Assembly (NCBI GenBank): GCA_002269645.1
Contig: NIVC01001379.1
Coordinates: forward strand, 1 to 64,000
Reading direction: 5' to 3'
DNA from: Macrostomum lignano
Lineage: Eukaryota
DNA length: 64,000 nucleotides
Below the pieces are notes generated by a model that was not told the DNA's origin, did no database searches, and worked only from the letters and a program-made list of their open reading frames with translations. This document shows, piece after piece, positions 1 through 64,000 of the stretch; the first letter of the stretch is position 1, and each line of letters starts with the position of its first letter. The translations under genes and the position numbers were made by a program.

Positions 1-1861
1 ATTTCTGGGGCCAAAAAATATATGATTTCAAAGCTGTGACGCATTCCACTTTCAAGTTTATCAGCTTCATAAGTGCATCAACTCAGATGACACAACAATT
101 CTATTTACTGCTTTTTAAGCTGGTCTTTGGTCTAATTGCATTTTTTGCTTTTACATATGTACAAATCCTCGTGCTTGTGCCACTACCATTTATACAGAAT
201 TTGATTTGGTACAAACATCATTTTTTGATAATTGGCAAAGTAGCGGTTTTTAACAAAGGTGGGATGCAATTTTCCGCTCTATACATTTATTGAAAGGTGT
301 AAGATGTTATCTATTTCACATAGATCACGAATGAACAGAATTATTGAGTACCGTTAATGGTACATTACGCATGTATTACACTATAGCCATGGCTGCGATT
401 TTGTGCTTGATCTGTATATTAAACTTTTATGAATTGGGTCGGGTTTTGCGTATGCTGATACGCTGATTTTTCGTCTTGGCGTCGAAGACATACATAGGAA
501 GATTTCTTTATTTAAATTCTTAGACGATTGCTTCGATCGTCATCCCGTGGTGGCAACGATCTTATCTACAGAAAATGTACCAATTCGGTAAGATCTTATC
601 GGGATGAAAGCGTGTCATCTATCGGTTAGAGATGTCAACAATTACATAAGAAGCTCAGATTTCGTATGTTTGAAGCGAACTTTATGCCAGCTTACAGATT
701 GATCATGATATCGAACGGCATTAGCAAACTTAGATTTTATAAGTATGTAGCTACAAAAAAATAAATAACCCATCTAAATTTTTATTTTCCACGCTATAAA
801 AAATGAGTAATAAAATGATGCTCTAATCTTTATTCAGGTTATTTTGTTAAGTTTGTAACTTAGCTTTCCTTGCGACGGCGCGGTACTTTAAATATCAACT
901 TACTAGATATTTTTTTTTAGATTTGGAGTTTGGTATCAAGTTCTAACATTTTACATTGAATCATTGGAATACTATACTACTTAAATATTTTAGCTTTAAG
1001 ACGCCAATTCAATTCTAAATAAGCAATTTTGGCTGCATTTTCACAAATATGTTGTCTTGTCAAATCAAATCAGTCTTACATTACATTACTTATGCCAGTT
1101 ATGGTTATATTATATCCAAGTACAACTGTACCACCAACACTAAATATCCTCACTTTAAAAAAACAGGCAGAGATGACGATGATTATTTTTAAAATATAAT
1201 AAACCAGATCATGATCGCCATATCATTACTTGTTAGCATAGGCTATCAGCTTAAAAGCAATCCTAATTGAAATATTTCAAAACTAAATTCCATTGGCATC
1301 AGTTATGTTTTCGCCATTTAGGTGCTTACTAGATAGATACCGACAAACCATTTTAGTATGGTGGATTTATTAACAATATTTTTTAATGAAAAGTCTTTAG
1401 TTAGATAATAATATAATTTGCATTTTTATGAATTTAGCATTTAGCTTGTTTTTTTAATTAATACACTTAACATAGTTAATAATAAAAAAAATGATATGGG
1501 CAAAATTATTTATATTTGCTTATTAGTAAACACTGCAATGTCTAGGCCTACTCATATGTTCATATAGCTGAATGAGCTACTTGTCATTGATATATGATTA
1601 GTATATGATAATTTTCTTGATTGACTGCTATAGCATTTCTTGCTAGCTTCTCTAGCTTACCTAGCTTAAATATAAATAAATGAAAATAAACAACAAATAT
1701 ATAAAACAAAAATATAAAAACAATAATCTTCATTTATGAAATATTTATTTACTGGATAAATATTTATGTTTAGCCTATCTTAATCATCAATTGTAATATG
1801 ACGAATTTTATAAAATTACTTTTAATGCTAATAAATTCACTTTCAACATTACAATTTTCAG

Positions 1862-3524
1862 GCAATTCGACTTACCATTGTCATCTTGCTCATTATTTTC
1901 CAATGTGGCATTCATGCATTTATTTATTCATCCTACTGTGAGTAAACTGACTGAGTTATATTGCAAAATTTTCTTTAAAAATAGTAAATAACCTCATATA
2001 GGAATTTATATCTAATGACAACCATTTTCTAATTCAGCCATTACCTTGCTGCCTGGCAAGTATCTGCGTGTGGGTGCCAATCTGACAGTTCAATGTGTTA
2101 CTATCAGTGCACCTGCAGTGACCGAAGCTGCACTGAGAGATCAGCTGAGAGTGCGATGGTCCTCTAAAAATAGATTGATTTATTATAACTGCAGGTAAGC
2201 ACATTGCTGTCAGGAGCATCCTGCAATCTATTTAAAGTTATGTAATTGAGCTTGATGGAGTGTTGAACTCATGCAACTTTGGTGCTCGACTTTGATGGCC
2301 TGACATTCTCACCTATTTAGAGACCCCAGCACCTAGTCAGTGACCCTGACACCTATTTAGTGACCCTGACACCTATTTAGTGACCCTGACACCTATTTAG
2401 TGACCCTGACACCTAGTTAGTGACCCTGACACCTATTTAGTGACCCTGACACCTATCTAGTGACCCTGACACCTATTTAGTGACCCTGACACCTATTTAG
2501 TGACCCTGACACCTATTTAGTGACCCTGACACCTATTTAGTGACCCTGACACCTATTTAGTGACCCTGACACCTATTTAGTGACCCTGACACCTAGTTAG
2601 TGACCCTGACACCTATTTAGTGACCCTGACACCTATCTAGTGACCCTGACACCTATTTAGTGACCCTGACACCTATTTAGTGACCCTGACACCTATTTAG
2701 TGACCCTGACACCTATTTAGTGACCCTGACACCTATCTAGTGACACTGACACCTATTTAGTGACCCTGACACCTATTTAGTGACCCTGACACAGTGAATA
2801 AAGTGCCCAAACATCTATTTAAGCCCCATAAACTTGCCTGTGAAATGACACCTATTTAGACACCTTTGCAATCTATTTCACATTCATTATGACACATTAA
2901 TTGCTCCATACGTTGTTGCTAAGTGATGCAAATACATTGTAAGAGAAAATTAGTATGAGCAATCCTCAGTTTTAAAACAATGCCTATTACTTCTTAACCA
3001 CACATATCTATAATTACCTGCTCTGTGAAGAGCTATCTCCGTGCTCTTTTATCATTGCGTAACCTTCTTGCACCTTGCAGGGCCGTCAACGAGACGGCTT
3101 TCGAATGGACTTTGACCAGCGTGGCCATAAACGATTCGGGCATTTTCCAGTGCGTGAACATCAGCCATGACAGTCACACGGAGTCCGCACACGCTGAGCT
3201 CTTCGTGGGCGGTGAGGATCTGTGCTGCAGCTTGGGATAATTTCTAACAAATGCATTCGATAAATTGATGGGGAACCTGGAGGCTGACCGCGAGGCCACA
3301 CTAACTTGAGGCTCGTGCACGAAAATTGACCTGGGCCTGCGCAATTCGCACTCACAATGTTTACAGTGCAGTGTCACGTGTCTGATGGGACCCTGCGTGT
3401 GCGCATCTGTGTGGGTGCTCGGGGATCAGCGGATATAGACAGACAGGCAGACAGACAGACAGACAGACAGACAGGCAGACACACAGACAGACAGGCAGAC
3501 AGGCAGGCAGACAGACAGACAGGC

Positions 3525-3561
<37 letters not shown>

Positions 3562-3580
3562 GGCAGACAGACAGACAGGC

Positions 3581-3621
<41 letters not shown>

Positions 3622-3732
3622 GGCAGACAGACAGGCAGACAGACAGTCAGGCAGACAGACAGACAGGCGGACAGACAGACAGACAGACAGACAGACACAC
3701 AGGCAGACAGACAGACAGACAGACAGCCAGGC

Positions 3733-3777
<45 letters not shown>

Positions 3778-3796
3778 GGCAGAAAGACAGACAGGC

Positions 3797-3833
<37 letters not shown>

Positions 3834-3837
3834 GGCG

Positions 3838-3873
<36 letters not shown>

Positions 3874-3943
3874 GGCGGACAGACAGACAGACAGACAGAC
3901 AGACACAGACAGGCAGACAGACAGACAGACAGACAGACCAGGC

Positions 3944-3976
<33 letters not shown>

Positions 3977-3979
3977 GGC

Positions 3980-4036
<57 letters not shown>

Positions 4037-4039
4037 GGC

Positions 4040-4072
<33 letters not shown>

Positions 4073-4183
4073 GGCAGACAGACACTAAGACAGACAGACA
4101 GGCAGACATGCAGACACGCAGACAGACAGACAGACAGACAGGCAGACAGACAGACAGACAGACAGACATGCAGACAAACAGAC

Positions 4184-4216
<33 letters not shown>

Positions 4217-4291
4217 GGCAGACAGACACTAAGACAGACAGACAGGCAGACATGCAGACACGCAGACAGACAGACAGACAGACAGCCAGGC

Positions 4292-4326
<35 letters not shown>

Positions 4327-4343
4327 TAGACACTAAGACACTA

Positions 4344-4424
<81 letters not shown>

Positions 4425-4450
4425 GCAGACAGACAGACAGACAGACAGGC

Positions 4451-4499
<49 letters not shown>

Positions 4500-7400
4500 G
4501 GCAGACAGACACTAAGACAGACAGACAGGCAGACAGGCAGACACGCAGACAGACAGACAGACAGGCAGACACGCAGACAGACAGGCAGACACGCAGACAG
4601 ACAGACAGACAGGCAGACACGCAGACAGACAGCAGACACGCAGACAGACAGACAGACAGGCAGACACGCAGAGAGACAGACGCGCAGCCACTCCCGCCAC
4701 TCCAGAGCCACCGAAGCTGACAGGCCTGGACTGCGAGTGGCCAAACCGGGAATCTGAGAATTTCCGCTGCCTTTCAAGGCCGAATCTGAGGTCCGTTTGG
4801 GAGGCTACGAATATCGTGAAGACAGCGGGCAAGGTCCACCTGGTGCTGGAGTTCGCTGACAAGTGAGACCCTTTCATGCAGTCAGAGTTGAACCAATGCA
4901 GAAGAGGACGGATCATTATAATAATTTAATTTGTTTTCCTTCTGACTCGGACAGCTCGACCGGTTTCGAGTACCGCCGGTGCCTGAGGAATGGCGCACCT
5001 GCAGCGCTTTCGGTGCCCTCGGCGCCGGGTTGCCAATGCAACTCCGAGGGCCGCTGCCGCTGGCTCCGGGTGGCCGAGGCCGGCGGCCCGCTGCGGCTGC
5101 GAGCCGCGGCTGCAACCGGCTGGGCTGGTGCGGCGGCTGGGTCTCAGTGGAGGGCGACCGGCGGCAGTTTGGTGAGGAGTTGGTGGAAGAGGTTGGGAGA
5201 AGAGGGCGGAACTGACTTGAGGGAGGGGGCGGAACTGATTTGAGGGAGAGGGCGGAACTGATTGAGGGAGAGGGCGGAACTGATTGAGGGAGAGGGCGGA
5301 ACTGATTGAGGGAGAGGGCGGAACTGATTGAGGGAGAGGGCGGAACTGATTTAGGGAGAGAGCGGAACTGATTGAGGAGAGGGCGGAACTGATTTAGGGA
5401 GAGAGCGGAACTGATTGAGGGAGAGGGCGGAACTGATTTAGGGAGAGGGCGGAACTGATTGAGGGAGAGGGCGGAACTGATTTGAGAGAGAGGGTCCGCA
5501 CTGATTGAGGGAGGGGGCGGAACTGATTTGAGGGAGAGTTCGGAACTGATTTGAGGGAGAGAGCGGAACTGATTTAGGGAGAGGGCGGAACTGATTTAGG
5601 GAGAGAGCCGAACTGATTGAGGGAGAGGGCGGAACTGAATAAGGGAGAGGGCGGAACTGAATAAGGGAGAGGGCGGAACTGATTTAGGGAGAGGGCGGAA
5701 CTGATTTGATTGAGAGGGCGGAACTGATTTGAGGGAGAGGGCGGAACTGATTTAAGGAGAGGGCGGAACTGATTGAGGGAGAGGGCGGAACTGATTGAGG
5801 GAGGGGGCGGAACTGATTTAGGGAAAGGGCGGAACTGATTGAGGGAGAGGGCGGAACTGATTGAGGGAGAGGGCGGAACTGAATTGAGGGAGAGGGCGGA
5901 ACTGAGAGGGCCAGGGCGGAACTGAATTGAGGGAGAGGGCGGAACTGAGAGGGCGAGGGCGGAACTGAATTGAGGGAGAGGGCGAACTGAGAGGGCCGAG
6001 GGCGGAACTGAATTGAGGGAGAGGGCGGAACTGAGAGGGCCGAGGGCGGAACCGACAGAGGGAGAGAACGGAAACCGTTCGAGGAGGTTGGGAGAGTTTA
6101 ACAACCCCTTCTCACGCAGCTTCTCCTCATCTCCCCCTCCCTCCTCTCCAGAGCGGCCCGGCCTAGTCCGCAGTCTTCGCCTATTCGCCTTAAACGGCTC
6201 AGTGGTCGCCAAATTCTCGCCGCCAACCCAGCCGGACCCGGCCAGCAAGCGAGACTACGAGTGCCGCCTGCGACTCCGGCCGTGGCTGGACGGCGCCCGC
6301 ATCGGCCCAGTCGCGTCCGAGACAGTGGAAAACTCCACAGTTCGCCTGTCGGCTCGGCGCGTGGCCGCGAGACTTACACGGCCGAGGTGAGCTGCCGGCC
6401 CAAGTACTTCAGACTGCCCGGCAACAGCGGCTGGTCGGAGCCAGCTGAGGCGAAGATTTCCACGCCAGTGTGGCCGCCCTGCCCGCCCCGGCTGGCCCTG
6501 CTGTTGGAGCGGCGCAATTTTGTCTGGCTGTCGGCGCCGCCTGCGGAATGCAGGCATGGCCCCATTGTGAGCTATCGGCTGCGGCTGGGCGGGGCGGAGC
6601 CGGCAGAAACTCAAGCGCGGCCGCTTTGGTGGCTGAACTGCCGCTGCATCCTGCGGAGCCCGGCGGCGGCTGGATTCGATTGGACCAGGCCGACATCCGG
6701 GGTCTGTGGGGCCGAGGTGCCTTTTTAGTAGGGTGGCTCAGACTCCCTGGTCCATTGCACCCTGTCGCCCTTTTCTTACTGTCGCCCTTTTCTTACTGTC
6801 GCCCTTTTCTTACTGTCGCCCTTTTTTTACTGTCGCCCTTTTCCCACTGTCGCCCTTTTCCCACTGTCGCCCTTTTCCCACTGTCGCCCTTTTCCCACTG
6901 TCGCCCTCTTCCCACTGTCCCCCTTTTTGCCACTGTCGCCCTTTTCTTACTGTCGCCCTTTTCTTACTGTCGCCCTTTTCTTACTGTCGCCTTTTCCACT
7001 GTCGCCCTTTTCCCACTGTCGCCCTTTTCTTACTGTCGCCCTTTTCCCACTATCGCCCTTTTCCCACTGTCGCCCTTTTCACTGTGTCGCCCTTCTCACT
7101 CTGTCGCCCTTCTCACTGTGTCGCCCTTTTCTTACTGTCGCCCTTTTCACTCTGTCGCCCTTCTCACTGTGTCGCTCTTATCACTGTGTCGCCCTTATCA
7201 CTCTGTCGCCCTTCTCACTGTGTCGCCCTTCTCACTGTGTCGCCCTTTTCACTCTGTCGCCCTTTTCCCACTGTCGCCCTTTTCACTCTGTCGCCCTTTT
7301 CACTCTGTCGCCCTTTTCCCACTGTCGCCTTTTCACTCTGTCGCCCTTTTCACTCTGTCGCCCTTTCCCACTGTCGCCCTTTTCTTACTGTCGCCCTTTT

Positions 7401-10400
7401 CCCACTGTCGCCCTTTTCCCACTGTCCCCCTTTTTGCCACTGTCGCCCTTTTCTTACTGTCGCCCTTTTCCCACTGTCGCCCTTTTCCCACTATCGCCCT
7501 TTTCCCACTGCCGCCCTTTTCCCACTGTCGCCCTTTTCCCACTGTCGCCCTTTTCCCACTGTCGCCCTCTTCCCACTGTCCCCCTTTTTGCCACTGTCGC
7601 CCTTTTCTTACTGTCGCCTTTTTCACTCTGTCGCCCTTTTCACTGTGTCGCCCTTCTCACTCTGTCGCCCTTCTCACTGTGTCGCCCTTTTCTTACTGTC
7701 GCCCTTCTCACTGTGTCGCCCTTTTCTTACTGTCGCCCTTTTCACTCTGTCGCCTTTGTCGCCCTTTTCCCACTGCCTTTGCACTCTGTCGCCCTTTTCA
7801 CTGTGTCGCCCTTCTCACTCTGTCGCCCTTCTCACTGTGTCGCCCTTTTCTTACTGTCGCCCTTTTCACTCTGTCGCCCTTCTCACTGTGTCGCTCTTAT
7901 CACTGTGTCGCCCTTATCACTCTGTCGCCCTTCTCACTGTGTCGCCCTTCTCACTGTGTCGCCCTTTTCACTCTGTCGCCCTTTTCCCACTGTCGCCCTT
8001 TTCACTCTGTCGCCCTTTTCACTCTGTCGCCCTTTTCCCACTGTCGCCTTTTCACTCTGTCGCCCTTTTCACTCTGTCGCCCTTTCCCACTGTCGCCCTT
8101 TTCTTACTGTCGCCCTTTTCCCACTGTCGCCCTTTTCCCACTGTCCCCTTTTTGCCACTGTCGCCCTTTTCTTACTGTCGCCCTTTTCCCACTGTCGCCC
8201 TTTTCCACTATCGCCCTTTTCCCACTGCCGCCCTTTTCCACTGTCGCCCTTTTCACTGTGTCGCCCTTCTCACTCTGTCGCCCTTCTCACTGTGTCGCCC
8301 TTTTCTTACTGTCGCCCTTTTCACTCTGTCGCCTTTTTCACTCTGTCGCCCTTTTCACTGTGTCGCCCTTCTCACTCTGTCGCCCTTCTCACTGTGTCGC
8401 CCTTTTCTTACTGTCGCCCTTCTCACTGTGTCGCCCTTTTCTTACTGTCGCCCTTTTCACTCTGTCGCCTTTGTCGCCCTTTTCCCACTGCCTTTGCACT
8501 CTGTCGCCCTTCTCACTCTGTCGCCCTTCTTACTGTGTCGCCCTTTTCTTACTGTCGCCCTTTTCACTCTGTCGCCCTTCTCACTGTGTCGCCCTTATCA
8601 CTGTGTCGCCCTTATCACTGTGTCGCCCTTATCACTGTGTCGCCCTTTTCACTCTGTCGCCCTTTTCCCACTGTCGCCCTTTTCACTCTGTCGCCCTTTT
8701 TACTCTGTCGCCCTTTTCAATCTGTCGCCCTTTTCACTCTGTCGCCCTCTTCACTCTGTCGCCCTTTTCACTCTGTCGCCCTTTTCACTCTGTCGCCCTT
8801 CTCACTCTGTCGCCCTTCTTACTGTGTCGCCCTTTTCTTACTGTCGCCCTTTTCACTCTGTCGCCCTTCTCACTGTGTCGCTCTTATCACTGTGTCGCCC
8901 TTATCACTGTGTCGCCCTTCTCACTGTGTCGCCCTTCTCACTGTGTCGCCCTTTTCTTACTGTCGCCCTTTTCACTCTGTCGCCCTTCTCACTGTGTCGC
9001 CCTTATCACTGTGTCGCCCTTATCACTGTGTCGCCCTTATCACTGTGTCGCCCTTTTCACTCTGTCGCCCTTTTCCCACTGTCGCCCTTTTCACTCTGTC
9101 GCCCTTTTTACTCTGTCGCCCTTTTCAATCTGTCGCCCTTTTCACTCTGTCGCCCTCTTCACTCTGTCGCCCTTTTCACTCTGTCGCCCTTTTCACTGTG
9201 TCGCCCTTCTCACTCTGTCGCCCTTCTCACTGTGTCGCCCTTTTCTTACTGTCGCCCTTCTCACTGTGTCGCCCTTTTCTTACTGTCGCCCTTTTCACTC
9301 TGTCGCCTTTGTCGCCCTTTTCCCACTGCCTTTGCACTCTGTCGCCCTTTTCACTGTGTCGCCCTTCTCACTCTGTCGCCCTTCTCACTGTGTCGCCCTT
9401 TTCTTACTGTCGCCCTTTTCACTCTGTCGCCCTTCTCACTGTGTCGCTCTTATCACTGTGTCGCCCTTATCACTCTGTCGCCCTTCTCACTGTGTCGCCC
9501 TTCTCACTGTGTCGCCCTTTTCACTCTGTCGCCCTTTTCCCACTGTCGCCCTTTTCACTCTGTCGCCCTTTTCACTCTGTCGCCCTTTTCCCACTGTCGC
9601 CTTTTCACTCTGTCGCCCTTTTCACTCTGTCGCCCTTTCCCACTGTCGCCCTTTTCTTACTGTCGCCCTTTTCCCACTGTCGCCCTTTTCCCACTGTCCC
9701 CCTTTTTGCCACTGTCGCCCTTTTCTTACTGTCGCCCTTTTCCCACTGTCGCCCTTTTCCCACTATCGCCCTTTTCCCACTGCCGCCCTTTTCCCACTGT
9801 CGCCCTTTTCACTGTGTCGCCCTTCTCACTCTGTCGCCCTTCTCACTGTGTCGCCCTTTTCTTACTGTCGCCCTTTTCACTCTGTCGCCTTTTTCACTCT
9901 GTCGCCCTTTTCACTGTGTCGCCCTTCTCACTCTGTCGCCCTTCTCACTGTGTCGCCCTTTTCTTACTGTCGCCCTTCTCACTGTGTCGCCCTTTTCTTA
10001 CTGTCGCCCTTTTCACTCTGTCGCCTTTGTCGCCCTTTTCCCACTGCCTTTGCACTCTGTCGCCCTTCTCACTCTGTCGCCCTTCTTACTGTGTCGCCCT
10101 TTTCTTACTGTCGCCCTTTTCACTCTGTCGCCCTTCTCACTGTGTCGCCCTTATCACTGTGTCGCCCTTATCACTGTGTCGCCCTTATCACTGTGTCGCC
10201 CTTTTCACTCTGTCGCCCTTTTCCCACTGTCGCCCTTTTCACTCTGTCGCCCTTTTTACTCTGTCGCCCTTTTCAATCTGTCGCCCTTTTCACTCTGTCG
10301 CCCTCTTCACTCTGTCGCCCTTTTCACTCTGTCGCCCTTTTCACTCTGTCGCCCTTCTCACTCTGTCGCCCTTCTTACTGTGTCGCCCTTTTCTTACTGT

Positions 10401-13400
10401 CGCCCTTTTCACTCTGTCGCCCTTCTCACTGTGTCGCTCTTATCACTGTGTCGCCCTTATCACTGTGTCGCCCTTCTCACTGTGTCGCCCTTCTCACTGT
10501 GTCGCCCTTTTCACTCCGTCGCCCTTTTCACTCTGTCGCCCTTTTTACTCTGTCGCCCTTTTCACTCTGTCGCCCTTTTCACTCTGTCGCCCTTTTCCCA
10601 CTGCCGCCCTTTTCCCACTGTCGCCCTTTTCCCACTGTCGCCTTTTTCCCACTGTCCCCCTTTTTGCCACTGTCGCCCTTTTCTTACTGTCGCCCTTTTC
10701 TTACTGTCGCCCTTTTCTTACTGTCGCCCTTTTCCCACTGTCGCCCTTTTCCCACTATCGCCCTTTTCCCACTGCCGCCCTTTTCCCACTGTCGCCCTTT
10801 TCACTGTGTCGCCCTTTTCTTACTGTCGCCCTTTTCACTCTGTCGCCTTTTTCACTCTGTCGCCCTTTTCACTCTGTCGCCCTTTTGCACTGTCGCCCTT
10901 AAACCTTAAACCCAACAGTAAAAATAAAACTTGTAACCCTCGACTGTTTCTCGGCAATCGGCGTATATTGTGTTGTTGCTTGCAAGTTTTCCTCGCGTGC
11001 TCATACATGTACTTTATACGCAATATTTATTATTATTTAATTTAACGATTTGCACTCTGTCCGTCAACTCAGGCCAGTCCACAAACTTGATGGCTTCGGC
11101 GACAACTTCAGCTGGCGAAGGTCGGACAATGCCGGTTCTGCTGGCCGAGTGGCTGTCCGAGTGTCCGGACGGCTGGGCGGCCGGTCAGTTGGAGCTGCAG
11201 ATGCTGTGGCTGCGGAACACGGAGAACGACAGTGTCCGGGACGCCACCGCGGCTCTGGCTCGGTGGCGACTACCTGCAGCCGTCACGGTGGAACCGCCAT
11301 TGGCGATCGCCACCTGCGAGCCTGCGGCTAAGTGAGCTCCAGCTATGATCCTCAGTCTGAGTCTGTATCCTCTCAGATCCTCAGTCTGAGTCTGTATCCT
11401 CTTAGATCCTCAGTCTGAGTCTGTATCCTCTTAGATCCTCAGTCTGAGTCTGTATCATCTTAGATCCTCAGTTTGAGTCTGTATCCTCCCAGATCCTCAG
11501 TCTGAGTCTGTATCCTCTCAGATCCTCATTTTTAGTCTGTATCCTCCCAGATCCCCAGTCTAAGTCTGTATCCTCCCAGATCCTCAGTCTGAGTCTGTAT
11601 CCTCCCAGATCCTCAGTCTGAGTCTGTATCCTCCCAGATCCTCAGTCTGAGTCTGTATCCTCTCAGATCCTCAGTTTGAGTCTGTATCCTCCCAGATCCC
11701 CAGTCTGAGTCTGTATCCTCTCAGATCCTCATTTTTAGTCTGTATCCTCCCAGATCCCCAGTCTAAGTCTGTATCCTCCCAGATCCTCAGTCTGAGTCTG
11801 TATCCTCCCAGATCCTCAGTCTGAGTCTGTATCCTCCCAGATCCTCAGTCTGAGTCTGTATCCTCTCAGATCCTCAGTTTGAGTCTGTATCCTCCCAGAT
11901 CCCCAGTCTGAGTCTGTATCCTCTCAGATCCTCATTTTTAGTCTGTATCCTCCCAGATCCCCAGTCTAAGTCTGTATCCTCCCAGATCCTCAGTCTGAGT
12001 CTGTATCCTCCCAGATCCTCAGTCTGAGTCTGTATCCTCTCAGATCCTCAGTCTGAGTCTGTATCCTCCCAGATCCTCAGTCTGAGTCTGTATCCTCTCA
12101 GATCCTCAGTCTGAGTCTGTATCCTCCCAGATCCTCAGTCTGAGTCTGTATCCTCTCAGATCCTCAGTCTGAGTCTGTATCCTCCCAGATCCTCAGTCTG
12201 AGTCTGTATCCTCTCAGATCCTCAGTTTGAGTCTGTATCCTCCCAGATCCCCAGTCTAAGTCTGTATCCTCCCAGATCCTCAGTCTGAGTCTGTATCCTC
12301 CCAGATCCCCAGTCTAAGTCTGTATCCTCCCAGATCCTCAGTCTGAGTCTGTATCCTCCCAGATCCTCAGTCTGAGTCTGTATCCTCCCAGATCCTCAGT
12401 CTGAGTCTGTATCCTCCCATATCCTCAGTCTGAGTCTGTATCCTCCCAGATCCTCAGTCTGAGTGCCACTCCAATCCGCAGCGCCACTTCAGCAGCCGAG
12501 CCAGCGCCACCCCTGTCCACCTGCCGTCTCCTGTCGCTTTCGCCCCCGTCGACAAACGAGTCTTGGACGCAACTGAGCTGGCGCCAAACAACAGGCGCTA
12601 TTCTGGCGCCAGCCGGTTCCGATGGCGCCGGCAGCCGGTGCGTGTGCCGCCAGCGGGCCGAGCCACTTCCTGACGACGCGCTGTCCGGCCGGCTGGTGCT
12701 GCCGAAGGTCCAGCTGCTCCGGCTGAACGACAATGACGGCGACGGCGGTAGCGGCCTGGTTGTTGAATTCGACGCAGCGCCGAGGCAGTGCGGGCTGCGC
12801 GGCCTGTTCGCTGTCGGCTTCGAGGTCGCCGACGCCGCTGGGCCGCTGGCCAACTGCAGCCGGCAGCGGCAGCCGCCGACCTCCGCCAGGTTCCGCTGTC
12901 CGCTGCCGGCGTCCCTGTCGCATCGGCCGCCACTTCAGCTGCTTGCCCGCCTGTAGTAAGTGATAAAGCGTAATTTAGCGTTGAAATGCTACTATTTCTA
13001 CTATAAGTAGTGAACTGAAGGGGTGAAAAATTTATCCAACAAATTATTTGAAAGCCAGTGACAAAGTTGGCCAATAAATGGTTATATTTAGTGTTATAAA
13101 GGGCTGAGGGGGGGTCGCCCGCCACACACACCCTCAATTCTTCATAACTTCAGTTCAAAGAGAATTAGTTAAGAGTCTTGAAACATTATACTGTTACATT
13201 TCTACCTGTTCCTCACTGTTTGCCAGCGGCAACGAGTACCGCGTGCTGCAGCTGAACACTACCATAGTGCAGCCGACATCCAATCGGATTGCTGCAGCTG
13301 TCATCGTTGCCGCGGTTGTCGCCGTGCTGGCCGCTGTCGCAGCTGTGGCGCTGCGGTGCTACCATCGCCAGCGCAGGCAGCGCTGGGTGCCCCGCGCGGC

Positions 13401-13716
13401 TTCAGATAGATATCCCAGCCTGATGGGGCTGGACCAGCAGCTGCAGCACCTACGGCCGAACGGCGAGGAAGAAGCGGCTACGGCTACGACGCCTCTTAGC
13501 GCCGGCACCGACAGTCGGCATGTCGACGGGACCGGCAACGGCGACGCTTGTCAGTTTGGTGAGTGGCGTCTGAACTATTTGGATTCTATTTGCGCTTGTG
13601 CTACTGTTAGTAGCTTAACTGAGCATGCAATGCGATGGGCGCCGATTTCAGAGATCAACGAGGACTACAACTATGCACAGGGCAGCAACGGCTACTCGCC
13701 ACGGTCTGAGTGCTAA
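1862..13716 (+). CDS. Single-pass type I receptor, class I cytokine receptor (gp130/LIFR/Domeless)-like: signal peptide, Ig, CBM-like Cys-rich FnIII + WS-motif FnIII, further FnIII, TM, short Tyr-containing tail (~825 aa; start-codon exon not identified)
   Basis: GT-AG exons with matching phases: 1862-1937 ([19 protein letters not shown], signal-like), 2038-2194 ([11 protein letters not shown]...VRW, Ig), 3081-3211 (NDSGIFQC, Ig), 4688-4862 ([23 protein letters not shown]), 4955-5171 ([11 protein letters not shown]...GCNRLG), 6152-6716 (YTAEVSCRP...NSGWSEP; [19 protein letters not shown]), 11073-11331 (ATTSAGEG), 12458-12955, 13227-13558 ([24 protein letters not shown] then [10 protein letters not shown]), 13652-13716 ([18 protein letters not shown]). 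Needs three +1-nt corrections (~5104, ~6356, ~6617). Family call is by motif recognition, not a search. Confidence 0.7.
2311..2792. repeat. 20-bp minisatellite (TGACCCTGACACCTATTTAG)n, ~23 copies, intronic
   Basis: Direct reading. Confidence 0.95.
3437..4680. repeat. (GACA)n microsatellite with GGCA variants, intronic
   Basis: Direct reading; source of the DRQT/LSVC pseudo-ORFs. Confidence 0.97.
5202..6052. repeat. ~22-bp purine-rich minisatellite (GAGGGAGAGGGCGGAACTGATT)n, intronic
   Basis: Direct reading. Confidence 0.95.
6760..10900. repeat. Pyrimidine-rich minisatellite with core CTGTCGCCCTT(T/C)(T)C, ~4.1 kb, with higher-order duplication
   Basis: Direct reading; stop-free on the plus strand, giving three 1400-aa pseudo-ORFs. 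Confidence 0.97.
11347..12464. repeat. 29-bp minisatellite (GATCCTCAGTCTGAGTCTGTATCCTCCCA)n, ~38 copies, overlapping a 3' splice site
   Basis: Period measured as 11347 to 11376; the last unit runs into the exon at 12458. Confidence 0.95.
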
Positions 13717-13768
13717 TTGTCACTAAATATGATTCTGATATGATCAATTTGTGTTCTATTTAAACTGG

Positions 13769-16700
13769 CGAGCTAGTAGAGAGCTAGTGGAAAGCTAGTG
13801 GAGAGCTGGTGGAGAGCTAATGGAAAGCTAGTGGAGAGCTAGTGGAGAGCTAGTGGAAAGCTAGTGGAGAGCTAGTGGAGAGCTAGTGGAGAGCTAGTGG
13901 AGAGCTGGTGGAGAGCTAGTGGAGAGCTAGTGGAGAGCTAATGGAGAGCTAATGGAGAGCTAGTGGAGAGCTAGTGGAGAGCTGGTGGAGAGCTAATGGA
14001 GAGCTAGTGGAGAGCTAGTGGAGAGCTAGTGGAGAGCTGGTGGAGAGCTAATGGAGAGCTAGTAGAGAGCTAATGGAGAGCTAGTGGAGAGCTAGTGGAG
14101 AGCTAGTGGAGAGCTAATGGAGAGCTGGTGGAGAGCTAGTGGAGAGCTGGTGGAGAGCTAGTGCAGAGCTAGTGCAGAGCTAATGGAGAGCTAATAGAGA
14201 GCTAGTGGAGAGCTAGTGGAGAGCTGGTGGAGAGCTAATGGAGAGCTAGTGGAGAGCTAATGGAGAGCTAGTGGAGAGCTAGTGGAGAGCTAATGGAGAG
14301 CTAGTAGAGAGCTAATGGAGAGCTAGTGGAGAGCTAGTGGAGAGCTAGTGGAGAGCTAATGGAGAGCTGGTGGAGAGCTAGTGGAGAGCTGGTGGAGAGC
14401 TAGTGCAGAGCTAGTGCAGAGCTAATGGAGAGCTAGTAGAGAGCTAGTGGAGAGCTAGTGGAGAGCTAGTGGAGAGCTAGTGGAGAGCTAATGGAGAGCT
14501 AGTAAAGAGCTAATGGAGAGCTAGTAGAGAGCTAATGGAGAGCTGGTGGAGAGCTAATGGAGAGCTGGTGGAGAGCTAATGGAGAGCTAGTGGAGAGCTA
14601 GTGGAGAGCTAGTGGAGAGCTAGTGGAGAGCTAGTAGAGAGCTAGTGGAGAGCTAGTGGAGAGCTAGTGGAGAGCTAGTGGAGAGCTAGTAGAGAGCTAG
14701 TGGAGAGCTAGTGGAGAGCTAGTGGAGAGCTAGTGGAGAGCTAGTAGAGAGCTAGTGGAGAGCTAGTAGAGAGCTAGTGGAGAGCTAGTGGAGAGCTAGT
14801 GGAGAGCTAGTGGAGAGCTAGTAGAGAGCTAGTGGAGAGCTAGTGGAGAGCTAGTGGAGAGCTGGTGGAGAGCTAATGGAGAGCTAGTGGAGAGCTAATG
14901 GAGAGCTAGTGGAGAGCTGGTGGAGAGCTAATGGAGAGCTAGTAGAGAGCTAATGGAGAGCTAGTGGAGAGCTAGTGGAGAGCTAGTGGAGAGCTAATGG
15001 AGAGCTGGTGGAGAGCTAGTGGAGAGCTGGTGGAGAGCTAGTGCAGAGCTAGTGCAGAGCTAATGGAGAGCTAGTAGAGAGCTAGTGGAGAGCTAGTGGA
15101 GAGCTAGTGGAGAGCTAGTGGAGAGCTAATGGAGAGCTAGTGGAGAGCTAATGGAGAGCTAGTAGAGAGCTAATGGAGAGCTAGTAGAGAGCTAATGGAG
15201 AGCTAGTAGAGAGCTAATGGAGAGCTAGTAGAGAGCTAATGGAGAGCTGGTGGAGAGCTAATGGAGAGCTGGTGGAGAGCTAATGGAGAGCTAGTGGAGA
15301 GCTAGTGGAGAGCTAGTGGAGAGCTAGTGAAGAGCTAGTGGAGAGCTAGTGGAGAGCTAGTGGAGAGCTAGTGGAGAGCTAGTGGAGAGCTAGTGGAGAG
15401 CTAGTGGAGAGCTAGTGGAGAGCTAGTGGAGAGCTAGTGGAGAGCTAGTGGAGAGCTAGTGGAGAGCTAGTGGAGAGCTAGTGGAGAGCTAGTGGAGAGC
15501 TAGTGGAGAGCTAGTGGAGAGCTAGTGGAGAGCTAGTAGAGAGCTAGTGGAGAGCTAGTGCAGAGCTAGTGGAGAGCTAGTGGAGAGCTAGTGGAGAGCT
15601 AGTGCAGAGCTAGTGGAGAGCTAGTGGAGAGCTAGTGGAGAGCTAGTGCAGAGCTAGTGGAGAGCTAGTGGAGAGCTAGTGGAGAGCTAGTAGAGAGCTA
15701 GTAGAGAGCTAGTGGAGAGCTAGTAGAGAGCTAGTGGAGAGCTAGTAGAGAGCTAGTGGAGAGCTAGTAGAGAGCTAGTAGAGAGCTAGTGGAGAGCTAG
15801 TAGAGAGCTAGTGGAGAGCTAGTGGAGAGCTAGTGGAGAGCTAGTGCAGAGCTAGTGGAGAGCTAGTGGAGAGCTAGTGGAGAGCTAGTAGAGAGCTAGT
15901 AGAGAGCTAGTGGAGAGCTAGTGGAGAGCTAGTGGAGAGCTAGTGGAGAGCTAGTGCAGAGCTAGTGGAGAGCTAGTGGAGAGCTAGTAGAGAGCTAGTG
16001 GAGAGCTAGTAGAGAGCTAGTGGAGAGCTAGTAGAGAGCTAGTAGAGGGCTAGTGGAGAGCTAGTAGAGAGCTAGTGGAGAGCTAGTGGAGAGCTAGTGG
16101 AGAGCTAGTGGAGAGCTAGTGGAGAGCTAGTAGAGAGCTAGTAGAGAGCTAGTGGAGAGCTAATGGAGAGCTAGTAGAGAGCTAGTAGAGAGCTAGTGGA
16201 GAGCTAATGGAGAGCTAGTTGAGAGCTAGTGGAGAGCTAATGGAGAGCTAGTAGAGAGCTAGTGGAGAGCTAGTGGAGAGCTAGTGGAGAGCTAGTGGAG
16301 AGCTAGTAGAGAGCTAGTGGAGAGCTAGTGGAGAGCTAGTGGAGAGCTAGTGGAGAGCTAGTAGAGAGCTAATGGAGAGCTAGTGGAGAGCTAGTAGAGA
16401 GCTAGTAGAGAGCTAGTGGAGAGCTAGTAGAGAGCTAGTGGAGAGCTAGTGGAGAGCTAGTGGAGAGCTAGTGGAGAGCTAGTGGAGAGCTAATGGAGAG
16501 CTAGTAGAGAGCTAGTGGAGAGCTAGTGGAGAGCTAGTGGAGAGCTAGTGGAGAGCTAGTGGAGAGCTAGTGGAGAGCTAGTGGAGAGCTAGTGGAGAGC
16601 TAGTGGAGAGCTAGTGGAGAGCTAGTAGAGAGCTAGTGGAGAGCTAGTGGAGAGCTAGTGGAGAGCTAGTGGAGAGCTAGTGGAGAGCTAGTGGAGAGCT

Positions 16701-17837
16701 AGTGGAGAGCTAGTGGAGAGCTAGTGGAGAGCTAGTGGAGAGCTAGTGGAGAGCTAGTAGAGAGCTAGTGGAGAGCTAGTGGAGAGCTAGTGGAGAGCTA
16801 GTAGAGAGCTAGTGGAGAGCTAGTGGAGAGCTAGTGGAGAGCTAGTGGAGAGCTAGTAGAGAGCTAGTGGAGAGCTAGTGGAGAGCTAGTAGAGAGCTAG
16901 TGGAGAGCTAGTGGAGAGCTAGTGGAGAGCTAGTGGAGAGCTAGTGGAGAGCTAGTGGAGAGCTAGTGGAGAGCTAGTGGAGAGCTAGTAGAGAGCTAGT
17001 GGAGAGCTAGTGGAGAGCTAGTGGAGAGCTAGTGGAGAGCTAGTGGAGAGCTAGTGGAGAGCTGGTGGAGAGCTAGTGGAGAGCTGGTGGAGAGCTAGTG
17101 GAGAGCTAGTGGAGAGCTAGTGGAGAGCTAGTGGAGAGCTAGTGGAGAGCTAGTGGAGAGCTAGTAGAGAGCTAGTAGAGAGCTAGTGGAGAGCTAGTGG
17201 AGAGCTAGTGGAGAGCTAGTGGAGAGCTAGTAGAGAGCTAGTGGAGAGCTAGTGGAGAGCTAGTGGAGAGCTAGTGGAGAGCTAGTGGAGAGCTAGTAGA
17301 GAGCTAGTGGAGAGCTAGTGGAGAGCTAGTGGAGAGCTAGTGGAGAGCTAGTGGAGAGCTAGTAGAGAGCTAGTGGAGAGCTGGTGGAGAGCTAGTGGAG
17401 AGCTAGTGGAGAGCTAGTGGAGAGCTAGTGGAGAGCTAGTGGAGAGCTAGTGGAGAGCTAGTGGAGAGCTAGTGGAGAGCTAGTGGAGAGCTAGTAGAGA
17501 GCTAGTGGAGAGCTAGTGGAGAGCTAGTGGAGAGCTAGTGGAGAGCTAGTGGAGAGCTAGTAGAGAGCTAGTGGAGAGCTGGTGGAGAGCTAGTGGAGAG
17601 CTAGTGGAGAGCTAGTGGAGAGCTAGTGGAGAGCTAGTGGAGAGCTAGTGGAGAGCTAGTGGAGAGCTAGTGGAGAGCTAGTAGAGAGCTAGTGGAGAGC
17701 TAGTGGAGAGCTAGTGGAGAGCTAGTGGAGAGCTAGTGGAGAGCTAGTAGAGAGCTAGTGGAGAGCTAGTAGAGAGCTAGTGGAGAGCTAGTAGAGAGCT
17801 AGTGGAGAGCTAGTGGAGAGCTGGTGGAGAGCTAGTG
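13769..17837. repeat. 11-bp satellite (GAGCTAGTGGA)n, ~4 kb, just downstream of the receptor stop codon
   Basis: Direct reading. Confidence 0.98.
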
Positions 17838-18504
17838 GATTGCTCAACTCATTGGAACACAAAAATCATTAATAAAAATTTTAATCAGTCTTCCAAGTCA
17901 TTCGTTGCATTCGTTCTCAATACTCGTAAAACACTATTATCGTATTTATTTAAGGTATGTACTCTTTTTGCTCACTATCCTACTGCTTATCTAGGCTTAA
18001 GTAGTGCTTCCAGCGTTTTTACAGAAATCTTCGCATTCAATGCCAAAACCTTGTCGCGAATTAAATTCAATTCCGTCCATTTTCTATGAAAATGTCGCCA
18101 CTTTGACTTGCAGCTGAGTTTGTCAACGAGTTTTGCCAAGTTATATTACATCTATATACATACTACCGATATTTTACATATATTTCTACCCTTGCATTTT
18201 CAATTTTTTATCACTGAAACCAATCTCAACATGTTAATAGACGAATCTTTTTATTTTAAATTTGTGCCACGTTTTTATATTTGTTTTATCGCCACTATTG
18301 CAGCCGTTTACAGAGAAAAATACACACATTTTTGCGGATCATTCAATACTTCGAATTGTTGCCATATTCAGTAATTGAGAGTGCCGTGTCCAACTATTTC
18401 TAAAACTGCCTTAACAGAAAATAATTTACTTGTACATAAAATGAAATGCAAGCTCTGTTGAAACTCTACCACTGTCTGTGTGCCCATCTTAAGCCTTGCT
18501 ATTC

Positions 18505-19120
18505 ACTCTTCCGCCCCGTATCCCGCTCTTCCGCCCCTATCCTCCTCTTCCGCCCCCTATTCTACTCTTTCGCCGTCCTATCTCGCTCTTCCGCCCCCCA
18601 TGCCACTCTTCCGCCCCCATCCCACTCCTCCGCCCCCTATGCCACTCTTCCATCCCCATCCCACTCCTCCGCCCCCTATGCCACTCTTCCGCCCTCCTTT
18701 ACCACTCTTCCACCCCTATGCCACTCTTCCGCCCCCATCCCACTCCTCCGCCCCTATGCCACTCTTCCGCCCCCATCCCACTCCTCCGCCCCTATGCCAC
18801 TCTTCCGCCCCCATCCCACTCCTCCGCCCCCCATGCCACTCTTCCATCCCCATCCCACTCCTCCGCCCCCTATGCCACTCTTCCGCCCTCCTTTACCACT
18901 CTTCCACCCCTATGCCACTCTTCCGCCCCCATCCCACTCCTCCGCCCCTATGCCACTCTTCCGCCCCCATCCCACTCCTCCGCCCCTATGCCACTCTTCC
19001 GCCCCCATCCCACTCCTCCGCCCCCCATGCCACTCTTCCATCCCCATCCCACTCCTCCGCCCCCTATGCCACTCTTCCGCCCCCATCCCACTCTTCCGCC
19101 CTGCTTTACCACTCTTCTGC
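18505..19120. repeat. C-rich ~19/38-bp minisatellite (CCGCCCCTATGCCACTCTT / CCGCCCCCATCCCACTCCT)
   Basis: Direct reading. Confidence 0.93.
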
Positions 19121-19502
19121 CATTCTGTTCCACGACTCACATTCAGTGTTCCATAGTCCCAAAGAGGCTGCCAAATTCTTCTCAGCTGAAATGCTCATAA
19201 ACAGTATTTAACATCCGCTGCACACGCATTAACAATGCAAGCAAAGCTGCATATTCAACGCTTGGCTTCAAGCGTAGCATCAAGAGTTTTATTTTTTAGC
19301 CGGGATTGCAATGTGATTCTCGTATGACCTCACTGGCTGCAGCGCCACAGCTGCTCTCATGCGATTTCCATGAGAATTTCCCCAGTTGGGAAACCCGGTT
19401 AAACTATAATTGTTGGGAATTCGAATGAGGAAATTATTCTATTCTTTTTCTGGCGGAGCCTTTGGGAAAATGCGACCGGACTGTCAAAGAGCATGATGAG
19501 AC

Positions 19503-19552
19503 CATGATTGCAGTGCGGAGTAGTTAGATAGATATATAGATAGATAGATAGG

Positions 19553-19591
<39 letters not shown>

Positions 19592-19596
19592 ATAGG

Positions 19597-19664
<68 letters not shown>

Positions 19665-19670
19665 CAGATA
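19503..19670. repeat. (GATA)n microsatellite
   Basis: Direct reading. Confidence 0.97.
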
Positions 19671-20050
19671 TAGCACAGATATACGGATACAGATTTCAAT
19701 GAGCCCAGTGAATTGCATTCTGGGAAACTGTCAACCCAGCAGCTATGCTGGTACGATTTTAATATTGCAATTGCAATTATTCTCGAGAGTAACAGGCGGA
19801 GCTGAGGACACAGAGCTAACTAAACTGGCCATGGGGAGGAAAGTGAGACTGGGAACACTGCATCTCTGCGCCGTTTTCCCATGCACCAATGGCACCCGGC
19901 TCTCCCCGCCCTGCCGTGTTGCCAACAAAGAGTAAAACGCATGCAAGCCTGCTTGAGCCGTCTACTGTGATACTGCAATACCAAACTACCGACCTACCAA
20001 ACTACCAAACTACCAAACTATCAATCTACCACCCTAACCTACCCTTCGGC

Positions 20051-20457
20051 ATGCCGTTGGCATCGCAGGCCCGCGCAATCTGGTCCGCCATGGTCCGCCG
20101 CAAGGTGATGGACCGGGACCTGATGGCCACCCCGCTGCAGCGCTGCCTGACCACCTTGGACCTGGTGCTGCTGGCATCGGCAACATGTGCGGCGCTGGAA
20201 TCTACGTCCTCACCGGCACTGTGGTGCGGCACAAGGCCGGCCCGGCCACCTTCCTGTCCTACCTGATCGCTGGTGTCACCGCCTTCCTCAACGGGCTGTG
20301 CTACGCTGAGCTGGGCGCCCGGGTGCCCAAGGCTGGCAGCGCCTACAGCTACACCTACATTGCTGCCGGGGAGTTCCTAGGTGAGTTGGTTAGTTCATTA
20401 GTAAGTTAGTCTGTTAGTTAGTTAGTTATTTAGTTAGTTAGTTAGTTAGTTAGTTAT

Positions 20458-20537
<80 letters not shown>

Positions 20538-20555
20538 CTAGTTAGTTAGTTAGTC

Positions 20556-20618
<63 letters not shown>

Positions 20619-23600
20619 AGTTTGTACAGTAATGTCGGACAACTTTAGGCTAAATTTATTCAGCCTCTTTAGGTCTGTTTACAGGAGAGACCGGCTATGT
20701 CAAAATATACATGTACAAGTTGTAAAGTTGTGGATTCGAACCTGCGTCCTACCGCACTCTCTGTCTCTCTCTGCTGCCAGGCTTCGTGATCGGCTGGAGC
20801 ATCATTCTCGAGTACGTGCTGTCCGCGGCCAGCATCGCCCGTGGCTTCAGCGGCACGGTGAACGCCCTGTCAGGCGGCCGGTTGGCCAACTGGAGCGTCG
20901 AGCACGTCGGCACCTTCTACACCCCGCAGCCCAACACCACGGCCGGGGACTACATGATCTCACACTACCCGGATCTGCTCTCCTTCGGCGCCGTGCTCCT
21001 CGTCGGCCTCCTGCTGTGCCTTGGCGCCAGCACGTCGAAGCATTTCAACACGCTGACCACTTCCATCAACCTGGTCGTGCTGGCCTTCACCACCTGCGTG
21101 TTGCTGCACTTTGCGCAGCTCAGCAACTGGACAGGCGAGTCATTTCTGCCCTTCCAGTTCACCGGCGTGCTGTCGGGCGCCGCCACCTGCTTCTACGCCT
21201 TCATCGGCTTCGACGCCATCAGCGTCTCCACCGAGGAGGCCCTGACGCCGCAGAAGTCGCTGCCGATTGCCACAGGCTTGTCGGTGACAGTGGTGACCGT
21301 CTTGGTGGTGCTGGCCAGCGCCGCCATCACGCTGTTCGAGCCCTGGCATCAGATTGACACCCAGGCGGCCTTCACAGCCGCTTTGGGGGCCCGCCATCTG
21401 CACTGGGCACAGATTATTACAGGTAGAACTGCTCAGTGAGATTACAGATTACAGATTAGTATAGGAAAAACTGCTCATTAGGATTACAGATGATTACAGG
21501 TAGAACTGCTCATTGGGATTACAGATGATTACAGGTAGAGCTGCTCATTGGGATTACAGATGATACAGGTACAACTGCTCATTGGGATTACAGATGATTA
21601 CAGGTAGAACTGCTCAATGAAATCCCTCCGCTACCTCAGGCGTGGGCTCCATCGCGGGCATTGTGGCCTCACTGTACTGCAACAACTACGCCATGCCCCG
21701 CGTCATCTACGCCATGGCCTCGGACGGCTTGATCTTCCGTCAGCTGGCCTACGTGTGGCCTCGAACCCGGGCCCCAGTCGTCGCCATCGCTTCGGCGAGC
21801 CTCCTGGCTGCCGTGTTGGCTCTGATTCTTGACATCGAAGCTCTGGCCGACTTCCTGTCCATTGGCACTTTGGTGGCTTATACCATCGTCTCCTGCAATG
21901 TTGTGGTGCTGCGCTACTGGCGACCAACCACTGTCGACGGCCCGTCGATGCAGGACGGCACGACAGCCGACGTGACGTCGGATGGAGATGATTCGGTCGG
22001 AGCGTTGAAGCCTCGCTTCGCCTCGTTTCCCGTGCTGAAGTCGCTGGCGCCGGGCCAGGGGCCGCTGCTAGGATTAGCGGTGAGGCGCTGGGGTCTCGGG
22101 TACTGATTTGCAGTAGAGAGAGAGAGCTGAGTTAGGTCAGGTTAGGTCAGGTCAGGTCAGGTCAGGTTAGGTCAGGTTAGGTTAAGTTAGGTTAGGTCAG
22201 GTCAGGTCAGGTCAGGTCAGGTCAGGTCAGGTCAGGTCAGGTCAGGTCAGGTCAGGTCAGGTCAGGTCAGGTCAGGTTAGGTCAGGTCAGGTCAGGTCAG
22301 GTTAGGTCAGGTGAGGTCAGGTCAGGTCAGGTTAGGTCAGGTCAGGTTAGGTTAGGTCAGGTCAGGTCAGGTCAGGTCAGGTCAGGTCAGGTCAGGTCAG
22401 GTCAGGTCAGGTCAGGTCAGGTCAGGTCAGGTCAGGTCAGGTCAGGTCAGGTCAGGTCAGGTCAGGTCAGGTCAGGTCGGGTGAGGTCGGGTTAGGTCAG
22501 GTCAGTTCAGGTCAGGTTAGGTCAGGTCAGGTCAGGTCAGGTCAGGTCAGGTCAGGTCAGGTGAGCAGGTGAACCCAAAAAGCCAGCTGATGCTCCGCTG
22601 TCTGCCCAGGTGCTGGTGACCGGCGTGATCTCCGCTTGCCTTGTTGCCAACCTCGCAACGGATCAGCTGATCGAAGCCAACTGGTGGCGGTGTTGCTGCA
22701 GCTGCTGTTCACTCTGCAGGCCGCCGCGGGCTGCCTGGTGATCATGGCGCATCAGCAGGACCCACTGATTGACACCTTCCGGGCGCCTGGGGTTCCCGTG
22801 CTGCCCTGCGTGGTGATCGCGCTGAACGTGACGCTCATCATGAAACTGCAGGTGCAAATGGCTAACATCGGTCGCGTTTAGCAGATTGGAGTGACTCTGC
22901 TGCAGCCTATTCTATTCCATTCCTATTCACCCTCTCTAAACCCTCTTTTACACCCTCTTCTACACACTCTTCTACACTCTCTTCTACATTCTCTTCTACA
23001 CCCTCTTCTACACCCTCTTCTACACCCTTCTCTACACCCTCTTCTACACCCTCTTCTACACTCTCTTCTATCCCTCTTCTACATTCTCTTCTACACCCTC
23101 TTCTACACCCTCTTCTACACCCTTCTCTATACCCTCTTCTACACCCTCGTCTACACTCTCTTCTACACCCTCTTCTACAATCTCTTCTACACCCTCTTCT
23201 ACACTCTCTTCTACACCCTCTTCTACATTCTCTTCTACACCCTCTTCTACACCCTCTTCTACACCCTTCTCTATACCCTCTTCTACACCCTCGTCTACAC
23301 TCTCTTCTACACCCTCTTCTACAATCTCTTCTACACCCTCTTCTACACCCTCTTCTACACCCTCTTCTACACCCTCTTCTACACCCTCTTCTACACCCTC
23401 TTCTACACTCTCGTCTACACTCTCTTCTACACCCTCTTCTACAATCTCTTTCACACCTTCTTTTACACCCTCTTCTACACCCTCTTCTACACCCTCTTCT
23501 ACAGTCTCTTCTATACCCTCTTCTACACTCTCTTTCACACCTTCTTTTACACCCTTTTCTACACCCTCTTCTACACCCTCTTCTACAGTCTCTTCTACAC

Positions 23601-23886
23601 CCTCTTCTACACCCTCCGTCCCGGCTTCAACCGGTCTCTTCCTCGCCACCTGCAGGTGCTCACCTGGATTCGGTTCTTCGTCTGGCTGGCCGTCGGCCTC
23701 CTGGTGTACTTCGGCTACGGCATATCGCACAGCAGACAGAGCGTAGCCCTCGCCGCCACGGAAGCCACGCCGCTGACGGCGGACCTGAACTACAAGAAGC
23801 TGGTCGAGGCCGAGTCCGCCATGGGCGACTCCGTCAACGAGTCCAAAGCCAGCCTGACTGACGCCACGAATAATGAGCAGAAATGA
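20051..23886 (+). CDS. Cationic amino acid transporter (APC superfamily, SLC7A1-4/CAT family; CAT-4-like N-terminus)
   Basis: Exons 20051-20380, 20781-21422, 21640-22079, 22610-22851, 23656-23886 with consistent phases. Motifs: TPLQRCLTTLDLVLL[G]IGNMCGAGIYVLTG, LCYAELGARVPKAGSAYSYTY, FVIGWSIILEY, ATCFYAFIGFD, AMPRVIYAMASDGL, DFLSIGTLVAYTIV, FRAPGVPVLP, TWIRFFVWLAVGLLVYFGYGISHS. Two single-G deletions (~20173, ~22687) break the frame. Confidence 0.9.
20405..20618. repeat. (TTAG)n microsatellite, CAT intron 1
   Basis: Direct reading. Confidence 0.97.
21410..21616. repeat. ~35-bp repeat (GATTACAGATGATTACAGGTAGAACTGCTCATTGG) that includes the exon-2 donor site, CAT intron 2
   Basis: The true junction TTACAG|GTAGAACTGCTCA (21422/21423) recurs four more times in the intron. 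Confidence 0.9.
22130..22563. repeat. (GGTCA)n pentanucleotide microsatellite, CAT intron 3
   Basis: Direct reading. Confidence 0.97.
22935..23615. repeat. 12-bp minisatellite (ACACCCTCTTCT)n, CAT intron 4
   Basis: Direct reading; source of the LFYT and EEGV pseudo-ORFs. Confidence 0.96.
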
Positions 23887-25139
23887 TTATAGAAAATCAA
23901 CAAATGCATAATATTAGCAACTACTTGAAGTAGGACAATAAAGAAACGTACATTCTATTTTATCTTCGTATCAGAAATTCATACCTTGATAAAGTCAGCC
24001 AATATATTAGCTATCAGATTGTTGTTCGATTATACAAGACGTCATGCGTAAAGCGATCTCGGAATGCATTTTGGTTAATTCGAAGGCTGTAGGATGGCGC
24101 CCACAGTTCCTAGAATAACTAGATGGGCCACTCAGAAAATTTGCGTGTAAGCTACTTTCAGTTCAGTAGTAAGTTAAACTGAAGCATTTTAATGTATTTT
24201 TAAAGCAAGGCTTTTTATTGGCTCTGACCCCCCCCGCTTAAACCCTCCACAACTGCGCCTTCCACACTACCCCTTTCGCCCCAATTATTATTGCCTTCCT
24301 CGGAATTCCAGCCTAAAGCTGCCATGTACATTTCAGTGGACAGGCTAATGTACATTATGGCTGAACCAATTATCAAGTCGTTTATGCAAGCTTGGGCTTC
24401 TAAACTTATCAAAGTCATCTCAGCTGCCTGTATTTTATAAAATAGCTTATGTATTCTTCTTTGCTACTGAAGGCAGAAAGCTGTTTTCCTAAGTATATAT
24501 GCCTGAGTGGCAGCTATCTAGTCATTCTAGTATCTGTGTGGGATGCTAGTTCGTTCGTATTTGATGTGACTGGTCGCGTAGATTAAGTCGACAGGAAATG
24601 GTTTACGAAGGATAATTCGAGCTGGTTGCTGGCAATCGGTTGATTCAGTCAGCAAAACCGGTAGAACAAAGCGCTTTGAATCAGCAACCGGGTTACTGGA
24701 AAATAAGAGACAGATAGAAAAGTGAAACAGGCAGATAGGAAGGTAAAAGAGACAGATAGAAAAGTGAAACAGGCAGATAGGAAGGTAAAAGGTTCAAACA
24801 ATGTCAAACAATGTAAAGCAGCTGCAGGCATTGATATCAGAGCAGCCTATTACTGAGTGGCGAGTTTGATCACTGAAGTTCGCTGACCTTTTGACCTCGA
24901 TTCACCCACTAAAAGCCCAGCCCTTCGGCTCTGAGAAAACAAGGTGTTGCTGGGAATTTCCGATCTCTGCTACCTCCGGATGGCTGGTATTTCGTGAATC
25001 CCGATGTGAGCCAGAGGACCAAACGTCTTCCATGACGAGCAGCCTGGCAGGTAGTTGACCGTTGACTTGAGAATTGTCTGCAATGGAAAACAGGGGAGAT
25101 TTCAAAATTTCTAGGGCAACAACAACAGCTCATAAAGGG

Positions 25140-25430
25140 TCACGTACATGTAGCCCCGGTGCCAGGGGCCCTGCATCGTGAGCAGCAGAACGTCCTGTGC
25201 AGAGGTTGAGGACAGTCCAGTTGAAGTCTTCGCCTGCGGAGGGTATCGCTAGGTGGTCGCAGCCCTGCGCGCTGGTAGAGGGCTGCGTTGGAGCCTGCAT
25301 CAGGGTAGCTGATGGTGAAGGCGCCCGCAATGTTTCTATATTCCCTTCTACGGACAACTTCGGAGTATTCACCCGAGTGCATCAGACCGTTCTCCGTTCT
25401 TAGTGAACCCTCCGTCACCCGGACCCGCAC
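25140..25430 (-). mobile_element. Decayed non-LTR retrotransposon fragment (RTE-clade-like, region C-terminal to RT)
   Basis: Translation ISYPDAGSNAALYQRAGLRPPSDTLRRRRLQL resembles the (I-x-W-x-D-x-I)SN-x-x-LY-x-R...RRL segment following RT in RTE-like LINEs; short and degenerate. Confidence 0.5.
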
Positions 25431-25733
25431 GGGTCAGCTGCAAATAAAAGGATTGCTCCAAAAATTATTAGACAAAGTCTACGTTTTCAATTACTTACTT
25501 CAGTTCTTGTCCCGAGTAGAGAGTTTGTTATTGAGTCCGAAGTTGCATCAATGCCTATTCATTCATTGAACGAACTCTGTTGCCTGACCTCTGTAGAGCT
25601 TGACCGATTAAAGGGTCAGAATGAAGGCCCGGAGTTGCGTTGAATCGGTTGTTTAACGTCCGGCCCTTCGACGTGACTGAGCGGTAGCAGCCTCGATCCA
25701 CGATGTTGTATGCATTTTTTCGATTTTTTTTCG

Positions 25734-26020
25734 ATTACACCTGCTCTAATGAGCAGATGTGCAACCGATAGCTCAGCCGCAGCTATTGCGCGGCGCATTT
25801 GAAAGCTGCGTACGTCTGTTCAGTCCAAGGACTGGGGGGTCGCCACACACAGCCTCAATTACCCCAGCTAATGCTGGCACCCATTTTACAGCTGGGTGAA
25901 CTGAAGCAATGCAGAGTTAAGTGTCCTGCTCAAGGACACAATTTTTTCCAAGTGGGTCGAGAATCGAACCCCCGACCTTTCAGTTGTGAGTCCGACGCTC
26001 TGACCACTAGGCTACACCCC
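25734..26020 (-). mobile_element. tRNA-derived CORE-type SINE, most complete copy
   Basis: Minus strand reads A box TAGCCTAGTGG, B box GGTTCGATTC, then CCTTGAGCAGGACACTTAACTCTGCATTGCTTCAGTTCACCCAGCTGTAAAATGGG, similar to the MIR/CORE domain. Related copies at 33311 and 44114. Confidence 0.8.
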
Positions 26021-27959
26021 TTCACTAGGCTACAATGTTCCAATTTCTCAAACAGTGCTCCTTGAACATCAGCTTCCACCTACTGCCGGAAACAATTCCT
26101 ATTTGATGTCAACTGGTGCGTCAGCACTTCATCAACAGGTACGCAACAGATTTGACTGCAATGCTCCTTTCGTTTGGCCAGGAAGAAAACGCTCAGCGCT
26201 TCAAACTCTAAATTTCCGGAGTTCTTTGCCATATGTGCCTTACTTTTATAATAGTGGGGTTGTTAATATTCGTATATTTAGATTTCCTTCACAGCGGAAT
26301 TACCAGAGCTTCGGCTGCATTGCTTTGCTCTACTTCGAGTGATAGAGTGATGGGCACTGTCGGGATTGTGTGCACCAACATTGATGACATACTGGTTGAC
26401 CAGTCAAGTAGATGTGTTTATTTGCATTTATTGACTTTGATTTAGCAACAAGCCTGCTGGGCGTCGAGCTGATTGATCAACTGAGTTCTAATGAGTTGTA
26501 GAATATGCTACAGTGCTGATATTGTAGTGTATATAGCTTGAGTAGCTGATTGAGATCGATTCTAACTTGTATTTTAGCTTTTTTGTCGGTTTGTACCTTG
26601 TTTGGGCAAATAATGTGCATGGCAATCCTTACCACGCAAAACTTGCTGAAGTACGAGACAAAAGCTCGTAGACAAAAGCAGATTCGGAAGACCCAGCAGT
26701 TGTGATAGAGTAACATCATCGACCGGTGAGGATCTGAGGCTTAGAGTTCGTATGAAATGATTGAGATGATTGAGTTCGTAAATGAAAAGAATTACTATAT
26801 AAAGAACAATAAAAACTAAAATGTATCTAAATGAGCATATGCACGTACACTCTGAGCGTGATTCACAATTTCTACATGAGTCTAACATATGATTAATTTA
26901 AACTTTCAGATTTATTACATACTTATTCACATTAGCTAGATTGTACGGAGTGGCCATAAGTCTTATATGATTACAAGGCAGATCTATTGAGTAGCAGAAT
27001 GGACTTCTCGGAGTTGAGTACCAATTTATTTAGCTACGTGTATAAACAAATCTAGCTATTGCTTTAAAAGCGGCTCGTGATTCAACTCTGTGTCGATATC
27101 ATCTTCAATCGGAAGAAAAATTTGTACGAAATCATGTAAACGTACAAGTAAAAAGTCAAGTCCCTATGTAAAAGAGTACTTTCTTTAGATTTACATCCAG
27201 GGACTCCTCAATATCTATAGTTATTGTTATATTGCTATTGTTTTTTATAGTTATTGAGTAGTCCCTGTTTATATCATCATAATTAATTGTAATAATTGAC
27301 CATAACAGTTTTTTATTACAGAAAGTCGCAAAAAAGATTGTAAAATTTTACGGCCGTTGCTTTGTTGCTGAAAATAACAAAATAATATGTTTAGTACTTT
27401 TGTTCGACAGTTGTTGTTCTCTTGCAGCACAATTAAATAAGGCCTAACTTTTATAATAAATTTTAAGCGCGTTTAAATCATCATATTAAGTTTCGCGAAG
27501 AAAGATTTTTGTAATTTTAAAAAATCACATCGATTTCCACTGAGAACCTCACTGAGATCACTTGCCTGGTTTGAACGATTCATTTGTTCATTCCAGTCCT
27601 TACGCAGTTGCTCTTTGTTGGAGAGAGAGAGAGAGAGAGAGAGTCCTTTATTTCAAGAATTTTCTCTGATTGCTCTGATTGGTTTTGAGTCATTTTGCGA
27701 TTCGTGCATATGGTTGTAATATTTTAGAGATTTTTCGAAGAAGCAGTTTTTTAGTTAATGACTTCGACACAAAATATTTATAAATTTATCTATAAATTTT
27801 TTAAGTTCTAACAGCGTATATACATATAATTGAGCTAGGTAACGATAATATCTATATACTATGTACTATATATGTAAAATTAAAATTAAAATTTTGTATT
27901 TTTGCTTACAATTATTGGTTTCCACCAAACAAATAGAAATTGTAATAATTTTTTCAGCC

Positions 27960-28251
27960 ATGACTGAAGCCAGACAATTGCTTTCGCGGCTTCCTGGCAA
28001 GGAAATTTCCAGCTTGGATGTGGATAATTTATTCAAATGCTTCGATGCAAACAGGTGAACGGTTTATAGCTGTTTTCTGAGTTGTAAATAACGTTCTTCG
28101 TAAATTTTATTAACACCTGTTCTACACATTCCCTCAGAGACGACGCACTCGACAAAAAGGAGTTGCGGCAGTTGCTAAGCCACCTGGCAACGTCTGGTTC
28201 AGTCTCGGACTCGCACCTGACTCGGCTGCATTCCTTCCTGGACGTTGACAA

Positions 28252-28292
<41 letters not shown>

Positions 28293-31200
28293 TGTGTTTT
28301 CTCAGCTTGCTTTGCTGACCTATTCGTCTGAGTCATTTGGTTTTCTGTTGTCTCCCCCCTTGTTTGGCCTTTTCAAGTAGGTTTGGATTTTGGTTCCCTG
28401 TAATTCACGCTCACAACCCATAGTCATCGGAGGGTCATGCCCCAAGCCAAATATGGTCATAGGAGGTTCATGCTCAAACACAAATATAATCATCGGAGAG
28501 TCATGTCCCAAGCCAAATATGGTCATCGGAGGGTCATACTCCAACTCAAATATGGTCATCTGAGGGTCATGCTCCAACTCAAATATGGTCATCTGAGGGT
28601 CATGCTCCAACTCAAATATGGTCATCGGAGGGTTATGCTCACCTGAACGGCACCCCGCACCCGCCAATGCACTAAGGATGGGGTTGTCAGCCGACGAGAC
28701 TTCCAGAACTCCGCCGGCCCCTGGCTCAGCGTCATCTTCAACGGTCCCGCCGTCCTGGTCGTCGTGGACGTTCAAAACGATTTCATCAGCGGCTCGCTGG
28801 CTTTGAAATCCTGCGAAGCCGGCCAAGACGGCGCCGAGGTGGTGCCCGTCATCAACCGGGCTCTGGACAGGTGTGCTAGCCAGCTCAAAACTGTGGTCTA
28901 CTCGCTCGACTGGCATCCGGACGATCACATCTCATTCATTGAAAATGTAGGACAGCGCGAGCTCTGCCCCGGATCCAGGGTGAGCGACCTGCATAATTCC
29001 ATATTTATGCAATTTCGCAATTTTGAAATTTCAAAATTTAGTTTCATTAATCAGCTCTTCTCTCTTTACTTTTTCCCCTTTCTCTCATCCGTCCTTCCCC
29101 CTCTCTCTTCCGTCCTTCCCCTCTCTCTTCCGTCCTTCCCCTCTCTCATCCGTCCTTCCCCTCTCTCATCCGTCCTTCCCCTCTCTCATCCGTCCTTCCC
29201 CTCTCTCTTCCGTCCTTCCCCCTCTCTCTTCCGTCCTTCCCCCTCTCTCATCCGTCCTTCCCCCTCTCTCTTCCGTCCTTCCCCCTCTCTCATCCGTCCT
29301 TCCCCCTCTCTCATCCGTCCTTCCCCTCTCTCTTCCGTCCTTCCCCTCTCTCATCCGTCCTTCCCCCTCTCTCTTCCGTCCTTCCCCTCTCTCTTCCGTC
29401 CTTCCCGCTCTCTCTTCCGTCCTTCCCCCTCTCTCTTCCGTCCTTCCCCCTCTCTCTTCCGTCCTTCCCCCTCTCTCTTCCGTCCTTCCCGCTCTCTCTT
29501 CCGTCCTTCCCCCTCTCTCTTCCGTCCTTCCCGCTCTCTCTTCCGTCCTTCCCCCTCTCTCTTCCGTCCTTCCCCCTCTCTCTTCCGTCCTTCCCCCTCT
29601 CTCTTCCGTCCTTCCCCTCTCTCTTCCGTCCTTCCCGCTCTCTCTTCCGTCCTTCCCCCTCTCTCTTCCGTCCTTCCCCCTCTCTCTTCCGTCCTTCCCC
29701 CTCTCTCTTCCGTCCTTCCCCCTCTCTCTTTCGTCCTTCCCCCTCTCTCTTCCGTCCTTCTCTCTCTCTCTCCTCTATATTTCCCCCTCTCTCTTCCGTC
29801 CTTCTCTCTCTCTCTCCTCTATATTTCCCACTCTCTCCTCCGTCCTTCTCTCTCTCTCTCTCCTCTATATTTCCCACTCTCTCCTCCGTCCTTCCCTCTT
29901 CCTCTCTTCCTTTCTTCCCTTCTCCCCACTGTCTCTCCCCTCTTCAACCTCTCTCCGATGTCTTCACCCTCTCCCCACTGCTTTTACCCTCTCTCCCCTG
30001 CCTTTATCCTCTTTCCATTGCCTTTACCCTCTCTCCCCTGCTTTTATCCTCTTTCCACTGCTTTTACCCTCTCTCCACTGCCTTTATCCTCTTTCCATTG
30101 CCTTTACCCTCTCTCCCCTGCCTTTATCCTCTTTCCATTGCCTTTACCCTCTCTCCACTGCCTTTATCCTCTTTCAATTGCCTTTACCCTCTCTCCCCTG
30201 CCTTTATCCTCTTTCCATTGCTTTTACCCTCTCTCCCCTGCCTTTATCCTCTTTCCACTGCTTTTACCCTCTCTCCCCTGCCTTTATCCTCTTTCCATTG
30301 CCTTTACCCTCTCTCCACTGCCTTTATCCTCTTTCCATTGCCTTTACCCTCTCTCCCCTGCCTTTATCCTCTTTCCATTGCTTTTACCCTCTCTCCCCTG
30401 CCTTTATCCTCTTTCCATTGCCTTTACCCTCTCTCCCCTGCCTTTATCCTCTTTCCATTGCCTTTACCCTCTCTCCCCTGCCTTTATCCTCTTTCCATTG
30501 CCTTTACCCTCTCTCCCCTGCCTTTATCCTCTTTCCACTGCTTTTACCCTCTCTCCCCTGCCTTTATCCTCTTTCCATTGCTTTTACCCTCTCTCCCCTG
30601 CCTTTATCCTCTTTCCATTGCCTTTACCCTCTCTCCCCTGCCTTTATCCTCTTTCAATTGCCTTTACCCTCTCTCCCCTGCCTTTATCCTCTTTCCATTG
30701 CCTTTACCCTCTCTCCACTGCCTTTATCCTCTTTCCATTGCCTTTACCCTCTCTCCCCTGCCTTTATCCTCTTTCCATTGCCTTTACCCTCTCTCCACTG
30801 CCTTTACCTCTCTCCATTGCACTCGCTCTCGAAATCTTGCAGGTGAAATCAGCCGCCGATGCTCGCGTTGGCGACACGGTGATTTTTCAGACGGGCAGCT
30901 ACGGACCGGTTGAGCAGATGCTGTGGCCCAAGCACTGCGTCCAAAACTCGCATGGAGCCGAGCTGCATCCTTTGCTAAAGGTTCGTGGAATGTGCTTTGT
31001 TTCCTGTAGTTTTGGAACTACTAGTGGGTAATCCGAGGCATCGGTTTGCGAGATCGGAGAGAGGTGAATGCATGATCGGGGAATACGAATGTGCGATCTG
31101 GCAGGTGAGTGTGCGAACTGGTAGGTGATCTGGTGAGATCTGGTAGGTGAGTGTGAGATCTGGTAGGTAAGTGTGAGATCCAATAGGTGAGTTGTGGAGA

Positions 31201-32297
31201 TCTGGCAGACACAATGTGACTACACAGAGACGTGCATTCAATCATGCCGCAGGTGACCTCAAACCATATCCGGGTGCACAAAGGCACGGACCCGGACATT
31301 GACTCCTATTCGGCGTTTTGGGACAACGGCAAGCGAAAAAGGACGGACCTGTTCGACCAGCTGCATCGGCTGCAGGTGCGCGACGTTTTCGTCTGCGGCC
31401 TGGCAACCGATGTCTGCGTTGGGGCGACGGCGACGCACTCGGTTGAGCACGGCTTCCGGACCGCCCTGCTGGAGGACGCCAGCCGCGGGGTGAGCCGCGA
31501 GGGCATCGTCGGCATCAAGTCGCGTCTGGCCTCCATAAACGGATTGGTTGTAAATTCCTCGCAGGCAAGTGGCTGGAGGTTTATGAGGAGAGTGTCTATG
31601 GCCGGAGCGGCGGTGTACGCAGTGTGCGATGCTAGGGTCAGAGCGGCAGTGTACGCAGTGTGCAATGCTAGGGTCAGAGCGGCAGTGTACGCAGTGTGCA
31701 ATGCTAGGGTCAGAGCGGCAGTGTACGCAGTGTGCAATTCTAGGGTCAGAGCGGCAGTGTACGCAGTGTGCAATGCTAGGGTCAGAGCGGCAGTGTACGC
31801 AGTGTGCAATGCTAGGGTCAGAGCGGCAGTGTACGCAGTGTGCAATGCTAGGGTCAGAGCGGCAGTGTACGCAATGTGCAATGCTAGGGTCAGAGCGGCA
31901 GTGTACGCAGTGTGCAATGCTAGGGTCAGAGCGGCAGTGTACGCAGTGTGCAATGCTAGGGTCAGAGCGGCAGTGTACGCAATGTGCAATGCTAGGGTCA
32001 GAGCGGCAGTGTACGCAGTGTGCAATGCTAGGGTCAGAGCGGCAGTGTACGCAGTGTGCAATGCTAGGGTCAGAGCGGCAGTGTACGGAGTGTGCAATGC
32101 TAGGACTCGGGCGGCTTTGAAGACAGAAATAAAACAAGTCTTTAAGCAATCTACCGGGTAACAAAGTTTGTCAATGCCAAAACTAAACCAGTAGATCTCC
32201 ATCACTTCAGATGGCTCAGCTGATTCAGAAAACTGATCGACCAATCGAATGGGTCATCGCAGCCATCGACAGCGTTGGAAAGTTAAAGTACACGTGA
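27960..32297 (+). CDS. Naam: Nicotinamidase/pyrazinamidase (isochorismatase family) with N-terminal EF-hand pair, 349 aa
   Basis: Exons 27960-28054, 28138-28252, 28677-28979, 30843-30980, 31253-31564, 32211-32297 join in frame (1050 nt incl. stop). EF-hand loops DANRDDALDKKE and DVDNDGVVSRRD; catalytic motifs VVVDVQNDF, DWHPDDH, LWPKHCVQ, KGTDPDIDSYSAF, VCGLATDVCV. The EF-hand+nicotinamidase architecture matches insect Naam as I recall it. Confidence 0.92.
28420..28640. repeat. 33-bp minisatellite (ATATGGTCATC...CCAACTCAA), Naam intron 2
   Basis: Direct reading. Confidence 0.88.
29080..30830. repeat. Two adjacent polypyrimidine minisatellites (~20-22 bp CTCTCTCTTCCGTCCTTCCC, then 40-bp CCTTTACCCTCTCTCCCCTGCCTTTATCCTCTTTCCATTG), Naam intron 3
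   Basis: Direct reading. Confidence 0.95.
31600..32105. repeat. 36-bp minisatellite (GTGTACGCAGTGTGCAATGCTAGGGTCAGAGCGGCA)n, ~14 copies, in the GC-AG intron of Naam
   Basis: Direct reading. Confidence 0.96.
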
Positions 32298-32559
32298 ACT
32301 TTCATTATTGACATGCAGGCACAGCTTGCCGGAGCTGTTCTGTACAACTGGATTCGGATTAGCTAGATACTACTCGTAAATACTCGTAAAACCTAATTTT
32401 TAACGACTCTGCAGTTTAACTTTTCTAAAAAAAACTTTTTCGTTTTGCTGTTTAGCTGATCACCGACCTTATTCTGCACTTTGATAATGGTACTTTTAGC
32501 AAAGACTGACCTGTTAGACCCATTGATTTTAGTAATTCTACAAGGTAAATTTTAGAACC

Positions 32560-32785
32560 CGTTTTAGAACCCGGGAAACCTGTTTTAGAAACCAGGACAC
32601 TTGCTTAAGAACCAGGGACACCTGTTTTAAAACCCGGGACACCTGTTTAAGAACCTGGGAAACCTGTTTAAGAACCTGGGACACCTGTTTAAGAACCCGG
32701 GACACCTGTTTAAGAACCCGGGACACCTGTTTGAGAACCCGGGACACCTGTTTAAGAACCCGGGACACCTGTTTAAGAACCTCTA
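32560..32785. repeat. 21-bp minisatellite (CCGGGACACCTGTTTAAGAAC)n
   Basis: Direct reading. Confidence 0.92.
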
Positions 32786-33310
32786 TTAAAGACCTCTTTT
32801 TGTACCCAAGGACAACATTTAGCAACTTAGATTAAGGTTTTCCGGGCTTCTCACGGGATATTACGAGTATTTCTCTGAAGTAGACAGGTAATGTCACCAA
32901 TAGAGTCAACAGATTGCATATTGTAAATCCGATATGCGCCAAAACTTAAACAAAAAGTACATAAATTTGTTACTTTCGTTATTCTCGTCAGTTGTTGCAC
33001 ATTTGTTAATCTTAATTTTTACTATTAATAATTATTAGCAACTCAAGCACAAATTAATAATCCCCAAAAAGTTTACGTCGCAAATCTTCCTATTTCGATT
33101 GTTTGTTTGGTGTTTTATCCAAGGTTATTAATTGGTTTGTCGAATTTTCAATATATAGCTAGTTTGGCGCCTTCAGCACGTTCGACTCCATTGGCAAATG
33201 AAACAGAAGGGCGCCGCTACACTCGAGGTTTTTATTTTTTTCTTAGACCTAATTTGTCTATGGTAAAACCCGATTAAGTGCTATGCGTTCTCGAGAGCAT
33301 GCTAAATGCA

Positions 33311-33525
33311 TAGTGTTTAGAGCGTCGGACCCAGACACCTAACCCTGCATTGCTTCAGTTCACCCAGCTGTAAAATTGGTGCTAGCATTAGCTGGGGTAA
33401 TTGAGGCTGTGTGTGGCGACCCCCCAGCCCTTGGACTGAACAGCCGTACGCAGCCTTCAGATGCGCCGCGCAATAGCTGCGGCTGAGCTGTCGGTTGCAC
33501 ATCTGGCCATTAGGGCAGGTGTAAT
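33311..33525 (+). mobile_element. CORE-SINE copy with internal deletion of most of the tRNA head
   Basis: TAGTGTTTAGAGCGTCGGAC joined directly to AGACACCTAACCCTGCATTGCTTCAGTTCACCCAGCTGTAAAA; the 3' body matches the 25.7-kb copy; followed by an ATT-rich tail. Confidence 0.78.
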
Positions 33526-34224
33526 GAGCTATTGTTTATTATTATTATTGATTGAGCAATGCTCTGGCAAGGCTGCTCTCTAAAGGATTAGATGGAGATG
33601 CTCCCCAATACTGACTGTAGCTGAAGAATTCCCTTTCTTTAGCCGTCCTTCTTTAGTCGCTGCAGGTGCTCCGCTGTCTTGACAAGATCAGCCAGCCATC
33701 ATGCTCCCCCTCAGGCCATGGCATTGTTTGAGAGTTCTATTTTTAGACTGCAACTTTTGCACTGTTGCTGAATAATTGCCGGAGCCCGTCAAGGCTGACT
33801 AAATTAGCCTCTTCTTCTGTTTCTTAGTTTAGCAATTTCTCTTTAAACAGAGCCACTTTTTTGTTTTTTTGTTACGCACACGGCTTAGTAGATTTCTTCT
33901 GATCGAGTTTGTAATATGCTTTTCTGCTTCCCTAAATTATAATAAAAATTTGTTCGTGAGCGTAGTAATGCAATGCATAATTTTAGTTTAATTGGCTCGC
34001 TACTTTGTCTAATTTTGCGTCACAGAATTGGCAATAAGCAATGAGCCAGCTGCCAGTTTCTCTGCAGCCACCACTTTCTGCTGCCTGCCGCTGCGACAGA
34101 TGCTGCGGCGGAGAAGTACTCTTCATCTGGCCATTGTTCTCATTGTGGGAGTGCAGCAGGTGGGTGGGAGACTGCATTTTGGCTCTGGAAAATTGAGTAA
34201 TTTGGGAATCTGTATGCTGCAGAT

Positions 34225-34400
34225 GGTAGAGTTGAGTAGATGGTAGACTTGAGTAGATGGTAGACTTGAGTAGATGGTAGACTTGAGTAGATGGTAGAGT
34301 TGAGTAGATGGTAGGCTTGAGTAGATGGTAGACTTGAGTAGATGGTAGAGTTGGGTAGATGGTAGACTTGAGTAGATGGGAGACTTGAGTAGATGGGAGA
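34225..34400. repeat. 17-bp minisatellite (AGTAGATGGTAGACTTG)n
   Basis: Direct reading. Confidence 0.9.
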
Positions 34401-35604
34401 TATGAGTAGTTGTTAAGAGCAAATGACAAGTAGAACGACACCAGGAATAAGCAATAAATGGGCCATTTTCTAACCCCAGCAACATTGGCGAATGTAACAG
34501 CCTGTGTAGGCAGTGATAGCGAGGCTAAGGTGCTAAATTTTGGTAAGAACTTTCAGTCTTTCTTCTGTCATAATAATCCATAATAGTCCATCACTGCCTC
34601 CTGCTCTCGTCGGGTCTCCGCCTGAGCATTGCTGATCTCCAGTTTCTTTCTCCCGGCACTGTCTTCTTGGCAAGCTGACTCTGCCAGTCAATGCAGGAGG
34701 CAGTTTTCCACTAAAGTCAGCAAATTCTCTAAAGTCGGCAGTGGCGGGCCGAGGACTAGGGGGGGGGTTGAGGCTTTGGGTTTTCCCTTCCCAGTTTCAG
34801 TAGAAATAATGAAGGAACTGCTGCAGAATCCCCTACCGTGAGCTGTTGTTGTCGGTTCGCCCCGCTGCCCCCCCCCCCTCCCAGGGATCGATAATAGCCC
34901 GCCCGTCCACGCGTCGTCCACGGCTGCTTTACTTTCTTCTGCTTTTTTGGGACAGAAGGGTAGGAAAATCGCCTTCCTTCTTTTTGGCGCCCCGGTTTCA
35001 CAGACTCCAGACAGAAATGCACCTCTGTCGCGGCTGGCTGAGGTGGCAGACAATGGGAAGCTGGGGAGAAGGGGGGCCTGGATCGCGGCGGAGAGAGAGA
35101 GGAGGGCACAGAAAGCCACTCTTCTTTTCTTTAGAAAAAGGGAAAGAACACCCGTCGCAAGTTTTCTTGAGCTGCTGCCCAGTTTGCCGCGCGGGGGACA
35201 GGGGGGGTGGAGATGAGACGCGCTGCAAAAGGTGGCGCAGCGCAGGCCTACCTCGCCACTTTCCTGCCCGCAGGCAAGGCCCAGGCAGTTTTGTGTCTCA
35301 AACTGTAACAAACTTTAACGCGATGAGGTGGTGCTGACGTCATTGGCTGTGTTAGCCGCTAGGGTCTGCAGAGTATTCAGCCATAGCTGATTGCCGCGAA
35401 GGAAGTTTCTATGAACTGACTTTGCGTGTAGGAGAGAGAGGCAAGCTTTATATTAAATTTGCCAAGAAATTGCCTCACTTTGAATTAATAACCAGCTGGA
35501 TTTTTCTGTTGGGAAAGTGCGGCTTTGGGTGGCAGAGTAGGGCTTAATTAGCAGGTAGAGTAGCATTGGCTAGTGGGTGGCCTGAGACACTTGAGAATCA
35601 GCTG

Positions 35605-36010
35605 TCCACACCTGAGACAGGGGTGTGCCCGTGTTCTACACCTGAGAGATTATCAGTGTGTCCGTGTTCTACACCTGAGAGATTATCAGTGTGTCCGTGT
35701 TCTACACCTGAGAGATTATCAGTGTGTCCGTGTTCTACACCTGAGAGATTATCAGTGTGTCCGTGTTCTACACCTGAGAGATTATCAGTGTGTCCGTGGT
35801 GTCCACACCCTAATGACAGGAATGTGTCCATGTCAGCACCTTAATGACAGGAATGTGTCCATTTCAGCACCTTAATGACAGGAATGTGTCCATGTCAGCA
35901 CCTTAATGACAGGGGTGTGTCCATGTCAGCACCTTAATGACAGGAATGTGTCCATGTCAGCACCTTAATGTCAGCACCTTAATGTCAGGAATGTGTCCAT
36001 GTCAGCACCG
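35605..36010. repeat. Two related ~33-bp minisatellites (CACCTGAGAGATTATCAGTGTGTCCGTGTTCTA; CACCTTAATGACAGGAATGTGTCCATGTCAG)
   Basis: Direct reading. Confidence 0.9.
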
Positions 36011-36504
36011 GAGACAGAGGAGAGTGGACACTTCTAAGACAGAAAAAACTGATTTCATATTTTTATAGTCGATTCAGCCAATAAGTTTTGGAAATACTCC
36101 AATCGTTCTACTAACAACCTATTCTATAAGTAGAGTCAGACGAATTCTCAACGAGCTTAGCGATTCATTTTGAGGGGAAATTGAAACAGGACAAGCAACA
36201 TGCCATTTTTTCGCCATCCTGCCTAGAGCCAATTAGTGTAATTGGCAGCCCGCTAGATTCAGTGGCCAGCTGGGGGGGGGCTTTTTAACCCTTTTCACCC
36301 CTCAATCTATCTTAAAACCCGAGTGGCCCCAGTCCTCGTACAGCTGCTGCCAGCCAGTCAGAAAGTACGTTAAAAGCTTTACGGTCAATTCGTTCAAAGA
36401 ATCGCCCACACTGCAAATTTTCTGTGTGTCTCCAGACTTAATATAACAAAACTAAAATGTGTGAACTGAGTTCAACGTGATCTTGGTGCATTCAATGGAT
36501 TTCC

Positions 36505-37020
36505 AATTCCTGACTCCCTGTATGTACATTCTGACATTCCTGACTCCCTGCATGTAAATTCTGACATTCCTGACTCCCTGCATGTACATTCCGGCATTCC
36601 TGACTCCTTGTATGTACATTCTGACATTCCTGACTCCCTGTATGTACATTCCGGCATTCCTGACTCCCTGTATGTACATTCTGGCATTCCTGACTCCCTG
36701 TATGTACATTCCGGCATTCCTGACTCCCTGTATGTACATTCTGGCATTCTTGACTCCCTCTATGTACATTCCGGCATTCCTGACTTCCTGTATGTACATT
36801 CTATAACTCCTGACTCCCTGTATGTACATTCTGGAACTCCTGACTCCCTGTATGTACATTCTGGAACTCCTGACTCCCTGTATGTACATTCTGGAACTCC
36901 TGACTCCCTGTATGTACATTCTGGAACTCCTGACTTCCTGTATGTACATTCTGGAATTCCTGACTCCCTGCATGTACATTCTGGAATTCCTGACTCCCTA
37001 TATGTACTTTTTGGAATCCC
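36505..37020. repeat. 30-bp minisatellite (CTCCCTGTATGTACATTCTGGCATTCCTGA)n
   Basis: Direct reading. Confidence 0.94.
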
Positions 37021-37929
37021 TGATAGTCATGAGCCTTCATAAACCTATGAACCTTTTAAACAATAACATCACCACATACGTACCTCAGTGCTCTATTAAA
37101 TTAAATTATTATTATATTTAATGTTTAATAAACAAGCGAGCTTTAAAAATGGAGTCGGTCATTGGGTGAACTGGGCAGCAGCTAACATCCTAGATGGGAA
37201 TTTTAAGTTACCGCAATGCTTAAATTTGAATGCTTAAATTATATTTTTCTCCAGAAGGAAAAATCTAATTAACAGAAATTCGACCCTGCTTTTCGAGTAG
37301 ATAACCTGAGATTAGCTTGAGCTTTCAATTCCATTGCAGAGTCGAATCTCAATCAACACTTCAGCTATTTCCTGACAAAATGTTAATCTCAATTCCGCAA
37401 ATTTCAAATCCGATGCAGAATAACAAGATCTGCGGTTTGAGCACAGGAACAGAAAACAGAAACAGAAAAATAGATTTAGACTGGCACTTTTCGCAGTGCA
37501 GATGTGCTTGAACCAAAAGTTAGCTGTATATGCCTCTATATGCCATGTCCCGTGGCAGCTGAACAAACACAGGTATATGTTCAGGCAAGGGGTAAAGTTA
37601 CACATCTTGCTTTGGCTCATTGAGTTCCTTAGAGCAGTAGATAAGACAGGTAAGTCGTTTGATCCGTTTGCTTCTAGGCGGATCTGCAGAGACCTTGCTT
37701 CCCTCTCCGTGATCTGGGGTTGCGCGAGTGTCACTGGCAAGGGAGGTGATCTCGAATTCAGTCTGCTTATCGCACTTCATCAGCTGTCTCTGGGCAGTAG
37801 TGGCTGAACCGTTTTTACTACTGTTTTCATGGTACAGGTGCGTGAGGGAATTTCGCTGAGTCTCTGGCCCTCAGGTCGCAACCAGCTTTCTGCGACTTGT
37901 TCGTCTTACTGCCACGCTATCGTCCGCAC

Positions 37930-38390
37930 CTTTCTTCCGCGCCTGTCTTCCTCCCCTGTCTTCCACCCCTGTCTTCCGCCCCTGTCTTCCGCACCTGTCT
38001 TCCGCCCCTGTCTTCCGCCCCTGTCTTCCGCACCTGTCTTCCGCCCCTGTCTTTCTCCCCTGTCTTCCACACCTGTCTTCCACCCCTGTCTTCCGCCCTG
38101 TTTTCCGCCCCTGTCTTCCGCCCCTGTCTTCCGCCCAGTCTTCCGTCCCTGTCTTCCGCCCCTGTCTTCCGCACCTGTCTTCCTCACCTGTCTTCCTCAC
38201 CTGTCTTCCGCCCCTGACTTCCGCACCTGTCTTCCGCCCCTGTCTTCCGTCCCTGTCTTCCGCCCAGTCTTCCGTCCCTGTCTTCCGCCCCTGTCTTCCG
38301 CACCTGTCTTCCTCACCTGTCTTCCTCACCTGTCTTCCGCCCCTGTCTTCCGCCCCTGTCTTCCGCCCCTGCCTTTCGCTCCTGTCTTCC
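37930..38390. repeat. ~14-bp minisatellite (CCTGTCTTCCGCCC/GCA)n upstream of the GPCR CDS
   Basis: Direct reading. Confidence 0.93.
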
Positions 38391-38753
38391 ACTCAGCTCT
38401 TTCTGTACCTGAAATTTATTACAATCTGTCCTTCAGCCGACGTCTAAGAGGCAGCTCTTGAACTGGAGCCGCCATGCTCTTGAATAATCTCATCTCTCCT
38501 CCGTTGCTTCAATCGTTAATTAAGAGGGCTATCCGTTATTAATAATTTATTATCCCGAAGAAGATTTCCCTTTTGGCCAGCTGGCGAGTTCGAATTCTCT
38601 TTGTCTTGATTGGCTGCTCGCAGGAACGGCTGGCGGGGCGACAGACCCCTCCCCTCAGCCTCCTCATGGGGAATTTAAACCGCCTCCGTCATCAAGCCGT
38701 CCCCCGCCTGCAGGTATCTTGCTTCCCATCGGTCTGACAGTTAGCATCCTAAA

Positions 38754-41700
38754 ATGCATCTGGAACTCTATGAGCAGTCTCTCTACTCAGACTACGCCGC
38801 CTACAGGGCCCACAAGTGGCTCCTGTTCACAGCGCCGCCCGTCATCCTTCTACTCGGCACCGTCGGCAACCTGCTCAGCGTCTGCGGCCTCTGGGGCGGC
38901 GCTGGTGGCGGCCGGACCGGCAGCACCTTCGCCTACCTGATCCTACTGGCCTGCGCCGACCAGCTCACCCTCGTGGTCGGCCTGCTCCGTCGGTGGCTTC
39001 AGCAGGCGCGCGGCTGGCAGACCGAGACATTCAGCGACGCCGCCTGCGCGGCCACCCACACTCTGCTGACCGCCGCCTCCTACGCCTCGGTGCTGAGCCT
39101 GACGGCTGTCACTATGGAACGGGCGGCCATCGTTTGGCCCTGGCCGCGCGTGCGGGCCCGCCTGGCGAGCAGTCGGATCTGCGTGCCGGCGCTGCTGCTC
39201 ACCTGCCTGGCGCTCAGCAGCCACTGGCCGGTGCTGCTCCGGCTGCGCCGGGACCCGCTAGCGCCCGCTGCGACAAACGCCAGCAATGCCACCGCCTCGA
39301 CGACCGATGCTGACGCCGGCGAGGGCGACCTTCGCTGCGACGTCGACGACGAAGTTGGAGCCGGTTGGCTTCGCTCGCTGCTGGCCTGGCTGGACCTGAC
39401 GCTGTACTCGCTGCTGCCGCTGACCGCGATGCTGGCCTGCAACTGCATCATCCTGTGCCGCCTGCGGCGCTCCAAGCGCCTGCGCTACGGATCGATGGCT
39501 ATGAGGGCCTCGCAGGCCGAGGACAGGAGGGCCGCAGGTGAGCAGCTTCTTCTACCCCCCCCCCTGACAGGCTTTGACTGACTGTCTGATACAGGCTCTG
39601 ACTGTCTGATACAGGCTCTGACTGTCTGATACAGGCTCTGACTGTCTGATACAGGCTCTGACTGTCTGATACAGGCTCTGACTGTCTGATACAGGCTCTG
39701 ACTGTCTGATACAGGCTCTGACTGTCTGATACAGGCTCTGACTGTCTGATACAGGCTCGGACTGTCTGATACAGGCTCTGACTGTCTGATACAAGCTCTG
39801 ACTGTCTGATACAGGCTCTGACTGTCTGATACAGGCTCTGACTATCTGATACAGGCTCTGACTGTCTGATACAGGCTCTGACTGTCTGATACAGGCTCTG
39901 ACTGTCTGATACAAGCTCTGACTGTCTGATACAGGCTCTGACTGTCTGATACAGGCTCTGACTGTCTGATCCAGGCTCTGACTGTCTGATACAGGCTCTG
40001 ACTATCTGATACAGGCTCTGACTGTCTGATACAGGCTCTGACTGTCTGATACAAGCTCTGACTGTCTGATACAGGCTCTGACTGTCTGATACAGGCTCTG
40101 ACTGTCTGATACAGGCTCTGACTGTCTGATCCAGGCTCTGACTGTCTGATACAAGCTCTGACTGTCTGATACAGGCTCTGACTGTCTGATACAGGCTCTG
40201 ACTATCTGATACAGGCTCTGACTGTCTGATACAAGCTCTGACTGTCTGATACAGGCTCTGACTGTCTGATACAGGCTCTGACTATCTGATACAGGCTCTG
40301 ACTGTCTGATACAGGCTCTGACTGTCTGATACAGGCTTTGACCGACTGTCTGATACAGGCTTTGACCGACTGTCTGATACAGGCTTTGACCGACTGTCTG
40401 ATACAGGCTTTTACTGTCTGATACAGGCTTTTACTGTCTGATACAGGCTTTGACTGGCAGACTGTGACTGACAGTTCTATTGACTGTCTGTTTCTATATT
40501 CTGAGCTGCACGTATCCGGGGACCTTCATCTGAGAAACCTAAAGAAACAAAAAATCCAAGCAGTGGATTAAATTTTAATTCTTTTACTTTCAATTTTCCC
40601 GATTGAAAAAAACTCCAAATCCCCCAGCTTGCATCCTGTTTCCCAAATTTCCCAGTTGCCCAAGTCCGCCTTGCCGGCCTGCACGGCTTCTCCGCCCTCT
40701 CCAACAACATCGTACACAACAATGTCAGCGCCAATCCCCACGCCAAGAGTAGCAACGCCGTGCCGCTGCTGTCAGCGCCGGTGCCCCGGTCTGGCGGCGA
40801 AGCTTCGCTACACAGCGGGCGACGGCAGTACGAGAAGAGCGTGAGACAGGTGCGCGTTTGTGGGGCTTCGGTGACTTGGAGACCGTCTTCCATTGTACGA
40901 GTAGAGGGCATCTCGCTCCGTTTCACTCCTCAACCAAGATTAGTTATTTCTCCCTGATCGATGCTAACCCTTTGTATTGTTGCAGCCTCTGTCCTTCCTT
41001 GGACTCCCTGTCCTTAAACTATACATCCCTTTCCCTGATGCTCTATCGGGATGCTCTATCGCTCCACTTTTACAGCCACCTCACTCCGCGACCTTGAGCT
41101 ACGTATTCCTTTCCCCGATGCTCTATCGCTCTCACTTTTACAGCCACCTCACTCCGCGACCTTGAGCTACGTATTCCTTTCCCCGATGCTCTATCGCTCT
41201 CACTTTTACAGCCACCTCACTCCGCGACCTTGAATTATGCATCCCTTTCCCCTCATGCTCTATCGCTCCACTTTTACAGCCACCTCACTCCGCGACCTTG
41301 AATTATGCATCCCTTTCCCCTCATGCTCTATCGCTCCACTTTTACAGCCACCTCACTCCGCGACCTTGAATTATGCATCCCTTTCCCCTCATGCTCTATC
41401 GCTCTCACTTTTACAGCCACCTCACTCCGCGACCTTGAATTATGCATCCTTTTCCCTCATGCTCTATCGCTCTCACTTTTACAGCCACCTCACTCCGCGA
41501 CCTTGAATTATCCATCCCTTTCCCTCATGCTCTATCGCTCTCACTTTTACAGCCACCTCACTCCGCGACCTTGAATTATGCATCCTTTTCCCTCATGCTC
41601 TATCGCTCTCACTTTTACAGCCACCTCACTCCACGACCTTGAACTACGAATTCCTTTCCCCGATGCTCTACCGCTCTCACTTTTACAGCCACCTCACTCC

Positions 41701-42122
41701 GCGACCTGAAGTATCTGTTTTAGATAGGATCGTATTTGTTCACTCTAGATATATTTTCATTCGTTTTACTGTTTCATCATTGACATCATACCAGAGTACT
41801 GTGTAAAAACTTATCAAATATCGATTTGAAACAGGTGACGCTGATGCTGCTGCTAGTGTCCGGCCTATTTCTCTGCACCTGCCTGCCAATCACGCTGTTC
41901 AAGCTGATAATGGCCACCTCGCCTATTGTCCAGTCCGATCCGGCTGCATACTCTCGCGTCCGCTTGGCCGAGACCTGCGTCCGGCTGCTGATGTACTGCA
42001 ACCACGCGGCCAATTTCTATCTCTACTGCCTGGTTGGCAGGCGGTTTCGCAGAAATCTGCGCCGCCGATGGCGCAATCTGCGCAAATTCTTTGCCGATAC
42101 AGTCTGCGGCAACCGGTTTTAG
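38754..42122 (+). CDS. Class A (rhodopsin-like) neuropeptide GPCR, FMRFamide/myosuppressin-receptor-like
   Basis: Exons 38754-39537, 40656-40849, 41835-42122 with consistent phases. TM1 ILLLGTVGNLLS, TM2 LILLACAD, TM3 end VTMERA (DRY equivalent), TM5 LYSLLPLTAMLACNCIIL, long IL3 exon, TM6 VTLMLLLVSGLFLCTCLP, TM7 NHAANFYLYCLVGRRFR. Confidence 0.88.
39575..40455. repeat. 20-bp minisatellite (CTGACTGTCTGATACAGGCT)n, GPCR intron 1
   Basis: Direct reading. Confidence 0.96.
41035..41710. repeat. ~68-bp minisatellite (ATGCTCTATCGCTCTCACTTTTACAGCCACCTCACTCCGCGACCTTG...), ~10 copies, GPCR intron 2
   Basis: Direct reading; recurring ORFs 68 bp apart. Confidence 0.94.
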
Positions 42123-43204
42123 CATATCGTACATATGTACATCGTACATATCGTACATACAGAGGCATGGACTTCTAACTAAAACTAGCGCCTGGACTAG
42201 AAACGCTCTACGACAAATTATGTCCTTGCTTCCCTTGAAGTTGTTGTCATGCACAATACATGCTCTGTGCTTCTTTGTGTCGCTTATCTTTCCTGTTGGT
42301 GTCCTGTGACTGCTTATATGCTTCTGCTATGCTTTCTGAAGATGAAACTGGAATTGACGCCAGTCAATCTGCACCTTTTAAGATGGATTTAGACGCAGGG
42401 CCTTGTCGGTTCCCGATATTGCGCCAGAACTAATTAGGGGCTCGAGCTTATCTTCACTGAGCTTCATCGTGCGGACTACTCACGCAGCTACTGGCTTCTA
42501 TCATACTATTATAGTCATACCATTGATATGACAGACAGATAGTGAAACAAGGAGCTAATAATTCAAAATGGAGTTGTTTCTCCAAAAAAGTACATTTGTG
42601 GCTATCAGTGCGTGAATCCTCTCGCTATTATGTTTGTTGTCTGCCATCTTGTTCTCCATGTCATGGGTGGTCAAACCCTGCAAAACTGGATTCCAGTCGT
42701 CTTTTAAAAATGCTTACTGTCAGCAAAAACATGTTTTCTCGTTCGATGTGGCTTTACTCTGTTGTTTATAGAAATATTTAATGAAACAAATAAATAGAAA
42801 TTTAAACGATCGGTTTTGTCTTGCTGCTTCATATATTTGAAATTGTCGAACCACGACCCCTGATTGATTCTGTGTGCAACCATATGCAATGGGGAGAAGG
42901 TCTAAGAAGGTCTTTTTATCAAAGTTCATGCACCGGATTCACTCCACGTCCACGGTACTTGGTCAGTTGATCTGAGCCACCATTTGCCAGTGAAAATGGC
43001 CTAGATTCACCCAGTCTGGCTTCCTGAGACCGGATATTCTATTTCCCTGATAATTAGTTCTGCATGTACTTTTATCGCAGTCGGAAATTTGCTGTGAAGA
43101 AAATCTTGAGGTTAAAAAACGTGAAACTAAAAAAAACAAGCAATTAAAATCTCCTTTTTGAGGAGAGTACAAGAGAAGACTCTAAAAGAAGAAGCCAACA
43201 GATT

Positions 43205-43495
43205 GAGATCAAACCAACACATTGAGATCAAACTCACATTGAGATCAAGCTCACATTGAGATCAAGCTCACATTGGGGTCTAACTCACACTAAAATCAAG
43301 TTCACATTGAGATCAAGTCAACACATTGAGATCAAGCTCACATTGAGATCAAGCTCACATTGGGATCAAACTCACATTGAGATCAAACTCAAATTGAGAT
43401 CAAGCTCACATTGGGATCAAACTCACATTGAGATCAAACTCACATTGAGATCAAGCTCACATTGAGATCAAACTCACATTGGGATCAAGCTCACA
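43205..43495. repeat. 17-bp minisatellite (CACATTGAGATCAAGCT)n
   Basis: Direct reading. Confidence 0.92.
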
Positions 43496-44113
43496 TTTCT
43501 GTCCTTTACAAAATGAGCCGAGTATACTGTATCATGAAAATAGGCATAGTTTTCACGGCCTTAACATCTCAGTGCCGCCAGACAAATATTATTAGTCACT
43601 TTCCAGTAGATTAAGATTAAGTGGGACTTATTAGGTGAAGCTTAGGTAAACTTATTAGGGACAGCGCAGACAAAAGGATTTAATATTAGCAGCTAAGCTG
43701 CTCACAGGGAAGCGGCTGAACAGCTCTCTCGGGTTTCCGGCACTGTCTTCAATTCACAGATTCGCCCCTAATTCCCCAGAGAACTGGAAAATTAATTATT
43801 AATCCTTTTTCAGGGCACGCGTCTTTCTGCAGTTAATTCTGCTTAACCTCCCGACGTGACTGAGGGCTTCAGTCGGCGAAGAGGACGCGAGATTTCAATT
43901 AAATTATTCCAACCGAGTGGCGCGTCTGACACGACTCGGTCACTAGTACTGTGATGGCTTTGCTAATCTTGATAACCTTGCTGCAATTCTTTGTGTTACA
44001 TTTTTTCCATTTCATTAACACCAAAGAAGACAATCACCCTACGGTCCGATGTCACATAGCATTGCGGCCTAGTTAAGCAACTATAATCTCCACTGCTCGA
44101 TAGAAGCGGAAAG

Positions 44114-44272
44114 TGGTTATAGCCTAGTCGTTAGAGCATGACTAAAAGGTCGGGGGTTCGATTCTCGACCAACTCGGAACAATTTGTGTCCAATTGAGCA
44201 AGACACTTAATTCTGCATTGCTTCAGTTCACCCAGCTGTAAAATGGGTGCCCGCATTAGCTGGGTAATTGAA
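44114..44272 (+). mobile_element. CORE-SINE copy, 3'-truncated
   Basis: TAGCCTAGTCG...GGGGTTCGATTCTCGACC...TTGAGCAAGACACTTAATTCTGCATTGCTTCAGTTCACCCAGCTGTAAAATGGGTGCC; ends at the start of a 32-bp minisatellite. Confidence 0.78.
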
Positions 44273-44279
44273 GGTGTCC

Positions 44280-44828
44280 ACTCCCATCAGTGCTTGAGAA
44301 TTTGCCTCTCCGCTCCCCTCAGTGCTTGAGAATCTGCCCCTCCGCTCCCCTCAGTGCTTGAGAATCTGCCTCTCCGCTCCCCTCAGTGCTTGAGAATCTG
44401 CCCCTCCGCTCCCTCAGTCCTTGAGAATCTGCCTCTCCGCTCCCCTCAGTGCTTGAGAATCTGCCCCTCCGCTCCCCTCAGTGCTTGAGAATCTGCCTCT
44501 CCGCTCCCCTCAGTGCTTGAGAATCTGCCCCTCCGCTCCCCTCAGTGCTTGAGAATCTGCCCCTCCGCTCCCCTCAGTGCTTGAGAATCTGCCTCTCCGC
44601 TCCCCTCAGTGCTTGAGAATCTGCCCCTCCGCTCCCCTCAGTGCTTGAGAATCTGCCTCTCCGCTCCCCTCAGTGCTTGAGAATCTGCCTCTCCGCTCCC
44701 CTCAGTGCTTGAGAATCTGCCTCTCCGCTCCCCTCAGTGCTTGAGAATCTGCCTCTCCGCTCCCCTCAGTGCTTGAGAATCTGCCTCTCCGCTCCCCTCA
44801 GTGCTTGAGAATCTGCCTCTCCGCTCCC
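44280..44828. repeat. 32-bp minisatellite (CTCCGCTCCCCTCAGTGCTTGAGAATCTGCC(T/C))n, ~17 copies
   Basis: Period measured as 44289 to 44321. Confidence 0.95.
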
Positions 44829-45194
44829 TAAATTTCAAGTAATTTTGGATGCAATCACAATTACCTCAACGATGCCTATATCGCGGCACCAGCCCAACTC
44901 AAGCGTGGAGAGCCAGCTGCATGCTTCTGCTCAATCAAAGTCATTTCGAAATTTCAGTGAAACACCTGATGCCGCCACACACGCAAATGTTTTGGGCTAA
45001 ACAAAATTACTGAGCACTGGCGCATCAAATCTAAACTGTGTCAACACCTGAGCATTCTCGATTTAACAAGCTGTACTAAAAGAAGTATGAAATTTGCTTA
45101 TATTTTATAAAAATACTATAAACAAATCTGATTCTTTATTGTATTTTAAAGAAACTGCAAATTTGACTGACGCATACAGGATAAAAAATAGAAC

Positions 45195-46115
45195 CCATGC
45201 AGTAGCTGTAATCCATTGACTGGATTCTGCAGGAGCTGTAATCCATTGACTGGATTCTGCAGTAGCTGTAATCCATTGACTGGATTCTGCAGTAGCTGTA
45301 ATCCATTGACTGGATTCTGCAGTAGCTGTAATCCATTGACTGGATTCTGCAGTAGCTGTAATCCATTGACTGGATTCTGCAGTAGCTGTAATCCATTGAC
45401 TGGATTCTGCAGGAGCTGTAATCCATTGACTGGATTCTGCAGTAGCTGTAATCCATTGACTGGACTCTGCAGTAGCTGTAATCCATTGACTGGATTCTGC
45501 AGTAGCTGTAATCCATTGACTGGATTCTGCAGGAGCTGTAATCTATTGACTGGATTCTGCAGGAGCTGTAATCCATTGACTGGATTCTGCAGTAGCTGTA
45601 ATCCATTGACTGGATTCTGCAGTAGCTGTAATCCATTGACTGGATTCTGCAGTAGCTGTAATCCATTGACTGGATTCTGCAGGAGCTGTAATCTATTGAC
45701 TGGATTCTGCAGGAGCTGTAATCTATTGACTGGATTCTGCAGGAGCTGTAATCTATTGACTGGATTCTGCAGGAGCTGTAATCCGTTGACTGGATTCTGC
45801 AGTAGCTGTAATCCATTGACTGGATTCTGCAGGAGCTGTAATCCGTTGACTGGATTCTGCAGGAGTTCTAATCCATTGACTGGTTTCTGCAGGAGCTGTA
45901 ATCCATTGACTGGATTCTGCAGTAGCTGTAATCCGTTGACTGGATTCTGCAGTAGCTGTAATCCGTTGACTGGATTCTGCAGTAGCTGTAATCCGTTGAC
46001 TGGATTCTGCAGTAGCTGTAATCCGTTGACTGGATTCTGCAGTAGCTGTAATCCATTGACTGGATTCTGCAGTAGCTGTAATCCATTGACTGGATTCTGC
46101 AGTAGCTGTAATCCA
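45195..46115. repeat. 30-bp minisatellite (GCAGTAGCTGTAATCCATTGACTGGATTCT)n, ~30 copies
   Basis: Direct reading; each unit has an internal AATCCA/TGGATT inverted repeat. Confidence 0.96.
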
Positions 46116-46234
46116 AGCAGATGTGCAAAACTGCGACGCACATGTGCATTCAGTGAGTTCCCTGTAGCACCGAATTCAGTTCAATTATGATCGATTGTCA
46201 TTTAGTGATTGAGTTCGTGTGTTCATCTGCGAAT

Positions 46235-46440
46235 TTGTGAGTGAGTTCATGAGTGAGTTCATGAGTGAGTTCATGAGTGGGTTCATGAGTGAGTTCATGA
46301 GTGGGTTCATGAGTGAGTTCATGAGTTTATGAGTGAGTTCATGAGTTTATGAGTGAGTTCATGAGTTCATGAGTGATTTAATGAGTTCATGAGTTCATGA
46401 GTGAGTTAATTAGTGAGTTTATGAGTGAGTTCATGAGCAA
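46235..46440. repeat. 12-bp repeat (CATGAGTGAGTT)n
   Basis: Direct reading. Confidence 0.9.
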
Positions 46441-47074
46441 TTAATTGAGTCATTTTTGCTTTTTAAAAGCTTAGAAGACTGCCTAAAAATATTTTCGGCA
46501 TGTAAAAATGATCAAAGAGCTGCCGTTGTATTATTTTCTGGCTTCCAAGCAGAAAACCTCTACATTTTGAGGAGGCTAAAAGACAGAAAAATTACAGTCG
46601 GCAGTCGGCGGCTGCTCAGAAGAGTCGGAGACAATGGTGGGTGCAAAAAGCGGAAATGTTTCTGCGTTAATGTCAATTTCGTGTGCGGAAAAAATGCAGT
46701 TTTTCTGTGAGCTGAGATTTATCAGCAGAGGTCCCCAAAAATTACCCCGGCAGTCATAAATTCAGACGCACCAGAAAGTACAGATGGGCCTCTGACGTCG
46801 CCTGGTTATAAAAAAACAAACACACTAAGCCTCAAAATTCGAGTAGGATAACTATCGGTGTTGAAAATCAGAGCGAAAGACTGCTTGTTGTGATCCTTAA
46901 TTAAAAACATAATTATTAGGCCTTAACTACTGGTTTCAAGGTAAGTGGCTCTTTTGAAGTAGATATTATAGCAACATCAACTGGAAAAAGAAACAGGTTT
47001 TAAATAATTTATAGAATCAAACAACTGTGCGATTTTAACTGCAAACACTTTTGTATAGCTGTGTGCATATTGTA

Positions 47075-47380
47075 CACCTGTACTTTTCTATACCTGTACT
47101 TATCTATACCTGTACTTATCTTTACCTGTACTTATCTATACCTGTACTTTTCTATACATGTACTTATCTACACCTGTACTTATCTATACCTGTACTTATC
47201 TATAACTGTACTTATTTATACCTGCACTTATCTATACCTGTACTTATCTACACCTGTACTTATCTATACCTGTACTTATCTATAACTGTACTTATTTATA
47301 CCTGCACTTATCTATACCTGTACTTATCTATACCTGTACTTATCTATACCTGTACTTATCTATACCTGTACTTATCTAAA
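47075..47380. repeat. 16-bp minisatellite (TATACCTGTACTTATC)n
   Basis: Direct reading. Confidence 0.92.
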
Positions 47381-48469
47381 AGTGTACTTACTGTATCTAT
47401 CTGTTGCAATCCTCATATATACGTGTATACTTATTCATACCTGCCCTTAAAAAGTACACTTGGTGTGCTCCGATCAGGCATTCATACTTTTGTCAAAAAC
47501 TTGGTGACGCCATCGAGTTTAATACTCGCACAGACGAGCGAATGAGCCTCGCAAATAGCAACCTAGCTTTGTGAGTTCAGTCCAAATCAAAGTGATACAT
47601 TATGTAAAAAATTCAACCACTTTTCTGTGTCCATTGTTACATATTTCAGTTTAATAGGAACCGCATTTCATGAACTCGCAATGTCGTTCGTTAGTCTAGA
47701 CTCTTTCCACTACGGATTAAAAATGGTTTAAAAATATTCACAATTTTTTTCAACAAAACCTTAGATTAGCCTTAAAAGTTGAATTAAAAAGATCAATTTA
47801 CTATATCATACTACGGAAATGAAACATTTTTGTTAGTTTTTGGCATAAATATCAATATAATTCGTGTTTGAGTTTAGCTAGCATAAGTGTATAAAACATT
47901 CAAAGACTTGCAATTGAAGGACAATTTGACCTTATACTGAAAACTACCAAAAAAATCTGCAAATTTTAAATATGAAGCACATCCTCCATTTGTCATGTAA
48001 CGTAATGTGTAAAACTCTGCACACAGACAAGCATAAGTTAAACAAAACAAAAAGAACTATAAATATTTAAAATGTAATATATAAGTAATGAAAAAAGCAA
48101 AAAAATGAAAACAGAAAATGCCATGGCAATGGTATTCCGGTATAACAAAGTCCGGAAATTTTTATTTCCTACTTAATAATGTATTATCGGAGATAATCCT
48201 TAGAAACTCAAAACAATAAACGTTGATGAAGAGTAAGTAAACACTTTGATTGATTTTCTAGAAAAGAGTCACCTCAACCTAAAAAAAATCTCTGTTGCAA
48301 ACCTCAAAAAGCTGCTCTAATCTAGGAGTCAAAAGTCTAACAAGGACATCCGGCGATGCTGTGACGGCTTTTGCACTTTTAGCTAAAAGTCTACAGAAGC
48401 CAGTTCAGTTCGGTGCAACTCTCGAAATTGGCCGAAATTGAACCGCTCCTTGAAATGGAATTCCTTTGA

Positions 48470-48585
48470 CCCGTAACTCGACCCGGAAGCTCTGTTATTG
48501 ATTGGCTAATGCCTTATTAACATTCCCGCTGTGACGTTGCTAGTTTAAGTGGTCCCGAGAGGGGCCGTTGGACTATAGTTTCCCT
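48470..48585. promoter_or_regulatory. Possible housekeeping-type promoter motif cluster
   Basis: CCGGAAG (ETS-like), GATTGG (reverse CCAAT), GTGACGT (CRE-like) and GGACTATAGTTTCCC (reminiscent of the ZNF143/ACTACA motif) within ~110 bp; no TSS evidence. Confidence 0.3.
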
Positions 48586-49952
48586 TGCTATTTCTCATTT
48601 AAGTTTCTCCAATAGTTTATTTTAACGTTTACTTGTAGTAGCGTGCAAATAATCTGTATCAATTGCTAATTCACTGTGTATTTGGTAGGCCTTGCGCTCG
48701 TCTGTGAATTTTGGCACGATCGATAATTTTAAGTTCTTTAGCCAGCCAATGAGAACCGCTCGTGCTTCGTGCTACCCCCCCCCCCTCTGCGCTCCTTTAT
48801 TAACCCTCGCCTGGCGAGCTGGGGGTCTCCCCTTCTTTCCTGGTTTTGCTCTCTCTCTCTCCTTAGGCTCGTCTGCCTTGTTCTCTGTCTGGCTGCCTCG
48901 AGCCTCCTTATCTCACGCCACGGCTGACGCCAATCCTGCCTACTGTGTCCCACCGCCTTCACTGTGCTCATTGCCATTGCTCATCACGTTACGTCGCCAT
49001 CGCATCACTCGTCTGTCACTTGACTTCATCTCCAATTATATTCAAAACCATTGTTGCAGCCGCCAGTGCCCAGAAGCTATAGTTTGTGTATTGACAGTAA
49101 TAACCAAGCCTAATATTGATTTTAACAATAAAACAACTACGGCAGTTTCCTGCCTTTATTGCCAAGTGCTCCGCTACACAATCCGCTTTGCAAGAGTTGA
49201 CTTCAACTTATTTTGGAACTACGACTTACTGCAACGCTTGTCAAAACGGCCCTTTTAAGGGTCCTAGCCATAGTTAGCCGCTACGCCAACATCAAACATC
49301 GTGACACCGCGGCTGTAGTTGATGACGCCTTTGAAGATTCGCGGTGAAGCCAACCTCAGTTAAACAAAATTGAAATTTGAAGGCTTCTCAAAGTTTCTTT
49401 ATTTCTTATTTCAAACTAACTAGGGAAGAAAGTAGTTTGTCCAAGGACCACTAGGAACACTTCGTTATAGAAGGACGTTACACTCTCGACTCGTGTAAAA
49501 TAGTTGAAGGCAGATTTTCGTTGCCGTATACAGCTTCCACAGGTGACTGGGGTGACAGGTCAGCTACTCTAATGCTTCCTAAACTGCTATTGATGTGTAG
49601 AGTGAGAGTTTGTCAGCATATATACGGAGTAGCTACATGTACCGTTTGTACGCATGATTCCTACACTGCTCATGAAACTCTCTTTTACCATGCTGAATTT
49701 AAAAATATTGTACAATTATAAAAGTGTTTTTACTTGTTTTCGTTATTTACTTTTTCCCTTTTTGTATATTTTTCATCACTTTGCAACACTGTTTGACAGA
49801 CAATAAAATCTGCTAAATCTTTTCAGAAACTTGTCACTACATGCCGCTAATGAAACTGCGAGAGCATTCACAAAAAATGGCACATATGATTTTAAGCTAC
49901 TTTATTGATTCCTAAACTTGAAGTTTTGAATACCAAACGTCTCAAAAATATA

Positions 49953-52151
49953 GGTTGTCTCCATTGTACAGGATTTTTATTGCACCTACATCTAGTGGGA
50001 AACTAAACTAAATGACTTACGCATGTACACACCGTGCCTCTGTACCATTGGGTTGTGGGTGTAGCAATCGACGCGGGGCCCTTAAGCTCCAACCCCAAAT
50101 GCTTCGAAAGTCTTCAAACAGAGATTTAGGGGACAAAGAGAGATGGCGCATGCACGCTGCAGAAAAAGAACATTTCGGGCAAAGTTCGGCGTGAAATGTA
50201 TTCGTATGTAAGTAGGTAACCGCACTATGTAAGTAATTGTGAATGTACACTAATTAGTTTGATGTACATTATGCATGTAAATAGACAAGGGCACAGGGTG
50301 CAAGGCAGAATTGAGTACAACATCTTTCCCCTACAAGAATTTTCCAAGGAAATTAAAAAGGATGAAAGCGGCCTTTTAAATAGGCTATTGCATTCGCATG
50401 AATTGAATTTAAAGTTCGTTACTAGTCCATTCATTGCAACAACATGTTTCAATTATATGGGTCTCTGGATTTTATTGTCCTAAAGCAGAGGTCGGAAAAA
50501 TTTTTGCTTCAAGGGCCAGACAAAGAATCTTGATTATTGCTGCGGGCCAGGTGAGAGTGGAAAGGTGATGGAATGGGGGAGAGAAGAAAGAGGAGATGAC
50601 AGATGACGAAATAGAGGAGAAATGAGAGGCGAGATAAGATATAAGATAAGAGAGAAGAGGAGAGATGTGAGGAGAGAAGAAAGGAGAGAGATGGAAGGAG
50701 AGAAGAGAGGTGAGGAGATGAGAGGAGAGACGAGATGAGAGGAGAGCAGAGACGAGATGAGAGTAGAGGAGAGAGGAGAGTAGAGGAGAGAAAAGAGAGA
50801 AGAAAGGAGAGAGAAGACAGCTGAGAAGAGACACCAACCTATTGCCGGATTGCTATTTTCAAAGTTTCAAGTTCCAAAGGACCCGAGGGCCGGATTGAGA
50901 GGGCCGGAGTTTGCCGACCCCTGTCTTAAAGGTAATTGCGGACAGTGCAGATCGGTGATAGTAGCCTCATCGGGCTCCGCTGACCTTGCTGCAGCTGCTG
51001 CTACTAATTATCCAGTCTCTGGAATGCAGTGCTGGACCAGTTTCTTGAACAGCAAGAGACTGGTGCTGGCGCCGAGATTTGGGGTGCTGCCAGCAGTCTC
51101 GCAGCGCCTCACCGCAGGCGGCTCCTTGGGCGCTCGAGGAGCGGAGCGGCTTTTTTCTAGGAGCAGCTTCATGTCCTCCATGATGCGTCAGGCCTCTGTC
51201 ATGGATGCAGCTTGATGCGCTCGCGATCGACGCTGACGATCGTGACGAATTGGATGATGAATGCTTCCGAAGAGAATGGCCGACCGCTGCCGTTCATGAT
51301 TTGCTTCGAAGTCCCGAACACAGCGGACCGTTGACGGGTCCAATGGCATCGACACCGATGCTCGACCATGCCGACTTCGGTAGCGTAGATAGCGTCGGTT
51401 TGGCTGTTAAAACTTCTGTCTGATTGGTGGCTGAATGCGCGATCGAGTTGGTTGGTTGGGAGACTTACGGGGAGTGACTCTCCGGACACTCAAGTTCAGC
51501 TGCTTTGATTCCACCAGCGCTGCCAATTCTGCTGATGTGCATCTTCCTTTTCGGCTCAAATCGCAATACCCCGAATACCCCTGCAAGTTGCCCACCACTG
51601 CCAAGTCGATCATGTCCTTCGAGCCGAATTGAAGACACTGACCAGGAGCTTACAGCCCTGCCGGCAGTTTCCAGAGGCGACCGAGAGCCGAGTTCGAGGG
51701 AAGGATAAAGCCGCCTTGTTGGAAGCCCATGTGGCGTTTTAGCATGCAGTCTCGATCTCTTTTAAAAAGTTTTCGTGTCGATGACATTGCAGCTGGCGCA
51801 ACTGTCGACGAGGGCTTCCAGTCGCTTGCCGTTGATTGAGACTGTCAGTAGCGGCAGTTCGTCTTTGGTCAGACAGAACACCTCATCGTAAAAGTCGCTC
51901 GGTAGACTGCTGAAGCTCTCCGTGTTCTGTCGCCTTTGATCATTGAATTGAGGATGTGCACGCGCGGTCTCTTGAGTTTCGCTTGGACATGCAGGCCTTG
52001 GCAAGGTGTCCCGGTTTGTTGCAGATGCTGCATGTTTCTCTATACGGCAACGTGGGCACACTTAAGTATTGTGAATGTACAATAGTTTAATGTACAGTAT
52101 ACATATAGAATCGACAAGGGCGCAGGGCGCAAGGCATAATAGAGTACAACA
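49953..52151 (-). mobile_element. Degenerate LTR retrotransposon (Ty3/gypsy-like), heavily deleted
   Basis: Diverged direct repeats at ~50223-50322 and ~52040-52151, both starting TGTTGTACTC on the minus strand; purine tract AGGGGAAAGA immediately before the downstream LTR (50323-50332); remnants of gag Zn-knuckle (CPRCRIEKH), retropepsin (LEALVDSCASCNVI) and integrase start (LPKSAWSSIGVDAIGP). Left boundary approximate. Confidence 0.7.
50486..50923. mobile_element. hAT (Charlie-like) MITE nested in the LTR element
   Basis: 14-bp imperfect TIR CAGAGGTCGGAAAA / TTTGCCGACCCCTG; 8-bp TSD TCCTAAAG / TCTTAAAG (1 mismatch, central TA); subterminal GGGCC motifs; internal GA-rich tract; no ORF. Confidence 0.75.
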
Positions 52152-53738
52152 GTGGGCACCCTGGCCTTCGACGACGACATAGTCATGCCACCAGGGCTGA
52201 GGCAATTCTGCCCATTCTTCTGACTCCTGAGCGAATGCTAGCGCGAGGATACAGTACATGTACGCAGGCACGCACTGATCATATAAGGTGTACACAGTGG
52301 CCAGGCACATAAAAACACTCTCTCTGTTGCCTTGGGGACTGGCCCCTTCATAGGTGTGGGTCGCTCAAACTAGCTCGTACATGTACCAGCGAGCACAAGC
52401 TCTAAATGAATCCAGCCCAAACCAAAATTTGACCCTCGAAAAACTTCTTAGGCGCGCAAAATTCAGTTGTCGAGGCATGCACCGCGAGCAGAAGCCGTTA
52501 AAGAAATCTATTAAAAGTTACTTTTTGAAGCTCGTAATTATAATATTTGACGCTTCTTGGCTGGAATTTTTAGAATTCCAGCTGATGTCAATCAGCTAAT
52601 TTAATAAGCAGTTTCCGAATGTAATAATTGCTACTCTATGCAGGCCCATGTCGTAAGTCAAACCCATGCAGTTCGCTACAATATTGCAGTGCATAAAATG
52701 TACTTTTTAGTCTTGCAATCGAGGACTTTTTTAATAAGGACACAAAAAGTGACTCCTTTTTCTGATTTCAAAATCAGCGAATATCAATGGAAAATCGATA
52801 TTACGTACTAGCAAACAATAGTAATAGATGTACATGTAAAATTTTGCATTGTCAGCCAAATTCCTCAGATGCTAGGGTTTATTCTAAGGCATTTGAAGAC
52901 ACTTGATGAATTTACTCTTAACATTCATGATCCACAACATGTGTACACGATCTACTAGCTTTCTACTACAGATGTATGTTACATGCTTGTGTGCCTGCTC
53001 AGGGGAGTCGGCGGAATGGGCAGTAAAATTACTATCGGCCAACAGTTTTAGCAACGCCCAATTTTATTTTGGTTTTCAGAGTTGTGATATTTCGGGTTTG
53101 TGATGGCAAACCCCCCCCCCCGCAAATTTATAGTACGAGTAAAAACGGACCCCCACAACATGGACACATCTCTTTGTCTCTCTGCCACTCGGGAGCCACT
53201 TCCCACTGCAATAATCGAAGGCTTCGCTTTCAAGTCATTGCACCAGCCGTCAATATATGATTGAAGGGATTGATACTGCAATGATGACAAAACAAAACAT
53301 AACATGAAAACTTTATTAATGCATTATTGATAAAACCTGTTCTCTATATTCACCATCTTAGCATACGTTGGACTGCCAGGTAAATGAAACCAGGCATAGA
53401 AGAACTAAGATGGGAGCCAGCAGGCACACAGTACGAGGATGCAGGACCGAGTTCAAGACTTCAATGCCTGAATAACTAAGTAAGCCAGATAGGCACACAT
53501 GAACTGCTGAATTGCACAAACAAGAAAACGAAAGCAACCGGGGTTCACGAGCACATGTTTACAACAGAGTTTAAGCAGGAAAATGTCAGCAGTTCGTACT
53601 CCTGACGGGTAGTTTAAATAGAACTGACAATTCAACTGTTTCTCTGGTGACCTTCGACACAGACAATATTGAGAGTTTGTTTTACTTGATTCCATTTTTT
53701 TCTAAACAATTTTCTAAACCGATGCTCACACTATAGTC

Positions 53739-56700
53739 CTACTGCCGGCCGCCGTCATCCTGCTGACTCACCCGACGACGGAAACGCGGATCGAAGACGT
53801 CACGCCGAGCCGGAAGCTCTTCCCGCTGCTGCTGTTGTTGTTCAACAGCCGAAGCTGCCGATCGCTCGTTGAGCTGCAACCGACCGGATCTGCCACTCTG
53901 AGAACCCTCCGAATCCTGATGTTGTTGCTGATGGTGCTGGTTTCGAATCCTGGGATCTAGAAGCGACGAGGATTTTTGCGGTGGCGGCGGCGGCTGCTGC
54001 TGTTTGCCGGTCAGCCGAGGATCGTTTCCGGCGATACTTTCGGCGACAACGCTGCTAGGCAACTGCATCAGCGAGTACGGCAGCCGATCGATCGGGTCCA
54101 GGGGTAGAAGGCGCCAGGGCAGGCGGCGCTTGCAGATGGGCTGCAGAATTCGGATTGGCTTTCGTTTATTCTGACTTTTTATAATTTTTGAATAATTTTA
54201 TTGAAGTAATGGTCCTGTACATTTTCTTCTACTATGATGTAGTAGATTATGATTCTGAAGGTTTTAGGTCATTGTGTCAGATTTTGTATCATTTTGTAGG
54301 TTTAGTGGTCTGTATGTCACGTTTAGTGGTCCTTATGTCATGTTTAGCGGTCCATATTTTACGTTTAGTGGTCCTTATGTCACGTTTAGTGGTACTTATG
54401 TCATGTTTAGCGGTCCTTATTTCATGTTTAGTGGTCCTTATGTCATGTTTAGCGGTTCTTATTTCACGTTTAGTGGTCCTTATGTCATGTTTAGCGGTCC
54501 ATATTTTACGTTTAGTGGTCCTTATGTCATGTTTAGTGGTCCTTATGTCACGTTTAGTGGTCCTTATGTCATGTTTAGTGGTCCTTATGTCACGTTTAGT
54601 GGTCCTTATGTCATGTTTAGCGGTCCTTATTTCACGTTTAGTGGTTCTTATTTCACGTTTAGCGGTCCTTATGTGACGTTTAGTGGTCTGTATGTCAGGT
54701 TTCTGTTAATTTTGTAGGTTTAGTATCACTTAGTAGGTTTTTTGTGGCATTCTATGGGTTTTAAATCACTTAGTAGATTAATTAAGTGCACTTCCCACGT
54801 GGCAAAATGACTTAAAAAATTGCCCAAGAAAACGGTTACTAATGTTGCAGACTAGGGTGCCTCAGCTGTCTAAAACATATTTTAAAAGAATCATAAGTGC
54901 TTGTCTTGTCATGATAAAGCCAATTAAACACTTATACTATTTCAAGTGTCTTTAATACATTGTAAAGTGTAGAACTTCAAGTTTAATCATTTATGAGACA
55001 AGTACAATCAATAATTTTAAAGTGAGGGAGTGGTTGAACTCAAGTCACTGCCTCAAATCACGCAATATGCCCCTAATTGTATGAAGAGCTTATATTGGAA
55101 AAGTGTCAGAGGGGTGGGGTGAACAGGAGTACATTCGTGCAATGTTCACCTCTCCAGGTGCAACTGCGTCTATCCTAGTAGTGGTTCTAAATGAGTGCTC
55201 TTGCATAGTGCTTTAGCCCTAATCAATAAATTTTACTTTCAGTTTATTGATTTTCATTTTTAGTATATTGGATTGGCTTTAAAATGAGTTGATAAGGTGA
55301 GTTAGAGAAGCATTGGGTTAAATATTGTTAGTGTGACAAAGGTCAAGAAAATCAGCTCATACTCCTGAATTCTAGCTAAACTCTACGACCTATCTTCTAG
55401 AAAAGATAGTTGATTAAGCAATGCCCAACAGCTTGAAGTCCCATGACCAGTGCCAGCAGAGTGTATGTCTACTTTGTCTGCGAAAGGCTGAGCGCCGCCT
55501 GAATGACATCACAACTGTTGAGCAGTACGTCCTTCCGAATTATTCGTCTGTGCGGCATCTTCTGCCTGTTGGAGTCTGCGAGGGCTGCCGTCGAATTATT
55601 TCTTCGCTTGGAGGCCCAGCACCTCGGCCTTTGCCGCCCAGACTCAACTACGAGCAAATGCTAGCAGATCTGAGCAGCATTCCTGTGAGTCGAAGATCGC
55701 AACCAAACTGCCATTGCGAGATCTGCAAGATTGCCCGCAGCAACCTGCGCAAAAATGCAGATCCACACAGCACCTATGCAACTGGTACACTTAACTGCGC
55801 CAGAGGCCGTCCTTCAACTAGTGCAGATGCAGCCCAGGCTCCTTTGCGGCTCTGCTCTGGCTGCCACTCGCCCATCGGCAAGGGCAAGCCGCATCGCTGC
55901 AACAAAGCAACCCGGCTAGCAAATCTGAGCAGCTTGATCAGCCCTGGAACAGCAGAGCAAGTCGCTAGCACTACAGTTGCTGCCAAGCTGCAGGCCACCG
56001 GGGCAAGCACCGTTGCACTGAAAAGAGCGCAAGGAGGCAGACCTCTAGCTGTCACTGTGGCCAACACAGCCTGCAGCACACGACAGCTGGCTCCAACAAC
56101 AGCTAACACGATGCTTCGGCTGAAAGTTGCATTAAATCTCAGCAACCGGCAAACTCTGCAAGCGGCCAGCATTTTGCGAAAAGGAGCCGGCTCAGGGAAG
56201 GCTGTGCAGTCGAACTTGGGTGCAAGCCTCACTGCCAGAAGCCGGCATCTGAAAGACTTTTTTGTGAGCAAGCTGCTTGAAGTCGACAGCAAAGTGGCTA
56301 CCGCAAAAAACGCCGTGATCTGCAGTGATGTGCAAGGCCTGATTGAGAAGGTCGCTTCTGAGAGGGGCTACACGGATGTCGACGTAAAGCTTGGTCTTGA
56401 CGGAGGCGGTGGATTTTTTAAAATTTGTGCCAGCCTGCTGCATCGAGGTGATAGCCAAGAAAGTCAGTCGACAAAGGACCAGCTGTTTGCCGATTCTGGA
56501 GTAAAAAAGCTGTTGCTGCTAGCAGCTGTGCCAGACATGAGCGAGTGCTACAATAGCATCAAAGTTCTCTTTCAGCATTTGAGCCTTGGAGGAGTAACGG
56601 TGAATGCAGTAGCAGCTGACATGAAGGTTGCGAACCTCATCTGTGGCCTCCAGTCACATGCATCCAGGCATCCATGCTGCTATTGCGAGGCTCCTGTGCC

Positions 56701-59700
56701 ACTGAACACCTGTGGCCCGATGAGAACTGTTGGAAGAATACGACAGATGGCCGTGGACTTCGCCAGCAGCGGCAAAGAGAGAAGCAGTGCAAAGGATTTC
56801 TACAACTGCGTTGAGGCCCCTCTGCTTCAGGCAGACGATGAAGCCGAGATTCTGTTCGTTCTGCCTCCACCGGAGCTGCATCTGATGCTTGGCATCACGA
56901 ATCGCATCTTCGACGCATTGAACTCGGCGTGGGGCAACGACTGCGCGTATCAGTGGGCCCATGACCGCAGCATTGTGCGCGTTGGATACCGTGGCGGCAG
57001 CATGGAGGGAAACGCCTGCCGCACTCTGCTTCGCAAATCTGCAGAGCTTCATGAGTATCTGCCGCAGAACCTGAAGCCCTACGGTTCTTGTTTGATGCGT
57101 TTAGATTCCGTCGTCAGTAGCTGCTTCGGTTCCCAGCTGCATGCAGATTTCCAGCAGCACATTTTGCAGTTCAAGACTGCATTTGAGCTGCTTGGTCTGC
57201 CAATTTTCCCGAAAGTGCACGTGCTGCTGCACCACGTAGGAACCTTCTGTAGCGCCACTGGTAGCGCACTCGGCCTGTTTAGCGAACAATCCTTTGAGAG
57301 CGTGCACCGCGATTTCGCTCAAACTTGGCAGAGATTTGCTGTGCCCACGCAGCACAGCAAATTCCCAGACGCGTTGCTCTCAGCTGTCATTGCATACAAC
57401 AGCTTTCACATTTGACAATTTACTTGTAGCTTAGTTTCAAATTCCTTTTGTCTTTACTGTACGAACTTAACTTGTTCTTTGTTGAATTTCATTTAGTATT
57501 GCTTATTCTTCTACTATTTCTTAAAAATTTGTGGCCTAAATTTCAGCTTTATTTTGTTTAAATTCGCATTAATTTTTTCTTACATTTTTTCTGCTTAATG
57601 TTAATTTAATATATATTGCTCTTAGTTGGCTCTGCTTAATAGAAAAGGCCGTTAGAATAAAAATTACTATATCATGACAAGACAAGCACTTACGATTCTT
57701 TTAAAATATGTTTTAGACAGCTGAGGCACCCTAGTTTGCAACATTAGTAACCGTTTTCTTGGGCAATTTTTTAAGTCATTTTGCCACGTGGGAAGCACCG
57801 TGAGTGGTATATGATTTAGATTACGGTATTATTCCCCATATTTATTTAACATAAAGAAATTAGTCAACCAAGCCAAAAATGTTTTTGAAAAAGTATTGAT
57901 TTTCTAAAATAACTAATTAAAATAATTCCCTAATAAATTAGCAACCAGAATCTCACAGGAGCCCGGAAGACCAGAGCAGTCTGGCGAGAGCTGGCTGCAC
58001 TTTTGTCGTCAGAATCCCAGCCGGAGCCCCGCTGCTGTTCCATTGGCTCCGAATCTTCCACAACCTCTTCTTTGCAGACAGCCTGAAGCGATGTTTAGCA
58101 AGAAAACCTCATGTGATAACTTTAGCCAAATAGAACATTAAATATGGAAATATGACAAATAGAAAAAAAGTCTACTCAGATAAGAGTCCACTGGTCTGCT
58201 CAGGTCAGGTAGGAATCTACTAGCTTGATCAGGTAAGAGTCCACTGGTTTGATCAGATAAGAATTTACTAGTTTGATCGGGTAAGAGTCCACTGGTTTGA
58301 TCAGATAAGAATCTACTAGTTTGATCAGGTAAGAGTCCACTGGTTTGATCAGGTAGGAATCTACTAGCTTGATCAGGTAAGAGTCCACTGGTTTGACCAG
58401 ATAAGAATCTACTAGTTTGATCAGGTAAGAGTCCATTGGTTTGATCAGGTAAGAATCTACTAGTTTGATCAGGTAAGAGTCCATTGGTTTGGTCAGGTAA
58501 GAATCTACTAGTTTGATCAGGTAAGAGTCCATTGGTTTGATCAGGTAGGAATCTACTAGCTTGATCAGGTAAGAGTCCACTGGTTTGACCAGATAAGAAT
58601 CTACTAGTTTGATCAGGTAAGAGTCCACTGGTTTGATCAGATAAGAATCTACTAGCTTGATCAGGTAAGAGTCCACTGGTTTGATCAGATAAGAATCTAC
58701 TAGCTTGATCAGGTAAGAGTCCACTGGTTTGATCAGGTAGGAATCTACTAGCTTGATCAGGTAAGAGTCCACTGGTTTGACCAGATAAGAATCTACTAGT
58801 TTGATCAGGTAAGAGTCCATTGGTTTGATCAGGTAAGAATCTACTAGTTTGATCAGGTAAGAGTCCATTGGTTTGGTCAGGTAAGAATCTACTAGTTTGA
58901 TCAGGTAAGAGTCCATTGGTTTGATCAGGTAGGAATCTACTAGCTTGATCAGGTAAGAGTCCACTGGTTTGACCAGATAAGAATCTACTAGTTTGATCAG
59001 GTAAGAGTCCACTGGTTTGATCAGATAAGAATCTACTAGCTTGATCAGGTAAGAGTCCACTGGTTTGATCAGATAAGAATCTACTAGCTTGATCAGGTAA
59101 GAGTCCAATGGTTTGATCAGATAAGAATCTACTAGTTTGATCAGGTAAGAGTCCACTGGTTTGATCAGATAAGAATCTACTAGTTTGATCAGGTAAGAGT
59201 CCACTGGTTTGATCAGGTAAGAATCTACTAGCTTGATCAGGTAAGAGTCCACTGGTTTGACCAGATAAGAATCTACTAGTTTGATCAGATAAGAGTCCAC
59301 TGGTCTGCTCAGGTCAGGTAAGAATCTACTAGCTTGATCAGGTAAGAGTCCAATGGTTTGATCAGGCAAGAATCTACTAGTTTGATCAGGTAAGAGTCCA
59401 CTGGTTTGATCAGATAAGAATCTACTAGTTTGATCAGGTAAGAGTCCACTGGTTTGATCAGATAAGAATCTACTAGTTTGATCAGGTAAGAGTCCACTGG
59501 TTTGATCAGATAAGAATCTACTAGTTTGATCAGGTAAGAGTCCACTGGTTTGATCAGATAAGAATCTACTAGTTTGATCAGGTAAGAGTCCACTGGTTTG
59601 ATCAGGCAAGAATCTACTAGTTTGATCAGGTAAGAGTCCACTGGCCTGCTAAAACCTGCTGAAGCGTCACTCACCATCGTGGGAGACTGGGCAGATGCCT

Positions 59701-60854
59701 CAGTGTCTTCTGTTCCGCCCCCAGAGCCGCTGCTGCCAGTGCAGAACTCGCTCAGCAGGCTGGCCACAGCGTCCAGGGCGCGAGAAGCGGCTGCCACCGC
59801 TACAGGCGTCGGCTTCGTCGGCGGCAGCATCGGTGGCCGCGGCGGCGGCAGCGGCGGGTTGCGCGGTTGCAGCCGAGGCGGCGCAGAGGGGAACGGCCGC
59901 GCCGGCGGCTCCGGGCCAGAATAGGCCGGTCGCGTGAGAGACAAGCTGTAAAAAGCAGGTGTTGATGGCGGTTTGTGGCAATAAGTAGCCAATAAAATAG
60001 CGAAGCATTTACTGAGACATTTACTGGCTTATCAGAGGGAGAGAGAGAGGGAGAGAGGGAGAGAAAGAGGGAAAGAGAGGGAGAGAGGAAGGAGAGAGAG
60101 ACATTTACTGGCCAATCAGAGAGAGACATTTACTGGCCAATCAGAGAAAGAGAGGGAGAGAGGGGGAAAGAAAGAGGGAAAGTGAGAGAGAGAGAGTGAG
60201 AGCGAGGCTTTTACTGGCCAATCGGAGAGCGAGGCATTTACTGGCCAATCAGAGAGCGAGGTAAATACTGGCCAATCAGAGAGCAAGGCAAATACTGGCC
60301 AATCAGAGAGCAATGCAAATACTGGCCAATCAGAGAGCAAGGCAAATACTGGTCAATCAGAAAGTGAAGCAGTTACTGGCCAATCAGAGCGCTAGGCAAA
60401 TACTGGCCAATCAGAGAGCAAGAATTTGATTTCCATAGATTGCAAGAAAAAATGATGAAGTGAATTTTGCTATGCAGAGAAACAAGGCTGAAAGCCGCTT
60501 TATTCATAACGATTCGGTTTTCTTATGAAATCAAGTAAAAGTTTATTTCAGACTTAGCTAATTACCCTCCGCTAGAGGACGCAGGTGGAGGCAGAAGCGG
60601 CGGGCGATGCTGTTGAGGTAGAGGAAGCTGCAGAGCAGCAGGCGCGGTTTGATTCTCCGCATCGCCAGGATGCGGAAACGGCCGAGGTGGGAAATGCAAC
60701 TGTTTGAAAGGCTGCTGGTGCTCCTGCTTCATCTCCGGCTGGAGGCAATGCGGATGCTGCTGATGAACGAGAGTTAGGCGCGACTCAGAATTCACATGTT
60801 CATCTTCTGGATGCTCTTGGCCAGATTGTAGCCGTGGCAGATGTGGAGCTGGAC
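53739..60854 (-). CDS. 3' part of a Pro/Gln/His-rich protein with three DPR motifs (possibly ZC3H4/ZC3H6/Su(s)-like or another nuclear RNA-processing factor); 5' exons not identified
   Basis: Minus-strand exons 60854-60566, 59945-59675, 58082-57957, 54140-53739 have AG/GT boundaries and compatible phases (1/2/0/0), are stop-free and end in TAG. Last exon contains GNDPRL, LLDPRI, VFDPRF. Family guess is weak. Confidence 0.6.
54300..54700. repeat. 21-bp minisatellite (GTTTAGTGGTCCTTATGTCA(C/T))n
   Basis: Direct reading. Confidence 0.93.
54789..57802 (+). mobile_element. DNA transposon, Chapaev-like (CMC/Transib-RAG1-related DDE), 3014 bp, inserted antisense in an intron of the minus-strand gene
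   Basis: Left TIR 54789-54916 and right TIR 57670-57802 are reverse complements with 2 mismatches plus a 5-nt deletion near the left tip; termini CAC...GTG; AGTG on both flanks (54785-54788, 57803-57806) = 4-bp TSD; single intact ORF inside. Confidence 0.88.
55421..57415 (+). CDS. DDE transposase, 664 aa, with N-terminal Cys/His (Chapa-like) domain
   Basis: Uninterrupted ORF inside the TIRs. N-terminal H-x7-C-x2-C ... PVGVCEGC ... CHCEIC; core VKLGLDGGGGFFK (D), AADMK (D), HPCCYC, PPPELHLMLG, GGSMEGNAC, PKVHVLLHH, LGLFSEQSFESVH (E). Confidence 0.88.
   Translation: MPNSLKSHDQCQQSVCLLCLRKAERRLNDITTVEQYVLPNYSSVRHLLPVGVCEGCRRIISSLGGPAPRPLPPRLNYEQMLADLSSIPVSRRSQPNCHCEICKIARSNLRKNADPHSTYATGTLNCARGRPSTSADAAQAPLRLCSGCHSPIGKGKPHRCNKATRLANLSSLISPGTAEQVASTTVAAKLQATGASTVALKRAQGGRPLAVTVANTACSTRQLAPTTANTMLRLKVALNLSNRQTLQAASILRKGAGSGKAVQSNLGASLTARSRHLKDFFVSKLLEVDSKVATAKNAVICSDVQGLIEKVASERGYTDVDVKLGLDGGGGFFKICASLLHRGDSQESQSTKDQLFADSGVKKLLLLAAVPDMSECYNSIKVLFQHLSLGGVTVNAVAADMKVANLICGLQSHASRHPCCYCEAPVPLNTCGPMRTVGRIRQMAVDFASSGKERSSAKDFYNCVEAPLLQADDEAEILFVLPPPELHLMLGITNRIFDALNSAWGNDCAYQWAHDRSIVRVGYRGGSMEGNACRTLLRKSAELHEYLPQNLKPYGSCLMRLDSVVSSCFGSQLHADFQQHILQFKTAFELLGLPIFPKVHVLLHHVGTFCSATGSALGLFSEQSFESVHRDFAQTWQRFAVPTQHSKFPDALLSAVIAYNSFHI
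58185..59645. repeat. 24-bp units alternating as a 48-bp dimer (GATCAGGTAAGAGTCCACTGGTTT / GATCAGATAAGAATCTACTAGTTT), intron of the minus-strand gene
   Basis: Direct reading; source of the DSYLIKPV/DSYLIKLV pseudo-ORF. Confidence 0.96.
60020..60420. repeat. GA-rich tract plus ~30-bp repeat (TACTGGCCAATCAGAGAGC) containing CCAAT in each unit
   Basis: Direct reading. Confidence 0.88.
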
Positions 60855-60895
60855 CTGGGATGTGAGAAGCATGAGATCAGTTCGAGATGAGTGAT

Positions 60896-61120
<225 letters not shown>

Positions 61121-61125
61121 AATAT

Positions 61126-63324
61126 CTCGCTTCGCTCGCTCTTTCTCGCTATCTACCATCTATTGCCAGGACCTGCACCGGAGCGGTTACGAAAATTAGA
61201 TTTCTCGGTAGTTGCTCGCACTCTTTTGCACTACTTGAGTAGTCTGATTTTCGTTCGGCAGCTGGTTCCAGCAGGTAGTTCCTCTGGATAAAAGCGCTTA
61301 CCGCGCCCATTGGCTTTCCAGCTGCCTTAATCGTTTCCGGTGATCTTGTGTGCGTGCATTCAGCTTGATTGGCTGCGGCAAGCAAGCTCGAAAGAGCTCG
61401 CTTCGCTCGCTCTTTCTCGCTATCTACCATCTATTGCCAGGACCTGCACCGGAGCGGTTACGAAAATTAGATTTCTCGGTAGTTGCTCGCACTCTTTTGC
61501 ACTACTTGAGTAGTCTGATTTTCGTTCGGCAGCTGGTTCCAGCAGGTAGTTCCTCTGGATAAAAGCGCTTACCGCGCCCATTGGCTTTCCAGCTGCCTTA
61601 ATCGTTTCCGGTGATCTTGTGTGCGTGCATTCAGCTTGATTGGCTGCGGCAAGCAAGCTCGAAAGAGCTCGCTTCGCTCGCTCTTTCTCGCTATCTACCA
61701 TCTATTGCCAGGACCTGCACCGGAGCGGTTACGAAAATTAGATTTCTCGGTAGTTGCTCGCACTCTTTTGCACTACTTGAGTAGTCTGATTTTCGTTCGG
61801 CAGCTGGTTCCAGCAGGTAGTTCCTCTGGATAAAAGCGCTTACCGCGCCCATTGGCTTTCCAGCTGCCTTAATCGTTTCCGGTGATCTTGTGTGCGTGCA
61901 TTCAGCTTGATTGGCTGCGGCAAGCAAGCTCGAAAGAGCTCGCTTCGCTCGCTCTTTCTCGCTATCTACCATCTATTGCCAGGACCTGCACCGGAGCGGT
62001 TACGAAAATTAGATTTCTCGGTAGTTGCTCGCACTCTTTTGCACTACTTGAGTAGTCTGATTTTCGTTCGGCAGCTGGTTCCAGCAGGTAGTTCCTCTGG
62101 ATAAAAGCGCTTACCGCGCCCATTGGCTTTCCAGCTGCCTTAATCGTTTCCGGTGATCTTGTGTGCGTGCATTCAGCTTGATTGGCTGCGGCAAGCAAGC
62201 TCGAAAGAGCTCGCTTCGCTCGCTCTTTCTCGCTATCTACCATCTATTGCCAGGACCTGCACCGGAGCGGTTACGAAAATTAGATTTCTCGGTAGTTGCT
62301 CGCACTCTTTTGCACTACTTGAGTAGTCTGATTTTCGTTCGGCAGCTGGTTCCAGCAGGTAGTTCCTCTGGATAAAAGCGCTTACCGCGCCCATTGGCTT
62401 TCCAGCTGCCTTAATCGTTTCCGGTGATCTTGTGTGCGTGCATTCAGCTTGATTGGCTGCGGCAAGCAAGCTCGAAAGAGCTCGCTTCGCTCGCTCTTTC
62501 TCGCTATCTACCATCTATTGCCAGGACCTGCACCGGAGCGGTTACGAAAATTAGATTTCTCGGTAGTTGCTCGCACTCTTTTGCACTACTTGAGTAGTCT
62601 GATTTTCGTTCGGCAGCTGGTTCCAGCAGGTAGTTCCTCTGGATAAAAGCGCTTACCGCGCCCATTGGCTTTCCAGCTGCCTTAATCGTTTCCGGTGATC
62701 TTGTGTGCGTGCATTCAGCTTGATTGGCTGCGGCAAGCAAGCTCGAAAGAGCTCGCTTCGCTCGCTCTTTCTCGCTATCTACCATCTATTGCCAGGACCT
62801 GCACCGGAGCGGTTACGAAAATTAGATTTCTCGGTAGTTGCTCGCACTCTTTTGCACTACTTGAGTAGTCTGATTTTCGTTCGGCAGCTGGTTCCAGCAG
62901 GTAGTTCCTCTGGATAAAAGCGCTTACCGCGCCCATTGGCTTTCCAGCTGCCTTAATCGTTTCCGGTGATCTTGTGTGCGTGCATTCAGCTTGATTGGCT
63001 GCGGCAAGCAAGCTCGAAAGAGCTCGCTTCGCTCGCTCTTTCTCGCTATCTACCATCTATTGCCAGGACCTGCACCGGAGCGGTTACGAAAATTAGATTT
63101 CTCGGTAGTTGCTCGCACTCTTTTGCACTACTTGAGTAGTCTGATTTTCGTTCGGCAGCTGGTTCCAGCAGGTAGTTCCTCTGGATAAAAGCGCTTACCG
63201 CGCCCATTGGCTTTCCAGCTGCCTTAATCGTTTCCGGTGATCTTGTGTGCGTGCATTCAGCTTGATTGGCTGCGGCAAGCAAGCTCGAAAGAGCTCGCTT
63301 CGCTCGCTCTTTCTCGCTATCTAC
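61126..63324. repeat. Tandem array of 8 apparently identical 271-bp units plus a 31-bp partial unit
   Basis: Units start at 61126, 61397, 61668, 61939, 62210, 62481, 62752, 63023; identical ORFs recur every 271 bp; flanked on both sides by (TATC)n. Confidence 0.97.
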
Positions 63325-63386
63325 TATCTATCTATCTATCTATCTATCTACAATATCTATCTATCTATCTATCTATCTATCTACAA

Positions 63387-63455
<69 letters not shown>

Positions 63456-63465
63456 CTATCTATAT
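63325..63465. repeat. (TATC)n microsatellite, right flank of the 271-bp array
   Basis: Direct reading. Confidence 0.97.
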
Positions 63466-63559
63466 ATATATATCCGCTGGAATAGTAGTTTACTAGCCAA
63501 TCCCAACCCCCGTTGGGGCTTTCCGTCCAAACTCCAACCACAGTTTTCCCCATCCACAA

Positions 63560-63960
63560 AATCCCCGATGCAAAGAATCTCACATGCAAAGAATCCCCCA
63601 TCCAAAGAACCCCTATCGATAGAATCACCGATCCGAAGAATTCCCCATTCAATGAATCCCCTACTCAAGAAATTCCCGATCTACAGAAGCCCCCTATCTA
63701 AAGAATCCCCATCCAAAGAATCTCTCATCCACAGAATCCCCATCCAAAGAATCCCTCATCCACAGAATCCAAATACCCTGGTATAAAGAATCCTCCATCC
63801 ATCCCTATCCAAAGAATTTCCTCATTCATTCCTATCCAAAGAATTTCCTCATTCATTCCTACCTAAAGAATCCCCCATCCATCCATATCCAAAGAATCCC
63901 CCCCAATTAATCCCCGTCCAAATAATTCACATCATAATCCCCATCTAAATAAACCATAGA
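63560..63960. repeat. Degenerate (AAGAATCCCCATCC)-like repeat
   Basis: Direct reading. Confidence 0.75.
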
Positions 63961-64000
63961 TCTCCCATCTAAATAATCCGCCATCAAAGAAATAATTGGC

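What the first reader, a model, noticed from the sequence alone, without database searches (positions are those of the whole stretch)
54785..57806. Young, ORF-intact Chapaev/RAG1-related transposon with RSS-like ends
Seen: 3014-bp element, ~130-bp TIRs differing at only 2 positions, AGTG 4-bp TSD, one uninterrupted 664-aa ORF. The intact (right) end reads CACGGTG, then a 12-bp spacer, then CAAAATGAC, loosely like the RSS heptamer (CACAGTG) plus A-rich nonamer. Established: Transib, RAG1 and Chapaev transposases share the DDE fold with C-x2-C/H-x3-H zinc ligands; Chapaev has CAC...GTG termini, 4-bp TSDs and an N-terminal Cys/His domain similar to the RAG1 N-terminus. Here H-x7-C-x2-C...C-x2-C...CxC-x2-C is present. 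Inference: a recently active member of the RAG1-related group in a probable flatworm, combining a RAG1-N-like domain with RSS-like ends.
Basis: partly seen in the sequence, partly recalled or inferred. Interest (0 to 1): 0.8.

Follow-up and report, generated by a model that had tools for sequence, protein, structure and literature searches.

The report
Intact Chapaev transposon, RAG1/Transib-related
This is a 3-kb cut-and-paste DNA transposon of the known Chapaev group, whose enzyme has the same fold as the RAG1 recombinase that assembles antibody genes. It is a new member of a known kind, and its ends are built like the recombination signals RAG1 recognises.

Summary
Window 54789-57802 is a 3014-bp element with 129-nt inverted ends (2-3 mismatches), AGTG on both flanks, and one intact 664-aa ORF.

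- Two AlphaFold models hit only RAG1, ProtoRAG RAG1L and HzTransib in the PDB (E down to 1e-11). The next hit is noise.
- A 77-sequence family profile finds only RAG1/RAG1L by sequence (E 2.7e-4).
- The N-terminus matches the published Chapa zinc-finger domain of Repbase Chapaev-2_HM and Chapaev-1_AA (73 and 52 bits).
- Chapaev hallmarks are present: CAC...GTG tips, a 4-bp TSD (perfect in 12 of 14 complete copies), and the C(2)C, LH and H(4)H motifs.

Three corrections.
Across 13 related ends the conserved parts are CACrG, a variable spacer of about 23 bp, and an A-run followed by TGmCC. This is the Transib/RSS-23 layout, and it is the same at both ends.
- The left tip has lost 5 nt, so this copy may be immobile.
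- "Young" cannot be read from TIR identity.

It is a new member of a known kind, in a likely Macrostomum genome.

The parts
54785..54788 (.). Left target-site duplication, AGTG
   Evidence: Identical to 57803-57806. Twelve of 14 complete copies of related elements have perfect 4-bp duplications, never 5 bp.
54789..54919 (+). Left terminal inverted repeat. The tip is CAC followed directly by TTCCC, so about 5 nt (GGTGC) are missing relative to the right end.
   Evidence: Inverted-repeat arm 54791-54919. Tip alignment.
54814..54825 (+). Left copy of the conserved subterminal A-rich box, AAAAAATTGCCC
   Evidence: AAAATTGCC is found at 54816-54824 and 57762-57770. The box is conserved at positions 31-43 from the tip in 13 related ends.
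55421..57415 (+). Transposase ORF, 664 aa, single exon, intact
   Evidence: It keeps the family residue at 66 of 69 highly conserved columns. AlphaFold pLDDT is 91.4. Foldseek returns RAG1/Transib only.
55442..55726 (+). Chapa zinc-finger domain (aa 8-102; H8, C16, C19, C53, C56, C97, C99, C102)
   Evidence: The family profile scores 72.6, 51.9, 43.4 and 43.0 bits against the published N-termini of Chapaev-2_HM, -1_AA, -5_HM and -1_HM (sequences from PMC4411706 Additional file 5).
55802..55813 (+). AT-hook-like RGRP (aa 128-131) in a disordered linker
   Evidence: GRP is the majority residue in 77 homologues. pLDDT is below 50 for aa 125-138. Its role in reading the A-run is inferred only.
56033..56044 (+). 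GGRP motif (aa 205-208)
   Evidence: P208 is invariant in the 12 closest homologues; G..P is the majority in 77. It recalls the RAG1 GGRPR motif, but no equivalence was shown.
56399..56401 (+). D327, first catalytic Asp (motif GLDGGGG, end of strand 320-329)
   Evidence: Invariant in 77 sequences. Secondary structure. Compare RAG1 CDGMGD (D600). The assignment rests on motif and fold, not on a residue-level alignment.
56618..56620 (+). D400, second catalytic Asp
   Evidence: Aligned with RAG1 D708 by HMMER and by hhalign.
56675..56686 (+). C419-x2-C422 zinc ligands, 19 residues after D400 as in RAG1 (D708 to C727)
   Evidence: Invariant. Aligned with RAG1 C727/C730.
57218..57235 (+). H600-x4-H605 zinc ligands
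   Evidence: Aligned with RAG1 H937/H942 and with HzTransib.
57284..57298 (+). E622...E626 (SEQSFES). One of the two is the catalytic Glu.
   Evidence: E626 is invariant and E622 is at least 90% conserved. The helix aligns with RAG1 SEGNES, which holds E962, but the register is ambiguous.
57761..57772 (-). Right copy of the conserved A-rich box (positions 31-42 from the tip)
57667..57802 (-). Right terminal inverted repeat with an intact tip. The heptamer CACGGTG (57796-57802, read on the minus strand) is followed by 23 nt and then AAAAAATTG.
57803..57806 (.). Right target-site duplication, AGTG

Best explanation
This is a single-gene, autonomous-type DNA transposon of the Chapaev group. Kapitonov & Koonin (2015) place that group in the Transib superfamily; Yuan & Wessler (2011) place it in CMC.

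**Protein layout.** The 664-aa transposase has four parts in order:
- an N-terminal Chapa zinc finger;
- a disordered linker carrying an AT-hook-like RGRP;
- a small CCHC knuckle;
- a RAG1/Transib-type core. The core is an RNase-H fold carrying D327 and D400, a large helical insertion holding a C2H2 zinc site (C419, C422, H600, H605), and the third acidic residue on the SEQxxES helix.

**Likely mechanism (inferred from RAG1 and HzTransib, not shown here).**
1. The transposase recognises each end through two conserved blocks: the CACrG tip, and an A-run followed by TGmCC about 23 bp further in.
2. It pairs the two ends and nicks at the CAC boundary.
3. It releases the element through a hairpin on the flanking DNA.
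4. It inserts with a 4-bp stagger, which produces the AGTG duplication.

**State of this copy.** The gene is intact, but the left tip has lost about 5 nt. The copy may therefore be poorly mobile or immobile on its own, while still able to supply transposase to other copies.
For: **Shown**
- Element anatomy.
- Fold. Two models (pLDDT 78.5 and 91.4) were searched against the PDB. With the better model all 40 hits at E <= 1e-3 are RAG1 (best 1.3e-11), BbRAGL 6b40 (3.5e-7) or HzTransib (5.8e-7), and the next hit is at E 0.13.
- Sequence. The 77-member profile finds only RAG1/RAG1L in the PDB (E 2.7e-4 to 9e-3). It aligns the second Asp, CxxC, LH, GN and HxxxxH. hhalign against the verified mouse RAG1 core gives E 1.1e-4.
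- Chapa domain. It scores 72.6 and 51.9 bits against published Repbase Chapaev-2_HM and Chapaev-1_AA, against 21.9 for Chapaev3-1_SM and 7.8 for human RAG1.
- TSD. It is a perfect 4 bp in 12 of 14 complete copies: the window, five M. lignano copies of one family, a second M. lignano family, and metagenome loci.
- Tips. They are CAC in 13 of 13 families, and G at position 5 in 13 of 13.
- Conserved box. Five columns in positions 8-48 are at least 12/13 identical, all in the A-run/CC box. The expectation is 0.01 columns, and 0 of 5000 shuffles or circular shifts reach the observed value.
- Mobility of the family. Five 3457-bp M. lignano copies at different sites differ by only 1-12 nt.

**Definitions used**
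- Chapaev hallmarks: PMC4079192.
- Chapa domain and the clades of the Transib superfamily: PMC4411706.
Against: - No Pfam family and no single-sequence PDB hit support the assignment.
- Repbase/RepeatPeps were not available, so the DDE core was not placed in a tree with named Chapaev, Mirage, CACTA and Transib references.
- No CACTA or Mirage structure has been solved. Foldseek therefore cannot say whether RAG1/Transib is closer than those groups.
- The register of the catalytic Glu is unresolved: gapless alignments put RAG1 E962 opposite Q623.
- The 13 ends are not independent. L028, L029, L040 and L048 share spacer sequence, and so do L008 and L009.
- Two copies lack a perfect TSD. L004 matches at 3 of 4 positions. 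L009, a short-read metagenome contig, matches at none.
- Hairpin chemistry and binding of the A-rich box are inferred.
Confidence: 0.9

Rival explanations
1. It is a canonical Transib, or a RAG-like (ProtoRAG/TransibSU) transposon, rather than a Chapaev.
For: - The closest solved folds are RAG1, BbRAGL and HzTransib.
- The ends follow the Transib consensus layout: heptamer, 23-bp spacer, A-rich nonamer (consensus CACAATG-N23-AAAAAAATC in PMC1131882).
Against: - The TSD is 4 bp and never 5 bp.
- The N-terminal domain matches Chapaev fragments far better than RAG1 or sea-urchin RAG1L (73 bits against 8-13 bits).
- Canonical Transib has no Chapa domain (PMC4411706).
- There is no second, RAG2-like ORF and no RING finger.
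- Sequence similarity to HzTransib is only E 0.35.
Confidence: 0.04
2. The resemblance of the ends to recombination signals is convergent or trivial. Any transposase-binding site could sit about 30 bp from a CAC tip. It would then not be inherited from the common ancestor with Transib and RSS.
For: - Only CAC, G5 and an A-run are shared, which is low information.
- Both ends are of the 23 type, so the 12/23 rule is absent.
- The RAG1 nonamer-binding domain is not needed for the structural match. Chains lacking it align as well or better (TMt 0.53-0.56 against 0.46-0.52).
- Outside the A-run the box reads TGmCC, unlike the RSS nonamer.
Against: - The same offset (A-run ending at position 35-37) is kept across families whose spacers share only 36% identity.
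- That offset coincides with the Transib consensus, whose nonamer starts at position 31.
- The transposases themselves are homologous.
Confidence: 0.3
3. This copy is a dead relic and is no longer mobile, despite its open reading frame.
For: - The left tip lacks about 5 nt, so the A-box sits 18 nt rather than 23 nt from CAC.
- The ORF departs from the family at three highly conserved columns: Q12, S379 and F596.
- There is no second copy in the window.
Against: - The ORF is full length, and 66 of 69 conserved columns are kept, including all catalytic and zinc residues.
- The TIRs are otherwise 98% matched.
- The tip gap could be an assembly error.
Confidence: 0.45
4. It belongs to another DDE superfamily, such as CACTA/Mirage, P, hAT or Kolobok.
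For: - Yuan & Wessler group Chapaev with CACTA and Mirage.
- One homologue each gives weak Pfam hits to the nematode families DUF1280 and DUF1258 (E 1e-3 and 0.1).
Against: - No Transposase_21/DUF4218 or other transposase Pfam hit was found.
With the better model no P element chain is listed at all and Hermes is at 0.47.
- The TSD is 4 bp, not 2, 3 or 8 bp.
- The element is not inserted at TTAA.
Confidence: 0.03

Closest known systems
RING-less Chapaev elements of Repbase (Chapaev-1/2/5_HM of Hydra, Chapaev-1_AA of Aedes)
   Same: - The N-terminal Chapa zinc finger has the same spacing and motifs (HEENR..VC.LCL.K, TRS...C.C.IC, then GRP). It scores 43-73 bits.
- There is no RING finger.
- The tips are CAC...GTG.
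- The TSD is 4 bp, within the 3-4 bp quoted for Chapaev (PMC4079192).
   Different: - The host is a flatworm.
- Only the published N-terminal fragments could be compared. Core identity and tree position are unknown.
- Whether those elements carry the same A-rich box 23 bp from the tip could not be checked.
Transib transposons (for example HzTransib, PDB 6pqn/6pqx)
   Same: - The RAG1-type core fold matches (Foldseek E 5.8e-7).
- The zinc site (CxxC with HxxxxH) and the VH..L.H....SE..SE..DF motif are shared.
- The ends are built as heptamer, 23-bp spacer, A-rich nonamer.
   Different: - Transib makes 5-bp, GC-rich TSDs and has no Chapa domain.
- Here the TSD is 4 bp with no obvious target consensus.
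- The TIRs here are long (129 nt), against about 38 nt in Transib.
RAG1 and the ProtoRAG RAG1L (PDB 6cg0, 6b40)
   Same: - These are the best structural matches (E 1e-11, about 560-580 aligned columns).
- D708, C727/C730 and H937/H942 have aligned equivalents.
- RAG1 also has a Chapa-like N-terminus (PMC4411706).
   Different: - There is no RAG2-like partner gene and no RING finger.
- No nonamer-binding domain could be demonstrated.
- The TSD is 4 bp, not 5 bp.
- Sequence identity is only 12-14%.
Chapaev3 (Merrow, Garfield, Conan; Chapaev3-1_SM of the planarian Schmidtea)
   Same: - The C(2)C, LH and H(4)H motifs are shared.
- It has a Chapa-type N-terminus (21.9 bits for Chapaev3-1_SM).
   Different: Chapaev3 makes a 3-bp TWA duplication between A and T (PMC4079192). 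That pattern is not seen in any copy here.

Membership tests
Chapaev | TIRs ending 5'-CAC ... GTG-3' | tested here: met
   The right tip is CACGGTG and the left tip keeps CAC. CAC is present in 13 of 13 related families.
Chapaev | 3-4 bp target-site duplication | tested here: met
   AGTG lies on both flanks of the window element. Twelve of 14 complete copies have a perfect 4-bp TSD and none has 5 bp.
Chapaev | Transposase motifs C(2)C, LH and H(4)H | tested here: met
   C419-x2-C422, L486-H487 and H600-x4-H605 are invariant or at least 90% conserved in 77 sequences.
Chapaev | N-terminal Chapa zinc-finger domain | tested here: met
   The family profile was scored against published Chapaev N-termini: 72.6, 51.9, 43.4 and 43.0 bits (sequences, which contain OCR errors).
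Chapaev | DDE core clusters with Repbase Chapaev transposases in a phylogeny | not testable with these tools
   No Repbase/RepeatPeps core sequences were available. Only the N-terminal fragments were published in the open literature I could reach.
Transib superfamily / RAG1-like core | RAG1-type fold: an RNase-H domain with a large helical insertion and a C2H2 zinc site | tested here: met
   Foldseek returned only RAG1, BbRAGL and HzTransib at E <= 1e-3 with two models. Profile and HH alignments agree.
Transib (canonical) | 5-bp target-site duplication | tested here: not met
   In every copy with a clean TSD the 5-bp reading fails.
Transib (canonical) | No N-terminal domain beyond the core | tested here: not met
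   A Chapa domain is present at aa 8-102.
RAG-like transposon (ProtoRAG/TransibSU) | Adjacent RAG2-like gene inside the element | tested here: not met
   Only one sense ORF of 80 aa or more lies between the TIRs. The other ORFs are antisense within it.
RSS-like signal | Heptamer CACxxxx plus an A-rich nonamer at a fixed spacer | tested here: met
   CACrGtk, then a 22-24 nt variable spacer, then an A-run (positions 32-36 are at least 11/13 A). No shuffle out of 5000 reaches the observed conservation.
RSS-like signal | 12/23 asymmetry between the two ends | tested here: not met
   Both ends of every complete copy carry the same 23-type spacing. The window's 12-nt reading (CAAAATGAC) is not conserved.
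CACTA/EnSpm, Mirage | Transposase_21/DUF4218-type core; 3-bp or 2-bp TSD | tested here: not met
   These families give no Pfam hit in 12 members. The TSD is 4 bp.

The most novel reading that the evidence does not exclude
The bipartite end signal is kept, at the same offset, in a Chapaev lineage that makes 4-bp TSDs and carries the RAG1-like Chapa N-terminus. The signal is a CAC heptamer, a spacer of about 23 bp, and an A-rich nonamer. If this is inherited, the signal architecture behind RSSs predates the Chapaev/Transib split. The A-run may then be read by an AT-hook-like GRP motif upstream of the core, a possible forerunner of the GGRPR motif in RAG1's nonamer-binding domain. I found no open paper that describes Chapaev ends in these terms. 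I also found none with biochemistry on a Chapaev transposase.
Probability: 0.4. Interest if true: 0.55.

Novelty: new member of a known kind. Interest (0 to 1): 0.38.

Why it matters
Chapaev elements are the least studied branch of the transposon group that gave rise to RAG1. They are the only transposons that share RAG1's N-terminal zinc-finger region.

An intact gene with defined ends would let three questions be tested directly:
- how the Chapa domain and the A-rich box contribute to end recognition;
- whether cleavage goes through a hairpin, as with RAG and Transib;
- what sets a 4-bp stagger rather than a 5-bp one.

The near-identical multi-copy relative in Macrostomum lignano is the better starting point. 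M. lignano is a laboratory flatworm, so an active endogenous element there could also become a genetic tool.

As a genome annotation this is an ordinary transposon insertion in repeat-rich DNA.

Tried and rejected
- **Pfam.** The scan of the ORF gave only a sub-threshold DUF6001 hit. The scan of 12 homologues gave scattered weak hits (AprA_N, zf-AD, DUF1280, DUF1258) that I judged uninformative.
- **Single-sequence PDB search.** It returned nothing.
- **Exact look-up of the window protein.** It is not on record, so other copies from the source genome could not be fetched.
- **Second homologue search, with the 77-sequence profile.** It returned the same 11 proteins.
- **Third homologue search, with the window's GPCR-like ORF, to identify the organism.** It found nothing.
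- **Cluster look-up of ten representatives.** It gave no names or taxa.
- **Metagenome scan.** It failed with the 77-sequence alignment and worked with the 12-sequence alignment.
- **Metagenome contigs.** Many start or end inside the TIR, so they gave no tip or TSD (L010, L011, L013-L016, L022, L033). L008 is flanked by Nextera adapter and L009 has no TSD. I treated both as assembly artefacts.
I rejected it as a family feature.
- **Equivalence of GGRP (aa 205-208) with the RAG1 nonamer-binding domain.** I considered it and could not support it. RAG1 chains without that domain match equally well. Only a non-significant HMM segment links aa 231-262 to RAG1 residues 469-500.
- **Extra copies of the A-box inside the element.** There are none.

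Full report
**1. What is in the sequence**

- Window 54789-57802 is a 3014-bp element.
- Its arms 54791-54919 and 57667-57795 form a 129-nt inverted repeat that is 98% complementary. There are two mismatches in the first 126 nt and a third at the inner edge.
- The 23-nt subterminal sequence occurs nowhere else in the 64-kb window, against 0 expected by chance.
- AGTG lies directly outside both ends, at 54785-54788 and 57803-57806.
- Between the repeats there is one sense ORF, 55421-57415, of 664 aa. All other ORFs of 80 aa or more in the element are antisense inside it.
- The coding part is about 55% G+C and the non-coding parts about 35%.
- The two tips differ. Read inward, the right end is CACGGTGCTTCCC... 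and the left end is CACTTCCC.... The left tip therefore lacks about 5 nt. An alternative gap placement exists, but it loses both the CAC and the flank match.
- The element sits between two minisatellite arrays, 54300-54702 and 58205-59644.

**2. Relatives**

- The ORF has no Pfam family and no direct PDB match.
- A word-indexed search found 11 homologues. The best are three Macrostomum lignano proteins (48-50% identity, full length). The rest come from unnamed ENA, JGI and Logan assemblies.
- A full HMMER scan with a profile of these found 9564 cluster representatives at E <= 1e-3 and 1445 at E <= 1e-30. This is a large, widespread family.
- In a 77-sequence alignment the invariant residues are C16, C19, C53, C99, C102, D327, E375, K402, G409, C419, C422, L486, H487, G530, L617, E626 and H629.
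- H8, C56, C97, C145, C148, H158, C160, D400, H600, H605 and E622 are at least 90% conserved.
- The window ORF keeps the family residue at 66 of 69 highly conserved columns. The exceptions are Q12, S379 and F596.

**3. The core is RAG1/Transib-like**

Structure:
- AlphaFold2 gave pLDDT 78.5 with 12 sequences and pLDDT 91.4, pTM 0.72, with 77 sequences.
- Foldseek against the PDB gave the same answer for both models.
- With the better model all 40 hits at E <= 1e-3 belong to three groups: RAG1 (best 1.3e-11, about 560-580 aligned columns, TM about 0.5), amphioxus RAG1L 6b40 (3.5e-7) and HzTransib (5.8e-7).
- The next hit is hexokinase at E 0.13. Hermes is at 0.47.

Sequence:
- The 77-member profile finds only RAG1 and RAG1L chains in the PDB (E 2.7e-4 to 9e-3).
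- hhalign against the mouse RAG1 core gives E 1.1e-4. I had verified that core as 100% identical to PDB 9jpu residues 384-1010.
- These alignments pair the following residues:

| This ORF | Mouse RAG1 |
|---|---|
| D400 | D708 |
| C419-x2-C422 | C727-x2-C730 (19 residues after the Asp in both) |
| L486-H487 | the ALHCD motif |
| G530-N531 | NGN |
| H600-x4-H605 | H937-x4-H942 |
| SEQSFES | SEGNES (holds E962) |

- The register on that last helix is ambiguous, so the catalytic Glu is either E622 or E626.
- D327 lies in GLDGGGG at the end of strand 320-329. It is placed by motif (compare RAG1 CDGMGD, D600) and by secondary structure, not by a residue-level alignment.
- No CACTA or Mirage structure has been solved. 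The structural result therefore cannot rank RAG1/Transib against those groups.

**4. It is a Chapaev**

- Zhang et al. (PMC4079192) give the hallmarks: a 3-4 bp TSD, invariable CAC...GTG termini, and the C(2)C, LH and H(4)H motifs. All are present here.
- Kapitonov & Koonin (PMC4411706) define the Chapa domain. It is a complex N-terminal zinc finger shared by Chapaev, Chapaev3, TransibSU and RAG1. They place Chapaev inside the Transib superfamily.
- I took the N-terminal fragments printed in their Additional file 5 and scored them with the family profile:

| Reference fragment | Bits |
|---|---|
| Chapaev-2_HM | 72.6 |
| Chapaev-1_AA | 51.9 |
| Chapaev-5_HM | 43.4 |
| Chapaev-1_HM | 43.0 |
| Chapaev3-1_SM | 21.9 |
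| sea-urchin RAG1L | 13.5 |
| human RAG1 | 7.8 |
| RING-bearing Chapaevs of amphioxus, Nematostella and Hydra | about 0 |

- The element therefore belongs to the RING-less Chapaev subgroup already catalogued in Hydra and Aedes.
- Chapaev3 is excluded by its 3-bp TWA duplication. Canonical Transib is excluded by its 5-bp duplication and its lack of a Chapa domain. RAG-like transposons are excluded by the absence of a RAG2-like gene and a RING finger.

**5. Target-site duplication in the family**

- I fetched five M. lignano loci that encode the identical protein P0001. I also fetched a second M. lignano family, an ENA contig and 44 metagenome loci.
- Fourteen copies have both ends. Twelve carry a perfect 4-bp duplication: AGTG, ATCT, TTGC, AACC, CTCG, GAGC, TGAA, CACC, TTAT, ACGA, GACT and TGGT.
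- One copy matches at 3 of 4 positions (L004). One short-read contig does not match at all (L009).
- A 5-bp reading fails in every case. No target consensus is apparent.

**6. The ends**

- I anchored thirteen family ends at the tip without gaps.
- Conserved positions are C1, A2, C3 and G5 (13 of 13), then A at positions 32-36 (11-13 of 13; positions 34 and 35 are invariant), and then T/G and CC around positions 38-42.
- Positions 8-30 share only 36% pairwise identity, against 69% for positions 31-43.
- Five columns in positions 8-48 reach at least 12/13 identity. The expectation is 0.01, and none of 5000 shuffles or circular shifts reaches the observed value.
- The layout is therefore CACrGtk, a variable spacer of 22-24 nt, and AAAAAAWTG followed by CC.
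- This is the layout Kapitonov & Jurka reported for Transib (CACAATG-N23-AAAAAAATC) and compared with RSS-23 (PMC1131882).
It lies inside what is the variable spacer in the relatives, so the 12-nt reading is not a family feature.
- Both ends of every copy carry the same spacing. There is no 12/23 asymmetry.
- In the window's damaged left end the box lies 18 nt from CAC rather than 23 nt.
- Caveat: several of the thirteen ends are related to one another (L028, L029, L040 and L048; L008 and L009).

**7. Age and activity**

- TIR identity cannot date this copy. In the M. lignano relative the TIR mismatches at positions 77 and 197 are present in every copy, so they are family traits.
- That relative is clearly recent. 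Five 3457-bp copies at different sites differ by only 1-12 nt and have no indels.
- For the window element I can say only that the gene is intact, the right end is intact and the left tip is damaged.

**8. Host**

- The window contains a rhodopsin-type GPCR-like ORF (Pfam E 2.4e-13), so it is from an animal.
- It shares non-coding interspersed repeats with the roughly 60 kb of M. lignano sequence that I had fetched, at 86-89% identity.
- Like that genome, it is dense with minisatellites.
- Macrostomum or a close relative is therefore likely but not proven.

**9. Mechanism**

Shown:
- the element's anatomy;
- the 4-bp duplication;
- the fold and motif homology;
- the conserved bipartite ends.

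Inferred from RAG1 and HzTransib:
- binding of the two conserved blocks;
- pairing of the ends;
- nicking at the CAC boundary;
- hairpin formation on the flank;
- insertion with a 4-bp stagger.

Speculative:
- The AT-hook-like RGRP (aa 128-131, in a disordered linker) or the GGRP (aa 205-208) may read the A-run.
- RAG1 chains that lack the nonamer-binding domain match the model just as well. I therefore could not show a homologue of that domain.

**10. Verdict**

- The element is a new member of a known group, not a new kind of system.
- The modestly new point is that Chapaev ends share the Transib/RSS-23 architecture. I found no open paper stating this. I found no biochemistry on any Chapaev transposase.

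Noticed in passing
window 2310-47390 and 50632-63976: The window is unusually dense in long minisatellite arrays. Examples are 6758-10900 (17 bp x 243), 13766-17839 (22 bp x 185), 3437-4681 ((AGAC)n), 58205-59644 (48 bp x 30) and 61126-63331 (271 bp x 8). These arrays explain the long stop-free ORFs in several frames, such as 6470-11045 and 58200-59609, which are not genes.
   Followed up: partly
window 24100-24538; 25843-26035; 33333-33416; 44140-44277: Non-coding interspersed repeats here are shared at 86-89% identity with Macrostomum lignano loci (L006 2967-3426 and L004 8010-8206). The L006 segment is a MITE-like unit of about 480 bp with 47-nt inverted ends. This suggests the window comes from Macrostomum or a close relative.
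   Followed up: partly
window 38754-39578 (+): A 275-aa ORF matches the rhodopsin-family 7TM receptor domain (Pfam 7tm_1, E 2.4e-13). It is wedged between two tandem-repeat arrays. The word-indexed protein search found no homologue.
   Followed up: partly
L001-L005 (M. lignano GCA_002269645.1), element at 3417-6873 in each: A related 3457-bp Chapaev family has about 230-nt TIRs. Five copies at different sites encode an identical 680-aa protein and differ by only 1-12 nt. This family was evidently active very recently and is a better candidate for experiments than the window copy.
   Followed up: yes
L007 6826-7854: A Tc1/mariner-type transposase gene (HTH_Tnp_Tc3_2 plus DDE_3) lies about 450 bp beyond the right end of the Chapaev copy on this ENA contig. 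It has its own inverted repeats at 6386-6421 and 8101-8136.
   Followed up: no
L008 40-58 and 3360-3378: The metagenome contig carries the Nextera/Tn5 mosaic-end adapter (AGATGTGTATAAGAGACAG) on both sides of the element and truncates its right end. This is an untrimmed-adapter assembly artefact in a public record.
   Followed up: no
window ORF aa 145-160 (55853-55900): A small additional C-x2-C-x9-H-x-C knuckle (C145, C148, H158, C160) lies between the Chapa domain and the core. It is at least 90% conserved in 77 homologues and is not part of the published Chapa alignment. Its function is unknown.
   Followed up: no
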